From: Dipteris shenzhenensis | Taxonomy: Eukaryota | Length of the DNA stretch: 64,000 bases | Reading direction: 5' to 3' (one strand) | Assembly (NCBI GenBank): GCA_047967505.1 | Contig: CM106538.1 | Shown here: positions 1 to 64,000 of the stretch, piece by piece | How positions within the stretch are numbered: position 1 is the stretch's first letter | Layout of the letters: every line of letters begins with the position of its first letter | The notes under the pieces: generated by a model | Databases searched by the model: none | Told to the model about the DNA's origin: nothing | What the model saw: the letters and a program-made list of their open reading frames with translations, nothing else | Made by a program: the position numbers and the translations under genes

Positions 1-1905
1 GAGATTTAATGTAAGGCATAAGCATTAACCTAAGTTCATCGTGTGGAAGTTTTCCCACAGTCGCTCAAAGTCCCTCATACGCCTTGAACCTCCTTTTTCC
101 TATGTTTTCTCTCGCCACTGCTCACGGGGATCGTGTGGAGCAATAAAGTATGCAAGTTGCTTATGACACTTAGAGCATCAACTTCATAGGGTGATCGGAT
201 ATCGTTTTCTGTGGCCAAATGTGTGATGCTATGATTTTTTCAAAAATAAGGTATCTCTTGTGCCTACCACGACCCATTGCGGCCGAAAAAGAATGACTAA
301 CCGTATCTAGCTCTTCTGATATGCATCAAAGGCTAAGCTAAGTTATTCGTCGAAGGGATGCACAGTTTCTTCGTCGGTATTTCAAGCGCTCTTTTACGTG
401 CTAAATCCTCTGGGATTCAGCTCTCCTAGATCTTAATGGAAGTCCTTGCTTCTTCGTGCTCCTGGAGCTTTATACTCATTAGAAGCAAATGCCTTGCTTC
501 AGGTCAGGTCGTCGACTAGGGACTGGGGCGCTATCTTATTTTGGAGTGTATATGGACTATGCACTTAGTGTTGCGAGCTAGGTTACTTCTGATCTACAGA
601 TACAAGGTAACACAGAAGTAAGCGAATGGTTCCAAACAGGTCATAAAGTAGTTGTAGGAGTTCGTCTCCTTTTTTAATCCGGGCTCTCCTTGCGATAATG
701 GCCAGAGGGTAACTCTGAGACTCCCATGTCCTCGATGCCTGGGGGTGGCATCTCGTGGCAGGTTCCCTCGTTCCGAAGCAAAGGGAGGCTGTTCCAACGT
801 CTGGCTTCGGCTAAGCAAGTTTCAGAGCTAACGTGAGCCTATGTTGGAAAGACGACGAGGGGGAGGCGGGTTGCAACGCAGTAGACCTTAGAGAAGCAGC
901 TTCTGTCTTGGCTGCGGGCTTGCAAAGTCGCAACCACTAGGTATGGGCGCATGCAAGATGGCCATGCGTCATTGCTACTCGCTTCATCAGGCTCATGAGA
1001 GCCCTCCGCTGTTGTTTTTGTGTTCTGCGTCTCCCATGCAAGCTTTGTTGTTGGAAGAGCTTCAAGAAAGGGAGGGAGGGCGATGCCATTCCATGGTAGT
1101 GCGGGAGCGGGGGGGAAATATTGGATCTGTGGCACTTACGTGTGCACCCTCCATTTTGTGGAGAGTGTGCTTCAAGGGTCCTCGGTAGCAGTGAAGAGCC
1201 TTGTCAAGGGTAGGTTGTCATGCTAGGGTCCTCCTTTTGTGCACAAGAGCTTGGAGCTTCTTGGAATCCAGTCCGTCGAAGATTTCAGGGAGATTACAGT
1301 TGGGTCTTCATAGGCATCTCTAGGCATTGGGCTCAAGGCACCTTGGATTCCGTCTGGGGTGGTTTCTTGGACTATCCGTTGGAGGCTTTGCAAAGGGTGG
1401 GAAGGCGGGAGGAGGGATTTGTTTGTGCCCTCGTGCTCATGTACTATGCACTTTCTATAGGCTCCATTAAATCATACTCATGCCACCTATCTTGGGGGTT
1501 TCTTTTCTTCATTGCCCATGAGTTTCATGGGGAAATGGGGGCGGTGGTGGAGGGCTTGGTATGAGCGGCTCCTCTCCATCTCCAGTCCTACCCCCTTACT
1601 TTAGTCAAATATCATCCCTTAACCATAGCGTACTTTTTGTGCTCTATTTTACTAGGCCTAAAATGTTATTTGGATCCCGGGATTTAGTTGATGCTCTTCC
1701 GCCTCTTTGAGGGGGTCCATCATGGGGGTTTGTAGATGCCCCTAGTTTTTCGATTAAATGTCCCCTTTAATTATTCCCTTTGTAGTTGATCCTTTATCCG
1801 GAAGCGAGTTGTTCCATCCATGGGATCTCGATGGGGATCAAGTCCCTTCCCTCTTGGGGGTGGGTGTGTGTGTGTGTGTGTGTGTGTGTTTAAAATAAAA
1901 AACCT
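1..1905 (+). mobile_element. Decayed L1-like LINE, 3' part of ORF2 (RT C-terminus / zinc-finger region) and 3' tail
   Basis: Fragmented frames resemble the plant L1 ORF2 C-terminus (e.g. GRCHSMVVRERGGNIGSVALTCAPSILW, like a degenerate CxxC..E..H..C..W zf-RVT). The region ends in (GT)n plus an A-rich tail at about 1864-1902. Heavily mutated. Confidence 0.4.
1864..1889. repeat. (GT)n microsatellite
   Basis: Directly visible. Confidence 0.95.
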
Positions 1906-2189
1906 TTTAATAGCATGGTGCACAAAGCTCAGATAAGGGTAGATAAAAAATTATTTATTACATGGTTGTTCATGCAAAGTGTAAAACATTATAATGCCGA
2001 TGTAGTCTTGACAAGCATCTTACTTATTGAAGAGGAGAATCTGCATACCTGCCACCATCCAACAAGAAAACATGATAAGAACCAAGTTCACTTAAATTGG
2101 GAAGACATGTGTCATAAACCTTCCTCCCTTGGCCATAAACTTAACTAGCACCATATAAGAAATTAAGTGTAAAAGATGGGTTTTATAAG

Positions 2190-3120
2190 TGTGGAAATGT
2201 AATTACAAAGGAGGGGGGGGGGGGAAACAATTTCGGAGGGAGGAGGGGGTCAATTAGAAGGTAAACATAGAAGGGGAATTACAAGGAAAACTAAAGGGAA
2301 AATAATAGAGAAGGGGGAGGGAAGAAGAACCGAAAATAATAAATATTTAGCAACAACGGGGGACGATACCTACATAGAGAGGAGGGGGAAGAATATGTAT
2401 ATAGAGAGGGGGGAGGAAAAGGTTAGATATCAATCCTTGAGAGGGGAACTTAGGTGCTAATATTGAGAGGGGGGGTTAGATATTAATATTTGAGAGGGGG
2501 GGAAATATATATAGAGAGAGGGGGAACTTAGGTACTAATATTAAGAAGGGGAGATTTAGATGTAGACATATAGAATAGGGGGGGTATGTATCAGAGGATA
2601 GAGGATAGAAATTATAAGGTGAAATTTAGAAATTATAAGGGAGAGAAAAAAAAGGGAGAAAAATAAAAAATAAAAAACTAGGGGGAATTGTAATGAAATC
2701 AATGCTATGAATGTAATGAAGAAATTAAGAAAGTAAAAAATACTTCATTGAAAAAAAGTAGATTTAAAGTATATAGTACTAAGTTTAATTAAATGACTAA
2801 AGCAATGGGGAGAGGGGGAAGATATAATGTAAAGGAGGGGGGAATCATATAATTGGAGAGGGAAATTTAGAGGGGAGAAAAAAAGAAGGGAGAGGGGGAA
2901 GATAGAATGTAAAGGATGGGGAAGATATAACATCATTGGAGAGGGAGGGGAGGAGTAATTGGAGAGGGAAAGGAAAGGGGGGTTTAAATTAACAGAAAGG
3001 GGGGGTAATTGGGGGGCAAAGGAAAGGGGGGTAATTGGGGGGGCACAGGAAAGTGGGGTTTAATGTATGAAAGACAAAATGAAGGGGAAGGGGGAGGGGG
3101 AGGATTAACTATATGAAATA
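2190..3120. repeat. Purine-rich (G/A) low-complexity tract with many G-runs
   Basis: About 900 bp, strongly C-poor on the + strand, with recurrent GAGAGGGGG / GGAAAGGGGGG motifs. Confidence 0.85.
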
Positions 3121-3519
3121 CAAATAATAGAAAAAAAAGGAGACCTAAAAAAGCATTTAAAAGGTGCAACCGTGACTTTGTGTATAGCAGACAGACGGCC
3201 GGGACGATGACTTGAAAGATCACCACACAATAGAACAACAGAGTGCAGCACGGGTTTGGGGGGAGGCAACATGCTAAGGAGCGATATGGAGTAATGGAGA
3301 TGTGATGCTACCGCACGGGCTAGGAGAATTAGCATGAGATGGCACCGTCAGAGAGCTTGGGGTTCTATTGGGAGTAAATGAAGCTTGGAGCTCGGAGCTT
3401 GGAGAGGCAGCTAGCGACAAGATGGTGGGGGTTGTGGGGCAGACTGTAGGCAATTTTAAGGAGATGTGAGGGCAGTTGAGAGCTACTTACCGGGTAGGGC
3501 AGTAAGAGGGAGTGTGTGA

Positions 3520-3890
3520 GGGAGTTTTCAAGCTTGATGCTATGTCAGATCTTGGTCCTTTGCACAAGTATCTAGGCATTCAATTTGCTAGTAGTGAGGG
3601 GGGTATTTTCATGCCACAATCCAAGTACATTGGACAACTTTTGCAACGTTTTTTAGTCTGGGTATTGCAAGCTCGTATCCACACCATTAGAGCTTGGTTT
3701 TCATTTATCATCCGAGGATGACAATGGTGCATGTGATATCACTCTCTATTAGCAAGAAGTTGGTTGTTTGATTTATTTATGACATCCCAAGCCAGATCTT
3801 CAATATGATGTCTCACTGTTGAGCAGATATATGCACAGCCGCTTACACACCATTGCCATACCGTGAAGCGTGTCTTCAGGTATCTCCAAG
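3520..3890 (+). mobile_element. Ty1/Copia reverse transcriptase fragment
   Basis: AMSDLGPLHKYLGIQF...MPQSKYIGQLLQRF and downstream VKRVFRYLQ match Copia RT motifs. Stops and frameshifts present. Confidence 0.85.
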
Positions 3891-3959
3891 AGCATTTTCA
3901 TCTACACACTTGCAGGACCACATAGTTTTTGTTCTATGCATATGTATATTCTAAAATAA

Positions 3960-4730
3960 AGAAGCAAAAATGTGCAGAGGCATAAACCAAGATAACCTTG
4001 CCCATTTGGATCCAAATGTAAACTTCATGGCCGTGCCCATATCCTTTTCAATCTTGTCCTTGTATGATTGCAATGTCCTCGAGTCCACATTGCTGCAATC
4101 CATGTCTTGAAGTTGTGGTGGTGCAATGGTTTACAGATGGCCATAGCTTGATGATGTCGTTGGAGTGATGTATGTTGCATTATACCAATACACATTCTTC
4201 ATTCGCAAGGAGGCCAACTTCTCCCCGGCATGCATTTGCTTACCTAAATCCTCGTGAATCGCAGTGAACTTGCCTTTGAACTCCTTGAAGTCCAAAGGGA
4301 AAACATCTGCCACCATGAATAAGAGCTCTTAGAAGCCAAACACAAAATTTCCAAATGGACTCATTACACTTACAGGTGAAAAAGGTACATAGATAGAAAG
4401 GCTCATAGTGTGATGGTATCCTAGATTGATTGAATGATGGAGGAAGCCGCATATCTTTTCCCATGTAAACATGTTGCACTTTTGCGAGCCATCCTTTCTT
4501 CATAAACTTGAACTTCAAGATGCGCCCCTTCCACTCATGTAAGATGTCACCTCTGGGTCACCTCTCTTGCTCTTAGAAAGCTTATGTGGACCTTTGGCCG
4601 ATTCTTTCATCACTATCTAGTCATTTAAGCTGTAGGTGCAAGGGATCCACTCATCCAATGCATTTTTGGTGTTATGGAAGACACAAGAGGTCATAGCATT
4701 GCATGGTCTTATAGCCTTGCTCCTCACCAT
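3960..4730 (-). pseudogene. Degenerate BAH-domain-like gene (probably one phase-1 intron)
   Basis: Manual reconstruction from ATG 4730: ...CTYSLND*IVMKE...KRGDILHEWKGRILKFKFMKKGWLAKVQHVYMGKD...(intron ending CAG at 4307)...YVFPLDFKEFKGKFTAIH...KNVYWYNATY. This follows BAH motif order (TYxxGD-V; ARI; AKVQWFY; ELF..D...GKCTVH; FFC..Y). One frameshift is removed exactly by deleting one copy of an AGAGGTGAC tandem duplication (11-bp period, about 4546-4565). Confidence 0.55.
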
Positions 4731-4784
4731 GCTTGCAGAGGTTGCAATAGCAAGAATGGGACTCTTACATAGGGCAATGTAGCT

Positions 4785-4989
4785 CTAACACAGGCACAAA
4801 AGAGGGAGAAGGAGAGGGACAAAGCAGCAGCAACAACAAAGGCACAAGAGAGGGAGAAGGAGAGGGACAAAGTAGCTCCAACAGAGGCACAAAATAGGGA
4901 GAAGGAGAGGGACAGAGCAACAGCAACAGAGGCACAGGAGAGGGAGCGAGAGCAGGACACAGTAGCTCGAATATAGGCACAAGAGAGGA

Positions 4990-5020
<31 letters not shown>
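4785..5020. repeat. About 45-48-bp minisatellite (GGCACAAxAGAGGGAGAAGGAGAGGGACAxAGxAGC...) x 4-5, followed by (GA)n
   Basis: Directly visible tandem units. Confidence 0.85.
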
Positions 5021-5581
5021 GAGCTATAGCAAGCAGGCCAGAGAGAGAGGAGCTATAGCAAGCAGGAGGGAGCAAAGAAAGAGGGGGAAGAGGGAAATGC
5101 ATGGGATTTGGTTCAAATGGAGTGATTTGGTAGGCTAGACCAGAATAGTGGGGGGAAGAGGCCCAGGGGAGAAGAAAATTTTGCCAGAAGGGCCCTACCA
5201 TCCCATTGAAGGTAATTTTGGGCTCATGTGGGGAGGTGCACCTGGTAGGAGGGTCAAACATGGGTTAAGAGGGGGGGATGGTTTGGGTGGTCCCTAGTGT
5301 AAGGGGAGCAACCAATAGGGGCTCTCTGCAGGCCTGCCCACCCTCCATCTCAACATACCATTGCCCCACACCTTCTAGCACTCTCATTGGTGCACCTCAA
5401 ATCACTCTCTAATCCCTTGAAATTAGGAAACACTGATTGGAGGCCCTTTTGAGACCCCAATTCTCCCCTAATGATAAGAGACACCTATAAGAAGAATATT
5501 CTAGTGTGAAGGAAGCATCCAAGAAGAAGAGGATGAGTTAGATACTGAAGAAGAAACCAAAGAGGAGTTCCAAGGATGAAG

Positions 5582-6000
5582 GGAGGAAAGGATGAAGCAA
5601 GAGCGGTTAAATAAGCAATCTCTCACAAGGAGCTAGCACAAAAAGAGAGGCAAGCTTGAGGTCCTCCTCTAGTGAAGAGTTATGGGTTCAAACCGGGCAT
5701 TGTGGCACTTTGGGAGATCTACAAGTGTCAAAAGTCAATCGATCTCCTTATCCACAAGGCGAGCTTTGCCAAAGTGATACATGAGGTCATGCATGATCTC
5801 AACTAGATTGCTACATCTAGGTGGTTCATGTGAGTGGTTGTAGGGGCCCCTTGGCATATTTTGATAGATGCCCTTCTTGACTTGCATCATGCAATTGAGG
5901 CATACTTGGTAGACCTCATGGATGATGTCCAACTTGCTGCCATCCATAGGATCAAGGTCACCATGACGGAGGGATTTGAGGTAGACCAATGGGAGTGCTC
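5582..6000 (+). pseudogene. Histone H3 / CENH3-like pseudogene, intronless, long loop 1
   Basis: A single frame reads ..HKELAQKERQA*GPPLVKSYGFKPGIVALWEIYKCQKSIDLLIHKASFAKVIHEVMHDLN*IATSRWFM*VVVGAPWHILIDALLDLHHAIEAYLVDLMDDVQLAAIHRIKVTMTEGFEV. It aligns to H3 ([39 protein letters not shown]...[30 protein letters not shown]). Four in-frame stops lie between 5582 and 5833. Confidence 0.9.
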
Positions 6001-6052
6001 ATTTCTATGGATCGATGCCATGTTAAGGTGGAAATGGACACATAAGAACTCA

Positions 6053-7200
6053 TGATAAGAGTTTCCACAGGCTACTCCTCTCATACGAGGCACTAAACAA
6101 ATATAGATAGGGGAGAGAAGAAGATTGGAGACAAAGAGAGAGAGCATGCCACAAATGACTAACTATACACTAGATTTAGTTGAAAATATTCAATATATAC
6201 CAAACCCCTTTAGGGTTAGGATTAGGGTTTCCAACCCTTGTTCCTTTTAGCACTCTTTTGTTAGTTTTTGCACAATATCAAACATGATGTTAAGATGAAT
6301 TGTCAACATCTTCCCTCAAGATCAACATCATGAAGTAGGCCTTTCCTCAAGATGATAATTAATACTTCTACAAAGTGGATTGCTATATAACGTATACCTT
6401 TGCTGTAACATCATATCCTAGCTACATCCTCTACTGCCATTTGATTTCCATTTCACCTCTCCTACAAGAGTGCCTACTTGTCTTCAACTTTGGAGCATTT
6501 TTCCTTGCTGTAATTTTGGTCAAAGTCACTTGGTAAGCTCCTATTGCATTGACTTCTTTTATTTCTAGCAAAATAGTCTTTCTTTTGGTTCCTTAGAATT
6601 GTGGAAAGGTCTCGTATTGCCTTGGAAGGCCCCGTGTTTCCTTTGGAAGTCTTTTTACAGTAGGTACACTTTGTGACAATCACATATTTGTAGTGGAAAG
6701 ACTTTGAAACTTGTGCTAGTAAATTGCTTTTGGATTTGGTTGGGAGATTGCACTCCTTTCATTTGCAATGTCATGTGGTGCTTTTGCCTTGCATTTTTGC
6801 ACTGTCTGGCAACAAGGATGACTTGTTTGGGAAGCTTGGATCTGAGGACAAAATTGATGGCATAAATAACTGTATGGGCTTACATCCTTACATGATAGGG
6901 CATGTCTTGGGTGCCAAGAATTTTTGGAACATTTTTGTAGGTATCGAGGTCAGATCAACTAGACCTAATGCCTCTGGTACATCTGGTAATTCCTCTCGCT
7001 CATATAGTGATGGGTCTAATGCTTCTTCCACTATAGCTCCTTCTTCCACATACCACTACTACAGCTGCCTCTTCCACTATAACTGCTTTTCCTCCTACTT
7101 AGGAGCAAATTCATGGGACTGTCGTGATGCAAAACACATGCCTTAATTTCTCCACTAGTAAAAAGGGTTATTATCCTCATATCCATTCATGCAAGACAGT
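6053..7200 (-). mobile_element. Copia 3' remnant: RNase H debris, PPT (6309-6318) and 3' LTR 6053-6308
   Basis: On the minus strand, TGAGGGAAGA is followed by TGTTGACA...TTATCA (256 bp, TG..CA). Upstream frames resemble a degenerate Copia RNase H end. Confidence 0.6.
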
Positions 7201-7239
7201 AAACAAGCATGGTATCGGCTTGCCTTCTTATATTAGGTG

Positions 7240-10200
7240 CGGAATGAGGCTAGAGTGGCCTATCTCCGCAAGTAGCTGAAGGACTTAAAGCTTGAATAGG
7301 GTGGTAATATGGATACCTATCTTACGAGTGTTAAATAATTGAAAGAGAAGTTGGCAAATATTGATAAGGTAATCCCAGATTCTTAGCTTGTATCCATGAC
7401 ACTTGATGGATTGCCTGATACATACCAGGGTTGTGCCACTACTTTGCGGGTGCTTGCCATGGGCAATGCCAACCACTACACTTTTGACCGATTGGTTGCC
7501 CTTTTGCTTACAAGAAGAACAAAGCCATGTGAATAGAAATGCTTTTATGGCTAGTCATCAAGCCTTTGCCACACAGCATAGAAACAAGGGCAAGGGGAAA
7601 GTTTCAACTGGTAAGCCCACTCATACACATGCTGATCATTCCTCTGATGCATCTTTTTCTGGAGAGAAGTGAAAGAAAAAGAGATGTAACTATTGCAGGA
7701 GACCTAGGCATGACATCACTAAGTGCAAGAAGAGAATTGCATTCAAAAAGAAGAAGAAGGGGTCAGGTCTTGCAATTTCTAGTGCTCCTAGTACAAATGA
7801 CATGCATCAGACAACCAATTTTGCACATAATCACCTTTGAGCTTTTCTTGTTACTTGTCAGTACAATCCTTCTATTCGTGATGCCTGCATGACAGTTTCT
7901 AATGGTTACGATGCATGGTTTTTTTATAGTGGTGCTAGCAAGCACATCACTTCCTCCAGGAAGTTATTCATCTCACTTGCAGATGCACCAAAGGGGGGAA
8001 TAGTTATAAGTGCAAATAATGCATCTTATTTAGTAAAAGGCTTTGGGAAAACTACCATTACTTCAGTGTTCTGGTGGTCTAGTCACTCTAGACAATGTAC
8101 TCTATGTACCAGGCGTCCACAAAAACCTCATATCCATTTCAGTTGTAGCTACTTGCAGATATCAGGTTCTTTTTTTACTTAGAGTACTTTATAGACTTGA
8201 TGCATATGACAAATGCTTAGATGATGCTAGACTTGTAGATGTAGATACTTATGTTGCTGATGCTTCTACCATGACAGATTCTCATTTATGGCATGAGAGG
8301 TTTGGACACCTTAACTTAGAAGATTTGGTAAAGTTGCGTAAAGTAGATATGGTAGCTGATCTTCCTAAGATTCATATGCCTTCCGACCATGTCTGTGAAG
8401 CATGTTTACTTGGAAAAATGCACCATTTTGCATTTCCCAAGGATGGGAGAGTTGGTACACTCATCAGGTTGTACTTGATTCACATTTATGTTTGTGGCCC
8501 TATGAGCATTGCAACCATAGGTGGATTTTACTATTTTGTGACTTTCATTGATGATTTCACTAGGTACACCTGGATTTTTTCTCTAAAGTCCAAATCTCAA
8601 ATCTTCACATGCTTTAAGCATTTTATTACTTTGGTAGAGATGAAAGTGGATGAATACATGTCAAAAGAGTTTGCTGATTATTTGCCCTCACATGGCATAC
8701 ATCATCAATGCACTGTGCCTTACACTCCCCAGCAGAATCCCATGGCAAAAAGGAAGAATAGATCAATTATGGAGATGGCCAGGTTAATGCTCAAAGGGAA
8801 GCACTTGCCTAACAAATTGTGGTTGGATTGTCATGTGTCCAAATTATATTTTGAATAGATGCCCAAACAAGGCATTGAAAACCATCACACCACATGAGGT
8901 GCTGCCATAAGCCCAAGATTTCTCACGTGGACTTTTAGTTGCTTGACATATGCACATGTGCCTTCATAGACATAGACAACGTTGGATGACAAAGTTGTCA
9001 AATGCATTTTTATTGGGAACTGCTCAAAAATCAAGGGCTACAAGCTCCACCAACCCTGTACAAGCAAATTCTTTGTTAGTAGAGATGTTTTTTCTAATGC
9101 CATGCCTTTGCTGGATTGTCAAAAACATCCACAATTGATGCACTAGATACTTTTGAGAGCTTGATGCCTTTGTTTTAGTCAGACCGCCATGATGATGCTA
9201 CATCTAAGGTTCCTCCTCGTCCTTCTACTGGTCATTTATGGCCACTTGTGCAGTCTAAAAATTAGTAGCATTTACAGCCTAATATGCCTCTAATTCATCA
9301 TGATATTAGGCACAGGGAAATTGACCAAGAGAGAGCTGAAAGGGTTATGCACAACAACAAGTCACTAAATTTGAAGAAACTTGTGCCCCCACTTCCAAGA
9401 ACACCACTATCAGGATTGTTCCTTCCTTTGTTGCTCATTTCATTGGGAGGTACATCAGCTTGACATGAACGCAGCATTTCTTCATGGGCACTTGCAAGAG
9501 GAAGTCTACAAGGCCAATCCTTCACTTGTCATGCGTGGATTCACTAATAGTGATTGGGCTGGCTGTTCCCACACCGTGTGTCACATAGTGGCAATTGTTT
9601 CATGCTTGGTACTTCATGCATCTATTGGTTCAACAAGAAGCAGACTACAGTTGCTACACCTAGTTGTGAGGCTGAGTATACAGCAGCTTTCCTTGGAGGG
9701 TACTGATGTGTCGTGGAGATCTTATTGGAATGTGATTGGAGAGCTCTCCTCCAATCCACCCTCATTGAGAGAAACACGAGCAAAGGATGTTCAAAAGTAT
9801 ATAGGGTTGTTGCAATCATGCATCCACAATGAGAAGAAGGGGGAGAGGGGAGAGGAGATGAGATGGAGAGAGAGATAGTGAGCAAGGGAAGGGGAACCGT
9901 GGCATTTAGAAGATCCAAGAGAAGGAAACAAGGGCACAAGTTATAGAAGAAGAAAGCTTGTACTCCTCAAACCTTGCATACACCCACTAAAGAGCAAAGT
10001 CAAAGATCTTGCCTTTTATACGTGCCACCTTTTGAAGGGAGCGCCACAGTGGAGTGTGTTTGGCTCCGAAAGTTACTTGCAGATCTCCATGTATGTCCGA
10101 TAGCTCCTACCTTCATCTTCACTGATAGTCGGAGTGCTTTGGCTATTGCACAGGATCCAATTTTCCATGCTCGCACAAAGCACATTGAGGTCCATTATTA

Positions 10201-10721
10201 GTATGTTAGAGAGAGATTGTTAGCAAGTGATATTCAGTTGTCTTATCTTCCCCCTGAAGACAATTTGGTAAATCTCTTTACGAAAGCTCTTCCTCGACCT
10301 AAGTTTGAAGCTTTCTGGCAACCGTTGAACGTAGTACCTTTTGTAACTTGACCAGTTATGCTCTGTACAGTCATAGGTTGCTATATCCATATAGGATGAA
10401 CATGTGCAACCATGACATTAGTATGCTGAGACATGTCTAAGATACTTCAGCGCATACCATGGAGGGGGGTTTGTAGGTCATCCCATGGGCTACCCATCGG
10501 TGCTTTCTATTCCTTGGTATGTGCCTTATAGGCCTCAATATAGGTAATTAGGATGTATGGTACATTTAGTACAAGTGGTACTACTAGGACACCTTATCCT
10601 AGGGAACTTTGTACTTCATTTCCATTAATTAAAGCTGTATGGCTTTGCTCATTGGCTTCCACCTCCATTTCTTCCATTGCTTGCCCTAGTCTACATGGAA
10701 ATTGTGTGTAAAAACTTTACA
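7240..10721 (+). mobile_element. Decayed Ty1/Copia element (gag-PR-INT-partial RT-RH, PPT, 3' LTR 10472-10721)
   Basis: Degenerate zinc knuckle CNYCRRPRHDITKC, protease WFFYSGASKHIT, integrase WHERFGH..CEAC..FIDDFTR..YTPQQN, RT VHQLDMNAAFLHG, RNase H FTDSRSALAIAQDPIFHARTKHIEVHY. PPT GGAGGGGGG at 10461 is followed by TGTA...TACA. Most of RT is deleted; there is an unrelated insert at about 9692-10042. Confidence 0.9.
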
Positions 10722-10729
10722 AGAAGCTC

Positions 10730-12380
10730 TACCAATTCCTTGCCTTCATTAGTGAATGCTCTTCCTTCATATCAGGCTCACCAAATGAAGCATGGATGCC
10801 ATAGGGATGATCCATACGAAGATACCTTCTATATCAATGGTTTTCATATACCACTTTTCCAATGCATTTTTGTTAACATTCTTTCGCAACATTTTATGAA
10901 TATCATATGCATCTCTTGATAGCAAGCTACCAAAATTGTGACACCCCTTTATATTTGACATCTCCTGAATCCTTAATATCTTCATTTGGAAGCTCCATTT
11001 CCTCAAGCACCTTACAAGTGACCCTACTATGGAATTTGGATCAAATGGTCAATATCCCATTGCAATGTAATTCTACTTCTGTGAAGCATAATCTCTACAT
11101 TGTTGTCTATGTAAGTAGCCTTGGATGATTACTTTGGCCATATCCACATGCTTCCATGCTTGTCATATTGTCCCTCTATTTCCATGACTTGCTTTCCTAG
11201 CCCCTTGATCATAAGAAGCTTTGTACCTATGAAAAGAAGCCTTTGATATTCACGTATTGTGTACCATGCTTTTCTATAGACAACATCTCCACAAAATAGC
11301 ATAGTTATACCCCTTTCTTTCCCTTCTTTTTTCATGCTTAAAGCATTTCATATATATACGTAACCTAGATATCCCATGTTGCTTGTACATATGACACTTT
11401 TACCTTGATCCATATGATTCTTACAAATATTTTCTCTAATTGCTAGGTACTACCCCTCTAATTAGGGCCTTATGTAGACCCTATAGTTGGACCCCTTAAG
11501 TGACCAATTGTAGGACCATTAGATACACAAATGGTAGAAGCACAAGTATATGTTGCTGATGTGGCAACATGTTTGCTACCCACATGGCAATCTCTCTATC
11601 ACTATATAGGAATCCTTAGGCCAAATTGAAGATCAAGCAAACCTTACAAATTGCCACTTGAATGAACTAGAAGATCCATGAGAAAACCTTACAAAAATGT
11701 CATCAATATATTAGAACATCCAAAACAGGAAGCAACATAATTCTCTTTACTCAAATGAATTAGGTTACATAGGAGGAGCATGGCTCGAAGGCTTTCTTGA
11801 AAGTTCCCATGAAAAATATTATCTCCTTCTTCTAAGAAGAACAAGTTAGAAACCTCAAAAATATAGAATACATTTTGATAATGGAATGGACATCCACATT
11901 AATGTCACAGTCCTTTAAAATGGATTTCCTTTTGTTTCAGCTCTATTTTTTATAATTTCTAAATTTGAACAATCTGGAGCTTGCATATAGCAAAAATCTC
12001 ACAGGTTAGCTCTTACTATGATGGTATTTCAAAACCACCATAGCCAACATGCACGTCACATTCTCATACTCTGCATTCATAAAAGAGACGAGGAAAGAAG
12101 GGTGGGTGACATGGGTAAACGGAGTGGGGAGGAGGGGGATTTGGAGCACTGAAGAGGACTTGATAGTTGTGTTCTGTAATTTGTCTAATTGACAAAAGTT
12201 TCTTGCTGAGCTTCGGAACATAGAATACATCTTTCACCAATCCTTTCATACTAGTGAAATTGTTCATAGGGAAAATGCTTTTCCCTTGAACTAGATTTGG
12301 TGTGTTATCTGCCATGTAGATAACATTCTTGGGTCCTTCTAATGATTTCATCTCTGTAAACCACTCTTGATGCTTTGAAG
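10730..12380 (-). mobile_element. Fragmented Copia pol remnants and LTR-like debris
   Basis: VKDVFYVPKLSKKLLSIRQITEHNYQVLF (protease-adjacent) at about 12.15-12.25 kb and RT-like debris at 10.75-11.3 kb. Confidence 0.6.
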
Positions 12381-14997
12381 AGGATCACTCCTATATTCAA
12401 GAGCATGGTAGACAATACATGAAGTAGGCTAATGGGGGTGTGTGACACATCAAGCAATAGCCCTCCCTTTTATAGCCAAATGAAAGAAGCATCTCTCAAT
12501 TAATGGGTCCTTCCACATGTATGGTGTGAGTTGAGGTATGTTCCATGTGAACAAGGAGGCTATGCACTCTCACTAGTGTGCGACAATACCTTGTCTCATT
12601 TTTCCACATAAACAAAAACCTCATAAGACAACCACTCGACTTAATACACACATGGGTCCATCCCATATGGGATGGTTAGCCCAAGATTCTTTGCCTCACA
12701 ACCTCGCCTCTCAAGTCACCCTGCCTCTAGGCCTCCCTCACAGCCCACGTCACCTCGCCTCTTAGCCCACCCCACCTCTCAGCCTACCCACAGCCTCGCG
12801 CTTCTTAGATCACCCCACCTCTCTCAAAGCCCACCCCACCTCCACTTCTACACACTACAAGCCGCAGCCACACAACTCCAAAGTTCATTGTCAAATCTCA
12901 TCAAGTTAACAGATCCCAATTTGCAAAATTCCATTGAGCTGCCAATTCTCAGTTTAGTTCAATTCGATCCAATCCAATAAGCAGGCTAATTCATTTCACA
13001 ATTGCATCACCCCAAGTTGGACCCTGGAGGTTAGGTCCAGCATTGGGATAGTCGATCCATGCAAGCCGACATGGAGCCTCCCAAGTTGAAGTTTCTCGCT
13101 CCCTCAAGCAAGCCCTCATATTCAACCACTGTAGCATTATCGACATGGACACCCACCCTCTACACGAAGGTTTCTTCTTTGAGACAGAGGATCATATGAG
13201 AGCCACAAGAGAAAATGTATTATTTGCAGCAAGAAACCAGAGAGCTCAAGATTCAGATTGCAGCCCTTGGGAAGCAAGACATAAGCCATCTAATTGAATA
13301 ATTTGATGGCGAGCATTTGCTCTTTGGTACCCCATGACAACTCCCTTGACAATATTACCAATCAGAAATGAGATGAGGAAATACACAATAACAATAGTAT
13401 TACTGCCACAAGCTTGATCATAGCATGATAAGGCCTTAGTATATATTAAGTTGCCAACCACATGAATCGGATTGGACTTTTAGTTTGTAATAAGCACACT
13501 TGTGATGGAGCATAAAACTCGTTAAGAGGCTCATTAAGAACCCTAACAAATTCGATATTGAAGGACCTTGTATATGAATTTTGAAAAAGACATGAAACAT
13601 ATTACTAGCACATGAAAACATGCTTCTTGATTTACTCAAGATAGAGAAGTTGTGGAATATTTAGATTTTGACACGTGTCTTCTAGCAAGGCAGACACATT
13701 TGACTCGTGCTCTCATCCAAACATATATTTGATGTGGCTTTATATTTAATGTGGCTTGCAGCAAAACTCAAATGGAGTGGAAACTTCGGCTCCAAGCCCT
13801 TCTAGGGTAGAGCTTTATGAAGAACTCTCCAATATGAAACATTTTTTGTGTCTCAAAAAGCTCCCATTTGATCATCAGAAACACTCTCAAAATATTGGCA
13901 CCACCTCCCCAACCTTGATGTAAGAATGGCTTTAATTATATTTTGCAATACAAAGCATGTATATGCTAATGATATGTTCACAGCATCAAATTACTCAAAA
14001 GTTGATCGCTCCCTCCGATTGCCAAGAGAAAGGCCTCAAGAGGAAAGAGAGATGAAAGAAAGTTTGCTTCAGTTGACCATGTTCATAGAGTAAATATATT
14101 ACTTTGCTTGGAAAACATGATGACACCACATTTATCCAAAGAGATAGCTAAGGATTAGATCTCAATTCGGTTTACGTATCAGAAAATGGACTGATGTTCA
14201 AGTCACAACCCTATAATGTGCTCATATAGGGTAGGACAGCTCGACCCCTTTGTAGACTTCAAACTATTGTGATCTCATGGCTCGTGCAACCTCAGGGTGT
14301 AAATTTTTTCGAGTCCCCTTCATTGCCCGAACTATTGTAAATGAATGAAACAAGACATCTCAACAACAGAGCTCAAAGTTCCAGGTCTTTAAATTTTCAA
14401 AATAAGGGCACTCCACTCTTTAAGTGCCTCCAAAGGAAAGTGTGTTCCTCATGAGCAGATAAAAATCTGACCACCATCCACAAAAGGGTTTATTTGGAGT
14501 ACTAATGATTATTTCATGTACGCCTATCTGCCCTGCTTGGATTGCCAAGATGCAATTCAAAGGAAACAGGGTCACATATAAGCATTTGATGGAAAGATCA
14601 ATGCTAGGCGCAAACATAAGGTGTCAATACTCTAGCAATACTCATGCCATCCTGCCGTGACATACCAACAGACTTCAGCTGAGCAGCTATGAAAATTATT
14701 AAGCACTGGAGCTCCTTTAAACGTGTTTCTTGACATCTCTAAGAGAGTTTCTTCACATCTCTAAGAGAGTTTCACTGCTCCATCATAGCTAAGGGAGGGG
14801 TACATCTAAAAGAGTAAAAGGGCAAACAACAATACATTTTGGTCCGTGCACATTTCAAGCTCTTAAACAAGGTTGGACATCTTTGCAACACCATCTTTCA
14901 CTTTGTAGAAATCTATCTATCCTCAAGCCCAGATGACAGGCTTTTATTTTTGTAAAAAACTTGAGGAAGCACCAAAATAGCAAGGCAATATAGTAAA

Positions 14998-15318
14998 TTA
15001 CTGTTCCTTCCATATTCTTCCTGTTACCCTTAACTTCAGCTCCTTCCTATCACCACCAGAGAAATACAATGCCATATTCCTTTGTATGATCAGCCCATCA
15101 TGACTGTCACGTGCTTTCCGATGGCTATCACGAATGCTCCGTGGCACCCCTTGCCAGGTCATTTTCCGTCCATTTGCACCCACTTCAAGGCTGTAGCTGT
15201 AGTTTTTGGCTTCACTGTCCTCACCCATGAACCGGAGAAAAGCCATATAAACAGGTGCCATGCCAAGCTGGAACGCTTCAAAATGAAGGCAGAAGTGTTG
15301 ACCAAAACAATTGAACAC
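14998..15318 (-). CDS. SINAT2: SINA E3 ubiquitin ligase, coding exon 3 (TRAF-like/SINA substrate-binding domain, stop TAA)
   Basis: VFNCFGQHFCLHFEAFQLGMAPVYMAFLRFMGEDSEAKNYSYSLEVG...LKLRVTGRIWKEQ*. Acceptor CAG|GTG; intron 2 is 15319-15559 (241 bp). The symbol means SINAT1/2-like. Confidence 0.97.
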   Translation of the reverse strand: MFNCFGQHFCLHFEAFQLGMAPVYMAFLRFMGEDSEAKNYSYSLEVGANGRKMTWQGVPRSIRDSHRKARDSHDGLIIQRNMALYFSGGDRKELKLRVTGRIWKEQ

Positions 15319-15559
15319 CTGCCAATTTTCAATTGTCACAGATTGCCTATATCCTTGCATTCATCAATTTTACACACAACTTCAATATGAACCAAATTAA
15401 AAGCATGCCCATTACAGTAGCTACCCTGCAGACCTTACTTCAATTTTGATGGCATGCAAATTCGATAAGAATCACGAGCGTTGCTAGGTCCCTTTTATAC
15501 TCAGTAACGTAAGAATTGCACACTAAGATCTAATAAAACATTTAAGTGGCTAAGCTTAC

Positions 15560-15946
15560 CGTCAACATCCATGTGGCATTCTCAACTTCCTGAGGATTTG
15601 ACTTCACATAGCGATGATTGTAAGTACATCCACTATGCATATCCACTTTGTGATCATCCCGTAAGTGAGCCACAAGGCTAGGAATATCTCCTGTTACTGA
15701 GCACTCTGACCCAGCATAAGGACAGTTATAGGGCCTGAAGGAGCATTGGGCCTCATGCTTCAACTTGCTGTAGTAAGGAAAAATGTCCTGACATCCCAAA
15801 GTATTATATCTACAGGGCATCTCAAGAGATTCTGCAACCTTCTCCAGAGCTAGGCATCTGATGTTTCCAAGCTCATATCTACAAGTGGGGCACCTGTTGT
15901 GCACTCTTGTCTTGCAGGCTGAACACAAAGTATGACCATTGGGACA
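15560..15946 (-). CDS. SINAT2: SINA E3 ubiquitin ligase, coding exon 2 (rest of RING, SIAH zinc fingers)
   Basis: CPNGHTLCSACKTRVHNRCPTCRYELGNIRCLALEKVAESLE...NATWMLT. Acceptor ACAG|TGT and donor ACG|GTAAGC; 387 nt, phase 0/0. Confidence 0.97.
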
Positions 15947-15970
15947 CTGTAACATAGAAAAGCACATAAG

Positions 15971-16006
<36 letters not shown>

Positions 16007-18216
16007 GATTAACACAGTGTGACCATTGCAATCACTGAGATAAAGGACAATTACATGAGCTCTCTCTCTTCCACCCCCCCTCCCTCCAAAAAAAACGAAA
16101 ATGAAAAAGGATGACCTCCACATTTAAATTTTACCCAAATACTTCAGTCCCTATACAATTTGCACTACAAAAGTACAAGCTTGCTTTGGATACTCAAACT
16201 TGCCTATCATTTCAGACAGTGCACACAGGTAAGATCACCATAAGCAACTCAATCTAACCTGTTTTCTCAAAGGTAGCACAAATAGACAATACTATTACCT
16301 TTCCCATGAGCATCTGTAGGAGACGTTTTGATTGTATGGGAGTCTGGAAGGTGAATTCCCTCCCTGTGAATATAGATGCTAATTGAGGTGATGAGGCAGT
16401 GCCCAGTTCACTATGTATCTTCATATACTGTTCTTATTTTCAAAAATAAGTGTCATAGGTTGAGTTGCCAGCTCGCTATTGTTCAAATTGCTTTTGATTT
16501 ATGTTAGAGTTGAAGGGTCTACTGAACAGTAATCCTACACAGCAGAATGTTTCAAACCCTCACTGATCTCTCCTGCAAGATAGGTGCACACACATGCCGA
16601 AACCTCACTCAGAAAATACAGCAGGAACAGAGAATAAGAAAGCAGACATCATTCATCCAGAGAAGAGCTAAACTCATCCAGCAAAGGTGTTGGGTAAAAC
16701 TGCAATCAATGATGATTGCACTGCTGAAATCTAAAGAGAGTTATGTGCTCTAACACTCTTTCAGTCTGTGGTGCCCTTGAATGGCTTCAGTGCCTAATGG
16801 AGTGTGCAAAAGGCCTCCCTTTTATCTATATTAATGATTTTGTAAGTTCAAAGCTCACACTCTAATTAAAAATTGTCTCTAGATTTCTGCAAAGTGGTAC
16901 CGTACGTTAGGTATGGTACATATGACATGAGTACCAGTATGCTGCATCGTTCGGAAAATAATATAAGGTACATAAGGTACATCGTCTTTGTAAAGTATTA
17001 TTTTATCCCCAGAAAAAAGAGGGAGAGAAGGGGGAGAGAGGAGAGGCAGAGAGAGGGGGCAGGGGGGTTAGAGACAACATTTTTGTACCTTAGTATAAAT
17101 TTTAAACCCACAAATCTATTATTGTAGTCCACATGACATTTACGCACAGTTTAAACTTCATATGTGTGTGTGTGCGCGTGCGTGCGTGCATGTGTGTGGG
17201 TGGGTGTATATATGTATATATATACACATATACATATACCTAGATGAGTCCAGGAACATGCCCAAACTCATCCTCTAAAAACACAATATAGTGCAGTTTC
17301 AATTTCATGATAGTCACTCATAAGCTTGAAAACCATAAACTCCATACCACATAGCATATACATATACATATTTATATTTACATACATGCATGCATGCGCG
17401 TGCGCGCGCACACACACAATCACAATCAAATGTGCGAATGATGATATCAAAGTCATGATGACTGAAGTCTAAAATTCCAAAACTCGTGCGAAAATGGACA
17501 TGAATCAAGACTCCTCTTCCTCTTCCTCTTCCTCTTTCTAAAAGGAGGATGTGGAAGCAAAATCTCCATCAATGACGGTATTACTATCACCATCATATTC
17601 TGGCTATGGATTCTCCCTTCTGCCCAACCTACTCATCCACATCCTCTAAGAATGCATCCTCTAGGGGTAGAGGTGTCCCCTAAGTCTTTACTATAATCCC
17701 TGTCAAGAAGCTACCTCGACATATATCTGTGCGCTGAATAGCCTGAGTTGGAACATGCCCCCTACCATGTCTCCTAGCCCTACGTCTATACCTTGGACGC
17801 TTGTGTGACCTCACATGAGCTTGGATCCTCATCACTCGTCTGTCCACAGTAATCAGCTCTTGATATAGGGAAGTATATAATGCCTCCTCCTTCGCAGTGG
17901 CAACAACATAGGCAGGCACTTTGTTCAAGTCAAGCGTTGACATGTCCACCTATAAGCCCAAAAAAAGAGTCAAGACTTATATGATAACTTACTATGACAG
18001 CTAGCACTTGGCACATCAACTTAAAAAGAGACCTCAGGCATGTGCCATGCGACCCATGCCTCATAGTTGAGAGTTACAACTCCTTAAACTTTTGGACTAG
18101 CCTCCCATTTGCACGAGAATCTTCGTGAGGATTTGAAGCCCTCTTCAAGGATTTTCAGTCCTCTTCAAGGAGATCAATCCATACAAACTCCAATTTCGCA
18201 CCAGACGAACAATCCT

Positions 18217-21200
18217 TGTTAGAGAATACAAAAGAGGGTATGCACAATGCAAGCAGAAGCTAGCCCCAAAGTAGAGTTATAGAGCCCAGGAACTCACACA
18301 GTGGTATATTAAAACACACAACTTATTTCCTTGGTATGTACCATGCACAAATATGCAGACAGCAATTAGACAATGTTCAAACGAGAGATGTGGAACCAGA
18401 AAAACAAATTTCTGTCCAATGGGACATATACAAAACCTATGTCCACTGTCTCACCCTTTATCAGGGGAGTGCTGACTATATATGGACCCTTGTCCATACA
18501 CAAAGTTGTTCTCCTACCTCCAAAACAGTAGGCTTGTGGTGCTCTCCTAGAGCTTGAGTGGGCCTTGTATTGTGTGCCCTGCAATCACACCTTGCGACTG
18601 ATCCTCCTAGACATCTCCTCGTAAGGCAATGCTTGCAATGGAACCTTGACCTCCCTGCTGCCCTTAATGCAGCCCAAACTGAGGCACAAGCTTACCATTT
18701 CACCCTCCAGTATCCTGCTTGAGAGCTTCAGAGCAGCACCAAGACTTCTCCCTCTCGCTTCCAGGAAGGCATACACCTTCCAAACTCTCAACAAAGCATA
18801 GAATCTGCCCAAAGCAAGTTATTAAGGTTCAAATGACTAACACACACCAGATGATCCATCTGCTTGACTGTAGTGCCTCCTCCAATATCACAGCTCCCAT
18901 CTGACCCTGAAACCATAGGTCCTTCCAAAGACTGCCCCCTCATGTCACTGATACCAGCCAAGCACCCAAAGCAATCTAAGCACTCATTGCTATCCTTCAC
19001 CTTTACAAAGGTTTCCGAATCCTCTCCAAAACTTTCTCTCAATGTCAAACATTCTTATTCTAACATTGGGGTCTGCATGACTTACCTCAGTAAGGCATGA
19101 GATGTCACAAGAAAATCTCTTCTGAGACTACCGCCATGTGTTCACCTAGTCTTTCATTGCTACAGGATCTGCAGTACGTCCCTGCCACCACAGTTGCTGT
19201 GGCCGGAGTTGTGGTCCCCTATAACATTTGCTCCACTCCCATCGTAATCTCCCGAGTTGATCTCACCACCAAGTGGCTCCGGACCTTCATCTTGCAAATA
19301 TCTTATGGTCATGATAATTGAAAGGAAAGAGATAGAAGTTCTATACACCTACCTGAATCTGAGTCACCCTCCTTGCAATGGTGGCACTAGTCCTTCACAC
19401 ATAGAAGCTGACCTCAAGCTTCAATCAAGGTCGTCCTTTCCCAAGGTCCTTGCCTTTGAGCTCCCACCACTTAGAAACTTCCATCAAGGCTCTAATACCA
19501 TGTTAGAGAATACAACAGAGGGTATGCACAGCAAAAGCCAACTCTAAAGTAGAGCTATAGAGCCCAGAAACTCACACAGTCATATATTGAATATTCAAAT
19601 CCAAAACTTCTTTTCCTTAATGTGTCTATGCATGGATTTGCAAACAAAAATTAGGCAATGCTCAAAAGAGAGATGTAGAACCAGCAAGATATATTTCCGC
19701 CCAATGTAGACACAATACAAGGTCTATGTCTAGTGTATCACCCTCTATCAACAAAGTGCCCGTTGGATATGGACCCCGGTACACAAAGCTGTTCTCCTAC
19801 CTCCTTGGCACTTCCAAAACACTATTAGAAACATGGAGTTGAGGAGAAGAGAGAGAGAAGGTAGGCTAGGGTGAGAGGTAGTGATACTCAAATGAAAACA
19901 TTATGGAAATGAAAGTACTCACATGGCTAAAAGAGCACTTTCATTCATTGAAGTAACATGAGAAACAAGCCTTTATAGAATAGACGCACACATTCATAGC
20001 ACCAAATGTATATGGGATAACTCCTAAAGTGACAAGTGGCACTCACACTTAGAACTACTACTAGATCTCCTAGTAAAACACACCAAAACACACTCTTTGG
20101 CTATGATTTCTCCAACACCCCCCTTCAGAGCAAAGAGTGTGAGGCCCAACACGCAAGGAGTAGATCAATCCCCCCTCCACCGCAGTACTACAAAGAGCAA
20201 GTCTAACTATCCAACACCACCTATGTGATAGTGACTTCTCAGTCAGCTTGCGACTAGCAAGAGTAGATCATCACTCATCACCCCTTTACTCTGAACTGGG
20301 TGGTCAATACAATCATACCAAAGTAAAAGACTATGCAATCATTTTTGGGGAACAAACCAGGGCAGAGTACCCTTATTGACTCCAAATACATTCATTTTAG
20401 AGGGACTACTCAAGGCAAAGAACCTTTAGCGTAGACTCAACTGAAAAACACATATCACATAGGGCCTAGAAAGCCCAAGAATCCCAATCATAATGTTCCG
20501 GATCAAAGAGGCCATGAACCTCAACAATGGCTGCATATATCTCCTCAAGGGGCTCTTCAGGTTCGGCTTGGTCTTCAGCAATGAAATTGGCATGATGCTT
20601 CTCTTGTTCTTGTTCCTTCTTTTTGAAGCATTTAGCTTCAACATGTCCTTTTCATTTACAAAATCTGCAAATAATATTTTATTGGTCTTCCATTTGCTTG
20701 TGGAAGCAAATGCATGATCACCAGCAGAGGCAAGAATGGCATCTTTATTACGACGGTCCTTTTCAATAAGTAAAGCCACCATATCATCAAACGTGGTAGT
20801 GGCAAGGCGTAGAACTTCAAGGGTCTGCTCAAAACAAGGTATCCCTTGCATACTCTTCATAAAGACAACCGTTTTACCCTCATCATCAGGTTGGCTTTTC
20901 AAGCTTGAGAGTTGTTGAACAAGAGACTGAAATCTTGCTAAATAATCACTCAACTCTTCACTCTCTTTCATTCTCAAATCGTAGAACTTGAGTTTCAAAA
21001 TGGCTTTAGAGTTGGTGATCTTGTTACCAAATAAGCTTTCAAGGCGATCCCAAATCTCCTTGGCAATGGACTTGAAATGTCCGCCAGACAAAGAGCAATG
21101 AGAGCAATTGCTCTTGCATTCTGCTGCTTCCATACTTTGTGTTGTTGCTGATCAGTTGTATCAAGGTGGTCTTTCTCAACAACGTCCCAAACTCCTTCAC

Positions 21201-21846
21201 CCATAAGAAACTGTATCTTTGTTTGCCATGTTGGGAATCCTTCCCCCTTAAACTTCTCCACAAGCAGGGAACTTGAAGACAAGGAAGTCATGATAGAAGA
21301 GGGCTTTGTGTGAAGGCGGGCAGCAACCTGAGGTGACAAGCCCGCAACACAAGGTGAAGAACCAGCAAATATGTCAGCTGGTCAGCAGGCTCCACGTGTG
21401 CAAGGCAGCTGATGTAGATGCTCCTGTAGGTGTTGCAGCAGCTAGTCGGTGGCCACTGGCTTTAGGTGCTCGAAAATGCAAACCCTGATCAAAACGCAGC
21501 AAGAGGGTGCCCCGAAATGCAGAACCAAATCAAAACGCAGCACTTGTGGACGTCGAAACTGTTCAGAGGTGGCTTCAAACACTTCGAAGTGCTGGAAAAG
21601 TATGCAGCAGCAGCACCAAAACATTGATTTCTGGCAGTGGAAGGCTCCACAACAACCTTGGGTGACCTTACATGCATGCACGCCTTGAGAAATGTGCCAA
21701 CCAGCAAACCAAGAGGCCACCAAGGGAACCTAGAGCGCACAGGGTGGCAAGAAATGGAACTTGGAGGGGCTAGGGCAGATGACGTGGCAAGACAGGTTAG
21801 GGCAAGGCCAACCTGCTCTGATACCATGTTAGAAACATGGTGTTGA

Positions 21847-21898
<52 letters not shown>

Positions 21899-23339
21899 GC
21901 TAGGGTGAGAGGTAGTGATACTCAAACGAAAGCATAATAGAAGTACTCGCATGACTAAAAGAGCTTGAGGCTTTCATTCATTGATGTGACACGAGAAGTA
22001 CAAGCCTTTATAGAATAGGCACACACACTCATACTCATATCACCAAATGTATATGGGATAACTCCCAAAGTGACACATGGCACTCACACATAGGAATGAT
22101 TTAGAATACCTCCATTTTATTGAAAGACAAGAATTTTAAATTTGAAAATAAACTTGGGAGAAATTTATAAAAATAAGAACTCCTAGTAAAACACACCAAA
22201 AAAAAACTCTTTGGCTATGATTTCTCCAACAAACACGAGGCCTGCAGTGCTCTCATAGAGCTTGAGTGGGCCTTGTAAGTGTGCCCCGCAATGACTGATC
22301 CTCCGGACAACCCTCATAAGGCAGTGCTTGCTATGAAACCTTGACCTAGCTACAGCCCTGAATGCAGCCCAAACTGAGGCACGGACTTCCTCCCTTGATC
22401 CAATCTTCCTTGCTGCTGTTAGAGGCAGCCAATGTTCAAACTGTGAGCTCCTTGATCCCTCCAATCAGCCACTTCCCTTGCCGCCGTGTATCCGCTTGGA
22501 TGGCCCTTGAAGCAGGCTGATGTGCTCCCAAAATCTGCTCCCCAAATGGACGGTGAATGAGCCCTGAAGAGTGCCTTTTATAGGCCCCAAGGGCTCCCAA
22601 AAATGGCCAACAGAACTGCCCGACCCACCGGTCTGTAGACCCCAACCTAGCTGGATTTGTCAGTCCTTTTTCTACCCCGCCTGGCCACGTGGCAGTCTGC
22701 CAGTGCCTAAGCCTCCTCCTGACCTATCCCTTGCCTTTTCCAGGCTTGTTGCTGGCCAGATTCCACGCCTTGTAGTCACCTACTTGTCCCACGCACCCCA
22801 CCTCCTTCCTGGACCTACTACAGCTCTTCTGGTATTAGTTCAGCGCCATACAAGCCTCCCCAACTCTCCGTACTGCTCCAGACAGATGCCCGTAGTTCCG
22901 AGTTCTTCCAAGCTCCTTTCTAGGTTCTTTCCAAGCCTTTTCCTTGGCCCACCTTCACGGCAGACAGCAGTACAGCTGTGCCACCTATCCCTGCTAAAGA
23001 TCTCCCTATTCCAAAGCATTTCTAGGCCCATACAACTGCTCAGGTCCAACCCAAGATGCCTCGTGACATCGCAGCACTTCCTACCAGATTTACAAGTGGA
23101 GCTACTACTTCGACCATTGCAAACATCTCCAAGTAGCCAAGTACACCTTTTCTTTGTTTTCCATGTGTGCGTGCTGCCCACATGGCAGCCCATGCATTGT
23201 CCATGTGGCAAACTTGCATTCCCTGTCAGATCAGCTCCAACAATGCCCACATGTCATCTAACACACCCTGGTTCGCCTGCCCCTTGCACTCCTCATTTAG
23301 GGACTCACAGATCGTGAGGTGACCATCTATTCTCCAACA
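18217..23339 (-). mobile_element. Old internally deleted LTR retrotransposon; 5' LTR 19501-23339 (interrupted), partial 3' LTR from 18217
   Basis: Two diverged copies begin TGTTAGAGAATACA (18217 and 19501). The outer end is CTCCAACA at 23339, with flanks ATCCT/ACCCT (TSD with one mismatch). PBS-Met lies at 19489-19500 (rc TGGTATTAGAGC), with Copia gag-like debris at 18.8-19.3 kb. Confidence 0.75.
19823..22231 (-). mobile_element. Non-autonomous gag-only LTR element (TR-GAG-like), 2,409 bp
   Basis: LTRs 21827-22231 and 19823-20117; perfect TSD AACAC (19818-19822 / 22232-22236); PBS-Met 21815-21826; PPT 20118-20126. The 1.7-kb interior has only Copia-type gag (EKFKGEGFPTWQTK..., AKEIWDRLESLF..LKLKFYDLRMKESE) and no pol. 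Confidence 0.88.
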
Positions 23340-24572
23340 ACCCTATGGAGATTCAAGATTCAAAAAAAGATTAAGAAAGTTGCTGATTTTACAAATTGTA
23401 TAACAAACTATAAATTGGGATTCAAGAAAGTAATCCAATTCTAAGAAGTACCCTCAAAGCAAGAGCCTAGTGCCAAAGCCATATGTCTCCCACCAGCTAA
23501 TAGGCTTTACATAATTCTATTTCTTCTTTGCAGTAGCTCTAGAGAAGGCTGGTCCAAACCCATTACTATAAGTAATAAGCTCGTCATCTATATGCTCCTG
23601 AGTTTCCTCTAGGAATACTCTAGACACATATGAATGCCAAGCATCTGCAAGCTGGCTATCTAACAATAGATCATGAGTTTTATGAAGTGGATGGAGAAGA
23701 TCAGCCGTGCCATGGACACGACAACTCATAAACATCCACCTTTATTACACAATAGCCTTAATCTCATCCAATCTACATAGTACCCATTGCACAAGCATTT
23801 TATTTAAGTACTAAGTAACAAGTTCTAACTTGTAGGATTAGGTTTCGAATTAAGCATTTTAACTTTCACAATGGGTAAATATAATTACTTAGGTACAAAG
23901 GCTGGTCCATTTGTCAAGGTCCGTGTGTACCCTCTAGATTAAGTGGTATAAAAAACAAAGGGTGCATCATCCCTCCATGTCCACAGAATCACACAGCAGC
24001 CACAATGGGGGCTCTATCCGCTGCCATAATGAGGTATCAAGAATAAAGACCTCCAAATGAAGAGTATATATGTTCCTAGAGTTGTCGCAATGTATCCACT
24101 CACCAGATACCACTGTCGGATGCAAGTCATGGTCCACGGCATACATCTACTCCAAGACAAGAAACATGCGGGCAAATCAAGTCTTGAAGGGCCACAATAT
24201 CTCCATCTTTGAGTACTCGCGAAAAGTAGAAAATTCCTTGGGATTTTTCTTGAAGGATACCACGATGTTATTAGCCTCCCTCATGGTAGTCTGCACCCAA
24301 TCAAGCTTGCCTATGTCATCCATCAATAGGTCAAAAGGCAATGTGAAGTGCAAGGGATCCACACTATGGAAGAAAACTCCTCCTCTACCGTCTCTCCCAT
24401 CCTTCTACAACTTGCACCACATTCTCTAGGCCCACCTCTATGATGGTTGCTCAAATGTGCCTATAGATGAAATCTTGTTGCTTGCTCTCCCATCATAGCA
24501 ATCAACAGCCCGCAAGAAGTGTGCGCCTAGACAAGAGGAAACCAAGATATTAACAATGCTTCTCTTCTTAAC

Positions 24573-27500
24573 TGTTGGGGTAAAGGCACATTGCCACCCC
24601 TTTATTAAAGTTAAGACATCTATGACTGTCTTAAGACAGTCATAGGATAAAACCTAATCCTAATAAAACTAATGAGTTTGTGGTGTGGCTCATCACTTCA
24701 CACCCGCACATTTGGAGTTCTCTCTCTTTCTCACTCTCTCCCTCTTGCTCTTCTTCCCCCTTCAGGCCCTTCAACTGGTATCAGAGCCTACCTCTCCTAC
24801 TCTCCCTACTCCACTCCCTACCCTAGCCTAACCACCCCCTCAACGAACTCCTCAACCTAGCATCTGCAGCAGGGCCAGGCGACGCTGAACAGCGCCAGCA
24901 GCTGCAACAGCAGCTGCTAGCCGCTACAGCTGCGAGCAGGCAGGGCGGCAGCGCTGTGAGCAGGCAGGGCGGCGGCGCATCGCGCAGGGCAGGGCGGCGC
25001 AGCAGCGCGCCACTTCGCAGGGGGCAGCGCATCGCGCAGGCGCAGGCTCCTTTCGCGCGCCGTACATCCGTACGGACGGCCCTGTGCCGTACAGTACAGA
25101 CTACCGTACTGTACGCTGACAAGCCCTTCAACTGAGCAGGGAGCTGCTTCCGATTTTTGCAGCAGGGAGGTACATTTTTTTTTCGGGATCTGTGTCAGAG
25201 GATACTTTTCTCCTTAGATCTGGCTTTTGCACAGGTACAGCAAGTACAAAAGTACAACAGGTACATTTTTTGTTTGGGGAAGAAAGAGAGGAGAAAGAGC
25301 ACTCTGCTCTTCATTCCTCTTGATTCAGGATCATCTTTCAGTTCACAGAACTGTGTTTTCTTGAAAGTACAGCAAGTACCTTCATTTACCTCGTGCTTGA
25401 GGAAAAGAGAACCACAGTGTGTGGTTGATTGCACAGTTATTTTGTTCAGGGAAGGTAATGCCTTGATTTTGCAAGAGGACATATGCTTTTACTAGGTTTG
25501 AATCTCAGTTTACAGGTGAGCAGATCATAGGGCTTTTGCCCGGCAGGTGATCCTTTGTATGCCTTGAGGCAGTGTGGTGCCAGAGAGCACACATTTGTCT
25601 TGATTTCCGCAGTGTCGAGGTGACATTTTCTTGCAGGTCACATTTCTTGTGCAAAACTCAGAGAACCTCAGTTGAGCCACGCTTGGCCAGGGCGCATCGA
25701 GTTTACTCGGTCCCTAACTGTCCATCGTTGACAGTGCTCAAAAGGTTCCTCATTGAGTGTTTGTACGTTGGGATCTGTGTATGTCATTTTTACACAGGAC
25801 AGTATATGCATTACACTGTTGGTTGATTTTGTCAGAGAGACTTTCATATTGCATACTACCTCAGTGTTGAGGTGTTTTTCACTTGGTTCAGGTGTCAGAT
25901 CAAGGGGCTTTTGCCCAGATTTTGTTTGATAGCACTTGGGTCACCGACAGAGATCTTCAGATGCATTTTATCCCCTTGGCAGAAGGGTGATTGCTTGGGA
26001 TTTATCCCATTTTCTGTTGCAGGTTTTGTGACAGGCTGAAGTGTCATTTTTTTTTGGGTGTTTGCCAAGTGGTTTATGCATATTAACTCAGTGCAATACC
26101 TCATCTGAGGTGGGAGAAGTGATCAGTACAGCCAGTACAGCAGTGTTTGTGCCTTGTCAGCTGATTATGCACTGTTAAGCACTTGTTGAGCAGCTGCAGC
26201 ATTCTGAAATTACTGTTTATGCCTCTTTGAGCACGGTACAGTGTGTCAGAAGGTACAGTATTTGCAGGGTCATTTACTGTTTTGCTGCAGATTTTCCTGA
26301 CAGTAAAAAACAGCACTATTGTGAGTGCTCCTGGCTCTTAATAGAGCAGGTTTTTTTTCTGAGAAATCAGAATTTTTATTCAGTCTTTTTACTTCCAGTG
26401 AGTCAGATACTTTCCTTATCTGATATGGCATCAGGGGGAAGTGATTCTTCAATTCTGAACATAAAGAAACTGGAAGGAGCACACAATTATGCATTATGGG
26501 CAGAACAGTGCTTGAATGTACTTCTATTAAAGAAGATTTCTAAGCCCATAAGGGTGAAGGGTGTCAAGCCATCTGACATGGCAGCTGATGACTGGGAAGA
26601 GCTTGATTTGTCCGCAAGGGCAGCTATCATGCTCACTATTTCTGACACTTTTGTGTTCAATGTTCAGGCTGAAAAGACCTCTTATGGTCTATGGCAAAGG
26701 CTAGAAGAATTGTATGCCCAAAAGAGCTCAGCCAGTAAGGTTTATTGGTTGAAGAAGCTGGTTGATCTTCGCATGAAGGAAGGTACAGCTATGACCTCAC
26801 ACTTGAGTGAGTTCAATGCCATCTTTACACAGCTGATTGCACAGGGATTGAATCTTGATGAGGAGTTCAAGGCTACTTTCTTGCTGTGTACCCTCCCTGA
26901 GAGTTGGGACACTTTCAAGACCACCCTGTCAAATTCGAATGTCACTCTTATTTATGCTGATGTAGAGAGCTCTCTCCTTATGGAGGAAATGAGCAGGAAG
27001 AATAATGCGAGCAGCAAGTCTTCAAATGCCTTGCAGGTACAGGATAGAGGCAGGACTCAGCAGAAGGGGAGATCTGCTAGTGAGTCCAAATCCCGCAGTC
27101 AGTCCCGTGGCAAAAAGGATATTGAATGCTTTTATTGTGGCAAGAAGGGACATGTGAAGTCTAAGTGCTTCAAGTTCATACGGGATCAGAAAGCCAAGAA
27201 AGCTGAAACAAAGGATGCAAGAAATGGAAGCAAAGGCAAAGGCAAGGCCAAGGCAGATGACTTGGATGCCGTGAATGTTGCAGCAGAGGACAGTGACAGT
27301 GACATACATGATGTTTTATGCTCTTCTGCTGTAATAGCACATGCTTTGGTTATTGATGGCCATGACATGCACACCTGGCTCTTGGATTCAGGTGCTTCTT
27401 TTCATGTTACTCCTCATAGGGAGTGGTTTACTTCCTACACAGGTACTCATGGAGTTCTTCATCTTGGGAACAACTACGCATGTCAGATTGCAGGGATTGG

Positions 27501-30500
27501 CAGTATACAGATAGTATTTTCTGATGGACGCATATTCATGCTTGATGGTGTCCGCCATGTGCCGCAAATCAAGAAAAATCTGATTAGCACTGGCTTATTG
27601 GATGACAGTGGTTACCACACCACATTTGGGGATTCCAAATGGGTGATTACTGATGGCCAGGCTATAGTGGCTGAGGGTTTTAAGAGTGATACCTTGTACC
27701 CTCTTTATGTTTCCAGTGTGGGTAATCATGTTGTTGCCATAACCGAGCTGCCAAAGGTTTCATTGTGGCATAGCCGGTTGGGACACACGTCTGTTAAAGG
27801 AATGCAAGAACTGTCACGTTTGGGTTATCTGCCGTCTCTTTCTTTTTCAGATTTGCCTACTTGTGATCATTGCATATTTGGCAAGCATTCTGTGACTCCT
27901 CATAAGAGAAGAACTCCCCAGAATAGAGCACCACTTGATCTAGTGCACACTGATTTGTGTGAGATGCCACAGTTATCACTAGGGGGTGCAAAATATTTTA
28001 TTACTTTCATTGATGATGCCACACGCAAAGTGTGGGTCTATTTCTTGAAGCATAAGGGCGATGCCTTAGATGCTTTCAAGAAGTTTGTCGCTCAGGTTGA
28101 GAATCGGACAGGTTGCAGGCTGAAATGCCTCAGATCCGATAATGGGGGTGAGTATGTGTCACATGCTTTTGTGCAGTTTTGCCAAGCTAAGGGCATCAAA
28201 CAGGAACTCACAGCTCCTCATAATGCATCTCAAAATGGTGCAAGTGAGCGGATGAATCGAACTATTCAGGAGAAGGTTCGATGTATGTTGTCTTATGCTG
28301 CATTACCCCATGGCTTTTGGGCAGAAGCCGTGCAAACAACAGTTCACATTATTAACAGGTCGCCAAACAAGGCTTTGGAGTTGAAAGTGCCAGAGGAGGT
28401 GTGGTCTGGCAAGCCACCTTCATATAAGCACTTACGTGTATTTGGCTGCGAGTGCTTTGCTCATGTACGCAAAGAACTGCGCACCAAACTGGATCCAAAG
28501 TCTATCAGATGCATCTTTATGGGTTATGGTGACGAAGGTGAAATGGGGTACAGGTTATGGGATCCCGTTAAACGGAAGATTATACGCAGCAATGATGTCA
28601 TCTTTAAAGAGGATAGTGTACACAAGGAACCCGTGCAACCTGTGGAATACAAGAGCATTATTTATGATGATGTTGGACAGCAAAGAATGCCCATTTATAT
28701 GCAGCAGCAGACTGCTGCAGATAACCCTGTTCAAGAGGGTATACAGGCTGAAAATCAGCCAGATAATTTTGCCAATGATGCACCACTGGATATGCCAGCA
28801 GATGGGGCTGTAGAACAGCCAGATATGGTGGTACAGCCACCCGTCATGCATGAAGAACAGGCTGGACAGCAGCCTAATCCGGAACATTTTGTTAGGAGGA
28901 GCACCCGTGTACAACGACCTCCTGCCAGGTTTGTTCCAGGAGCCAATAATGTGGCTGATTTTATCATGCTGACAGATTGTGGTGAGCCTTCCAGCTTCAA
29001 GGAAGCTATGGGAAGAACAGAGAAAAAGAAGTGGGAGAAAGCCATGCAGTCAGAAATGGACTCCCTACTTCAAAATGATACATGGGACTTGGTGCAGTTA
29101 CCTGCAGGCAGAAAGGTTTTGCCATGCAAGTGGGTTTACAAAGTCAAAGTGGATTCAAATGCTTTACCGAGGTATAAGGCCAGATTGGTTGCCAAGGGAT
29201 TTAAGCAGGAGAAGGGCATTGACTTTGATGAGATCTTTTCCCCTGTAGTCAAGATGACTACTTTGAGAGCAGTGTTAGCTCTTGTTGCTCATGACGACAT
29301 GGATTTATGTCAGATGGATGTGAAGACAGCTTTTCTTCACGGAGATCTCCATGATGAGATCTATATGAGTCAACCAGAGGGATATGCTGTTAAAGGGAAA
29401 GAGCAGCTTGTGTGTAAGCTCAAGAGGAGCTTGTATGGACTCAAGCAGGCGCCAAGAGAATGGTACAAGAAGTTTGATGCCTTCATGCAGTCCCAAGGGT
29501 ATCATAGGTGTGAGACCGATCATTGCTTGTACACCAAACGGGCAAAGGATGGCAGTTTGATGCTACTCATGCTATATGTGGATGACATGCTTATTGCCAG
29601 TAAATCTCAGCATGAGATTAGTGCTTTGAAGAAACAACTGCATAAGTCTTTTGACATGAAAGACTTGGGTGATGCAAATCATATTCTTGGCATGCGGATT
29701 ACTCGTGACAGGTCCAAGGGACTTTTGTTTCTGTCACAGAAAGAGTACATTGACAAAATACTGCAGCGCTTTAAAATGGAGGGGGGGAAGTCTATTAGTA
29801 CCCCGTTGCCTCCACATTTAAAACTCAGCAGTAAAGACAGCCCCAGATCAGATGATGATAAGGCTGAAATGGCCAAAATTCCGTATGCATCTGCAGTTGG
29901 ATCTTTGATGTATGCCATGGTTGCCACTCGTCCGGATATTGCTTTTGCGGTGGGAGTCATCAGCAGGTATATGGCAAATCCAGGCAAGAGGCACTGGGAA
30001 GCAGTGAAAGGTGTCTTGAGGTATCTCAAGGGTACCAAAGACTTGTGCACATGCTATGGTAGGCAGGATGCATTGGTGCATGGTTTTACAGATTCAGACT
30101 ATGCAGGGAATGCATATAACCGGAAGTCTACTACCGGTTATATTTTCACATTTGCAGGAGGTGCTATATCATGGGTGTCTCGGTTGCAGAAATGCATTGC
30201 ACTGTCAACTACTGAAGCTGAATATGTTGCAGCCACTGAGGCTTGCAAGGAAGCAATATGGCTTACTCGGCTGGTGGGAGACTTGGGCATTACAGGAGAT
30301 ATGCCGGTTTTGCATTGTGATAGTCAGAGTGCTATCATGTTGGCAAAGAATCCGGTCTTTCATCAGAAGACCAAGCACATAGATGTGAAATATCATTTCA
30401 TCAGGGAGGTACTGGAAGACAAGCGACTTGAGCTTGTGAAAGTGCATACTGATGATAATCCTGCAGATTTGCTCACTAAGAGCTTGCCTACTGAGCGGTT

Positions 30501-30834
30501 TGCACATTGCCATCACATCATGGGATTAGGATGAGACCATTCTTATTTTATGGTCCTGTATACAGTAACTGTATATTGCTGTAATTTTTATTCTTTTCTC
30601 CCCTTTAGGCACATTGGCCTTTAGGTGGGAGGTTGTTGGGGTAAAGGCACATTGCCACCCCTTTATTAAAGTTAAGACATCTATGACTGTCTTAAGACAG
30701 TCATAGGATAAAACCTAATCCTAATAAAACTAATGAGTTTGTGGTGTGGCTCATCACTTCACACCCGCACATTTGGAGTTCTCTCTCTTTCTCACTCTCT
30801 CCCTCTTGCTCTTCTTCCCCCTTCAGGCCCTTCA
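24573..30834 (+). mobile_element. Intact, very recent Ty1/Copia LTR retrotransposon (6,262 bp; Tnt1/Tork-like)
   Basis: LTRs 24573-24773 and 30634-30834 (201 bp, TG..CA, identical by eye); TSD TTAAC (24568-24572 / 30835-30839); PBS TGGTATCAGAGC 24776-24787; PPT AGGTGGGAGG just before the 3' LTR; uninterrupted polyprotein. Confidence 0.98.
26425..30534 (+). CDS. Copia Gag-Pol polyprotein (1,369 aa from MASGG)
   Basis: CCHC CFYCGKKGHVKSKC, protease LDSGAS, HHCC plus integrase D-D-E (HTDLC/SDNGGEY/SERMN), RT YVDD, RNase H TDSDYAG..EAEY..CDSQSA..ADLLTK. Copia domain order. Confidence 0.97.
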   Translation: MASGGSDSSILNIKKLEGAHNYALWAEQCLNVLLLKKISKPIRVKGVKPSDMAADDWEELDLSARAAIMLTISDTFVFNVQAEKTSYGLWQRLEELYAQKSSASKVYWLKKLVDLRMKEGTAMTSHLSEFNAIFTQLIAQGLNLDEEFKATFLLCTLPESWDTFKTTLSNSNVTLIYADVESSLLMEEMSRKNNASSKSSNALQVQDRGRTQQKGRSASESKSRSQSRGKKDIECFYCGKKGHVKSKCFKFIRDQKAKKAETKDARNGSKGKGKAKADDLDAVNVAAEDSDSDIHDVLCSSAVIAHALVIDGHDMHTWLLDSGASFHVTPHREWFTSYTGTHGVLHLGNNYACQIAGIGSIQIVFSDGRIFMLDGVRHVPQIKKNLISTGLLDDSGYHTTFGDSKWVITDGQAIVAEGFKSDTLYPLYVSSVGNHVVAITELPKVSLWHSRLGHTSVKGMQELSRLGYLPSLSFSDLPTCDHCIFGKHSVTPHKRRTPQNRAPLDLVHTDLCEMPQLSLGGAKYFITFIDDATRKVWVYFLKHKGDALDAFKKFVAQVENRTGCRLKCLRSDNGGEYVSHAFVQFCQAKGIKQELTAPHNASQNGASERMNRTIQEKVRCMLSYAALPHGFWAEAVQTTVHIINRSPNKALELKVPEEVWSGKPPSYKHLRVFGCECFAHVRKELRTKLDPKSIRCIFMGYGDEGEMGYRLWDPVKRKIIRSNDVIFKEDSVHKEPVQPVEYKSIIYDDVGQQRMPIYMQQQTAADNPVQEGIQAENQPDNFANDAPLDMPADGAVEQPDMVVQPPVMHEEQAGQQPNPEHFVRRSTRVQRPPARFVPGANNVADFIMLTDCGEPSSFKEAMGRTEKKKWEKAMQSEMDSLLQNDTWDLVQLPAGRKVLPCKWVYKVKVDSNALPRYKARLVAKGFKQEKGIDFDEIFSPVVKMTTLRAVLALVAHDDMDLCQMDVKTAFLHGDLHDEIYMSQPEGYAVKGKEQLVCKLKRSLYGLKQAPREWYKKFDAFMQSQGYHRCETDHCLYTKRAKDGSLMLLMLYVDDMLIASKSQHEISALKKQLHKSFDMKDLGDANHILGMRITRDRSKGLLFLSQKEYIDKILQRFKMEGGKSISTPLPPHLKLSSKDSPRSDDDKAEMAKIPYASAVGSLMYAMVATRPDIAFAVGVISRYMANPGKRHWEAVKGVLRYLKGTKDLCTCYGRQDALVHGFTDSDYAGNAYNRKSTTGYIFTFAGGAISWVSRLQKCIALSTTEAEYVAATEACKEAIWLTRLVGDLGITGDMPVLHCDSQSAIMLAKNPVFHQKTKHIDVKYHFIREVLEDKRLELVKVHTDDNPADLLTKSLPTERFAHCHHIMGLG

Positions 30835-31789
30835 TTAACATCACTCCAGACTTTCTCTCTAGGCCCACCTCTATGATGGTTGCTCAAATGTGCCCATAGA
30901 TAAAATCTTGTTGCTCGCTCTCACATCATAGCAATCAACAGCCCGCAAGAAGTGTGCACCTAGACAAGAGGAAACCAAGATATTAACAATGCTTCTCTTC
31001 TTAACATCACTCCATCCACCAGAAAGTATGCTCCATCCATACTTCCTCTATGCCTCCTTAAATAGATTGAAGTAAAAGATTGATTCTTTGCATTTGATCA
31101 TCAAGCATGTTCGTGCAAATCTTAGTATCTTGCAATCCAATCCAATCCAATCCCCTGCTGATCACACCTCCACAACGGCTTTCATCATTTTTTTCCATTG
31201 TCATGTGCTCAAGACATTGAATGAGAGCACAATCCACAATTGTTTACCAATCTCAAACTTCTCTTTCTGCCAACTCGCGGAAGCAAGCCTCCCAGGCAAA
31301 GTTATTTGTGATGTGTATGACAAACCTGCATCATTCCTTGGCCTCTTTCCTATATATGTAGGGTGGGATGAAACAATGGTACTACCCACTAGAGTATCCA
31401 TGCCAATTGTCTCTATCTCCTCGACATCGTCAAAAAGAAGACCATGAGGAGTAACAATAAGCACAAGAAAGTCATCATCAAACTACCCTGCATACTCATG
31501 CAAGATCTCATCTAAATCCTCCTATGAGATCACAATGCACCCTTAATTCCCTTTCCACCCCATTTAGACATGTGGCGCAAGACACACGTAAGTGTACTTA
31601 CAAAAGAAAACAAGAGAATCATGAGTCTAGATTCCAAATAATATAAGGATTCTGGAACACGATATATATTTTATCATGTAGATTTCAATTATGTAAATAG
31701 AAGCCTCGTGAATCCATTGTCCTTACCTCTTGCGATGTTTGAATTTAGACTCGCCACGATAGGAAAGCCAAGAAACAAAAGAGAGCAAG

Positions 31790-32240
31790 ATTGCAAACAA
31801 TAGGCTGCAGGCTGAAGCTGGCTGTTGAGAGCTGAGTGGAGTCCAGTAGACTGTGGAAGAAGGGGGCAGAAGGGAGCTGAAGGGGGCAGCGGGCTGAATG
31901 GATGGGCTGTCATGGATTCTGAAATAGGGGGCAGCGGGCTGATTTCTGAAGGCTGAAATAGGAATGCAAGGCTTAAGGAAGAGGGGGCTGAATGAAGAGG
32001 TGAAGGAGAGGAAGATGAGGATACAGAGGGGAGGAGGGGGGTAAGGATGGAGAGTGGAGGATGTGGTGTGGAAAGAGCTAAAGGAAGAGAGTGGAGAGCT
32101 ACAGGGAGTGGGAGAGAGAGCTGAAGGAAGTGGAGAGCTGACAGGAGTGGAGAGGAAGTGGAGAGCTGGCTGCTGAAGGGAGTGGACTGCAGGGAGCAGA
32201 AGAGAGGAGGCCACTTAAGGAGCTGAAGGGAGTGGCCTGC
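31790..32240. repeat. Degenerate GA-rich minisatellite (GCTGAAGGGAGTGGAGAG-like)
   Basis: Repeated motif visible; probably the 5' region of the hAT element. Confidence 0.65.
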
Positions 32241-32930
32241 AGGCCAAGGTAGGAGCTCAAGGCTGGAGCAGAGGCAAAATGGATGCTGCAGCAGCAGACG
32301 CGACACAAACAGGCAAAAAACAGGCCCAACAGCTTCTATAGAAACACAGGCAGAAACCGCCATACGACGTACGGTATGGGTACAGTACAGTATAAGGTAC
32401 TTGTACCAAAACTACCCTGGATTTCTGTAACTACTGGCTAGTAATACCTTAAAAGTCTACAGTACTCGCAAAATCATTGGGCATATATAGGCATACAACA
32501 GTACTTTCCAAAATCATTGGGCATCATACACATTGTAAGAAGTCATTTTGTGACTTTTTAGCTTGCATAGTTTCAGCATACTAAAAGGATGCAGAGCATA
32601 AATTTGCATGTTTGAGACCCAAAAGTACAAACTGAATTTTTGAAACTACCCCTGTTTTTTTGAAACGTTTCACCTTCCAAAGTATTGGAAAGTCTCTTTG
32701 AGATATGGTCATAAGCAGCATGAGCTCCAAATGGGTTTGGTCAAGAGAAATAGGGGGAGATTTATGTCAAACCATGTACTACAACCAAAGAAACAATGAC
32801 AGAGACACAAGGATAGAACAGGAGGAATAATTTTGCGAAGTGTTAGTATTTCCTTATTTTAAGACCAAATTGACATTCATCACTCTTCTTATTGAGATCT
32901 ATGAAACTTCCAAGAGTGCTCTCATCGAAA

Positions 32931-33970
32931 TGTGATGCTTTCAATTCTCATCCTCCTGTTCCATCATTGTTCTTCCCCTTCTTGGACTTGCCTCTCAATT
33001 AGGCATTCAATGCATTCTCACCATGGTTCCCTCAAAAACTGAAGCGTCTGCCCTCATTAATCAATACCCCGCTCTCGTGCGATTGGTCTAAATCTCTCTG
33101 CTAGTCCCTAAGGGCAGGATGTGAACAAGTCTAACAAAGGCTAGGTATATAAGCAAGATGAAACCGAAGCTAGCATTGAATGGGATCTAAACACATTTAC
33201 AAAGTGAGGATAGCTAGGGTAGTCAAGCCTATTGTAAGCTAAGACTGTCATAGTTGTGATCCTTAGGACTATGTCATAGGATTTAGGGCACCTCGGTGCT
33301 AGGCCACGGGCCTCAAATATTACAGGAAGAGGGCCTCATATTACTCTTTCTTGGGAGACATACTTCCCAAGAAAGATGTATTGGAAGCGGGTTGCCTCAT
33401 AGGACATCTCTGCAACAACATCGTCACCCACAAGGGTAAGGGTTTCACTGGCTCTTACTCTGGAGCGTGGGACCTACTGCTAGGTAGGCCCCTATATAAG
33501 GGCAGGTCAGGCACCTAGTGCTGATAGTTCAGCCAAATAAGGCTCTTGGATCGCCAGTGTGTAAACTGCGTCTGGAAAATGGCCGCCATCCCTCTCGCCT
33601 GTAATTAAGACCCTCAGCCATTCTACCCTTACTTCCACTCAAGCCTGACAGTAGGCACTTCAGGGAGGACTTCCAGCAGTCATACACAGTTATATAATCA
33701 CAGTTTTGCTGCCACCTTGGCTGCCTACATGAGCCTCTTTAATTTAGTCCATGTTTGCGGAGCTTTACTATGATATTTTGGCTGGTCTATCCTGTTGCAT
33801 ATTTCCAGGTCTGAGTGTTGCCTCTTGTATTCTCTTCTGTGCACATGGTCAGTGAGATCTAGAGAATTGTGAGATCTCTTTCGTGCAACATTCCGCTATG
33901 AGGGTTGGCACAGGCTTTCTGCCCTGATTTCTGATGAGGTCTCTGATTTTCAATCAGATTATGGCATCTT
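32931..33970 (+). mobile_element. Probable solo-LTR-like fragment in the SINA intron
   Basis: Starts TGTGATGC, has an internal CCCTATATAAGGG TATA motif at about 33490, and ends near GGCATC. No TSD confirmed. Confidence 0.4.
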
Positions 33971-34201
33971 CAAATACCATGTAATTCAAACAGAGCTTAA
34001 GACTGATACACCATTGTAAAATATATTACTGCGGGTGTGCCTAATCACGAGCCTCAGACATATTTCGCATGGCATGTGTACACCTCGTGTGTACGACCTG
34101 TTGTTATCACATAAAATTACATAAATTTTCAACAATGTATTATTCACATAAAAATCAATTCATGCATGGTGATCAACCAGACCAATCAAATAATAACCCA
34201 C

Positions 34202-34408
34202 CTGGTGAATTGGGGGATACATAGAATTAGTGCAGACTGGACATTCAAGCAGCTCCCGCACACTGCTGTTTGTGGATTCGCCCAATTTTACCAGTGTGAC
34301 CTGGGAAAACTTTGGCAATAATGGGTCTGCTGCCAATGCACTCGATGTCACCTCATAATCTACTTCTGGTGGGTCTGGGACCTCCACCGAGAAGCCTCCT
34401 GGTGCCAT
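34202..34408 (-). CDS. SINAT2: SINA E3 ubiquitin ligase, coding exon 1
   Basis: MAPGG...DYEV...VRELLECPVCTNSMYPPIHQ, matching the SINAT1/2 start MAPGG and the RING start. Donor CAG|GTGGGT at 34201 joins exon 2 in frame across an 18,255-bp intron (15947-34201). Spliced protein is 304 aa. Confidence 0.95.
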
Positions 34409-34612
34409 GTCAGCTCCACAAAGCTGCTGTTCTTCTAGAATCTCAAACAACATGACAATGCTGGTGAGAGTCTAATTCTCCATGAACTATAATAACAGCT
34501 AGTGATATTAAAGCATTAGAAATGTCACAAATTTCCAACTTGGATGCTCATCTAGTACACTAAACTCAGATGATACCCCATTTGTCTTTCAGAGGATTTA
34601 AAGGGTCCTCAC

Positions 34613-34779
34613 CTGAGTAAGCCAGGCATACAAGGAAATATTGTCAAAGGAGGTCACTCTCTTGCTGCAAATTACAGTGAATCTGCTATGTTCAAATACC
34701 TTGATAAACCTTGCAGCGTGTGGAGACTTGAGGCCTTGATGAATCTCCTCGCACAATTTGTGAATCCAAGACTATTCCC
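34613..34779 (-). other. Putative non-coding 5' UTR exon of the SINA gene
   Basis: Bounded by acceptor TTTTATTTGTTACAG| (34780) and donor CAG|GTGAG (34612). The next acceptor TTCTAG| (34435) is 26 nt upstream of the MAPGG ATG. Confidence 0.6.
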
Positions 34780-36505
34780 CTGTAACAAATAAAAGCCAGA
34801 TCAAGGTTTGTTGCAATCAAAGGGCTGTCTATAGTAGCAATATGTTTGGCTTATCTTACACAAGTACTAAGAAAAACTGGCATCTACCACTAGTGTAAAG
34901 AAAGCAATGAAGAAAATCTGTGCCGTGCCTGTTTCTCAAATCACAATGACTGACCAGCAAACTCATTGAACTACCTGGCCTCAAATTCAGAGAATCTTGC
35001 AGTCATAATTAACAAACTAAGCAAATGATGTATCAAATTTCATAAACCTTTCGGTTATTTTAACAAATAACCAAAAAATTGAATTGGAGATGAACAGCAC
35101 ATAATCTCTACCAATCCTTTTCAAGGGAAAGTTGAAAAATCACACGTATTCTCACAAGCGTAAAAAGCTAGTGACTTTCGCAAATAAAAACGGGGTACTA
35201 CAGATGCTGACTATTGTGCCTATGCTATTGCTTTTCCCTTTTTGGCCACATTTCTAGGGTTCAAAAAGTGTGCATGTGTCTGAAACCCAAGTGCTGCAGA
35301 AGATTCCTCCTGAGAGGAATCCTTGCCAAAACGTTGGCATGACTTTCGGTCAGAGCAATGCACTGTCTCCTTTGCCTTCAAGTATTCATTACCAGTCGGT
35401 CCAAATGATTCATACCTTGACCCGCAGCTCGCTTTGCCCTCATTTGCTTCGCCAGGTTCTTTGCTTTGTTATTGGACCCCTTTAGGTTGGGAGTTCCACA
35501 TTGTCCCCAGCTGTTGATGTAGCCATATCCTCACGGCTTCAATCTCCCTTTGGTACATCATGTGCCTTCTAGTATTTTCAGGGAGATAGCCTAACTCACT
35601 CTCTCCCCTGCTCAATACTATCTGAACTGAAAGAATGATGCACTCAAAACAAAAGTGGGCCTCCAAAGAGGGAAAATAATAACTGAACAATGTCTGGCCC
35701 AGAGGGCTGAATACAACTGTAAAGAAACATGTACTGTATCGAGAGAAAACCCCCATTACAAACGAGCACAAGAAACTACTGTACCGGGCTGAGGACTAGC
35801 TGTACAAGGGATAGAAGGGGGCTATTGGCCTGCTCCAAACTCTCCTGCCTTGATCATGATCCCAAAGGCTGTTGCTTGCTGAGGCTAGAAGCTGAGAGGT
35901 GGATGAAGAAGGGCTGGCTTTTAGGGCAGATTGACCGACCTAGTCGGTGGGTCAACGCCAACCATTTACCAGGTCAGTCAAAAGTTAGCGTTGACCAAAA
36001 AGTCAACGCATTGATTTTTTTACCAAAAAGTCAAACATGCGTTTTTTGACATGCATTGTCTTTTGAGGCTTCTTGGCAGTATTTGATGGTGTTGTAGCCT
36101 GTAGGAAGTATGCCACGAGATGTGGATGCCTTTGACATCCCCTTCTGCTGAAACTTGATCTAGTGTATGGGAGGGCCACCTGGGATACTGAAGGGCAAAA
36201 TAACCTGTGAAAAGGACTTTTGCAACATGGATCCTGATCTGATGGAACTGAATACCTGGTGTATTGATCTAGGAAGATGCTTAATTTGATTCTCCTCTAT
36301 GCATATTGGTGATAGGGACAGAGGAAGATTCTGTTAGAAATCGACCAACAAAGGGTACGCAATATGGAAGACTGATAGAATAGCCCAGGACTTTTGCAAC
36401 ATGGATCCTGATCTGATGGAACTGAATACCTGGTGTATTGATCTAGGAAGATGCTTAATTTGATTCTCCTCTATGCATATTGGTGATAGGGACAGAGGAA
36501 GATTC

Positions 36506-37574
36506 TGTTAGAAATCGACCAACAAAGGGTACGCAATATGGAAGACTGAGAGAATAGCCCAGGAGCTCACACAATGTGTGTGGGGTGTGGAATCACAAAC
36601 TTCTTAACTTAATGTGCATCACATAGATGTGCATACTCATCAATAGACAACGAACCAGCCAGATATAGAAACCACCAAAATAATATATTTCCGTCCAAAG
36701 CTATGGACACAATACAAAAGAGATAGATCCACAGTCACACCAATGGTGTGGTCCTCTGATCTTACCACAAGGTACTTCTACTATCTACCGGATATCTCTA
36801 GACTCGAGCCCGCGTGCTCCACCTCGAGCATCTGTAGACTTTCCGTCTAGATCTCAGCTTCTTGCTGTCCTAGAACACAGCCAAAGTCCCAGCCCTCTGT
36901 GAGCTCAGTCTGCAGCTCTTCTTGATCTCCTCTGCCTCCTGAATGTATGCCTGAGGGAGGGTATGCTGCTGCTCCTGCTGCTCCCAAGTGTGCTGGCTGC
37001 TGGATGCCGAAATGAGGCCTGAGGCCTCTCCTTTTATAAGGGCTGAGCCCCCTGTCAAATTGACCGACCAGCCAGCCCTAAATGGACTGACTGGCTGGTT
37101 GGTTGCAGCCCTAACCAACCAACTGGTTGGCTGCCGTCCAAGCCCTATATAAGGGCCTCTTCCAGGCCCTTTTGGGCTGCTGCCAGGCCCCAAGGGCAGC
37201 CCCTGTGCCCCTTTGCAGGCACCTTTTGCTGCACCACATGCAGCCTCTATCGCAGGTCATGTATCTGCACACATCAATGCCACGTGGCTCGCCTTTTAGT
37301 CGCCTTTCTCTTGGGTAGTCTCCGCCATTTGGTGCTGCTCCAAACATGTCTCAGTCAGGCCAGATCCAAGCTGAACATCCATAGCCACCTTTTCGTCCAT
37401 GAGCTTCATTTGTTGCAACCACCATGGCTCCTCCAGGTTCTTCTTTCTTTCTCTGATCTCTGGCCCCATGGCATCCATAGCGCTGCCCATGTGGCCTTCT
37501 CTCAAGACCTAGGTCCACCTTCCCCATGCTCTCCTCATATGGGGGCTTACAAATGGGGAGGTGACCTTTCCACA
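36506..37574 (-). mobile_element. Solo LTR (1,069 bp)
   Basis: TGTTAGAAAT...TTTCCACA flanked by a perfect TSD GATTC (36501-36505 / 37575-37579). Related to the LTR at 19501-23339. Confidence 0.85.
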
Positions 37575-38997
37575 GATTCGTCATGAGGGAGACATCCTGG
37601 TCCTGCTGTAGCACTGTGTCCTGCTGAGTCCGAACTCAAGTCCTCTAAATTACTAAAATCAAAGGTCAAGGCAGAACACCTCTAAGCCAAGAAATGAACT
37701 TGGACCCATGGCCTGGGATCTTGACATCCCAGCATTGGTTTTGATAATCTGGTCAGACTTCGAACTGGTGCCACCAACGTGTTCCCAAGATGATGTCCGC
37801 TGCCTGCTTAGGTGCGACCCTAAGTGGCCAACAGTCTATCCACCCTGAGATCTTCAAAGTGGCTGCTGCTGCCCCAAAATGCACCATTCAAGGAAATAGG
37901 TTCCGTTGGCATAAGAGTCAATCGAGCCTGCTAAGCTGCTTTGGTGGAAATGACGTCCTTTGAACTGCCGGAATCTGCCAAGATAATGGCCTTCTAAATA
38001 CCAATCTGTCCATAGAACTGAAAATTGGTGAGGCTCCCCTTTTGCTGATCTTCAAGCTCCATGGTTGTGCCTATAGGAGTTGAAGCTGTAGGTGAACCAC
38101 TCGACGCGGATCTTCTACTCAAAGCTTCTAATGATGCGAGCAATCTTCCTTCTTATGGCCCAGCAAATGACAATGGAAGCATCGGTTCTCTTTGGCATAG
38201 GTTGCTCGTGGATGCAGTCGCCATCTTCGTTGCTGTCCTTCACCATCCAGCTCTTCTTCTGCTGCCCATTCCCACCATCACCTAGCCTTCACCTAGCGTG
38301 GCGTCCTAGGACTTCTTACTATTGACCTGCTTGGATCCTTGGCCCTTGTGCATGAGCTCAAAGTGTTGAGCAAACTCGTATGCACACTCGTAATCCAAGG
38401 CCTGAAACTTCCGACATACCACTGGATGTCTGTACGCAACCCATGGAAGAATTTGCTCATCTTCAGACTTTCCTCCAGCTGCAACTGTATAAACACCTGA
38501 GTGAACTTGTTGGCATAATGGTTCACCGTATCGCTCGAAAAACTGACTCTGAAGCCTATCCAAGTATTGGGGTGGCAGGAACCGTGATCGGAGGTCTTTC
38601 AAGAATTCTGTCCAGCTGTAAAGAGGTGTCTCCTCGTCTGCATCATAGTGGTCTTTCTACCACTTGAGCTACCAGGTGACTGCCTCGCCTATAAGGTGCA
38701 TGAATGCTAAGATGCACTACTTGTTGTTCGTAGGCATCACTGAAAAATAGCTTTCAAACTGATTGAGCCATGAAGTCAACACTAAGGGTTCTTGCTTAAC
38801 ATCGTACCGCATGAAGTTGAGCTTCCTAGGGAAAGAAGGTTTGACGGGCGGTGCGAGTCTCTACCTTTCCTCCCGAGATGGTCGGGGTAGAGAAATGAGG
38901 AGTTTCCGGTCCCATTCTTCCTTCTACTCCCGAGCACTACGCTCATGTTCTTCCTTTTTCTCTTGACCAGTACGTTCTCTAAGCTCCCTGGCCTCCT

Positions 38998-39136
38998 GAG
39001 CCTTGCGGTCCCGGAGTTCCTTGGCTTCCCGAGCCTCGCAGTCCCGGAGTTCCTTGGCCTCTTGAACCTTGTGGTCCTGGAGTTCCTTGGCCTCTTGAAC
39101 CTCACGGTCCTAGAGTTCCTTGGCTTCCTAAACCTC
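38998..39136. repeat. 33-bp tandem repeat x about 4 in the Gypsy gag N-terminus
   Basis: GAGCCTyGCrGTCCCGGAGTTCCTTGGCyTCyy-like units; one minus frame gives EAKELRD.EA.. coiled-coil-like repeats. Confidence 0.9.
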
Positions 39137-40044
39137 CCGATCACATTCCCCTTTGCCTCCCGAGCAGCTCTATCGCGCTTTCTAGCGGCTTGCTCAAGAT
39201 CTTCCCACATTTCTTGGAGCTAAGTCATGCAGGTTGAAGAGAGCCTCGGACTGTTGTTGCTGCATCTACATCATAATCTCGATCATGGCCATCATGGGAG
39301 ACATTGAGGCATCTGCAGGGTTCTATCGTGGTAGGGGGTGGGAAATGGATTTTTCCTCCCCACTTGCCTTGGACTGCTCACTAATACTCATGGTGTCCTT
39401 ACCGGATCTTGTTTGGACCATAAAAGAGTGGGGCTGTCCCTAAACTAACCCTCTCTGTCTCACGAAAGAAAAACTGAAGTTCTGATACCAATGTAATACT
39501 ATCTGAACCGAAAGAGCACTCAAAACACAAGTGGAACTGTGAAGTGAGTGTGAGAATCATAGAGGGAAAGAATATAGTGGGCCTCCGAAGAGGGAAAATA
39601 ATAACTGAACAATGTCTGGCCCAGACAGCTGAATACAATTGTAAAGAAACAAGTATTGTACAAAGGGAGACCTCACTACAAAAGAGAACTAGAAACTGCT
39701 GTACCGGACTGAAGCAGGCTGAGGACTAACTGAAGAAGGTCTGGAAGGGGCTGTTGCGCTGCTGGGCTGCTACACACTCTCGTGCCCTGAGCCTGATCCT
39801 AAAGGCTACTAGTAGCTTGCTAACGCTAGAAGCTCTGAGAGGTAGATGAATAATGAGGCCAATGGGATGGCCTTATATAGGCTTCTAGGGCAGGGGCAAA
39901 TTGACCGAACTGGTCCTTTGGTCAACACCGACCGTTGACCAGGTCGGTCAAAAGTCAATGGTGACAAAAACCAAAAAGTCAAACCTACGTTTTCTGTTCT
40001 GCATTGTCTTCTGAGGTTTCCACAGGTTGTGGATGCCCGTGACA

Positions 40045-42300
40045 AATAAGTTGTTGACTTCTTATGTATTACTGAGTAGATAAATTGAATTCCTTGATCT
40101 GACATGATTTTGATTGGGCACCCAAATCTACATGTGATTTTCTCATATAGGAACCTTGTTGTACTCATGCTATGTTACCCCTCAAGGATCTCGCTTCAGC
40201 CCATTTCGTGATGTAGTCCATTGCCACCAAAATGTACTTATTACCTCTTGGGTGTGTGCAACCTTGAATGGACCTATGGTATATGTCACACTTGGAGAGT
40301 AGAAGGTCACTTCCCCATCTATGAGCCCCCAAATGAGGAGCCCATGGGGGAGGTGCACCATATACGTCTCAGAAAGGAAGGGTTGCCACATGGGCAGCAT
40401 GCAGGCTGCCATGTGGACAGCATAGAGAGAAGAACCAGCCTGCCATTGGTGGGCTGGAGAAGCTGTGAACAAAGGGCAGGAGGGCCCACATCCAGGGAAG
40501 GTTTGTACCTGGACCAGCAGCATGGGCTGCCCCAGACCCGTGTTAGCCCTTTGTCTGGAATGGCGTTCTAGATGTGGAAACACGTTCCGTGGTAGCTATG
40601 GTATTGTGCCCAGAAGGGACTAGGTAATGGATGCAGAAAGGACCAGAAACAGGCACGTTGGAGGTAGGCCAGCAGCAGGCTGCCACGTGACCGGGTTGGG
40701 CAGAAAAGCCAGAGACTGGATCAGCCTAGTCTGTGGGAAAGTCAGGCAGGTCTGTTGGGGTTCCAGCATATAAAAAGGCCCCATTCTTGGGGCATCTTAT
40801 TCCATTGTTCCAGGGTCCTTACGCCTCAATTTGGGCTGCCACCACTACAGAAAGGGAGATCTAGAACAGCAGCAAGAGTCTTCATCAAGGGGCTGCCTGC
40901 CGCAGGGGTCCACATCTAATCAGCACCCTGCTGATAGAGGGTGTCAATTTTACATCAGGTACACTCCTCTTTGGATTCTTTATCTTCGATGAGAGACAAT
41001 AGTATGCTCCATAATGGGATGAAACCAAGTATATGAATGATCTTGAAAATAAACTCTTGCAGTAGAAGCATCCATCTAATCAATCTTGGTTTCATGATTG
41101 TTTTTTGATCAAACAGAATGATGCTTGGTATAGAAAACACGAATGGGTTACCCATAAATGGTGCCGAAACTTCTGAACAATGTACATAATGAGTATCAAC
41201 GCCTTCGCCTAGATCGCTTACGGAAACTACTGCTTCAACTCATTCGTTGTTTGACATCTCTTGCAGAAACTAATGCTTTGACTCATTCGTTGTTCAATTC
41301 AGACTTCGTTTCCGGTCTCATAAGCTAATGCACGGTTCGGAGCTGAGGAATCCCACGAATGAGTGAACTTGCTTGACATTGCTTGGCTCCTTCATTTTCT
41401 AAATGGAGTCAATCTCTGATTTCTCTGTCAATATCCCTCCGCTTGAAATGGTGTGTCCCAACAAAACTCCTGAAAAGACACAGGATAGGCGCTTGTATGG
41501 GTTGAGGGAGATTCAGGTCTCCCTGCATTTCTGGAACACCACCTTTAAACAGTGTACGTACATTGGCTTCTTACTGTACACTAAAAAGTAATCTAGGAAA
41601 ATGTCTACAAATTTGCCAACGAAAGGATTCCACCATCAACCTTTGAAACGCGGCTAGTGCATTCTTCAACCCGAATGGCATTACCTCGCTTGAGTATGCC
41701 CCCATTGGGTAATGAAAGTGGTCCTTTGTTTGTCTCCTTCGGCCAGTGTGATCTGATTGTAACCATTGTATCTGTCCTAAACGAATACATCTCGTGCCCC
41801 ACCACTTTGTATTGTATGCTATCCCTGAAGGGGAGTGTAAAAGGATGGTCTTTGATGGTTTGTTCATTCAGCTTCCTACAGTCCACACACTCCCAGCTCT
41901 CCATTCTTTTTGGACACAAGGACGATGGGGAACAACCATTCAGTCCAATCCACCACACAGATAAATCCTACCCTTAATAGCTGATTAATTTCAGTTATGA
42001 CCAACTTTGCATAGTTGGGATTCATTTGGTATCCTGTTGAGACATCTTTGTATTGCGAAAAGAGTTCCTAGGCTTGCTTGATGAATTCATCAGGCAATTC
42101 CTCGTTGGTATGTATCAGCTTAATTGAGTTCTTCGATGGCTTATCCCTCAGTGATTTGGCCACAGCCGTTGATTCTGCTGATGTGATACACAGGCTCCTT
42201 CTTTATTTCCATCTTTCCTTCTTCTTCAATAATATCCTTTAGAAACGCTAATTTTGACTTCTCTTCATCCACTGGCAACTATGTTGCTACTCTCATGGCA
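40045..42300 (-). mobile_element. Decayed Ty3/Gypsy pol (RT, RNase H, integrase) with an LTR fragment inserted at about 40291-40954
   Basis: CVDCRKLNEQTIKD..FTLPF, VMPFGLKNALAAFQRLM, KPRLIRWMLLLQEF, RFLYEKITCRFGCPIKIMSDQG. The insert matches the reverse complement of the LTR ends at 23339 and 37574. Confidence 0.88.
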
Positions 42301-42899
42301 TCAATGGTCGCTACTGACACAATATACCTGTGGTAGTTTTTTTGGGAAGGATTGACAGAGAGAAGGGCAGAGCGCAGGTGCATATGCCCATAGATGAGGG
42401 CTTTCAGCATATCATTGTTGCTGCCTACAGCAGTTTTGCCAGTTTTGTACACCAAAGGGGCCCTGTTTATAGGCTGCCATGGGGGGTCGGCAGACTCTAA
42501 ATTTGCCCCCGGCTGAACCTGTGGAAATGGGTGGCCTGCTGCAAGGTACGCAACGCATACAGACGCATATCACACCAAATCACCAAGTCATTCGACTTGC
42601 ACATGGAAGTTTCCCTGTTGTCCCTGTGGTGCAGATGCACAACATCACTCACAGACAAATTTGCACGGAATGGGAACCTCAGGAAGGTATTCCCAACACA
42701 TGAAACACCTACTAGCGATGAATTTGATGTGACGAGATGTCGCAACTTGAAGCAACAGCTTCAATCTCTTAAACTATGAAATAAAAAACAACTTGTAACT
42801 CCCTGCAGGATTTGCAAAGCCCGATGAAAATTACTGCATCTTCTCGAAAACAAAATTAGGATCACTGTAACCCCGCGCTAATTCTTACATAAATCAAAT

Positions 42900-43470
42900 G
42901 ACGGTCCGAATAGGGCGCTTTACTTGAAACAAGGGACACTCGGACATTCTAAAACTGGGGTTTTATGAAAACATAGCATGATAGAAATACACCTACGAGC
43001 ACAAGCATTGGCCAAATCTTCAATCTTCCGATATCTGCGCACGGAAATACCTTTATTGTGGGAGTCGGACATCGCATCGGATTCACGATTGAAAATGTCG
43101 AACGTTCCCATCTCGTGATGCAGAGTCTGCTACGTTGGAGAAGTTCTCCTCTATCATCTGGCAATGGCCAAACGAATCTGAAGCCATTCTTCAGAAGTAT
43201 ACCTGACTCATCGCATGACTACTGACAAAGGGTCTCCAAAAAATCCTGTTCAAAGTCCAGTGCATCGCCCGCCGGCTGACTTTCCAAGCTCCCAAAGACG
43301 AAGAGAGAATCCACCGATTAGACGAAAGAGAAAGCTGGTCGACCAGATGGCGATGCGAGGACCCTTCAAAAAAGTAACCCAAATTAAGTTCTCTTCGTAT
43401 CTCACGGAATATACTCTTTACCATCATTCTTGGTTTCAAGATTTGGTGTCAAGATTCCCACGTGGGCTAA
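42900..43470 (-). promoter_or_regulatory. Candidate promoter / first exon of the SINA gene
   Basis: CpG-retaining non-TE island. It has a palindromic G-box CCCACGTGGG at 43457-43466 with an overlapping TGGGCT site-II motif, pyrimidine patches on the minus strand, and donors CAG|GTATAC (43202) and AAG|GTATTT (43050). Confidence 0.5.
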
Positions 43471-44432
43471 TCTGTGGCTTAGCCTCGGTTCTGAAGAATC
43501 CATTGCTAGAAAAAAACAAGGGGCACAGGGTGCCGACATCAAAGAATAAAAGTTTTTTTTTTAAATTTGAAGAGTGACTCATTTTTTGGTCAGAATATTT
43601 TCGAGTTGGAAATTTAAATTAATTGAAGGAAAAAGGGAAATTTATAACTTAGCTCAAAGAAAGGTATAAGCTATGAGGAGCCTTAAAAACCTGATATTGA
43701 AATGTTTGATTGTGCTAGTATAGTGAGACGAATCTTGTAGATTACATCATGTAATCATATATTGTGACTAAGTAGTAAGAACTTTGATGTTGTCGAAGAA
43801 GTTGATCATGCTTTGTTTATAGGGTTTTTGAATGGGTTCGATATTTGGACTTGCAGTTTGGCTGCTACACTACTATTGTTGATCTCATCATTACTATGAC
43901 CTGTGAACGAGTTAAAAGAAAGTAGGTTAGATTGTAGCCATGATTCAATGTTTAACACCTTCAAAGAAACCTTCAAAGAGAGAGAACGCATACATGATTT
44001 CGTATGCAATTTACCTGTATTTCAATTAATGACCTTATCGTTTGGGTCTTTGTTTTTTTAATTGTAGGATGTTGACTTCTTTCCTATAAAATACAACAAG
44101 ATTTGGTTAGTGTTATCGAAACTTTGCTAGTGAAGAGAATTGCTTGTTTAGTAAAAGTAGCTATAGTTCAATAAAAGTTAAGATGTGAAAGAGAGGGAAA
44201 TAATGTAAGCAAGCATTGATGCGAGTTAGTTATAAACTAACATGAAAGGATTGGTTGTCAATCGAATTATTTACGAGCACGCTTGAAGGGATCGATTGTT
44301 GATATACTTGGTATTAATAGAAATCGAGCAACTTACCGATTATCTTAACCGAGGAATAGGAATCTGAAAGTCCATTTTTTCGAGCTATCTCAAATTCAAG
44401 TTCCAAGTTTCCAAGTATGAAGTTTTCTATTG

Positions 44433-47400
44433 TCAAGTTTCTTGTGTCATTTTGAATGAAGGCATATATGATGGCGTTTTGTATGATAGTATAACTGCGT
44501 CATGATTTGACCAGTAGATCGGTATGTTATTGGCAACTGATTCTGATAGTGGTGCATTTGTCCATATATGATCTAGGAGTGATTTATAATTGGTTGTTGG
44601 TAAGTTGTTTCCTAGTACTAGATGATGATTAGCAGACATTAATGATTGTAGTGTTCTCTGTTCTTTACTATTTGTGAGCATATCAATGTTAAAGTCTCCA
44701 AGGATGAAGGTTACAGAATTAGTTGATATTGTCTTTATCTTGTTGCTCAGTATTGTTAGGAAAGCTGATTAGTTACTGGTTAGTTACTGGAAGGTGAACG
44801 ATACATTGCTATGATATGGAGTAACTTGTGTCTGGTAGCCTGTAATGTTGTTTCGATGATGTCATAGTCGGTTGTTGTTTCTATGAGTGCTTCTTTTAAA
44901 GTATATTCATTGTCATAGAGAAGTGTTGTTGCGTGTTTACTAGGAGCTATGATAGATTTGTATTTGTTGTTGCTAGTAGTGAAGCATGTTGTTAATTGAG
45001 GTGTGTTGACTTCTGTTAAACAAATGATGTGACTATATTCCATAAAGTAATGTGCTTTTAGATCGTTTGCGTGTGCTAATAAAGAGCGAGTGTTTAACGT
45101 CAATATATTGTGGTGACCTGCAATGAAGTCTTGTATTTGTAACATTGAAAATTGCCACGAGGATTCTGTTAATAGTCGTTTAGTTTCTTCTTCAACAGCA
45201 TTGTCCACATGAAAGTTCGAATCTGTAAGTGATGATAGTAGGTATAAGTGTTCCTTTGATCTTATACGTGATAGTGCAGTGTATGTTAGCCCATGCCTAG
45301 TAATGTTTGCTGGGCAGAAAGCTACTTGTTCTAGAGTTAAACCTTGTGAGTAATGTATCATACGAGCTGCAGCTCTTTGTATTGGAAATTGTTTTCTGAT
45401 TATTGTATTTGCGTTGTGGTGTCCTATTTGTATCTCTTTCGAGATAGGAAAGATGCATGTCCAATTATGTTGTATGCAATCTGTATATAAGTTTGTATAT
45501 CGGGCTCGTGTTTGTGCACCTACACGTGGTTGAAGGAATTGTATCCAAATAATTGGATCGTTCGTATCTGTTTTTTTTTATGCACGAAAGTAGCCGTCTG
45601 CTCCGTTAACTAGTTCGTCTGTTGTGTCATAATTTCCTGCACACAGTTCTACTAACATTGATGGCTTTAACTCTAGCGTTTTATGTAAACCAGTTGTTTT
45701 GTTTGGATTATTTGGTAACGTTATGCTTGTTTTAAAATGTTCGCTATAAAAGTCTTTTGCTTCAAAGACGTGAATTTCACCTTGGGTTTTTTCGAAAACG
45801 ATGTTATTGTGTTGGTTTGTAGCCTTTTGAGTGTAGAATAAGTGTGGTATTGTCAAGTCATCTGGAGGTTCGCAAAAACATGTTTCATTTATTGTATTGA
45901 TTTCTTCCTGTGTTTGTTTGTTTTTCCCAAATTTGTTTAGGATATTTCACAAACTCGGTGTCAGTTTGCCACATAATTGTGAGAGTTCATAGTACTTGAA
46001 ATTCTTTGTCCAGATGTTTGTAGGCAATATACCTTCTCATGCGAATATCCACCTATCACATATGAGCGGGATTTGATATAAGTCACCAAAAAAGAAAACG
46101 TGCACTCCACCAAATGGTAGATGTCGAGCGTGTTTAATTGCGCATAAATGCTTGTCTAGTGTTGTAAGCATTCATGCTCCTATTAGGGATATTTCATCTA
46201 CGACTATTGCTTGCAGTTTAGAGTATGCTTTTGTGAGTGCATCTAATCGTTCATCTAGTATTTGTGACTTTTCTCTTTGGTTGATAGGAATATGTAAAGC
46301 TGAGTGTAGTGTCATGCCATCTATATTGTATGCAGCTTTCCCAATGTATGCTAGTTTCAGGACTTTCAGTTTCAATGGATCAGCATATTTATGTGAATTG
46401 AATTTTCTTGTTAGGAATTCAACGAGTACCTTTAATAGAGTTGTTTTCTCGGTACCAGCTCCTCCTGTGATGAATGCATGTATTTGTTCTTCCTCTTGGT
46501 AAGTTAACTTGAACACAATGTCATTGAAAATTTGCCACATTTGTGGATTTAATTGTCTTATTTGTTTGCAGTACTCATTTGATGATTGAGCAACTCCTTT
46601 TAGTGTTAGTAACTGGTACGGTGGCATGTTTCATTTAGCCTTTTTGTTGTCTTCTTCATAGGTTAAGTTATATAACTCAACATTTGTAGCATTAGTTAAC
46701 TTGATATAGTTCTCATGAAAGTCGGTTGGTGTTGAGTTTATGAAGTTGTCGTCATCTTTTGACAATTGATGGGCATTTTCTTCAAAGTTATTCTAGTTAG
46801 AGTCTTCTTTGTTACAATAAACATGTGTGTATTTCTTTACGTTATTTGTTATACTATCAATGTGGAGATTGTAGAGGTCTTTCCACGTTGTATGTGAACC
46901 TTTCAAATTTTCTTCGTCCTCGAAAAGGTAAATGTAGTAAGACCATCTCTCTATAGTGGTTTTTGGGGTCACAGTTTTTGTTGTATTTTATTGAGCTTAT
47001 GATTCTTTCTTTTTTTCGATTCTAAAGCTCTCATTGTAATTATAAAATGCAACAATGTCAAATAGGGTACAGTTGTCAAGGCAAGAGGGACGTGCCTTGT
47101 AATTTTTCTATAATGGATGTACACATTATGTCCGTCGAATTGTCAAGGAAGGCTTGAAGCTCTTAATTACGTTTCAACACAAAAGATTGGTCTTCTACAA
47201 GTGCCGTGTTAATAAATTGGAATGATCTGCAGGCATGGTATAGGGGTAGCGAGAGTATTATAAACACTGCTTGTTCAACAGACATTTGTTGTGTGTTTAA
47301 GAATGCTGATTCAAGTTGCTTGATACACGTAGCAGCATCACTGTGCTTGTGCTTGCATTTCTCTATAATTGTGTTAAATGTTTTTGTCATTGTGTTGTCG

Positions 47401-50400
47401 CATTTTGTGAGGTATGATGTGCAGTATGATGCTGCTGCATATGGTTCCAAGATATATTGGGTGTCCATATTAGATTTCCATAGGTTTATAAGCTGTGGTG
47501 AAAATGGATTGGTGCGTATGTTTGTTAGGCTATGTTTTAAAAAGACTCTGGGATGTTTTAATGTTGCAGAAATTGACTGTTTGTATGCACGTTCATCTAA
47601 GTGTAAGGCAGATAAAAATTCTTCGAATGTTTTAATTTTATTGTCTTCAGTATATGTCTCTAGAAATTGGAGTATTTCTTTCGCTTTTTCAAGCTCTTCT
47701 TTCTTTATGTCTTTGACAGGTACTAGAATCATAGTTTCATTAATTGGTGGTTGAGGAAAATTGAATCTACATTTTGTTTTATGTTTTTTTCGACATGTGT
47801 GTGTGTGATAGTGTGTTTGTATATTTCGTATTTCTTCATCGATAAGTTCTCTATCGATGAGATATACTTGTCTATGAACTTTATAATTCCATCATTGTTT
47901 GATTGGTTGTATGTAGGTGCATTTTTTACCCATAGTAAGCCATGTTCGTGTTCGCTTCCGCGTGATTGAAATTCCGTCACAAAGAAAAAATCTTCAACCT
48001 CACAGTATAAATGTTTTGTATGTTTTAGAAGTTTTCTAAGTGAAGAAGTTCTATGTGAGTAGTAATGTGCACATGTAACGGGATCTTGTCTAATTATTTT
48101 ATGTATGTTATCTTTACTAGTATCTTGGTTATCATTGTCTTTTGCTAGTATTTGCAAGGCTTTTAAAGAGGTTCCCAAAGGCGTTCTCCAGTAGTCAACG
48201 TCTCAAAAAATGTAGGTGGACCAAGTTGACGTATCATAGTAAATAGTTTCTTTCGCAATTGTTCAAGGTAGTCTGGTGATGTACGTAATCGTTTCAAGTC
48301 ACGGTAGCCTATGTCTGAACATAATATATGATCGAGGTTTGCTTTTGTTTTAACCTCTTTTGCATAAATGATTCTATTTTTTAGCTTTCCTTTTCGAAGC
48401 CCGCGATCCATGAGGATGATGCGATTTGTTGGATCATAACTTTGATCACCTTGAAAAATATATTAGTAATATGCGTAGCGAATCGTTGGTCTTGGTTTGT
48501 TAATTCCCATTGTGCTATTTTTTGGTAGCTAAGTCTTTCTTTTATTGTTTTCCTTCTCTCATTGCCATAGAATAATTTTGGAAAATTTAGTTCTTCGCAA
48601 TTTTCGTCTTTGAAAAATCCAAGTGGATGGTATTCTTGTGAAGGTGCTATTGTTATAATATTAGAAGTGGTGTCGAAAAATTCACCTGAGTCCATGAAAC
48701 CGTGTACAAGTGTATCTGTGCAAGTATCGACGGCCTCTTCGTTAGAGATTTCAATACTATCATCGCTATCTTGGTGGTTGTCATGTGTTTGATTTGGTTT
48801 GTTCATTTCATAACTTAGATGAAATTGTGATATCCATAAATTTGAGATCTTAACTTTGTACTTTCTATAAAGTGGTGTTTATGTAAGAATGTGTAAAGCT
48901 TTCATGACATTATATGGTTGAATGTACCCACTTGTATAAATTGATTTGTATTCAAGTTTACGCTTTATTGCCACACCTATTGTCAATGTATGTTCTATTG
49001 GTTGTGGAAGTATAGTTTGTATGATATTGGTATTTGTAGGCACATTAATAATACTACCTTTTAGTAAGTATTGCCCATAGTTCAAAATTTGGTGTATTTG
49101 GCCAAATGTGTTTTGAGGAGCGACTAGTCTTTCTTCTAGTTTGCTCAACTTTGAGATTTCTGGCAACTCTTTTTGCATTTGGATGCCGTATGGTGATGCG
49201 TATTTTGGTATTTTGTCTTTTCGGGTTTGCTTGTAGCATTCAGTGTAAATTTTTGTGTCTTCTTTTTCGCTACATGTCAGTTGCATTTGCAATTCACGTT
49301 CAAGGAAATCTATTCCTTTTGAGGAACGCTCTTTTAATTGAAAATCAAACGACAACCGTTCGTAGCAAAAGCAAGGATGTATAGGACAGTCTAAAATCTT
49401 CTTCAAGTAATTCGTAACAGCATGTTGGTCACAATCATGAATGATATCAAGCCAAGGTTCAAGTTTTTCAATACATGTTTCTTGGATATTTTGTTGCTTT
49501 AAAGATTCTATGTTTGCAAGTTTTTTCTCTTTTTGAAGTATATATCATAAGTGTTTAACTGCAAAGTAGGGTGTTGTGCTTAGTTGTGGGTGTTCTTTTA
49601 AAAACATTGAGCATACTTGTAACTTGGACTATTGTTGGTTCTGTCGAACTAAAGAGATTAAATCATTATTCACATCATTGTTCCATGATGTACGGATTCT
49701 TTTATCATGTGCTTGATTTATCCCATTGTCATAAATACTTGCTGGCTTGGAATTTTTATGGATACTTTCGAGATGATTGTATTCTTGTATAGCATCTATG
49801 TCCACAATAGGTTCATAGTGACCATTATTCTGAAATGTATCATAGTATATAAGATTACATGTATAAGAATTTTCAAACGTGTACTTCAAAAATGGGTGGG
49901 CTGTTGAGCTAGACCAAATAGTAATGTTTATATTAAGTGCTTTTGCGATCCAATACAATATTATTAAGTCACCCCATAACCCGCCATTGGTGCCGTTTGT
50001 AGCCATACTTGTTAAATATTAGTTAATAGTATCAATATTGTGCATGGTGTTCAAGTAATTGTGTGTCGTGTACTTGCACAATTTGTAGTGCATGTTCAGT
50101 TTGTTGGATAAGTTCTTCTTTAAATTTTGAAGCAGCTTTTTTTCGTATTTCTTGGCTTGTGTAAAAAAATTTTAACATATAAGAGATACTATCAAAAAGA
50201 CAATCTCCGACATTGTAGCTATAGTTTGGTACTCTTACTAATCGTCTTTCATGTAATATTTTGTCTAGTATGGATATACTTGTATTTGTATTTGAGCATA
50301 GTGTTACATTGTTATAGTTGTTAGGATCTTTCTTCTCATGTTCTACTTTTTTATTTTTTCGGACTTTACAATTTTGAATTTTTTCATCTTTTTCAAAATT

Positions 50401-51436
50401 TTAAAATTTTCTTCACTTTATTTTTAATAATTACTGGTTCATAGTGGCCGTTATTTTGTTGTGTATCGTAGTAAACTAAATTCATTTTCTCTAGATTAGG
50501 GTTGATATTTATTTGAAGAAATGGTTGGCTTGTTGCATGTGACCAGAGTATTATGTTTTTTTGTATCGACTCTGCTATCCAATGTAGCATGAAGAAGTCA
50601 CCTTTTAAACTGCCGTCAATAACGCTTTTAGACATGTTGATGTAGTATTCGTCCATGGTACTAATTTCATGCAACTTGAAAAGTTCTTGGTCAAAGGAAT
50701 ACTGTATAGTATTAACTGTTGTAATATCTGAGTATTAAAATGTGAGTTGTAACTGTTTAATAGCCTCGAAGCGTACTTGTTGAGATGTAAAACGTTTTTC
50801 AAGCAAGTAAGAAATACTATCAAAAAGTGAATCTCCATCTATATAATCATATTCTGGGATTCATAGTAGATTGTCTTTTGCTAATTGCATGTCCGATTGT
50901 GTTGTGCTTTGATCTTTGCATGTTGTTTGTTCAAAGTGTTCAAGATGTATTAATGGCTCGAAGTGTCCTGTATGTCAAGTTTGGTCATCTTATAAAATGT
51001 TAAAGGAAGGCATGTGGCATTTGTCAGTATATGTAATGTATGGTTTAATGTGAGTTGAAGACCACACCGTGATTGAACAAGCAAAACATCTTGCTAACCA
51101 GTAAATACAAAAATGGTCATCCCATAATCCGTTGGCTGAAGCTGGTAATCTCATACGGTGAAAGTATTCTTCTCTTGTATATACTCCATGTAAAGTTGAA
51201 AGTACATCAAGTGTCAAGAAAGTACGCATGCATGTGTTTGCATCGTGTTTTTTGTTTTTAAGAGCTACTAGGAAACTATCAATTATAATTTTACGTATGT
51301 TTGGATCAGATTGCTTAAAATCCATTAGAAAGCTTAAAGTATCAAATAAACAATCACAAGGTATGTATTTGTAATTTGAGGGGCGATGTAAGCCATGCAG
51401 GCTTAGGGCTCTGTTTATTCTATCCATGGCTTGCAT
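44433..51436 (-). mobile_element. Decayed Helentron/Helitron2-type transposase: 3x OTU - DUF6570 - HUH Rep - PIF1 helicase - AP endonuclease
   Basis: OTU-like repeats (DCLFD..W....IYW..ITVWS..GHFEP; GDSLFD..GHYEP; GDCLFD..LWGD..GHYEP); LEERLVAP..LKGSIINVP; RTSPDYL..IRQLGPPTFF.TLT; EFQSRGSEHEHGLLW; YCTSYLTK; FITGGAGTEKT, VDEISLIG, PFGG..GDLYQ, IHYSQGLTL, YTALSR; EEP endonuclease TLNTRSL..ICLTE..MYRSP..LGDFNID..LDHIWTN..WSNH. Many frameshifts and stops. Confidence 0.92.
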
Positions 51437-52299
51437 GTATACTTTTATTTGGAACCTGTAGGCAACAAAAAAGAACAAGATGTAATGCAGTTAAAATTTT
51501 ACTATGTAACATGTTGTTTAAATTAGAATCGGATACTAGAATAGTGACAAGTTAGTAAAAAAATAAAAGAAAATAGCACAACATATAAATTTGAATAGCA
51601 TTAAGTTAAAAGAAAATGTGTATGTACATGGTAAATTTACTTCTCACAACTCAATAAACAATATTGATAGATGAAGGTACAATGGTAAAGAGTCAATGAA
51701 AACAAAACACCATTTTACTAGGAACATGTAGCTGGGAAACATGGTAGATGTACTTCTTACAACTCAACAAGCTGTGTTGATGGGCCAAAGTACAACGATA
51801 AAGAGTGGCAATGAAAACCAAAAACCATTTTGCTAGGAACATGTGGCTAGGAAAAGAGTTCTAATGTTGAAGTAGATATGAAACACTCCTAAGGTGGAAA
51901 CAAAGATGAGGAAAAGAATCCATTTATATCTCATGCATCTCAGGTCCTATTTTCTATCCACGCTTTTGCCAAGCAATGTGAAACCTTTTAAATATTTGCC
52001 TTTGCATTCCATCTAGCAAATGTTTACTAGTTGTAGTAGATCTAATTTCCTCATTGGTCAATGCCATGACATGCCTGATTGAAAACTCACAAATAAGCAT
52101 TTGAATCTCAAACTTTAGCTTTGCACTCTCTCCCTCTGTTGAGTTTTTGTGCTCCATTGTTGCGTGATGATCTAGATCAATCAACAATCATCATGTAAGT
52201 ATTCTACCAAGTAGCACTAGTAATAAATCATAAAAGCTACTCATGCCATAGTAATTTTAAAAGAAGTATATTTAATACAACTGTTAGAATACAAAGTAA

Positions 52300-54682
52300 C
52301 ATATTAATTTAATATCGGCACTACCAACATCGATATCATTAAATAGCAAGCAAGTAAAAACTTATAATATCGTAGCATGGTATATATTCTCGCAATGTAA
52401 TATTGAAGAATAGTTTATACGAACAAATAGAGCAGTTGAACTTCTGAAAGATTAGGTTCAAGATATTCTTCAAGTCTAGTTTTGTGCAAATTTTATCTAG
52501 TAGATAGGACATTAACATTTTGAATGTTTTCAGATATGCTATAGATTTGTAGTAGTATAACTCTATAAAATTGTACCACTAGAATTTAGAATGGACTTTT
52601 AGTTATAAAATAACACTACAAGAATCTATGTAAACTCCCAAATGAATAGATTGTAAATAAATTTTAAATCTTAAACGAATCGTGGTGTTCATGACTTTTA
52701 CATTTGTTAACATCGATATTATTAAATAACAAATGAGTAGAAGCTTATTATCTTGTAATATAATATGCAGATTAACAATTTATTTTTAAGCTAGATAGTA
52801 TGTAAGCTCAACTTTTATAAAAAATAACATATGAGTTTAGCATTAATATTGTTAACATTTACATTATTAAACATCAAATAAGCAAAAGCTTACAATCTGA
52901 TAATATCATATATAAATGGAGTATTTATATAAGTAAATAGGATATCGATAAAATACACATACATTTAGAAGTCAAAAATTATAGTAAATAGTACTACATA
53001 TTTAATACTAGTATAAATTAGATGTACACTATGTAATAGCTATCTATCATTGAAGCTTCGAAACTCACATCATTTACTAATTACTAGTTAAAGAGATATC
53101 ATCAAGCTAATATGATCTAGAACATAAAACATGCAACAATATTACATAATCAAGATGATCTAGATTATCATTTATGATTACACATCTGATTGCTCATGGT
53201 GTACTAATTCTAGATAAAGTATATGTGATGCAATCTTTAGAGTGCATAGTAATATGTTAATTTAATATCAGTACTATTAATAGAAATATCATAAATAGCA
53301 AACAACTAGGGACTTATAATATCATAATATCATATATAATCTCACAATGTAATATAAAAGGTTATGTTATATAGAAAAATAAAGCAATTAAAGTTCTAAA
53401 AGATTAGGTGCAAGATCTTCTTCAAGTTCAATTTTGCAAAAAACTTATCTATTAGGCAGAAAATAAGCATTTTAAAGTTTTTTAGGTATGCTATAGATTC
53501 ATAGTAGTTCTATGACTCTAGAAAATTCTAGGATTACAATTTAAAATGGACTCTAGTTATAAAATAATGTTATAAGAATCTATGTAAACTCGCAAATGAA
53601 TAAATCGCAAGTGAATTTCAAATCTTGAATAAACCAATTATATAGTATTCATATCATAAATAATAGAAGAAAACCATCATGTAAACAAACAAAGGAGTGT
53701 TGAACTTTTACAAAAGACCCAAGTTTTATATATTCAAGATTTCCTTTTATACATTTTTTACTAGTTTAAGATTGAAGCTAGAAGAAAAAGAAGGTGAAAA
53801 CAAAAACATAATATAACTAAACTTCCAGGAAATCAAGTGTGCCATTTTTGGATAACTTTATATTCGATCAAGGCTTTCAAGACAGTGGCACGACACAGAG
53901 AGTAGTGGGAGCCTTAGGCAACGTACTTCACAAATTGTGGGTCCTTGTAATATTGAAGGCCTTCCCACAATTCATCCTGCAATTGATCCTTCTTTTGAGT
54001 AATAATCTCAGGTCGATGTTGTGGAACACTAAGCTCTTTCTCCAATTGATCAATTTCATGTACAATGATCTTAGGTTGCCGAGGAACCCATTGCGAAACA
54101 ACTTCATCTTCTATAGGATATTGAGTTGAAGGAACATCGTTGCTACCGTTGCTTTCCATATCTGTTTGTTCGTACTTTCATCAAGCAATATGTAAGTTTA
54201 GCATTAACTTCGTTGACATCGACATCATTAAACAACAAATGGACAATATCATATGTAGACTAACTATTTATATCTGAACTAGATAATTTATGAATTCACC
54301 ATTAATAAAAAATGATGTATAAGTTTAACATTAATATTATAAACATACATATCATTAAACATCAAACAAGCGAAAGCTTACAATATAATAATATCATATA
54401 CATAAATGGAGTGTTTACATAACTAAGTAGAAAATCAATAAAATGCACATACAATTAGATGTCAAAAATTGTAGCAAATAGTACTATATATTTAATAATA
54501 GTATAAATTGCATGTATACTATGTAATAGTTCTGTATCTTTGAAACTTTAAATCTCACACCAATTACTATTTACTAGTTAAAAAGATATCATCAAGCTAG
54601 TATAACTTAGAACATAAAACATGCAACAGCACCACATAACCAAGATGATCTAGATCATCATTTATGATCACACATCCGGTTG
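52300..54682. repeat. AT-rich segmental direct duplication upstream of the Helentron ORF
   Basis: 52300-52680 resembles 53251-53634, and 52820-53192 resembles 54310-54682. A shorter sub-motif recurs about six times. Confidence 0.85.
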
Positions 54683-56949
54683 GGAAGATCATTATCGAGA
54701 TGAACCGACCAGTAGGAATGAGCCATCATCTAGATAACAATCAGCTCTATTTGCACCTATGTACATGTATATGTATACGTGCATACTAAATCATAACGAG
54801 GTAATTCAAACCAACAAATGCGAGTTATCACCCGATTGTGATTGTATACTATCTAAATATGTACATAATTCAAAGCGAGATGATTCCAACTAGCACAAGC
54901 GAGCCATCATCTAGCTTTAAATGGTAAATATAAATATAGATTCCTCTTTCTCTCTCTTTCTCTCTCTCTCTCTCTCCCCTTTTTTTTCCCTGCTTTTTTA
55001 CATCAATCAAAATAAAAATATATAATTCATCTTGTTAATGTAACCGATCAATTAGTTTTGATTGATAGCTATATAATTGTACTATGTTCATTTGTTGTTA
55101 GTAAATGCTACTATCAAATTTCTACTAATTATTTATCACTAGCAAACATTATTATTCAATAATAAATAGTTACTAGCAAGGAATATGTTACCAACATAAT
55201 ACAAACTTAAAAAAACACACGCGTATACATATGCACATGCACGTATACATTATATATGTGGTTAACACAAGCCTCCTCCAAAGGAATGAACATGAAGTGG
55301 CTTACTGAAGAAGCTACAACTCTCTATCTCTTTCTCTCTCTCTCTCTCTCTCTCCTTCCTTAAAGATTCTGTATCAAGCTTACAATATTAAAACTCACTA
55401 TACAAGACTCTACTTGAATTGTCACCTAGCTAAGGATCCCAACTGTGAGCTCATTTTCTCGTCTTCATTTATTTTTTGAACTCTCTTTAGAATCCATCAC
55501 TGAACCCAACACTTGCTAAAACGCTTCCTTATAAATTCCACATATCTCACAAAGAACCTTATCATTCTAGGCCTCTCATCGATTCTCTTTTACTTGTCTT
55601 CATTATTACCTAGGTCTAGCAATAAACCTAGACTCAACCCCCTCATAATGAATAATACAATAAACGTTTCTGAAAAGAGAGTAGATATAATAAATAAATA
55701 AAACGAAAACATGTCACTCAAGATAACCAATACGAGAAAAACTTGTCAATAGAAATCTTAATCACAAGAAAGTTTGCTATAAAAGACTACATAGAAACAA
55801 TAACATGAAAATGAGTAAGCTAAACACTTTTCTTCAATGTTTTTTTCCACATAAGAATTCATTATATCTACTAATTTCATGCTCAACAAATGAAGGCTAA
55901 TGCGAAACTACTCAAAGCAAAGAGACAAATTAAAGACTACTAATTAAAGAGTATTAATGATACTTCCCAAAAACAAAAAAAGATACTTGTTTCCCACAAA
56001 AAGACTCCTGTCTATCTTTTCATGTCATGCCCAACAATAAAATAAAAAATTCTCTTTGCCTCTCTTTAGCCATTTCTGATCCATCATGTTGACATGCTAG
56101 GCTCACTGCATATTTGTAGTATTGACCTATTCAAAGTATGTGCTTACATATTCTTATGCATGCCTTTGAGTCCACAGCTGTGCAAGCTGCGATGCTATTG
56201 ATGAGCAATAAGCATGATTATCTGTTGTCACTCTTATTGATTTTCTCAGAGCTACTACATTTAAATGATCTAGGATCTTAAGAGATTTTGCACGTTAGAC
56301 AGCTGATCTTTATCCCAAATACTAGTAAGTTAAATTGAGCGATTCAAATACTAACTGCCTTGTTTGTGCGAAGCAAACACAAATTGGCATTCTTGTTTGT
56401 TCAGTGTCTTACATTAGCTAGTCCAGTAATTTCCCTTACCAACCATCGTCTATGACGATGTACCGCCAAGCCAATGAAGTCCTTCAATTCAAAGATGGAT
56501 ACCTCATAGCGAGCGATGATTTCAAACTAAACAACAGATTCATGTATCTGGGGAGGAAAACCTAGGAGACATAATCAAGCATAAACTTGGCATTAAATCT
56601 TCTACGTCAGGTCATGGTTTAGTTGTCTTTTGTGACTCGTGGTCATCGAATTCTAATACGCAATATCATTCTAAGATTGGTCTATGTGGTCTTGGTTGCT
56701 TGACAGAAATGCAATTGAACTTGCACGCGGTGCTCTTGCCGCACTCCTTTACGCTTGTGAAGAAGAGGACCAGGAGGAAATTAAAGCCGTGTTATCACAG
56801 TCTTCAACATCCATCATGGGAAATAGAATCTAATTGGACAATGTTGTCATCTCCCAACAAGACCTCGCAAGCTTCGGGCTGCTGACCCTGCTCCGCCATT
56901 TAGGGCTGCTACTCTTACTCTGATTATTGTGAACTTGGCATATGAAGAT

Positions 56950-58065
56950 GGTAATCCAGGGAGGATGGCCTTCATGAACAAGCTCCTAAGATGACACAGT
57001 GTCGGATTTGATCATCGTCCTCAACTACAGAGGAAAAACTCCACTAAAGTTTGCTCTACGGATCGGCTCCACTGAGGCTTGTAATTTTTTGTGGGAAATT
57101 TCCCTTTTATTAGCGATTCTTTTTCAAAAGATGACCCCGAAGAAGATAGCATTTTGCATTCCTACGCCAGGGGATACATTAACGATGTATCATTCGGGTG
57201 AACTCTGATGAAGAAGTTGGAGCCGGTGTTAGGATCGCTATTAAACTATGCCAACCGTTCCAGGCAATCACCACTGATGCTTGCTCTACAGTCGGGTCAT
57301 TCATAGGCTTGTCTTCAGCTGCTAGAGGTTGAAGGCATAAACGTAGATTTTCGAGATGAAGAAGAGAACTCTGCTTTACAACTCTATGGCCTGGGAGGCA
57401 CGGATGAGAGTCTATTTTTGACCAGTTGATGAAACATGCCAGTGTACAACAATTGCTCAATAAACGGAATGGATTGAAGGCCTCAGGACAGACTCCACTC
57501 ATGTCTGCTCTTGCAATAGGAAAGTCCAAAGCAAGTGAAAATATATTGGCAGAGAAGAGAGTGGAGGTCCATAGAAAGAATGTAAATAGAAACATTGTCT
57601 TGCATTTATTTGCACAAGGAGTCGAGCTAAGGTGGTGTGGAAAAAACTAATGAGCAAGGAAGGGGTGAGCAAGCACATCAAAGAGTGCAACCGCAGTGGA
57701 GAAATACCCCTCATGTGTGCATTGAAGAAGGGATGCATCGAGGCTTGCAGAGTGATGTTATAAGCTGAAAGCACTGAAGAAGGGATGCATCGAGGCTTGC
57801 AGAGTGATGTTATAAGCTGGAACCAATCTAGCAAGAGATGTAGATTCTGCTAGAAATAGTGTTCTCCATTGCTACGACGAGGGTGCGATAGATGAAGATA
57901 ATATCTCGAGAGTTGATGAGACATGATGGGGTAGCGGAGTGGATAAACAAATACAACAAATATAGACAAACTCCACTGATATGCACATTAACTAGCAATA
58001 GGTATGGGCAGGTGCATGGAGATGCAGCAGCAGCTACTGCAGATGCCCAAGTATTGCGCAACTAA
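56950..58065 (+). pseudogene. Ankyrin-repeat protein pseudogene
   Basis: NYRGKTPLKFALRIGSTEACNFL, ASGQTPLMSALAIGKSKA, NRNIVLHL, NRSGEIPLMCALKKGCIEACRVML, NKYRQTPLICT. Stops, frameshifts and a tandem duplication (57723-57767 = 57775-57819). Confidence 0.85.
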
Positions 58066-59967
58066 TGCCCAAGAGATGGATTTCTCGCTCTGCCAAAGCA
58101 TCTCAGTAAACATCGATCCTGATGAAATCTTTAGAGAGCCCCTCTTCCCCTTTCGCTACTCGATCTACGCTTGTTGAATCGAGTCGTTCTACAGATTGGG
58201 AGGAACTATTGCATGGGGATAGCCTCATGAAAGAGAGCCATTTCATTGGTCAAAGCAACAGAAACCAAATAGAATTATCTATTATTGTAGTTCTACTGGC
58301 AATGTTCAAAACAAAAAAGCATTCACACAGAAAAGATCTCACATCAAACGTACAAGTACCTGCAATATTTGAAGCAGTCTCAGGGAAAAGCCAAACAACT
58401 ATAGTTAAACGATCACCGCACAGATGTGCAATGAGGAGTGCAAGCAGGGATGCAGACTCAAATCCACGGGCAAAGTAGAAAAGGTACAAAAAGATAGTTC
58501 TGGTTGATCTTCAGTGCTAACAAAAATAGAAATTTCTTTTACAAAGCAAGGAAAAGACATGGTATCCCCACTTTAGACGGAGACCCCAACTCATTGCTAT
58601 AGGCTACCCCTAGTGGGGCAGTGCTAAAAAACCTCCCTTTGGTTAAAATCTTAAAAGAGCAACATAAAATTTTTAAAGAGCATCATAAGTCGTGCAAAGG
58701 AGGTTATTTATAAGAGTTAAATTTTACGGCAAAATGTATTTTAAATGTGTTTGAAATATTGACCTTGAAAAGCTCGGCTTCACCTAAAACCTCCCTTTGG
58801 TTAAAATCTTAAAAGACCAACATAAGTCATCCCAAGGAAATTATTTATAAGAGTTAAATTTTTACAAAAAAATGTATTTTAAAGGTGTTTGAAATATGAC
58901 CTTGTGCTCCAAATATGTTTTTGTCCACTTTAGGAATGCACGATTTGCATTCAGCTCTATAGTTTATGGCCATAGTTTGGTCTTATGGGTGCAAAATGAT
59001 TCCACCTCCTTCAACTCTACCATTTGTGACCTTTGTCTGGTGTTGCGGGTGTGAAATGATTATGGTGTGATGATGGATTCCCATCTCGTCCGCCTCTTTA
59101 TCCTCAGTTCATCTTGTGCTCCAAATATGTTTTTGGTCCATTTTGAGGATACACAATTTGCATGCAACTCTATAGTTTGGGCCTTCATCTATGCTATGGG
59201 TGTGACATGATTCTGTGAAGATTGGCTATATTGAGAACGGAGGGGGAGTATATTGTGTGATTGGCTACATACATATTGAATTCGTTAGTGCTAGCCTTAA
59301 GTACAAGTCAATCGTCACATTTACAAAGGATTCGTGAGGTCTACTTTTGGCCCTCGATCCATAGCCTCTATACCTAGTCCTCATAGGGAGAGCATTGGCT
59401 AATGAGATACTACATTCCTTGTAAGTTAGGCCGTTGCTTCTACAAGGGTTTTGGGATGACAAATTAGGTTTCCACTTTTTAAGTCTGATCCATGCTCCTA
59501 TTGCTACTCAACATTCTACCTCAAGTGCTAGATATTGTGCTCCAATATTTTTTGATATTACTAGCCAACATTGCCACTCCAACACTACTATATGGTCCAT
59601 TCGAACAACATGTGGAGAGGAAAGTATAGGGTTGTGTCATGATGGTAATGTGGGTTGTGATAAGTTTGCTGAGCATAGAAAATACCAACGATTCCTCGTG
59701 TGCCCACCTAATACAATCTCATTTGGTGCTCACTTGCTCCTTGCTCCTTGCTTTTTTCCATGCTTTCTTTGTTTTTTGGTGCTTGTGCTACTTCTTTTCA
59801 TTCCCACTTCATTTGATCACAAGGCTTTGTTTTTTGCCTCTTTTTTTTTCGTTTTTTTAGTTTTTTTTTTGTCTCAAAAGACAATATATAACCATGTCAG
59901 GCTCCCTTTACACTTGGGTGGACCTTTAAACAAAAGAAGAAGAAAACAAATGCAGATCATACATTAT

Positions 59968-60790
59968 TTATAGACTCAGAGTCTATTGGTTTAACTTTAA
60001 AATCCTTGATCCAAGCCTTACCATCTTTGTAGACATCCCATTTGCCTTCCTTTTTGGCCTCCTCAGCCTTTGCTAGTTCTAAGCTTTTGTTCCGTAGTTG
60101 ATTCTTTGTAAGTTCCTCTTCAATCCACACATAGACCTTTCAATTTGTTGGATTGTCTAAGAGCTTGTGTTCTTTCAGCCCTTGACTCGAAGGTAAGAAT
60201 TCTTTGCACTCCTTCTTGAGTTATCTCAAAGATGAGATCACTCAAATCAATGCCTAGTAAAGCTTTGCTGAGTTTTTCACAGGTCGTCTTCCCAAGAATC
60301 CTTTGCTACATTCCAGTTGTCTGCTGGTAGTTGTCCAATTCTAAGCTTCTTTGAGTTGAGCAACCTTTCAGATTGCTCCTTTATTTCCTTCTGTAGTCAT
60401 GTAGAGTCTAAGGAGCTCTTTACTTCTCCTTTGATCTCTCCCTTGGGATTCTCTTGGATCTCTTTATTGAGCTTCTTATGCACCTCTTCAATTTGTCTAG
60501 ATACTAATTCATCATCTAAAATTGAAATGGGAGTTGGCTTGTTTAGCTTCAGCTCATTCACTTTCATTCCCTCCTCTAGATCCTAAAATATCTACCTCAA
60601 TTCATTGTTCTCCTTCTTGAGCAAGAGAATCTTCTCTTGGAGAAGAAGCATGACCTCATTCTGCCTAGTGTTAGGCAAAGGTGATGCTAGTTTTGTAGCA
60701 TACGAAGGCTACTTATCTACTTTTCTGTCATTCATTGTATAGACAAAATGATAGTCTACTAGAGCCCCCCCCTTTTTAGCCATGCTCATA
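59968..60790 (-). mobile_element. Non-LTR retrotransposon ORF1 remnant (coiled coil + RRM/CTD type)
   Basis: Coiled-coil segment, then RLLNSKKLRIGQLP...ILTFESRAERTQALRQSNKLKG..VWIEEELTKNQLRNKSLELAKAEEAKKEGKWDVYKDGKAWI, typical of LINE ORF1 C-termini. ORF2 not found. Confidence 0.55.
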
Positions 60791-61264
60791 GTGGCCAAAC
60801 TATGTAGATTTTGCCATTGATATAGAAGAAAAAAATGTAGCTTATTTTTTGAACAACAAAATTGCTTTGAACTTTGAAATGATATGAGAAAACCTCAAAA
60901 AGTTATGGTTGATTCTTTATCTATGGAAAAACCAATCTAGAGCAGCAACTAGCTGAGGTAGAATGATGGCTAGAGAGGGAGATCCTAGGATTCATTTTGA
61001 GAGATATCAGCTTGATGGAAGCTCCAAGATGATTCCTAACCCCCTAGGCTGGGCCATGGAGCTCAGCCCAGCTAGATGTAGGAGAAAAGGATAAGAAACG
61101 GGCTCTAAACAGGCTAAAGGAGAGGGGTTGAAGGAGGAGGGGATGGTCACGTATCAGTAGAAAACTTTTATTTGTTCATTGCCTTTCAATGTGGCCTTTC
61201 AATCAACTTTGGTTTCCAACTTCTTTACTCACTCTTCTTTGAAGGACTTCATGATGCAATTTAA

Positions 61265-63500
61265 TGTGGGGGTTAAAGGTCACTATGCCTTTACCCCGGT
61301 TATGTACAATACTCAAACACATATAGAAATGAATGAAAAAGAAGATTAGGGTGGTTCTGCACCCACCAAAACTTGTGTGGCTCTCTGTTTCTCTCTCTCC
61401 CTCTTCCGTTCTTGCTTCCGTTGAGAGCACTCAACTGGTATCAGAGCCCGGGTGATCTAGCTGAGCGTGCGTGAATGCTTGGAAGCTCAACAGCTCTATG
61501 GGAGGAAATTAAAGCTCTGTGGGAAGCTTTGTGGGTGACTTTACTTGCATTCGAGTGTGTAGAGTCCTTGGAGGAACCTTTGGAAAAGTCACTTTGGCTT
61601 TACGAAGTGGTTTTGAGAGCCTGTTAAGTGTTTTCAAAGAAAAAGTCATTTTTGGAGCTTTTCCTTGTTCTATTCAATGACAGAGACTCCGTATTGACTT
61701 GTAGAGGCAACTATTGCTTGCTTTTGGTATCCACTTCACTTCAAGAGCTTGGAAACACTTTTATTCTTGAATCTAGGATCATTTCATTGGATTTCTGACT
61801 CACTGTTTCAATTCCTACGTTTTTCTGCCAGGTGTTGGAACTCAAGTTTGGAGCAACTATTTGCAGATCTGTCAGTTCCGGTGAACTCAGAAGGTCCTAA
61901 AACTTCTATGTTGCTCATCATTCGCACTCCGATGGAGTTTACAAACAGCTCTGTTTCCAAAAACGTTTTTCAGTCCGTGTGTTGGACCCAATGATTGAGA
62001 CCACAGTTTCCAAAACCGTCTGTCCCATTGCGTTCCGAATGCCCAAAAACCCCTATTTGTTAGTTCTTGTGTGATTCAGTGGAGTATTTTCAGAGTTATA
62101 GATCTCTGTGTATTTGATTTCGTCTCTCTGTTATGCATTTTTCATTCTAAGGTTTTGAAACCTTAGATTTATGCCACATGGCAGTGGATAAGTGTTGACT
62201 CCCATTTCTCACTCATCGGTTGGGATTTTGGAGTTCCGGCAGAAGAGAGATATTTGCAAATTTTCTTATTGAGTCTGATTATGCAATGGCACCCATGTTT
62301 TGAGGCATCTCTAGTTCTATTTTTAGTAGCGGTCTTTTTCGTGGGACCATGATTTCTTGAGCATATCTTATGGAGATCACTCTAGTTGTAGTTTGAGCCA
62401 TGTGCGCTCATTCATGGTGTGCATTGGGTTGTAGTGGATGATTTATAGGCCATTTGGATGCATTGAGATCCTTATTGGATGCGCTAATATGCCCAGATTG
62501 CCTTGTGGGATGCTATTTTTATGTATGCTTTGCACATGGATGCTATATTATGCTGAGGGACAGCTTTGACACATTGCAGGTGATGCACTAATAGTGTTAT
62601 GCTCTCTTGGATGAGATATTATTGATGCACATGCCCATGGACAGTGTTTATGCTTGAGCCATTTGGCACTTATTGGCATTTTGGATTGCCATTGCAGTTG
62701 GCATTTTCTTTTGAGCCAGATTTGCTCATATGGATGCATAGTAGATGCACATGAGTTAGCTGCATCTTTTGATGCTTTGAGCTTTGAGTTTTGGTGATAT
62801 TTCAGTCTATTGTGGCATACACATTTGGGTGCACCTGGTATTTGGTATGATTCTCTCTTGCAGGCACTAGTATTTGGGATTTTTCTTTATTTGCATCATG
62901 GCATCCTCTTCCATGTCTGAAAAGGAGTTTTTCAACGTTAAAAAGTTTGATGGGTCAAACTTTTCTTTGTGGAAAGAACAAATAAGGGATGTGCTTATTC
63001 AAAAGAAGCAGATTAAACCCTTGGCAGGGATTGAAGCTAAGCCTACAAATATGTCTAAGGATGATTGGAATGAGTTGGATGCATTAACAAAGTCTACTAT
63101 TAGACTTCATCTTGCAGAGTCAGTTTATTTCACAGTAGTAAATGAGCAGACTACGGAAGATTTGTGGAAGAAACTGTGTGCCAGTTATGAGAAGGAAACT
63201 ACCTCTAATAAAGTTTACCTCATGAAGAGGTTGTTTGAGCTACATATGAAGGAAGGGATCTCCATTGCTTCTCACTTGAATGAATTCAATATTATTTTCA
63301 GCCAGCTTCAGGCTCAGAAGATGAATTTTGATGCGGAGACTAAGGCAATATTTCTCTTATGTTCATTGCCATCCTCATGGGATACCTTCCGACAACTGTC
63401 AGTAACTCTGCACCTGGTGGAGTATTAAAATTTGATGATGTTGTGGGTAGCTTGTTGGCCGAGGAGATTAGATGGAAGTCTATGGATGGCAACAAGCAGG
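61265..63500 (+). mobile_element. Truncated Copia related to the intact element: 5' LTR 61265-61433, PBS 61436-61447, long leader, gag from 62898
   Basis: LTR start TGTGGGGGTTAAAGGTCAC resembles TGTTGGGGTAAAGGCAC; TCA-AC-TGGTATCAGAGC junction. Gag KKFDGSNFSLWKEQ...KVYLMKRLFELHMKEG..SHLNEFN..FLLCSLPSSWDTF is homologous to the gag at 26425; frameshifted and cut at about 63.5 kb. Confidence 0.9.
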
Positions 63501-64000
63501 TCCCGTCTATCTGCAAAAAGACCCAATTGAAAAGTGGCGGTCTTCCCATGGGAGACCCATAGTTCCCTCCCCTACGGGCCTAGCCACTCCTCTATCATAC
63601 TGAACATTTGCTGCCCCATCATCATATCAAATAGCGTGGAGGTCCACTACTCCTCCCCACTAGCTAAGAAATGAAACCCATAGAAGGGACGAGTGCGAGA
63701 GCTATAGACTCCTATGGAACCCCCATTTTGGGGTTGTAAAATTAGGACTGACACCTCCAGAGCAAGCAGGTATCTGTTCAGAATCTCTAGGTAGTTCCAC
63801 GGTCCTAGCCTCCAAAACTCTCTGGGAAGAGGATGACCAGAGCAGGGCTTAGGGTGTGGAAGCTAAGAAAAGGGCCCTGATGACCCTGACTATGAGGAGG
63901 CAGAGCCGGGGCTAGGTCATGTCGAAGAGTTCTCAGGCACCCCCTTGCCCATAGGCCGAGATGAGGAAGGGCGGGCAGGCAGGGTGGGAGGCGGGCGAGG
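63500..64000. mobile_element. LTR-like sequence truncating the Copia gag
   Basis: TGTAAAATT..GACACC..AGCAGG motif at about 63735 resembles the reverse complement of 40920-40954. Confidence 0.4.

Follow-up and report, generated by a model that had tools for sequence, protein, structure and literature searches.

Other centromere proteins recognise CenH3 by the region made up of loop 1 and helix 2, and a structured insert at this position would therefore be of interest in intact proteins. In the original CenH3 criteria the conserved Thr that is replaced is T107. In the excerpted sections of PMC4359364, the diagnostic features quoted are loop 1, Q68, a change of F84 to W and the tail, and the conserved Thr is given as position 118. 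Gene fragments are known to be carried by inverted-repeat transposons, Pack-MULEs (PMC5861414, PMC3310237) and GingerRoot (PMC6839031) being examples from the parts of these sources that we draw on here. A hAT element in the fungus Pyrenophora tritici-repentis carries a histone H3-like gene, H3L, which, according to the portion of PMC3538342 available to us, fits neither H3 nor CenH3. The locus described here lies in a 64,000-nucleotide stretch of DNA, the whole of which was analysed and to which we refer as the window. It is very probably a dead piece of a long-loop, CenH3-type histone family, and it is flanked by a significant inverted repeat, which is a new finding. In itself the locus is inert, a piece of ordinary genomic debris; its value is that it points to a histone family without a name.

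The histone H3-like pseudogene reading occupies positions 5618-5971 on the plus strand, in the frame of 5627. Within 5480-6055 this frame translates as KELAQKERQA*GPPLVKSYGFKPGIVALWEIYKCQKSIDLLIHKASFAKVIHEVMHDLN*IATSRWFM*VVVGAPWHILIDALLDLHHAIEAYLVDLMDDVQLAAIHRIKVTMTE... (asterisks denote stops), an H3-like fold that comprises a partial tail, helix N, helix 1, a long loop 1, helix 2, loop 2 and the start of helix 3. The match to H3 is colinear from helix N to loop 2 and reaches only the start of helix 3. When compared by phmmer with all PDB chains, the fragment matches 168 distinct chains at E ≤ 0.01, the best H3 at E = 2.2e-12, and all of the best 60 of these 168 are H3 or CenH3 (60/60), with Cnp1 of S. 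pombe at 3.3e-11. Judged from its sequence, the fragment has a histone H3 fold beyond chance. The reading is free of frameshifts over 5627-5971, and what the preliminary description had called a divergent, intronless H3 with CENH3-like hallmarks is indeed uninterrupted over its alignable part. Self-searches with tblastn and blastn found no second copy of the histone part within the 64-kb window, and a word-indexed protein search with the window translation returned 98 candidates, none of them at E ≤ 0.001.

Three in-frame stops are present on the plus strand: a TGA in the tail region (5657-5659), where the aligned family column is P in 7/14; a TAG at the second codon of loop 1 (5804-5806); and a further TGA within loop 1 (5831-5833), where the family column is R in 9/16, consistent with a change of CGA to TGA. 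None of the nine arginine columns that are conserved in the family is retained in the window copy: five are now Y, W, Y, H and H, each reachable from CGN by C to T or G to A changes only, three are K and one is G. Given the three stops and the loss of all conserved arginines, the copy is non-functional and encodes nothing. The ratio of observed to expected CpG is 0.22 in the fragment, 0.16-0.19 in its flanks and 0.38 for the window. Most changes are of the C to T or G to A type expected in methylated DNA, and the earlier suggestion that the copy had decayed by deamination stands because of the changes at the Arg columns, the column at which the 5831 stop falls and the CpG ratio.

Loop 1 (5801-5854, plus strand) is expanded to 18 codons, compared with 4 in canonical H3 and 18-19 in the relatives introduced below. 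From helix 1 to helix 2 the window copy measures 44, 15/16 family members (one is misparsed) measure 44-45 and canonical H3 measures 30; on the same scale, just 12 of 128 other H3-family matches have a distance of at least 42, and none has exactly 44. Loops of nearly this length therefore also occur outside the family. The preliminary description had counted 18 codons between HDL and HIL, noted ASFAKV in place of LPFQRL with no Q68, and found T107 not conserved, and direct reading of the translation bears out all three, the T107 position being V. It had also considered that the loop might be a private insertion. We find instead that the loop is common to intact relatives and is inherited rather than private, because the alignment with one of them, P0015, is gapless and the family profile requires only a single 1-residue gap. 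At the Q68 position the window copy has SFAK and most relatives PFAR, with A at the site, while P0027 retains Q. At the F84 position relatives have RW; the aligned window column is I, with a W two residues upstream (PWHIL). Where H3 has T107 the window copy has V and the relatives have G or V, and T118 (RVT) is retained in both; whether the conserved Thr counts as replaced turns on which of the two residues is intended. The N-tails of the relatives are unlike that of H3 past the first residues.

A HMMER search through all 1.84 billion representatives brought these relatives to light among 2,527 matches at E ≤ 0.001. The highest-scoring entries, P0002-P0014 and P0016, represent gene models with two or three canonical H3 copies, and their high scores come only from summing the copies. 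The best single-domain matches are P0015 (1.1e-14), P0017 and P0018, with P0027 lower down. Two further searches added P0154, P0221, P0224, P0229, P0233, P0237, P0240, P0245, P0248, P0249 and P0251, along with the partial sequences P0268 and P0269. Leaving the two partial sequences aside, all of these single-domain proteins together with P0152 make up a family of 16 members. They are intact open reading frames of about 165 amino acids (153-217, with P0152 reaching 245 through an upstream extension) on transcript-sized contigs, 0.6-7.1 kb long, of Logan or ENA origin. None is named and none is in NCBI or UniRef, so that in the searches run such long-loop proteins appear only as unnamed sequences from short contigs. 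The profile of the 16 members shows as conserved features a tail motif (DSERT.SD), a stretch of 20 residues, LLIP(K/R)APFAR without Q68, the 18-19 residues of loop 1, RWSAQALLAIQ, in which W replaces F84, YLV.LM.DG without T107, and a C-terminal extension, RNNSDAF..DPNMP.

By the sequence criteria quoted in the sections of PMC4359364 used here, the long-loop family classifies as CenH3-type. The preliminary description had held that the locus is not the host CENH3. This is right for the dead copy only: the intact parent family is CenH3-type by those same criteria and may well be the CENH3 of its lineage. In the PDB profile search CENP-A-type and H3 chains are not told apart (135 versus 130 bits), and Foldseek, run with a model of P0017, does not distinguish CENP-A from H3 either. 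The AlphaFold model of P0017 has the H3 helices and, in loop 1, a predicted short helix at residues 89-95, in a block with pLDDT of about 70-72 where the overall mean is 61; we treat this loop-1 helix as a lead only. A Protein Atlas search with P0233 gave only generic histone H3/CSE4 clusters. A metagenome scan with the family alignment yielded no family members among the 80 loci kept, which are ordinary H3 genes of 39-55% identity with matches too short for the long loop. Literature searches on CenH3 residue criteria, CENH3 retrocopies, CENH3 of non-seed plants and CENH3 in Pack-type elements turned up nothing specific to the long-loop family. Two members of the collection differ at their 3' ends: P0268 matches the family until ...NNSDAF and continues with unrelated sequence, and P0015 stops early at ...QDFCI where P0152, a 97% identical sequence of the same cluster, runs on ...QDFRIVRRFRNNADAF. 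Ends of this kind would be in keeping with alternative splicing, or with an intron, close to the 3' end of the family genes.

How securely does the window copy belong to this family? When the 16-member profile is run against all six frames of 5200-6300, only the 5618-5971 frame matches, at 94.5 bits with the one 1-residue gap already mentioned, and profile positions 30-145 of 168 correspond to 116 aligned codons without interruption. Residues 65-178 of P0015 align with 5630-5971 over 114 codons at 41% identity. By tblastn, identity is 37.5-45.9% to family members and 35.3% to canonical H3, for which gaps are needed. With the loop-1 columns removed, the family profile still scores highest, at 93.4 bits, followed by other W-type CenH3-like sequences (90.6), fungal CenH3 (78.3) and canonical H3 (71.4), and the ten top identities over fold columns (51-54%) all belong to family members. 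The window copy also carries the family-specific residues YLVDLM, the DVQ of P0027, and EVM.DL. In a careful tree of 43 rows and 121 columns, loop included, it joins the 16 family members with support of 96/87. Other results speak against this placement. Once the loop-1 columns are dropped the window copy is unplaced, and an AU test without them leaves its grouping with canonical H3 unrejected (p 0.255); in a quick tree of 147 rows it pairs with P0036 outside the family (support 71). The branch of the window copy is very long, at 1.8-2.9.

The homology ends at 5971, 23 profile positions short of the family stop codon. Searches for the family C-terminus in any frame after 5971 did no better than shuffles, which reached the score in 19-99% of 300 trials; the window copy thus shows no match to the C-terminal extension ...RNNSDAF..DPNMP and is truncated at 5971. 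A candidate C-terminus in the +1 frame, RRDLR*TNGSAHFYGSMPC*, which resembles the family's KDLRLVRRFRNNSDAF..MP, was rejected as scoring no better than shuffles. The proposed likeness of GFEV to the KDFEL of CENH3 is not upheld: no frame past 5971 beats shuffles, and the bases from 5969 onwards are the right arm of the inverted repeat. At the other end, the family N-tails have no significant match upstream of 5618 even with frameshifts allowed (16-39 of 60 shuffles reach the score). What had been taken for a remnant of the canonical tail, KELAQK, gives a weak alignment at best, and its partner is the tail of the relatives rather than specifically that of canonical H3. The inner stretch between the left arm and the histone part (5408-5617, plus strand) contains, in another frame, an acidic reading at 5508-5576 as well as an ATG at 5533. 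The acidic stretch that the preliminary description placed upstream exists, as the E/D-rich EGSIQEEEDELDTEEETKEEFQG, but does not match the family N-tails significantly. Taking the ATG at 5533 as the start of an N-terminus (MS*ILKKKPKR...) was likewise discarded, being no better than shuffled DNA.

The fragment lies within an inverted repeat with core arms at 5377-5407 and 5969-5999. The cores agree at 27/31 positions in local alignment, a score that none of 200 shuffles reaches, and blastn of the arms gives 24/27 with E = 2e-5 locally and 0.004 against the window. Weaker similarity continues outwards, on the left to 5344 and possibly 5282, on the right to 6032 and possibly 6101. Repeat finding reports arms of 64 nt (5344-5407 and 5969-6032) that are 72% complementary, and a hand count over the extended arms (5282-5407 and 5969-6101) finds 78/126 columns identical; the arms differ by 27 transitions and 21 transversions, and the alignment has one 7-nt gap. 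The extension, which adds just 12-14 score units or so beyond the 31-nt core, is not significant alone. In a DNA fold of 5270-6117 the core arms pair together, while the whole 848-nt stretch folds no better than shuffles (z -1.58). The right arm begins at 5969, at the last codon aligned with the histone family, whose profile ends at 5971. Direct reading found no clean target-site duplication at any candidate boundary; it did turn up degenerate candidates, namely CACCTTCT at 5369-5376 versus CATTTCTA at 6000-6007, and AGGGGGGGA at 5270-5278 versus AGGGGAGAG at 6109-6117. The 64-kb window contains no further copy of the arms. A 40-nt stretch at 3722-3761 is 73% like 5385-5424, which adjoins the left arm, and may be a chance resemblance.

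The surroundings are rich in repeats and retroelements, the names of which, where translations are concerned, come from reading those translations. About 300 nt upstream of the left arm core at 5377, positions 4771-5066 hold a 45-nt tandem array of five copies (74% matches), after which come an (AG)n run and a 29-nt duplication without mismatches. Further upstream, 3530-3900 (plus strand) contains a piece that resembles a copia-type reverse transcriptase towards its C-terminus (LDAMSDLGPLHKYLGIQF...), separate from a degenerate Ty1/copia-type element that lies downstream of the fragment at 7150-9900 (plus strand). The latter has many stops and an internal deletion; its readings include a gag-like one with a zinc-knuckle region at about 7680-7740, a protease (YSGASKHITS), an integrase (8037-8858) and a fused reverse-transcriptase/RNase H remnant (9375-9878). 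A primer-binding motif that would tie the fragment to this element was sought near 5000-7200 and had no match there. An apparently intact LTR retrotransposon occupies 24423-31005 (plus strand), with direct repeats at 24423-24773 and 30634-31005 that are 97-100% identical, an exact primer-binding motif of tRNA-Met type right after the left repeat (24776-24787) and one open frame of 1,451 amino acids (26179-30534). On the minus strand, 20426-21826 is probably another copia-type element, with a gag-like frame of 241 amino acids at 20426-21151 and, in the same orientation, a primer-binding motif at 21815-21826 that is exact; one more such exact motif lies at 61436-61447 (plus strand). The only clear host gene noticed near the fragment reads as a plant RING E3 ubiquitin ligase of SINA/SINAT type, with exons at 14998-15360 and 15542-16123 (minus strand) and an intron of about 180 nt. 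Other features of the window are a 174-nt tandem duplication of 99% identity (36213-36560), a tandem array with a 33-nt period and five overlapping 87-nt copies (38918-39136), and an AT-rich region at 44000-56000 (GC 0.27-0.35) in which CpG is far less depleted (ratio 0.54-0.73 versus 0.18-0.5 in the rest of the window); this DNA may differ in age or methylation state. Rfam gave no matches on the whole window, and a Protein Atlas search with the upstream minus-strand ORF at 4243-4557 gave no usable match.

There are several scenarios that might explain how a dead piece of a CenH3-type gene came to lie here. The most likely one, because the fragment lies between the arms and the right arm starts exactly where the homology ends, begins with a gene of the long-loop family, encoding a protein of about 165 residues, as the parent. 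A small non-autonomous DNA transposon would have acquired a piece of this gene between its terminal inverted repeats, by transduplication of the kind seen in Pack-MULEs, and the piece would then have decayed in place along with the surrounding transposon-rich DNA. We infer that the arms of the repeat represent the ends of a transposon, and that the copy arose by capture and not by retroposition. The complete statement, a dead CenH3-type fragment with this history of capture, we advance tentatively and would rate a little short of an even chance; if correct, the locus would show a DNA transposon that has caught part of a centromeric-histone gene. Against it stand the lack of a clean target-site duplication, the absence from the window of a second copy of the arms or of the histone part, the insignificance of the arm extension and of the fold of the whole stretch, and the trees and AU test that do not place the copy in the family. 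In addition, capture of the Pack type as a rule takes genomic DNA, introns included, and the uninterrupted fragment would therefore need an intronless parent or a cDNA source.

The main rival, which we consider unlikely, is that the copy is a processed pseudogene: the mRNA of a CenH3-type gene would have been reverse-transcribed by the enzyme of a LINE or an LTR element, inserted and left to decay, with the inverted repeat either arising later or belonging to the target site. Retroposition, which the preliminary description had named as one possibility, would account for a reading that is uninterrupted over all 116 aligned codons, and the plant CENH3 genes known to date are split into 4-9 exons according to the portion of PMC8603533 used here. 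The point at which P0268 diverges, directly after ...NNSDAF as if read into an intron, fits as well, and retroelements are abundant in the window. There is even a 10-bp direct repeat, ATGATAAGAG, at 5471-5480 and 6052-6061 that might mark an insertion. Three observations argue against this model. First, direct reading finds no poly(A) tract before 6052 or anywhere in 5972-6100. Second, the direct repeat has a local E of only 0.023 and was judged to be chance rather than a target-site duplication; moreover, its second copy sits inside the right inverted-repeat arm, a poor fit to simple insertion. Third, the homology stops abruptly, before the family stop codon and exactly at the arm.

A more improbable scenario is that we are looking at the relic of a DNA-level duplicate, tandem or segmental, of an intronless CenH3-type gene, truncated and scrambled by insertions and a local inverted duplication. 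Full-length family reading frames occur on contigs of up to 7,107, 4,541 and 2,638 nt, which would fit uninterrupted genes if these contigs are genomic, and plants are known to have duplicated and pseudogenised CENH3, with two CENH3 pseudogenes in cowpea according to the part of 10.1101/2020.01.07.897074 that we draw on. However, the window copy has no recognisable start, promoter region or C-terminus, and such a duplicate would leave unexplained why an arm coincides with the end of homology.

It is also conceivable, although we regard it as highly doubtful, that the long-loop family is a separate conserved CenH3-type variant that was picked up and spread by inverted-repeat DNA transposons, the window copy being one relic of this process. 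The preliminary description had spoken of a TE-borne lineage. An association with a transposable element is backed by the bracketing inverted repeat, but a lineage needs several copies and there is one in 64 kb. If spread of this kind were real, plant transposons would carry, or would have carried, a centromeric-type histone gene, as the hAT element does with H3L in Pyrenophora, and there might be a link between the spread of transposons and centromeric chromatin. Least credible of all, and already disfavoured, is a pseudogene of canonical H3 that drifted after gaining an insertion of its own in loop 1 or helix 2, since, although PDB searches put canonical H3 first (HMMER there sets an 11-residue insertion in helix 2) and the AU test without loop columns leaves a canonical clade unrejected, the canonical profile falls 22 bits below that of the family even without loop 1, the insertion matches intact relatives in place and length, and the copy has residues specific to the family.

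Returning to transposon capture as the preferred reading, how does the locus compare with known systems? With Pack-MULEs, GingerRoot and the hAT-borne H3L, as far as the cited excerpts describe them, it shares a piece derived from a host gene that lies between inverted repeats. It differs in that the window has a single decayed copy, no transposase and no clean target-site duplication, whereas the fungal H3L has 26 near-identical expressed copies in the available portion of PMC3538342. The repeats of MULEs and of GingerRoot, moreover, are typically at least 100 bp long in the parts of PMC3310237 and PMC6839031 used here, whereas the arms in the window are short and degenerate. Like processed and CENH3 pseudogenes of plants, the window copy is uninterrupted and non-functional, its known plant counterparts having introns (PMC8603533, in the portion used); unlike them, it comes without poly(A) or a convincing flanking duplication and is truncated at its 3' side inside the coding region.

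The closest comparison is with the long-loop family itself, with which the window copy has in common the length and position of loop 1, its best identity over the fold and its place in the tree when loop columns are included. The members are intact, whereas the window copy has stops, has lost the conserved arginines and lacks a recognisable N-terminus or C-terminal extension. Set against CenH3, CENP-A and plant CENH3, the window copy is a truncated pseudogene, yet one with the H3 fold, an extended loop 1, no Gln at Q68 and no Thr at T107, and its intact relatives add W at H3 F84 and a tail unlike that of H3. Where the family parts company with these proteins is in a loop 1 that exceeds that of H3 by 14-15 residues, a conserved C-terminal extension (...RNNSDAF..DPNMP) and a tail motif (DSERT.SD). 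The fragment thus indicates that this plant lineage has, or once had, a CenH3-type histone in which a loop-1 expansion of this size is combined with a conserved extension of the C-terminus.

Follow-up and report, generated by a model that had tools for sequence, protein, structure and literature searches.

Helentrons are rolling-circle transposons with a single giant protein. OTU domains have been known in these elements for about twenty years, and they raise the question of how a deubiquitinase benefits a transposon. In the available parts of the published accounts, the OTU of Helentrons (HLE2) lies upstream of RepHel in an element that has a C-terminal AP endonuclease, and it is described as recurrent, with a conserved position and conserved catalytic residues (PMC4067079, PMC11417382, PMC6431247). 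This literature, as far as it was available, speaks of an OTU domain or an OTU gene, whereas the locus reported here contains three units and its relatives contain a Cys-type unit followed by a Ser-type unit. Tandem OTU arrays, pairs of an active OTU and a Ser OTU, or Ser-type OTUs in Helitron-like elements were not described in the parts of the literature that were searched; Poulter 2003, Kapitonov & Jurka 2007 and Thomas & Pritham 2015 may describe more. Viral tegument-like deubiquitinase (VTD) domains also occur in the Helentron ORF, and DrT1 has two of them (Erven et al. 2022, PMC9741609). According to the available part of the same paper, the VTD domains encoded by Helentrons act on ubiquitin and inactive copies are known as well, OTU domains accompany VTD in 121 Helitrons, VTD is proposed to protect proteins that transposition requires, and no transposon OTU has been tested for activity (PMC9741609).

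The window, i.e. the whole 64-kb stretch of DNA that was analysed, contains on its minus strand, between 51436 and 49794, three units of about 150 aa that resemble one another, as revealed by three-frame translation and coordinate look-up (Table 1). A possible start Met of unit 1 is located at 51436. When each unit was compared with the whole 64-kb window by tblastn, the other two units were the only matches, with E values of 1e-12 to 1e-25; all remaining matches had E values of at least 0.17. The similarity among the three units is far above chance. Unit 1 is 26-30% identical to units 2 and 3 (tblastn). The identity between units 2 and 3 is only 41-46% (tblastn; 45% for the C-terminal half of unit 3 and the same part of unit 2), and their duplication is therefore old. 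The nucleophile codons of units 1, 2 and 3 are TGT, TCA and TGT, respectively. The three similar units with their motifs and the Cys/Ser/Cys pattern with a TCA-encoded Ser had both been claimed in an earlier note, and both are confirmed by the translation, the tblastn values and the codon look-up.

Units 1 and 3 retain the Asp-Cys ... Trp ... His-x-Glu set, with the catalytic Cys in the N-terminal Cys box (D-C-L-F-D). In unit 2, Ser stands in place of Cys and Lys in place of Trp (SLKGD), and the His is retained. Since unit 2 lacks the catalytic Cys, it is an OTU-fold domain and not a cysteine protease. The His box with an acid two residues further on is present in all three units.

Table 1. 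Features of the Helentron copy in the window
Feature	Position	Strand	Remarks
OTU unit 1	50927..51436	(-)	Cys type; motifs at 51400-50927: PCDCLFD, GLWDD, GHFEP
OTU unit 2	50417..50881	(-)	Ser type; DGDSLFD, SLKGD, GHYEP; same frame as unit 1
OTU unit 3, N-terminal half	50035..50250	(-)	Cys type; VGDCLFD
OTU unit 3, C-terminal half	49794..50018	(-)	Shifted by one frame relative to the N-terminal half; GLWGD, GHYEP
Linker and DUF6570 region	48879..49544	(-)	Pfam PF20209, 35.1 bits; collinear with L001 residues 321-888
Rep (HUH), Helitron_like_N, over two frames	47729..48462	(-)	Pfam PF14214, 24.9 and 35.2 bits
PIF1-like helicase region	45002..47101	(-)	Pfam PF05970, 52.7 bits on 46172-46630
AP endonuclease remnant, C-terminal (Exo_endo_phos, Exo_endo_phos_2)	44433..44768	(-)	PF14529, 22.5 bits, and PF03372, 19.3 bits; both below cut-off

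The three units head a heavily decayed Helentron, with DUF6570, Rep, PIF1 helicase and AP endonuclease regions downstream. Positions 51430-44484 of the window are collinear with residues 37-2177 of L001, a related metagenome locus with an intact 2181-aa ORF of the order OTU-OTU-Rep-helicase-endonuclease. The Rep region is 48-58% identical to that of L001 (tblastn), and the AP endonuclease remnant aligns to L001 residues 2105-2177, in the endonuclease end of L001 (42.6 bits). Among the hallmarks of a Helentron, the Rep (HUH) and the PIF1-type helicase are present, and the C-terminal AP endonuclease is present as a remnant. The earlier note had placed the units at the N-terminus of a Helentron, which agrees with the Pfam matches to DUF6570, Helitron_like_N, PIF1 and Exo_endo_phos and with the collinearity with L001. 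Judged by its sequence, the stretch is the dead N-terminal, deubiquitinase-like module of a Helentron with the order OTU array, DUF6570, Rep, PIF1 helicase and AP endonuclease. Inverted-repeat and tandem-repeat scans of 42000-57000 revealed no convincing element termini, for which a Helentron would have subterminal inverted repeats, a 3' hairpin and an insertion between T and T; Rfam gave no match in the window.

The copy itself is broken and non-functional. The frame shared by units 1 and 2 contains four in-frame stops, two near the end of unit 1, one just before unit 2 and one inside unit 2. The frame changes between units 2 and 3 and again inside unit 3. Eight in-frame stops occur in the aligned stretch of the PIF1-like helicase region, and the whole element has 21 in its four main collinear stretches, together with at least six frame changes. 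The stop count points, as a rough estimate, to a decay of about 7% per site, and on this informal reckoning two specific changes in one codon would be very unlikely.

The assignment to the OTU fold was tested by structural models for window unit 2 and for both units of L001. The AlphaFold2 model of window unit 2 (pLDDT 92.8, pTM 0.87) yielded 30 matches in the PDB at E<=1e-3 with TM scores of 0.5-0.68 (Foldseek), and the 31 rows listed were all OTU domains, namely OTUD1, Otu2, nairovirus vOTU, OTUD3, yeast Otu1 and DUBA. The two-unit model of L001 (pLDDT 81.9, pTM 0.75) gave structure matches with Z scores of 10.4-13.1 (ranks 1-34) and rmsd values of 2.2-3.5 A over 125-140 residues. Its unit 1 matches OTUD3 and its unit 2 OTUD1, each with a Z score of 13.1, and a disordered linker is predicted between them at residues 168-190. 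Window units 1 and 3 were assigned by their 26-46% identity to unit 2 and also by 34-38% identity to L001 unit 1, the range found between window unit 1 and unit 1 of L001, L003 and L002. By these models and identities, all three window units are predicted OTU-fold domains.

The gathering cut-off of Pfam OTU (PF02338, clan CA papain-like) is 23.3 bits, and the window pieces scored 19.8, 15.8 and 14.5 bits, all below it; unit 1 accounts for 15.8-19.8 bits and the ORF at 50032-50400, which holds the N-terminal half of unit 3, for 14.5 bits. The 2181-aa ORF of L001 had no Pfam OTU match at E<=0.01. Relatives above the cut-off are P0156 (49.6 bits), P0159 (30.6 bits) and P0002 (29.8 bits). Because the window units score below the Pfam threshold and L001 has no such match, their sequence-based membership depends on transitive links together with the fold. 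Against PDB sequences, a Ser-type profile matched no OTU, and a Cys-type profile matched OTUs weakly (E 0.004-0.8). The OTU identity proposed in the earlier note thus stands with respect to the fold but not with respect to the PF02338 score.

Nine related metagenome loci were compared with the window. None of them has three units; seven have two, one has a single unit and one is cut at the start of the second unit. In the seven loci with two units, a Cys unit is followed by a second unit whose nucleophile is Ser in six (L001, L003, L004, L007, L008, L009) and Arg, codon AGA, in one (L005). L002 contains a complete Cys unit, and its sequence breaks off 63 bases into the second unit, still covering the Ser. 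Ser was also found in the junction-spanning fragments P0003/P0152, P0052, P0095, P0025, P0097 and P0148. The second unit of P0002 has Thr at the nucleophile site. In the P0001/P0156 family both units are of the Cys type, which means that a Ser partner is not obligatory. P0133, which comes from another source, is 49% identical to the window over 72 aa across the unit 1-unit 2 junction and has Ser too. P0110 is the sole fragment collinear with the unit 2-unit 3 junction (E 9e-14). More than two OTU stretches were found neither in the 8 multi-unit proteins (of 151) nor in 36 further proteins. A protein search with units 1 and 2 yielded one match, P0001; with unit 2 alone, at near lengths, it yielded 14 candidates, none at E<=0.001, and a single-protein scan of viral contigs returned no locus. 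A three-unit array as the rule of the family is not supported by these counts; of the two features whose conservation the earlier note had proposed to check, the Ser of the second unit recurs in relatives, though not in the Cys-Cys family, and the number of three units does not recur in the loci and proteins compared. In several lineages of related Helentrons, among them the one with the intact 2181-aa ORF, a Ser (or Thr) unit follows a Cys unit as a conserved pair. The Helentron OTU module is often such a pair, which is extended here to a Cys-Ser-Cys triple.

The unit set comprised 219 rows, some of them copies of one family; in the 139 rows that cover the nucleophile column the residues are C 103, S 19, Y 7, F 3, R 2, T 2, L 2 and G 1. 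The Trp column contains E 8, K 2 and W 1 in the Ser rows and W in 60/65 of the Cys rows. His is found in 7/7 Ser rows and 35/36 Cys rows, and the acid position two residues after it varies in the Ser units (E 3, Q 3, H 1). The residue just before the Ser is D in 13, E in 4 and N in 2. The lost Trp and the varied acid of the Ser units fit a loss of catalysis and are silent on the binding of ubiquitin.

The Ser is encoded by TCA in the window and L001, TCT in L008/L009, AGT in L003/L004/L002 and AGC in L007, and the TCN and AGY codon families map to two subclades of the Ser clade in a 26-row tree. Since each family is one step away from the Cys codons TGY, either Ser became fixed more than once or selection actively maintained it. 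The presence of both families at the nucleophile site is a rare and clean sign that Ser itself is selected. In second units, pN was 0.39 and pS 0.72, compared with 0.24-0.35 and 0.62-0.73 in first units; these ratios are rough, as dS is near saturation and some of the compared copies are decayed, and they indicate that the Ser unit probably evolves under constraint. The conserved pair in the relatives suggests that the Ser form was selected and not simply broken. As the earlier note had supposed, the Ser of window unit 2 is older than this copy and not a product of its decay: P0133 shares it, and second units of relatives have Ser or Thr.

A quick tree joined window units 2 and 3 (SH-aLRT 96). 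A careful 48-row tree resolved neither the window units 1, 2 and 3 nor the deep branching of the units, and AU tests did not reject a grouping of unit 2 with the Ser clade (p 0.56), of units 2 and 3 with that clade (p 0.65) or of both with the second unit of P0002 (p 0.69). In the 26-row tree, which has few outgroups, units 2 and 3 grouped with the Ser clade at 98/95. For these reasons the trees do not settle whether Ser arose once or several times, and the codon families are the stronger argument on the number of origins.

In the best explanation, to which we assign a probability of about one half, the locus is a dead Helentron deubiquitinase module in which the Cys units were active in the ancestor and the Ser unit was a non-cleaving partner. 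In the active ancestor, the Cys units would have stripped ubiquitin, or else a ubiquitin-like modifier, off the transposase or off host factors or chromatin that transposition requires, an activity that has been demonstrated for Helentron VTD domains. The Ser unit may have been kept as a natural Cys-to-Ser 'substrate trap' that would bind ubiquitin or a ubiquitin chain, or hold the active unit, and in this way set the affinity or linkage preference. The third unit would have come from an old additional duplication of the downstream unit in the window lineage. Counting against this explanation are the Pfam OTU scores of the window units below the cut-off, the weak or missing profile matches to OTUs of the PDB, the failure to find a second three-unit array in the loci and proteins compared and the Cys-Cys units of P0001/P0156.

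The OTU units might instead be processing proteases that separate the OTU, Rep-helicase and endonuclease parts of the giant Helentron protein, and deubiquitination would then be secondary or absent. This idea is modelled on the OTU-like proteases of some RNA viruses. It would suit the fusion of the L001 array with Rep, helicase and endonuclease in one ORF and the predicted disordered linker between the L001 units, and cleavage of the Rep/helicase/endonuclease subunits is among the proposed roles in the available part of PMC4067079. It is nevertheless unlikely: no ubiquitin-like Gly-Gly site was seen in the linkers of L001 and L003 when they were read by eye, the closest folds among the matches listed are cellular and viral deubiquitinases, and the VTD domains that occupy this position in Helentrons act on ubiquitin, as stated in the available part of PMC9741609.

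Alternatively, the Ser unit could be a working serine-type OTU with a Ser-His nucleophile pair, so that the array would have three active sites of two chemistries, with ester-linked ubiquitin or the polyprotein as a possible substrate. Ser is specifically kept, in 19/36 non-Cys rows and in nearly all rows of the second-unit clade, always with the His where this is covered and with an acid or amide before it, and pN is below pS in the second units. Both Ser codon families are in use at the nucleophile site, and Thr, the one-step bridge between them, occurs in P0002; a similar TCN/AGY split at the catalytic serines of serine proteases was reportedly described by Brenner in 1988. However, the third triad position after the His is not kept, and Trp is replaced by Glu or Lys. 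Moreover, Cys-to-Ser replacement in papain-fold deubiquitinases normally abolishes activity and is used to create inactive traps, and no natural Ser-nucleophile OTU turned up in the literature, in searches that were not aimed at that question. A serine-type enzyme is thus quite unlikely. In a more specific form, which is very doubtful, the second unit would be a selected serine-OTU that changed from Cys to Ser several times independently, with Ser-His as the working nucleophile, e.g. on ester-linked ubiquitin. As evidence for independent changes there are the TCN codons in one subclade, the AGY codons in another, the TCA in window unit 2 beside a Cys-bearing sister unit, and the Thr in P0002. 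If true, the OTU deubiquitinase fold would gain its first serine-type member, and the Cys/Ser nucleophile switch would be seen in a living case.

That the Ser arose by post-mortem decay of a dead copy and the third unit by neutral, copy-specific duplication is highly improbable and for the Ser already largely refuted, since the stops and frame changes of the copy and the failure to find a second three-unit array in the 9 loci and 36 further proteins, which would fit, are outweighed by the Ser at the same site of P0133, the Ser or Thr in second units of other families, the old duplication of units 2 and 3, the collinearity of P0110 and the small chance of two hits in one codon.

With its kept fold and His, the Cys-type then Ser-type OTU pair adds a candidate case of a pseudo-enzyme beside an active paralogue. 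Should the Ser unit turn out to read ubiquitin or to be a serine hydrolase, it would be useful as a tool and would found a new branch within the OTU family; otherwise the pair is a modest refinement of Helentron anatomy.

The array resembles the VTD domains, as far as these are described in the available part of the literature, in being a deubiquitinase-type module in the Helentron ORF that is sometimes doubled, with active and inactive copies in the case of VTD. In contrast, VTD belongs to another papain-like family, whose active site is laid out differently, and its multi-copy inactive forms are insect proteins outside a recognizable transposon context, whereas the OTU pair is inside the transposon. 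With cellular and viral OTUs (OTUD1, OTUD3, DUBA/OTUD5, yeast Otu1/Otu2, nairovirus vOTU) the units share the fold and, in units 1 and 3, the Cys and the His box; they differ in an identity of 10-20%, in GDC instead of the usual GNC, in the fusion of the repeats to a transposase and in the Ser of the middle unit. LotA of Legionella already provides an example of two OTU domains within a single polypeptide, but it is a bacterial effector with an unrelated sequence context and without a Ser unit, and both its OTU domains are described as catalytic in the sources as far as they were available. Pairs of active and inactive paralogues are found in deubiquitinase complexes as MPN+/MPN- proteins, e.g. 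Rpn11-Rpn8 and BRCC36-Abraxas, in which the inactive copy of the fold is retained next to its active counterpart and serves as scaffold or binding partner. Our best explanation borrows this logic, although the MPN proteins have a metalloprotease fold and are separate chains.

Three-frame translation of the minus strand between 49500 and 51600 revealed three mutually similar units of about 150 amino acids (table). In a tblastn comparison with the whole window, each unit matched only the other two (E 1e-12 to 1e-25) and no further copies were found, all remaining matches having E values of at least 0.17. The three tandem units and their positions reported in the earlier note are thereby confirmed. 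Units 2 and 3, with 41-46% identity by tblastn, are old duplicates, and the identity of unit 1 to the others is 26-30%.

Features of the window element and of the nine related metagenome loci (L001-L009); for the loci, the last column gives the nucleophile of the second unit
Sequence	Feature	Position	Strand	Motif or observation	Nucleophile (codon)
Window	OTU unit 1	51400-50927; possible start Met 51436	minus	PCDCLFD, GLWDD, GHFEP	Cys (TGT)
Window	OTU unit 2	50881-50417, frame of unit 1	minus	DGDSLFD, SLKGD, GHYEP	Ser (TCA)
Window	OTU unit 3	50250-50035, then 50018-49794 one frame over	minus	VGDCLFD, GLWGD, GHYEP	Cys (TGT)
Window	DUF6570	48879-49544	minus	domain match	
Window	Helitron_like_N	47729-48462	minus	domain match	
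Window	PIF1	46172-46630	minus	domain match	
Window	Exo_endo_phos remnant	44433-44768	minus	domain match	
L001	two OTU units				Ser (TCA)
L002	one whole OTU unit			contig stops 63 bases into second unit; site covered	Ser (AGT)
L003, L004	two OTU units each				Ser (AGT)
L005	two OTU units				Arg (AGA)
L006	one OTU unit	9995-10438		decayed, two stops	no second-unit nucleophile
L007	two OTU units				Ser (AGC)
L008, L009	two OTU units each				Ser (TCT)

Downstream of the array, on the same strand, lie pieces of DUF6570, Helitron_like_N, PIF1 and Exo_endo_phos. The same four domains are carried by an intact ORF of 2181 amino acids on a metagenome contig (L001, 8380-14925), residues 37-2177 of which align collinearly, split into eight or more frame segments, with window positions 51430-44484. 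This collinearity and the 21 in-frame stops across the four main collinear stretches identify the window element as a long-dead Helentron whose coding remains span about 7 kb. The order in L001 is OTU(Cys), OTU(Ser), DUF6570, Rep, PIF1 helicase and AP endonuclease; its ORF, free of stop codons, may stem from an element that was active until recently and offers a natural template for experimental work. Very AT-rich DNA lies upstream of the window array (GC 0.27-0.32 across 50-56 kb). Two abutting direct repeat copies there, each about 115 bp long (51626-51739 and 51739-51854), share 81% identity, and a repeat of about 440 bp is dispersed in copies at 52240-52675, 52757-53192, 53193-53629 and 54245-54682 (75-83% identical). 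The repeat stretch 51626-54682 may represent the Helentron's 5' non-coding part; inverted- and tandem-repeat scans of 42000-57000 located no convincing Helentron ends. The window is also rich in Copia-type retrotransposon ORFs. An open 1451-residue gag-pol ORF at 26179-30534 (plus strand; gag, protease-like barrel, integrase, RVT_2) and further fragments at 8037-8858, 20426-21151 and 62871-63428 mark the region as transposon-rich. An ORF piece at 15542-16123 (minus strand) with SINA-type RING and zinc-finger domains, of the seven-in-absentia kind of E3 ubiquitin ligase, is probably a host gene exon.

The assignment of the units to the Pfam OTU family (PF02338), expected by the earlier note, held for relatives and for the fold but not for the window pieces themselves, which scored 19.8, 15.8 and 14.5 bits, below the cut-off of 23.3. 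The N-terminus of L001 did not match the Pfam model, and among related proteins P0156 scored 49.6 bits (in two stretches), P0159 30.6 and P0002 29.8. A profile of Cys-type units matched 25 PDB sequences at E<=1 (best E 0.004), all but one of them OTU domains by their listed names, including the OTU of nairovirus polymerases, yeast Otu1 and OTUD2; a profile of Ser-type units found no OTU among PDB sequences. An AlphaFold2 model of window unit 2, built on a 36-row alignment, reached a pLDDT of 92.8 and a pTM of 0.87. Foldseek matched it to 30 PDB entries at E<=1e-3, and all 31 rows listed are OTU domains (OTUD1, Otu2, CCHFV vOTU, OTUD3, Otu1, DUBA). In the two-unit model of L001 (pLDDT 81.9, pTM 0.75; linker residues 168-190 disordered), unit 1 resembles OTUD3 (Z 13.1) and DUBA (Z 12.4), and unit 2 OTUD1 (Z 13.1) and OTUD2 (Z 11.5). 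The predicted structures of unit 2 and of the L001 units settle the question in favor of OTU domains.

An exhaustive profile search with the three units against 1.84 billion representatives (E<=1e-3) yielded 267 proteins, mostly short fragments of metagenome or read assemblies. P0003/P0152, P0052 and P0095 span the junction from a Cys/Trp-type unit to a Ser-bearing unit, and P0025, P0097 and P0148 supply additional second units with Ser. P0133, aligned to 50956-50741 (end of unit 1, linker and into unit 2; 49% identity over 72 amino acids, E 5e-15), shares the Ser of window unit 2, and the second unit of P0002 has Thr at this site and, as in window unit 2, Lys for Trp. The nine metagenome loci were retrieved by junction alignment and scanned in six frames, and their codons were read from the DNA; L002, L003 and L004 are one family, as are L008 and L009. 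No second unit was found in the 20-kb locus L006, which has few long ORFs and whose OTU is an isolated remnant. Among 219 unit rows, partly copies of one family, the nucleophile column is covered in 139 (Cys 103, Ser 19, Tyr 7, Phe 3, Arg 2, Thr 2, Leu 2, Gly 1). Of the Cys rows, 60 of 65 have Trp at the Trp position of the GLWGD motif, 35 of 36 have His and 28 of 34 have Glu two positions past His; in Ser rows the corresponding residues are Glu 8, Lys 2 and Trp 1, then His 7 of 7, then Glu 3, Gln 3 and His 1. The Ser found in P0133, the junction fragments and the second units of the loci supports the proposal that the TCA-encoded Ser of unit 2 is ancestral rather than a post-mortem change.

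Serine codons TCN and AGY are connected by single-base steps only via Cys (TGY) or Thr (ACN), and a single base change separates either of them from TGY. A 26-row tree places the TCN loci (L001, L008) and the AGY-side loci (L003, L005, L007) in the two subclades (support 92/90 and 87/84) of a Ser-type clade (100/99). Possibly Cys changed to Ser independently in both subclades and again in window unit 2, the nearest relative of which is unit 3 with Cys and Trp retained; possibly selection kept Ser, with Thr or Cys as the intermediate. Either way, Ser itself was wanted at the site. Trp is replaced by Glu in the L001/L003 clade and by Lys in the window, P0002 and P0148, which is consistent with independent changes. 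The pN and pS values, rough because pS approaches saturation and decay affects some of the copies, are 0.388 vs 0.723 (L003-L005) and 0.394 vs 0.723 (L001-L008) for second units, and 0.236 vs 0.618 and 0.354 vs 0.734 for first units. At the sequence level the Ser unit is thus under constraint, like the first units. One rival reading, plain decay, is largely excluded for the Ser. Another takes the Ser unit as a true serine-nucleophile OTU; the TCN/AGY pattern was reportedly pointed out for catalytic serines by Brenner in 1988.

The suggestion that a three-unit array characterizes the family has weak support, as none of the nine metagenome loci, seven of which have two units, and none of the retrieved proteins shows a third. 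In its favor, P0110 aligns collinearly with 50680-50429 (C-terminal half of unit 2), the linker and 50325-50140 (start of unit 3) at E 9e-14, so that at least one relative has a junction of the unit 2-unit 3 type; it has His, not Trp, in the first unit and Cys in the second. In the small 26-row tree window units 2 and 3 group with the Ser-type second units (98/95), by which unit 3 would be an additional, Cys-retaining copy of the downstream unit; a 48-row tree did not resolve the deep branching among units. A sister family (P0001, P0156, P0157, P0160, P0161, P0170) has two tandem units with Cys and Trp in both and, between them, some 70-80 linker residues among which Asn, Asp, Thr and Ile seem abundant. 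The two-Cys arrangement suggests that the unit was duplicated in tandem more than once. Array size varies from one to three units, and pairs are both Cys-Ser and Cys-Cys. Related Cys-type OTUs also occur at the N-terminus (residues ~294-438) of P0090 (3176 amino acids) and P0155 (3387) from read or metagenome assemblies, which also hold Exo_endo_phos, RVT_1 and RNase_H domains and look like non-LTR-retrotransposon-like polyproteins with the same kind of OTU. P0018, a plant protein of 475 residues that its source lists as uncharacterized and from Selaginella moellendorffii, has one N-terminal OTU of this family and a C-terminal Rpb4-like match; domestication or capture of a copy may explain it.

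Established are the OTU fold, the pattern of residues, a single ORF that joins the units to the transposase, the conservation of the Cys-then-Ser pair and the constraint on the Ser unit. According to PMC9741609, VTD (viral tegument-like deubiquitinase) domains of Helentrons cut K48, K63 and K11 chains, and some copies are inactive; prior proposals for the Helentron OTU (PMC4067079, PMC2836005) point to deubiquitination too. Because of this analogy and these proposals, a deubiquitinase role is proposed, in which the Cys units would remove ubiquitin from transposase, host or chromatin targets and the Ser unit would assist without cleaving, binding either ubiquitin or the active unit and adjusting the affinity or the choice of linkage. 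A rival role for the units would be processing of the Helentron polyprotein; the accessible literature on Helentron deubiquitinase domains describes no assays on any transposon OTU. The window copy itself being dead, the interest lies in the family-level Cys-then-Ser pattern, testable via the intact L001 ORF. In the accessible literature, no description was found of tandem OTU arrays in Helitron-like elements or of a second OTU there with conserved Ser. As far as that literature shows, OTU domains in Helentrons are already established, and for VTD Helentrons a doubled deubiquitinase module of two VTDs as well as inactive VTD copies have already been published.
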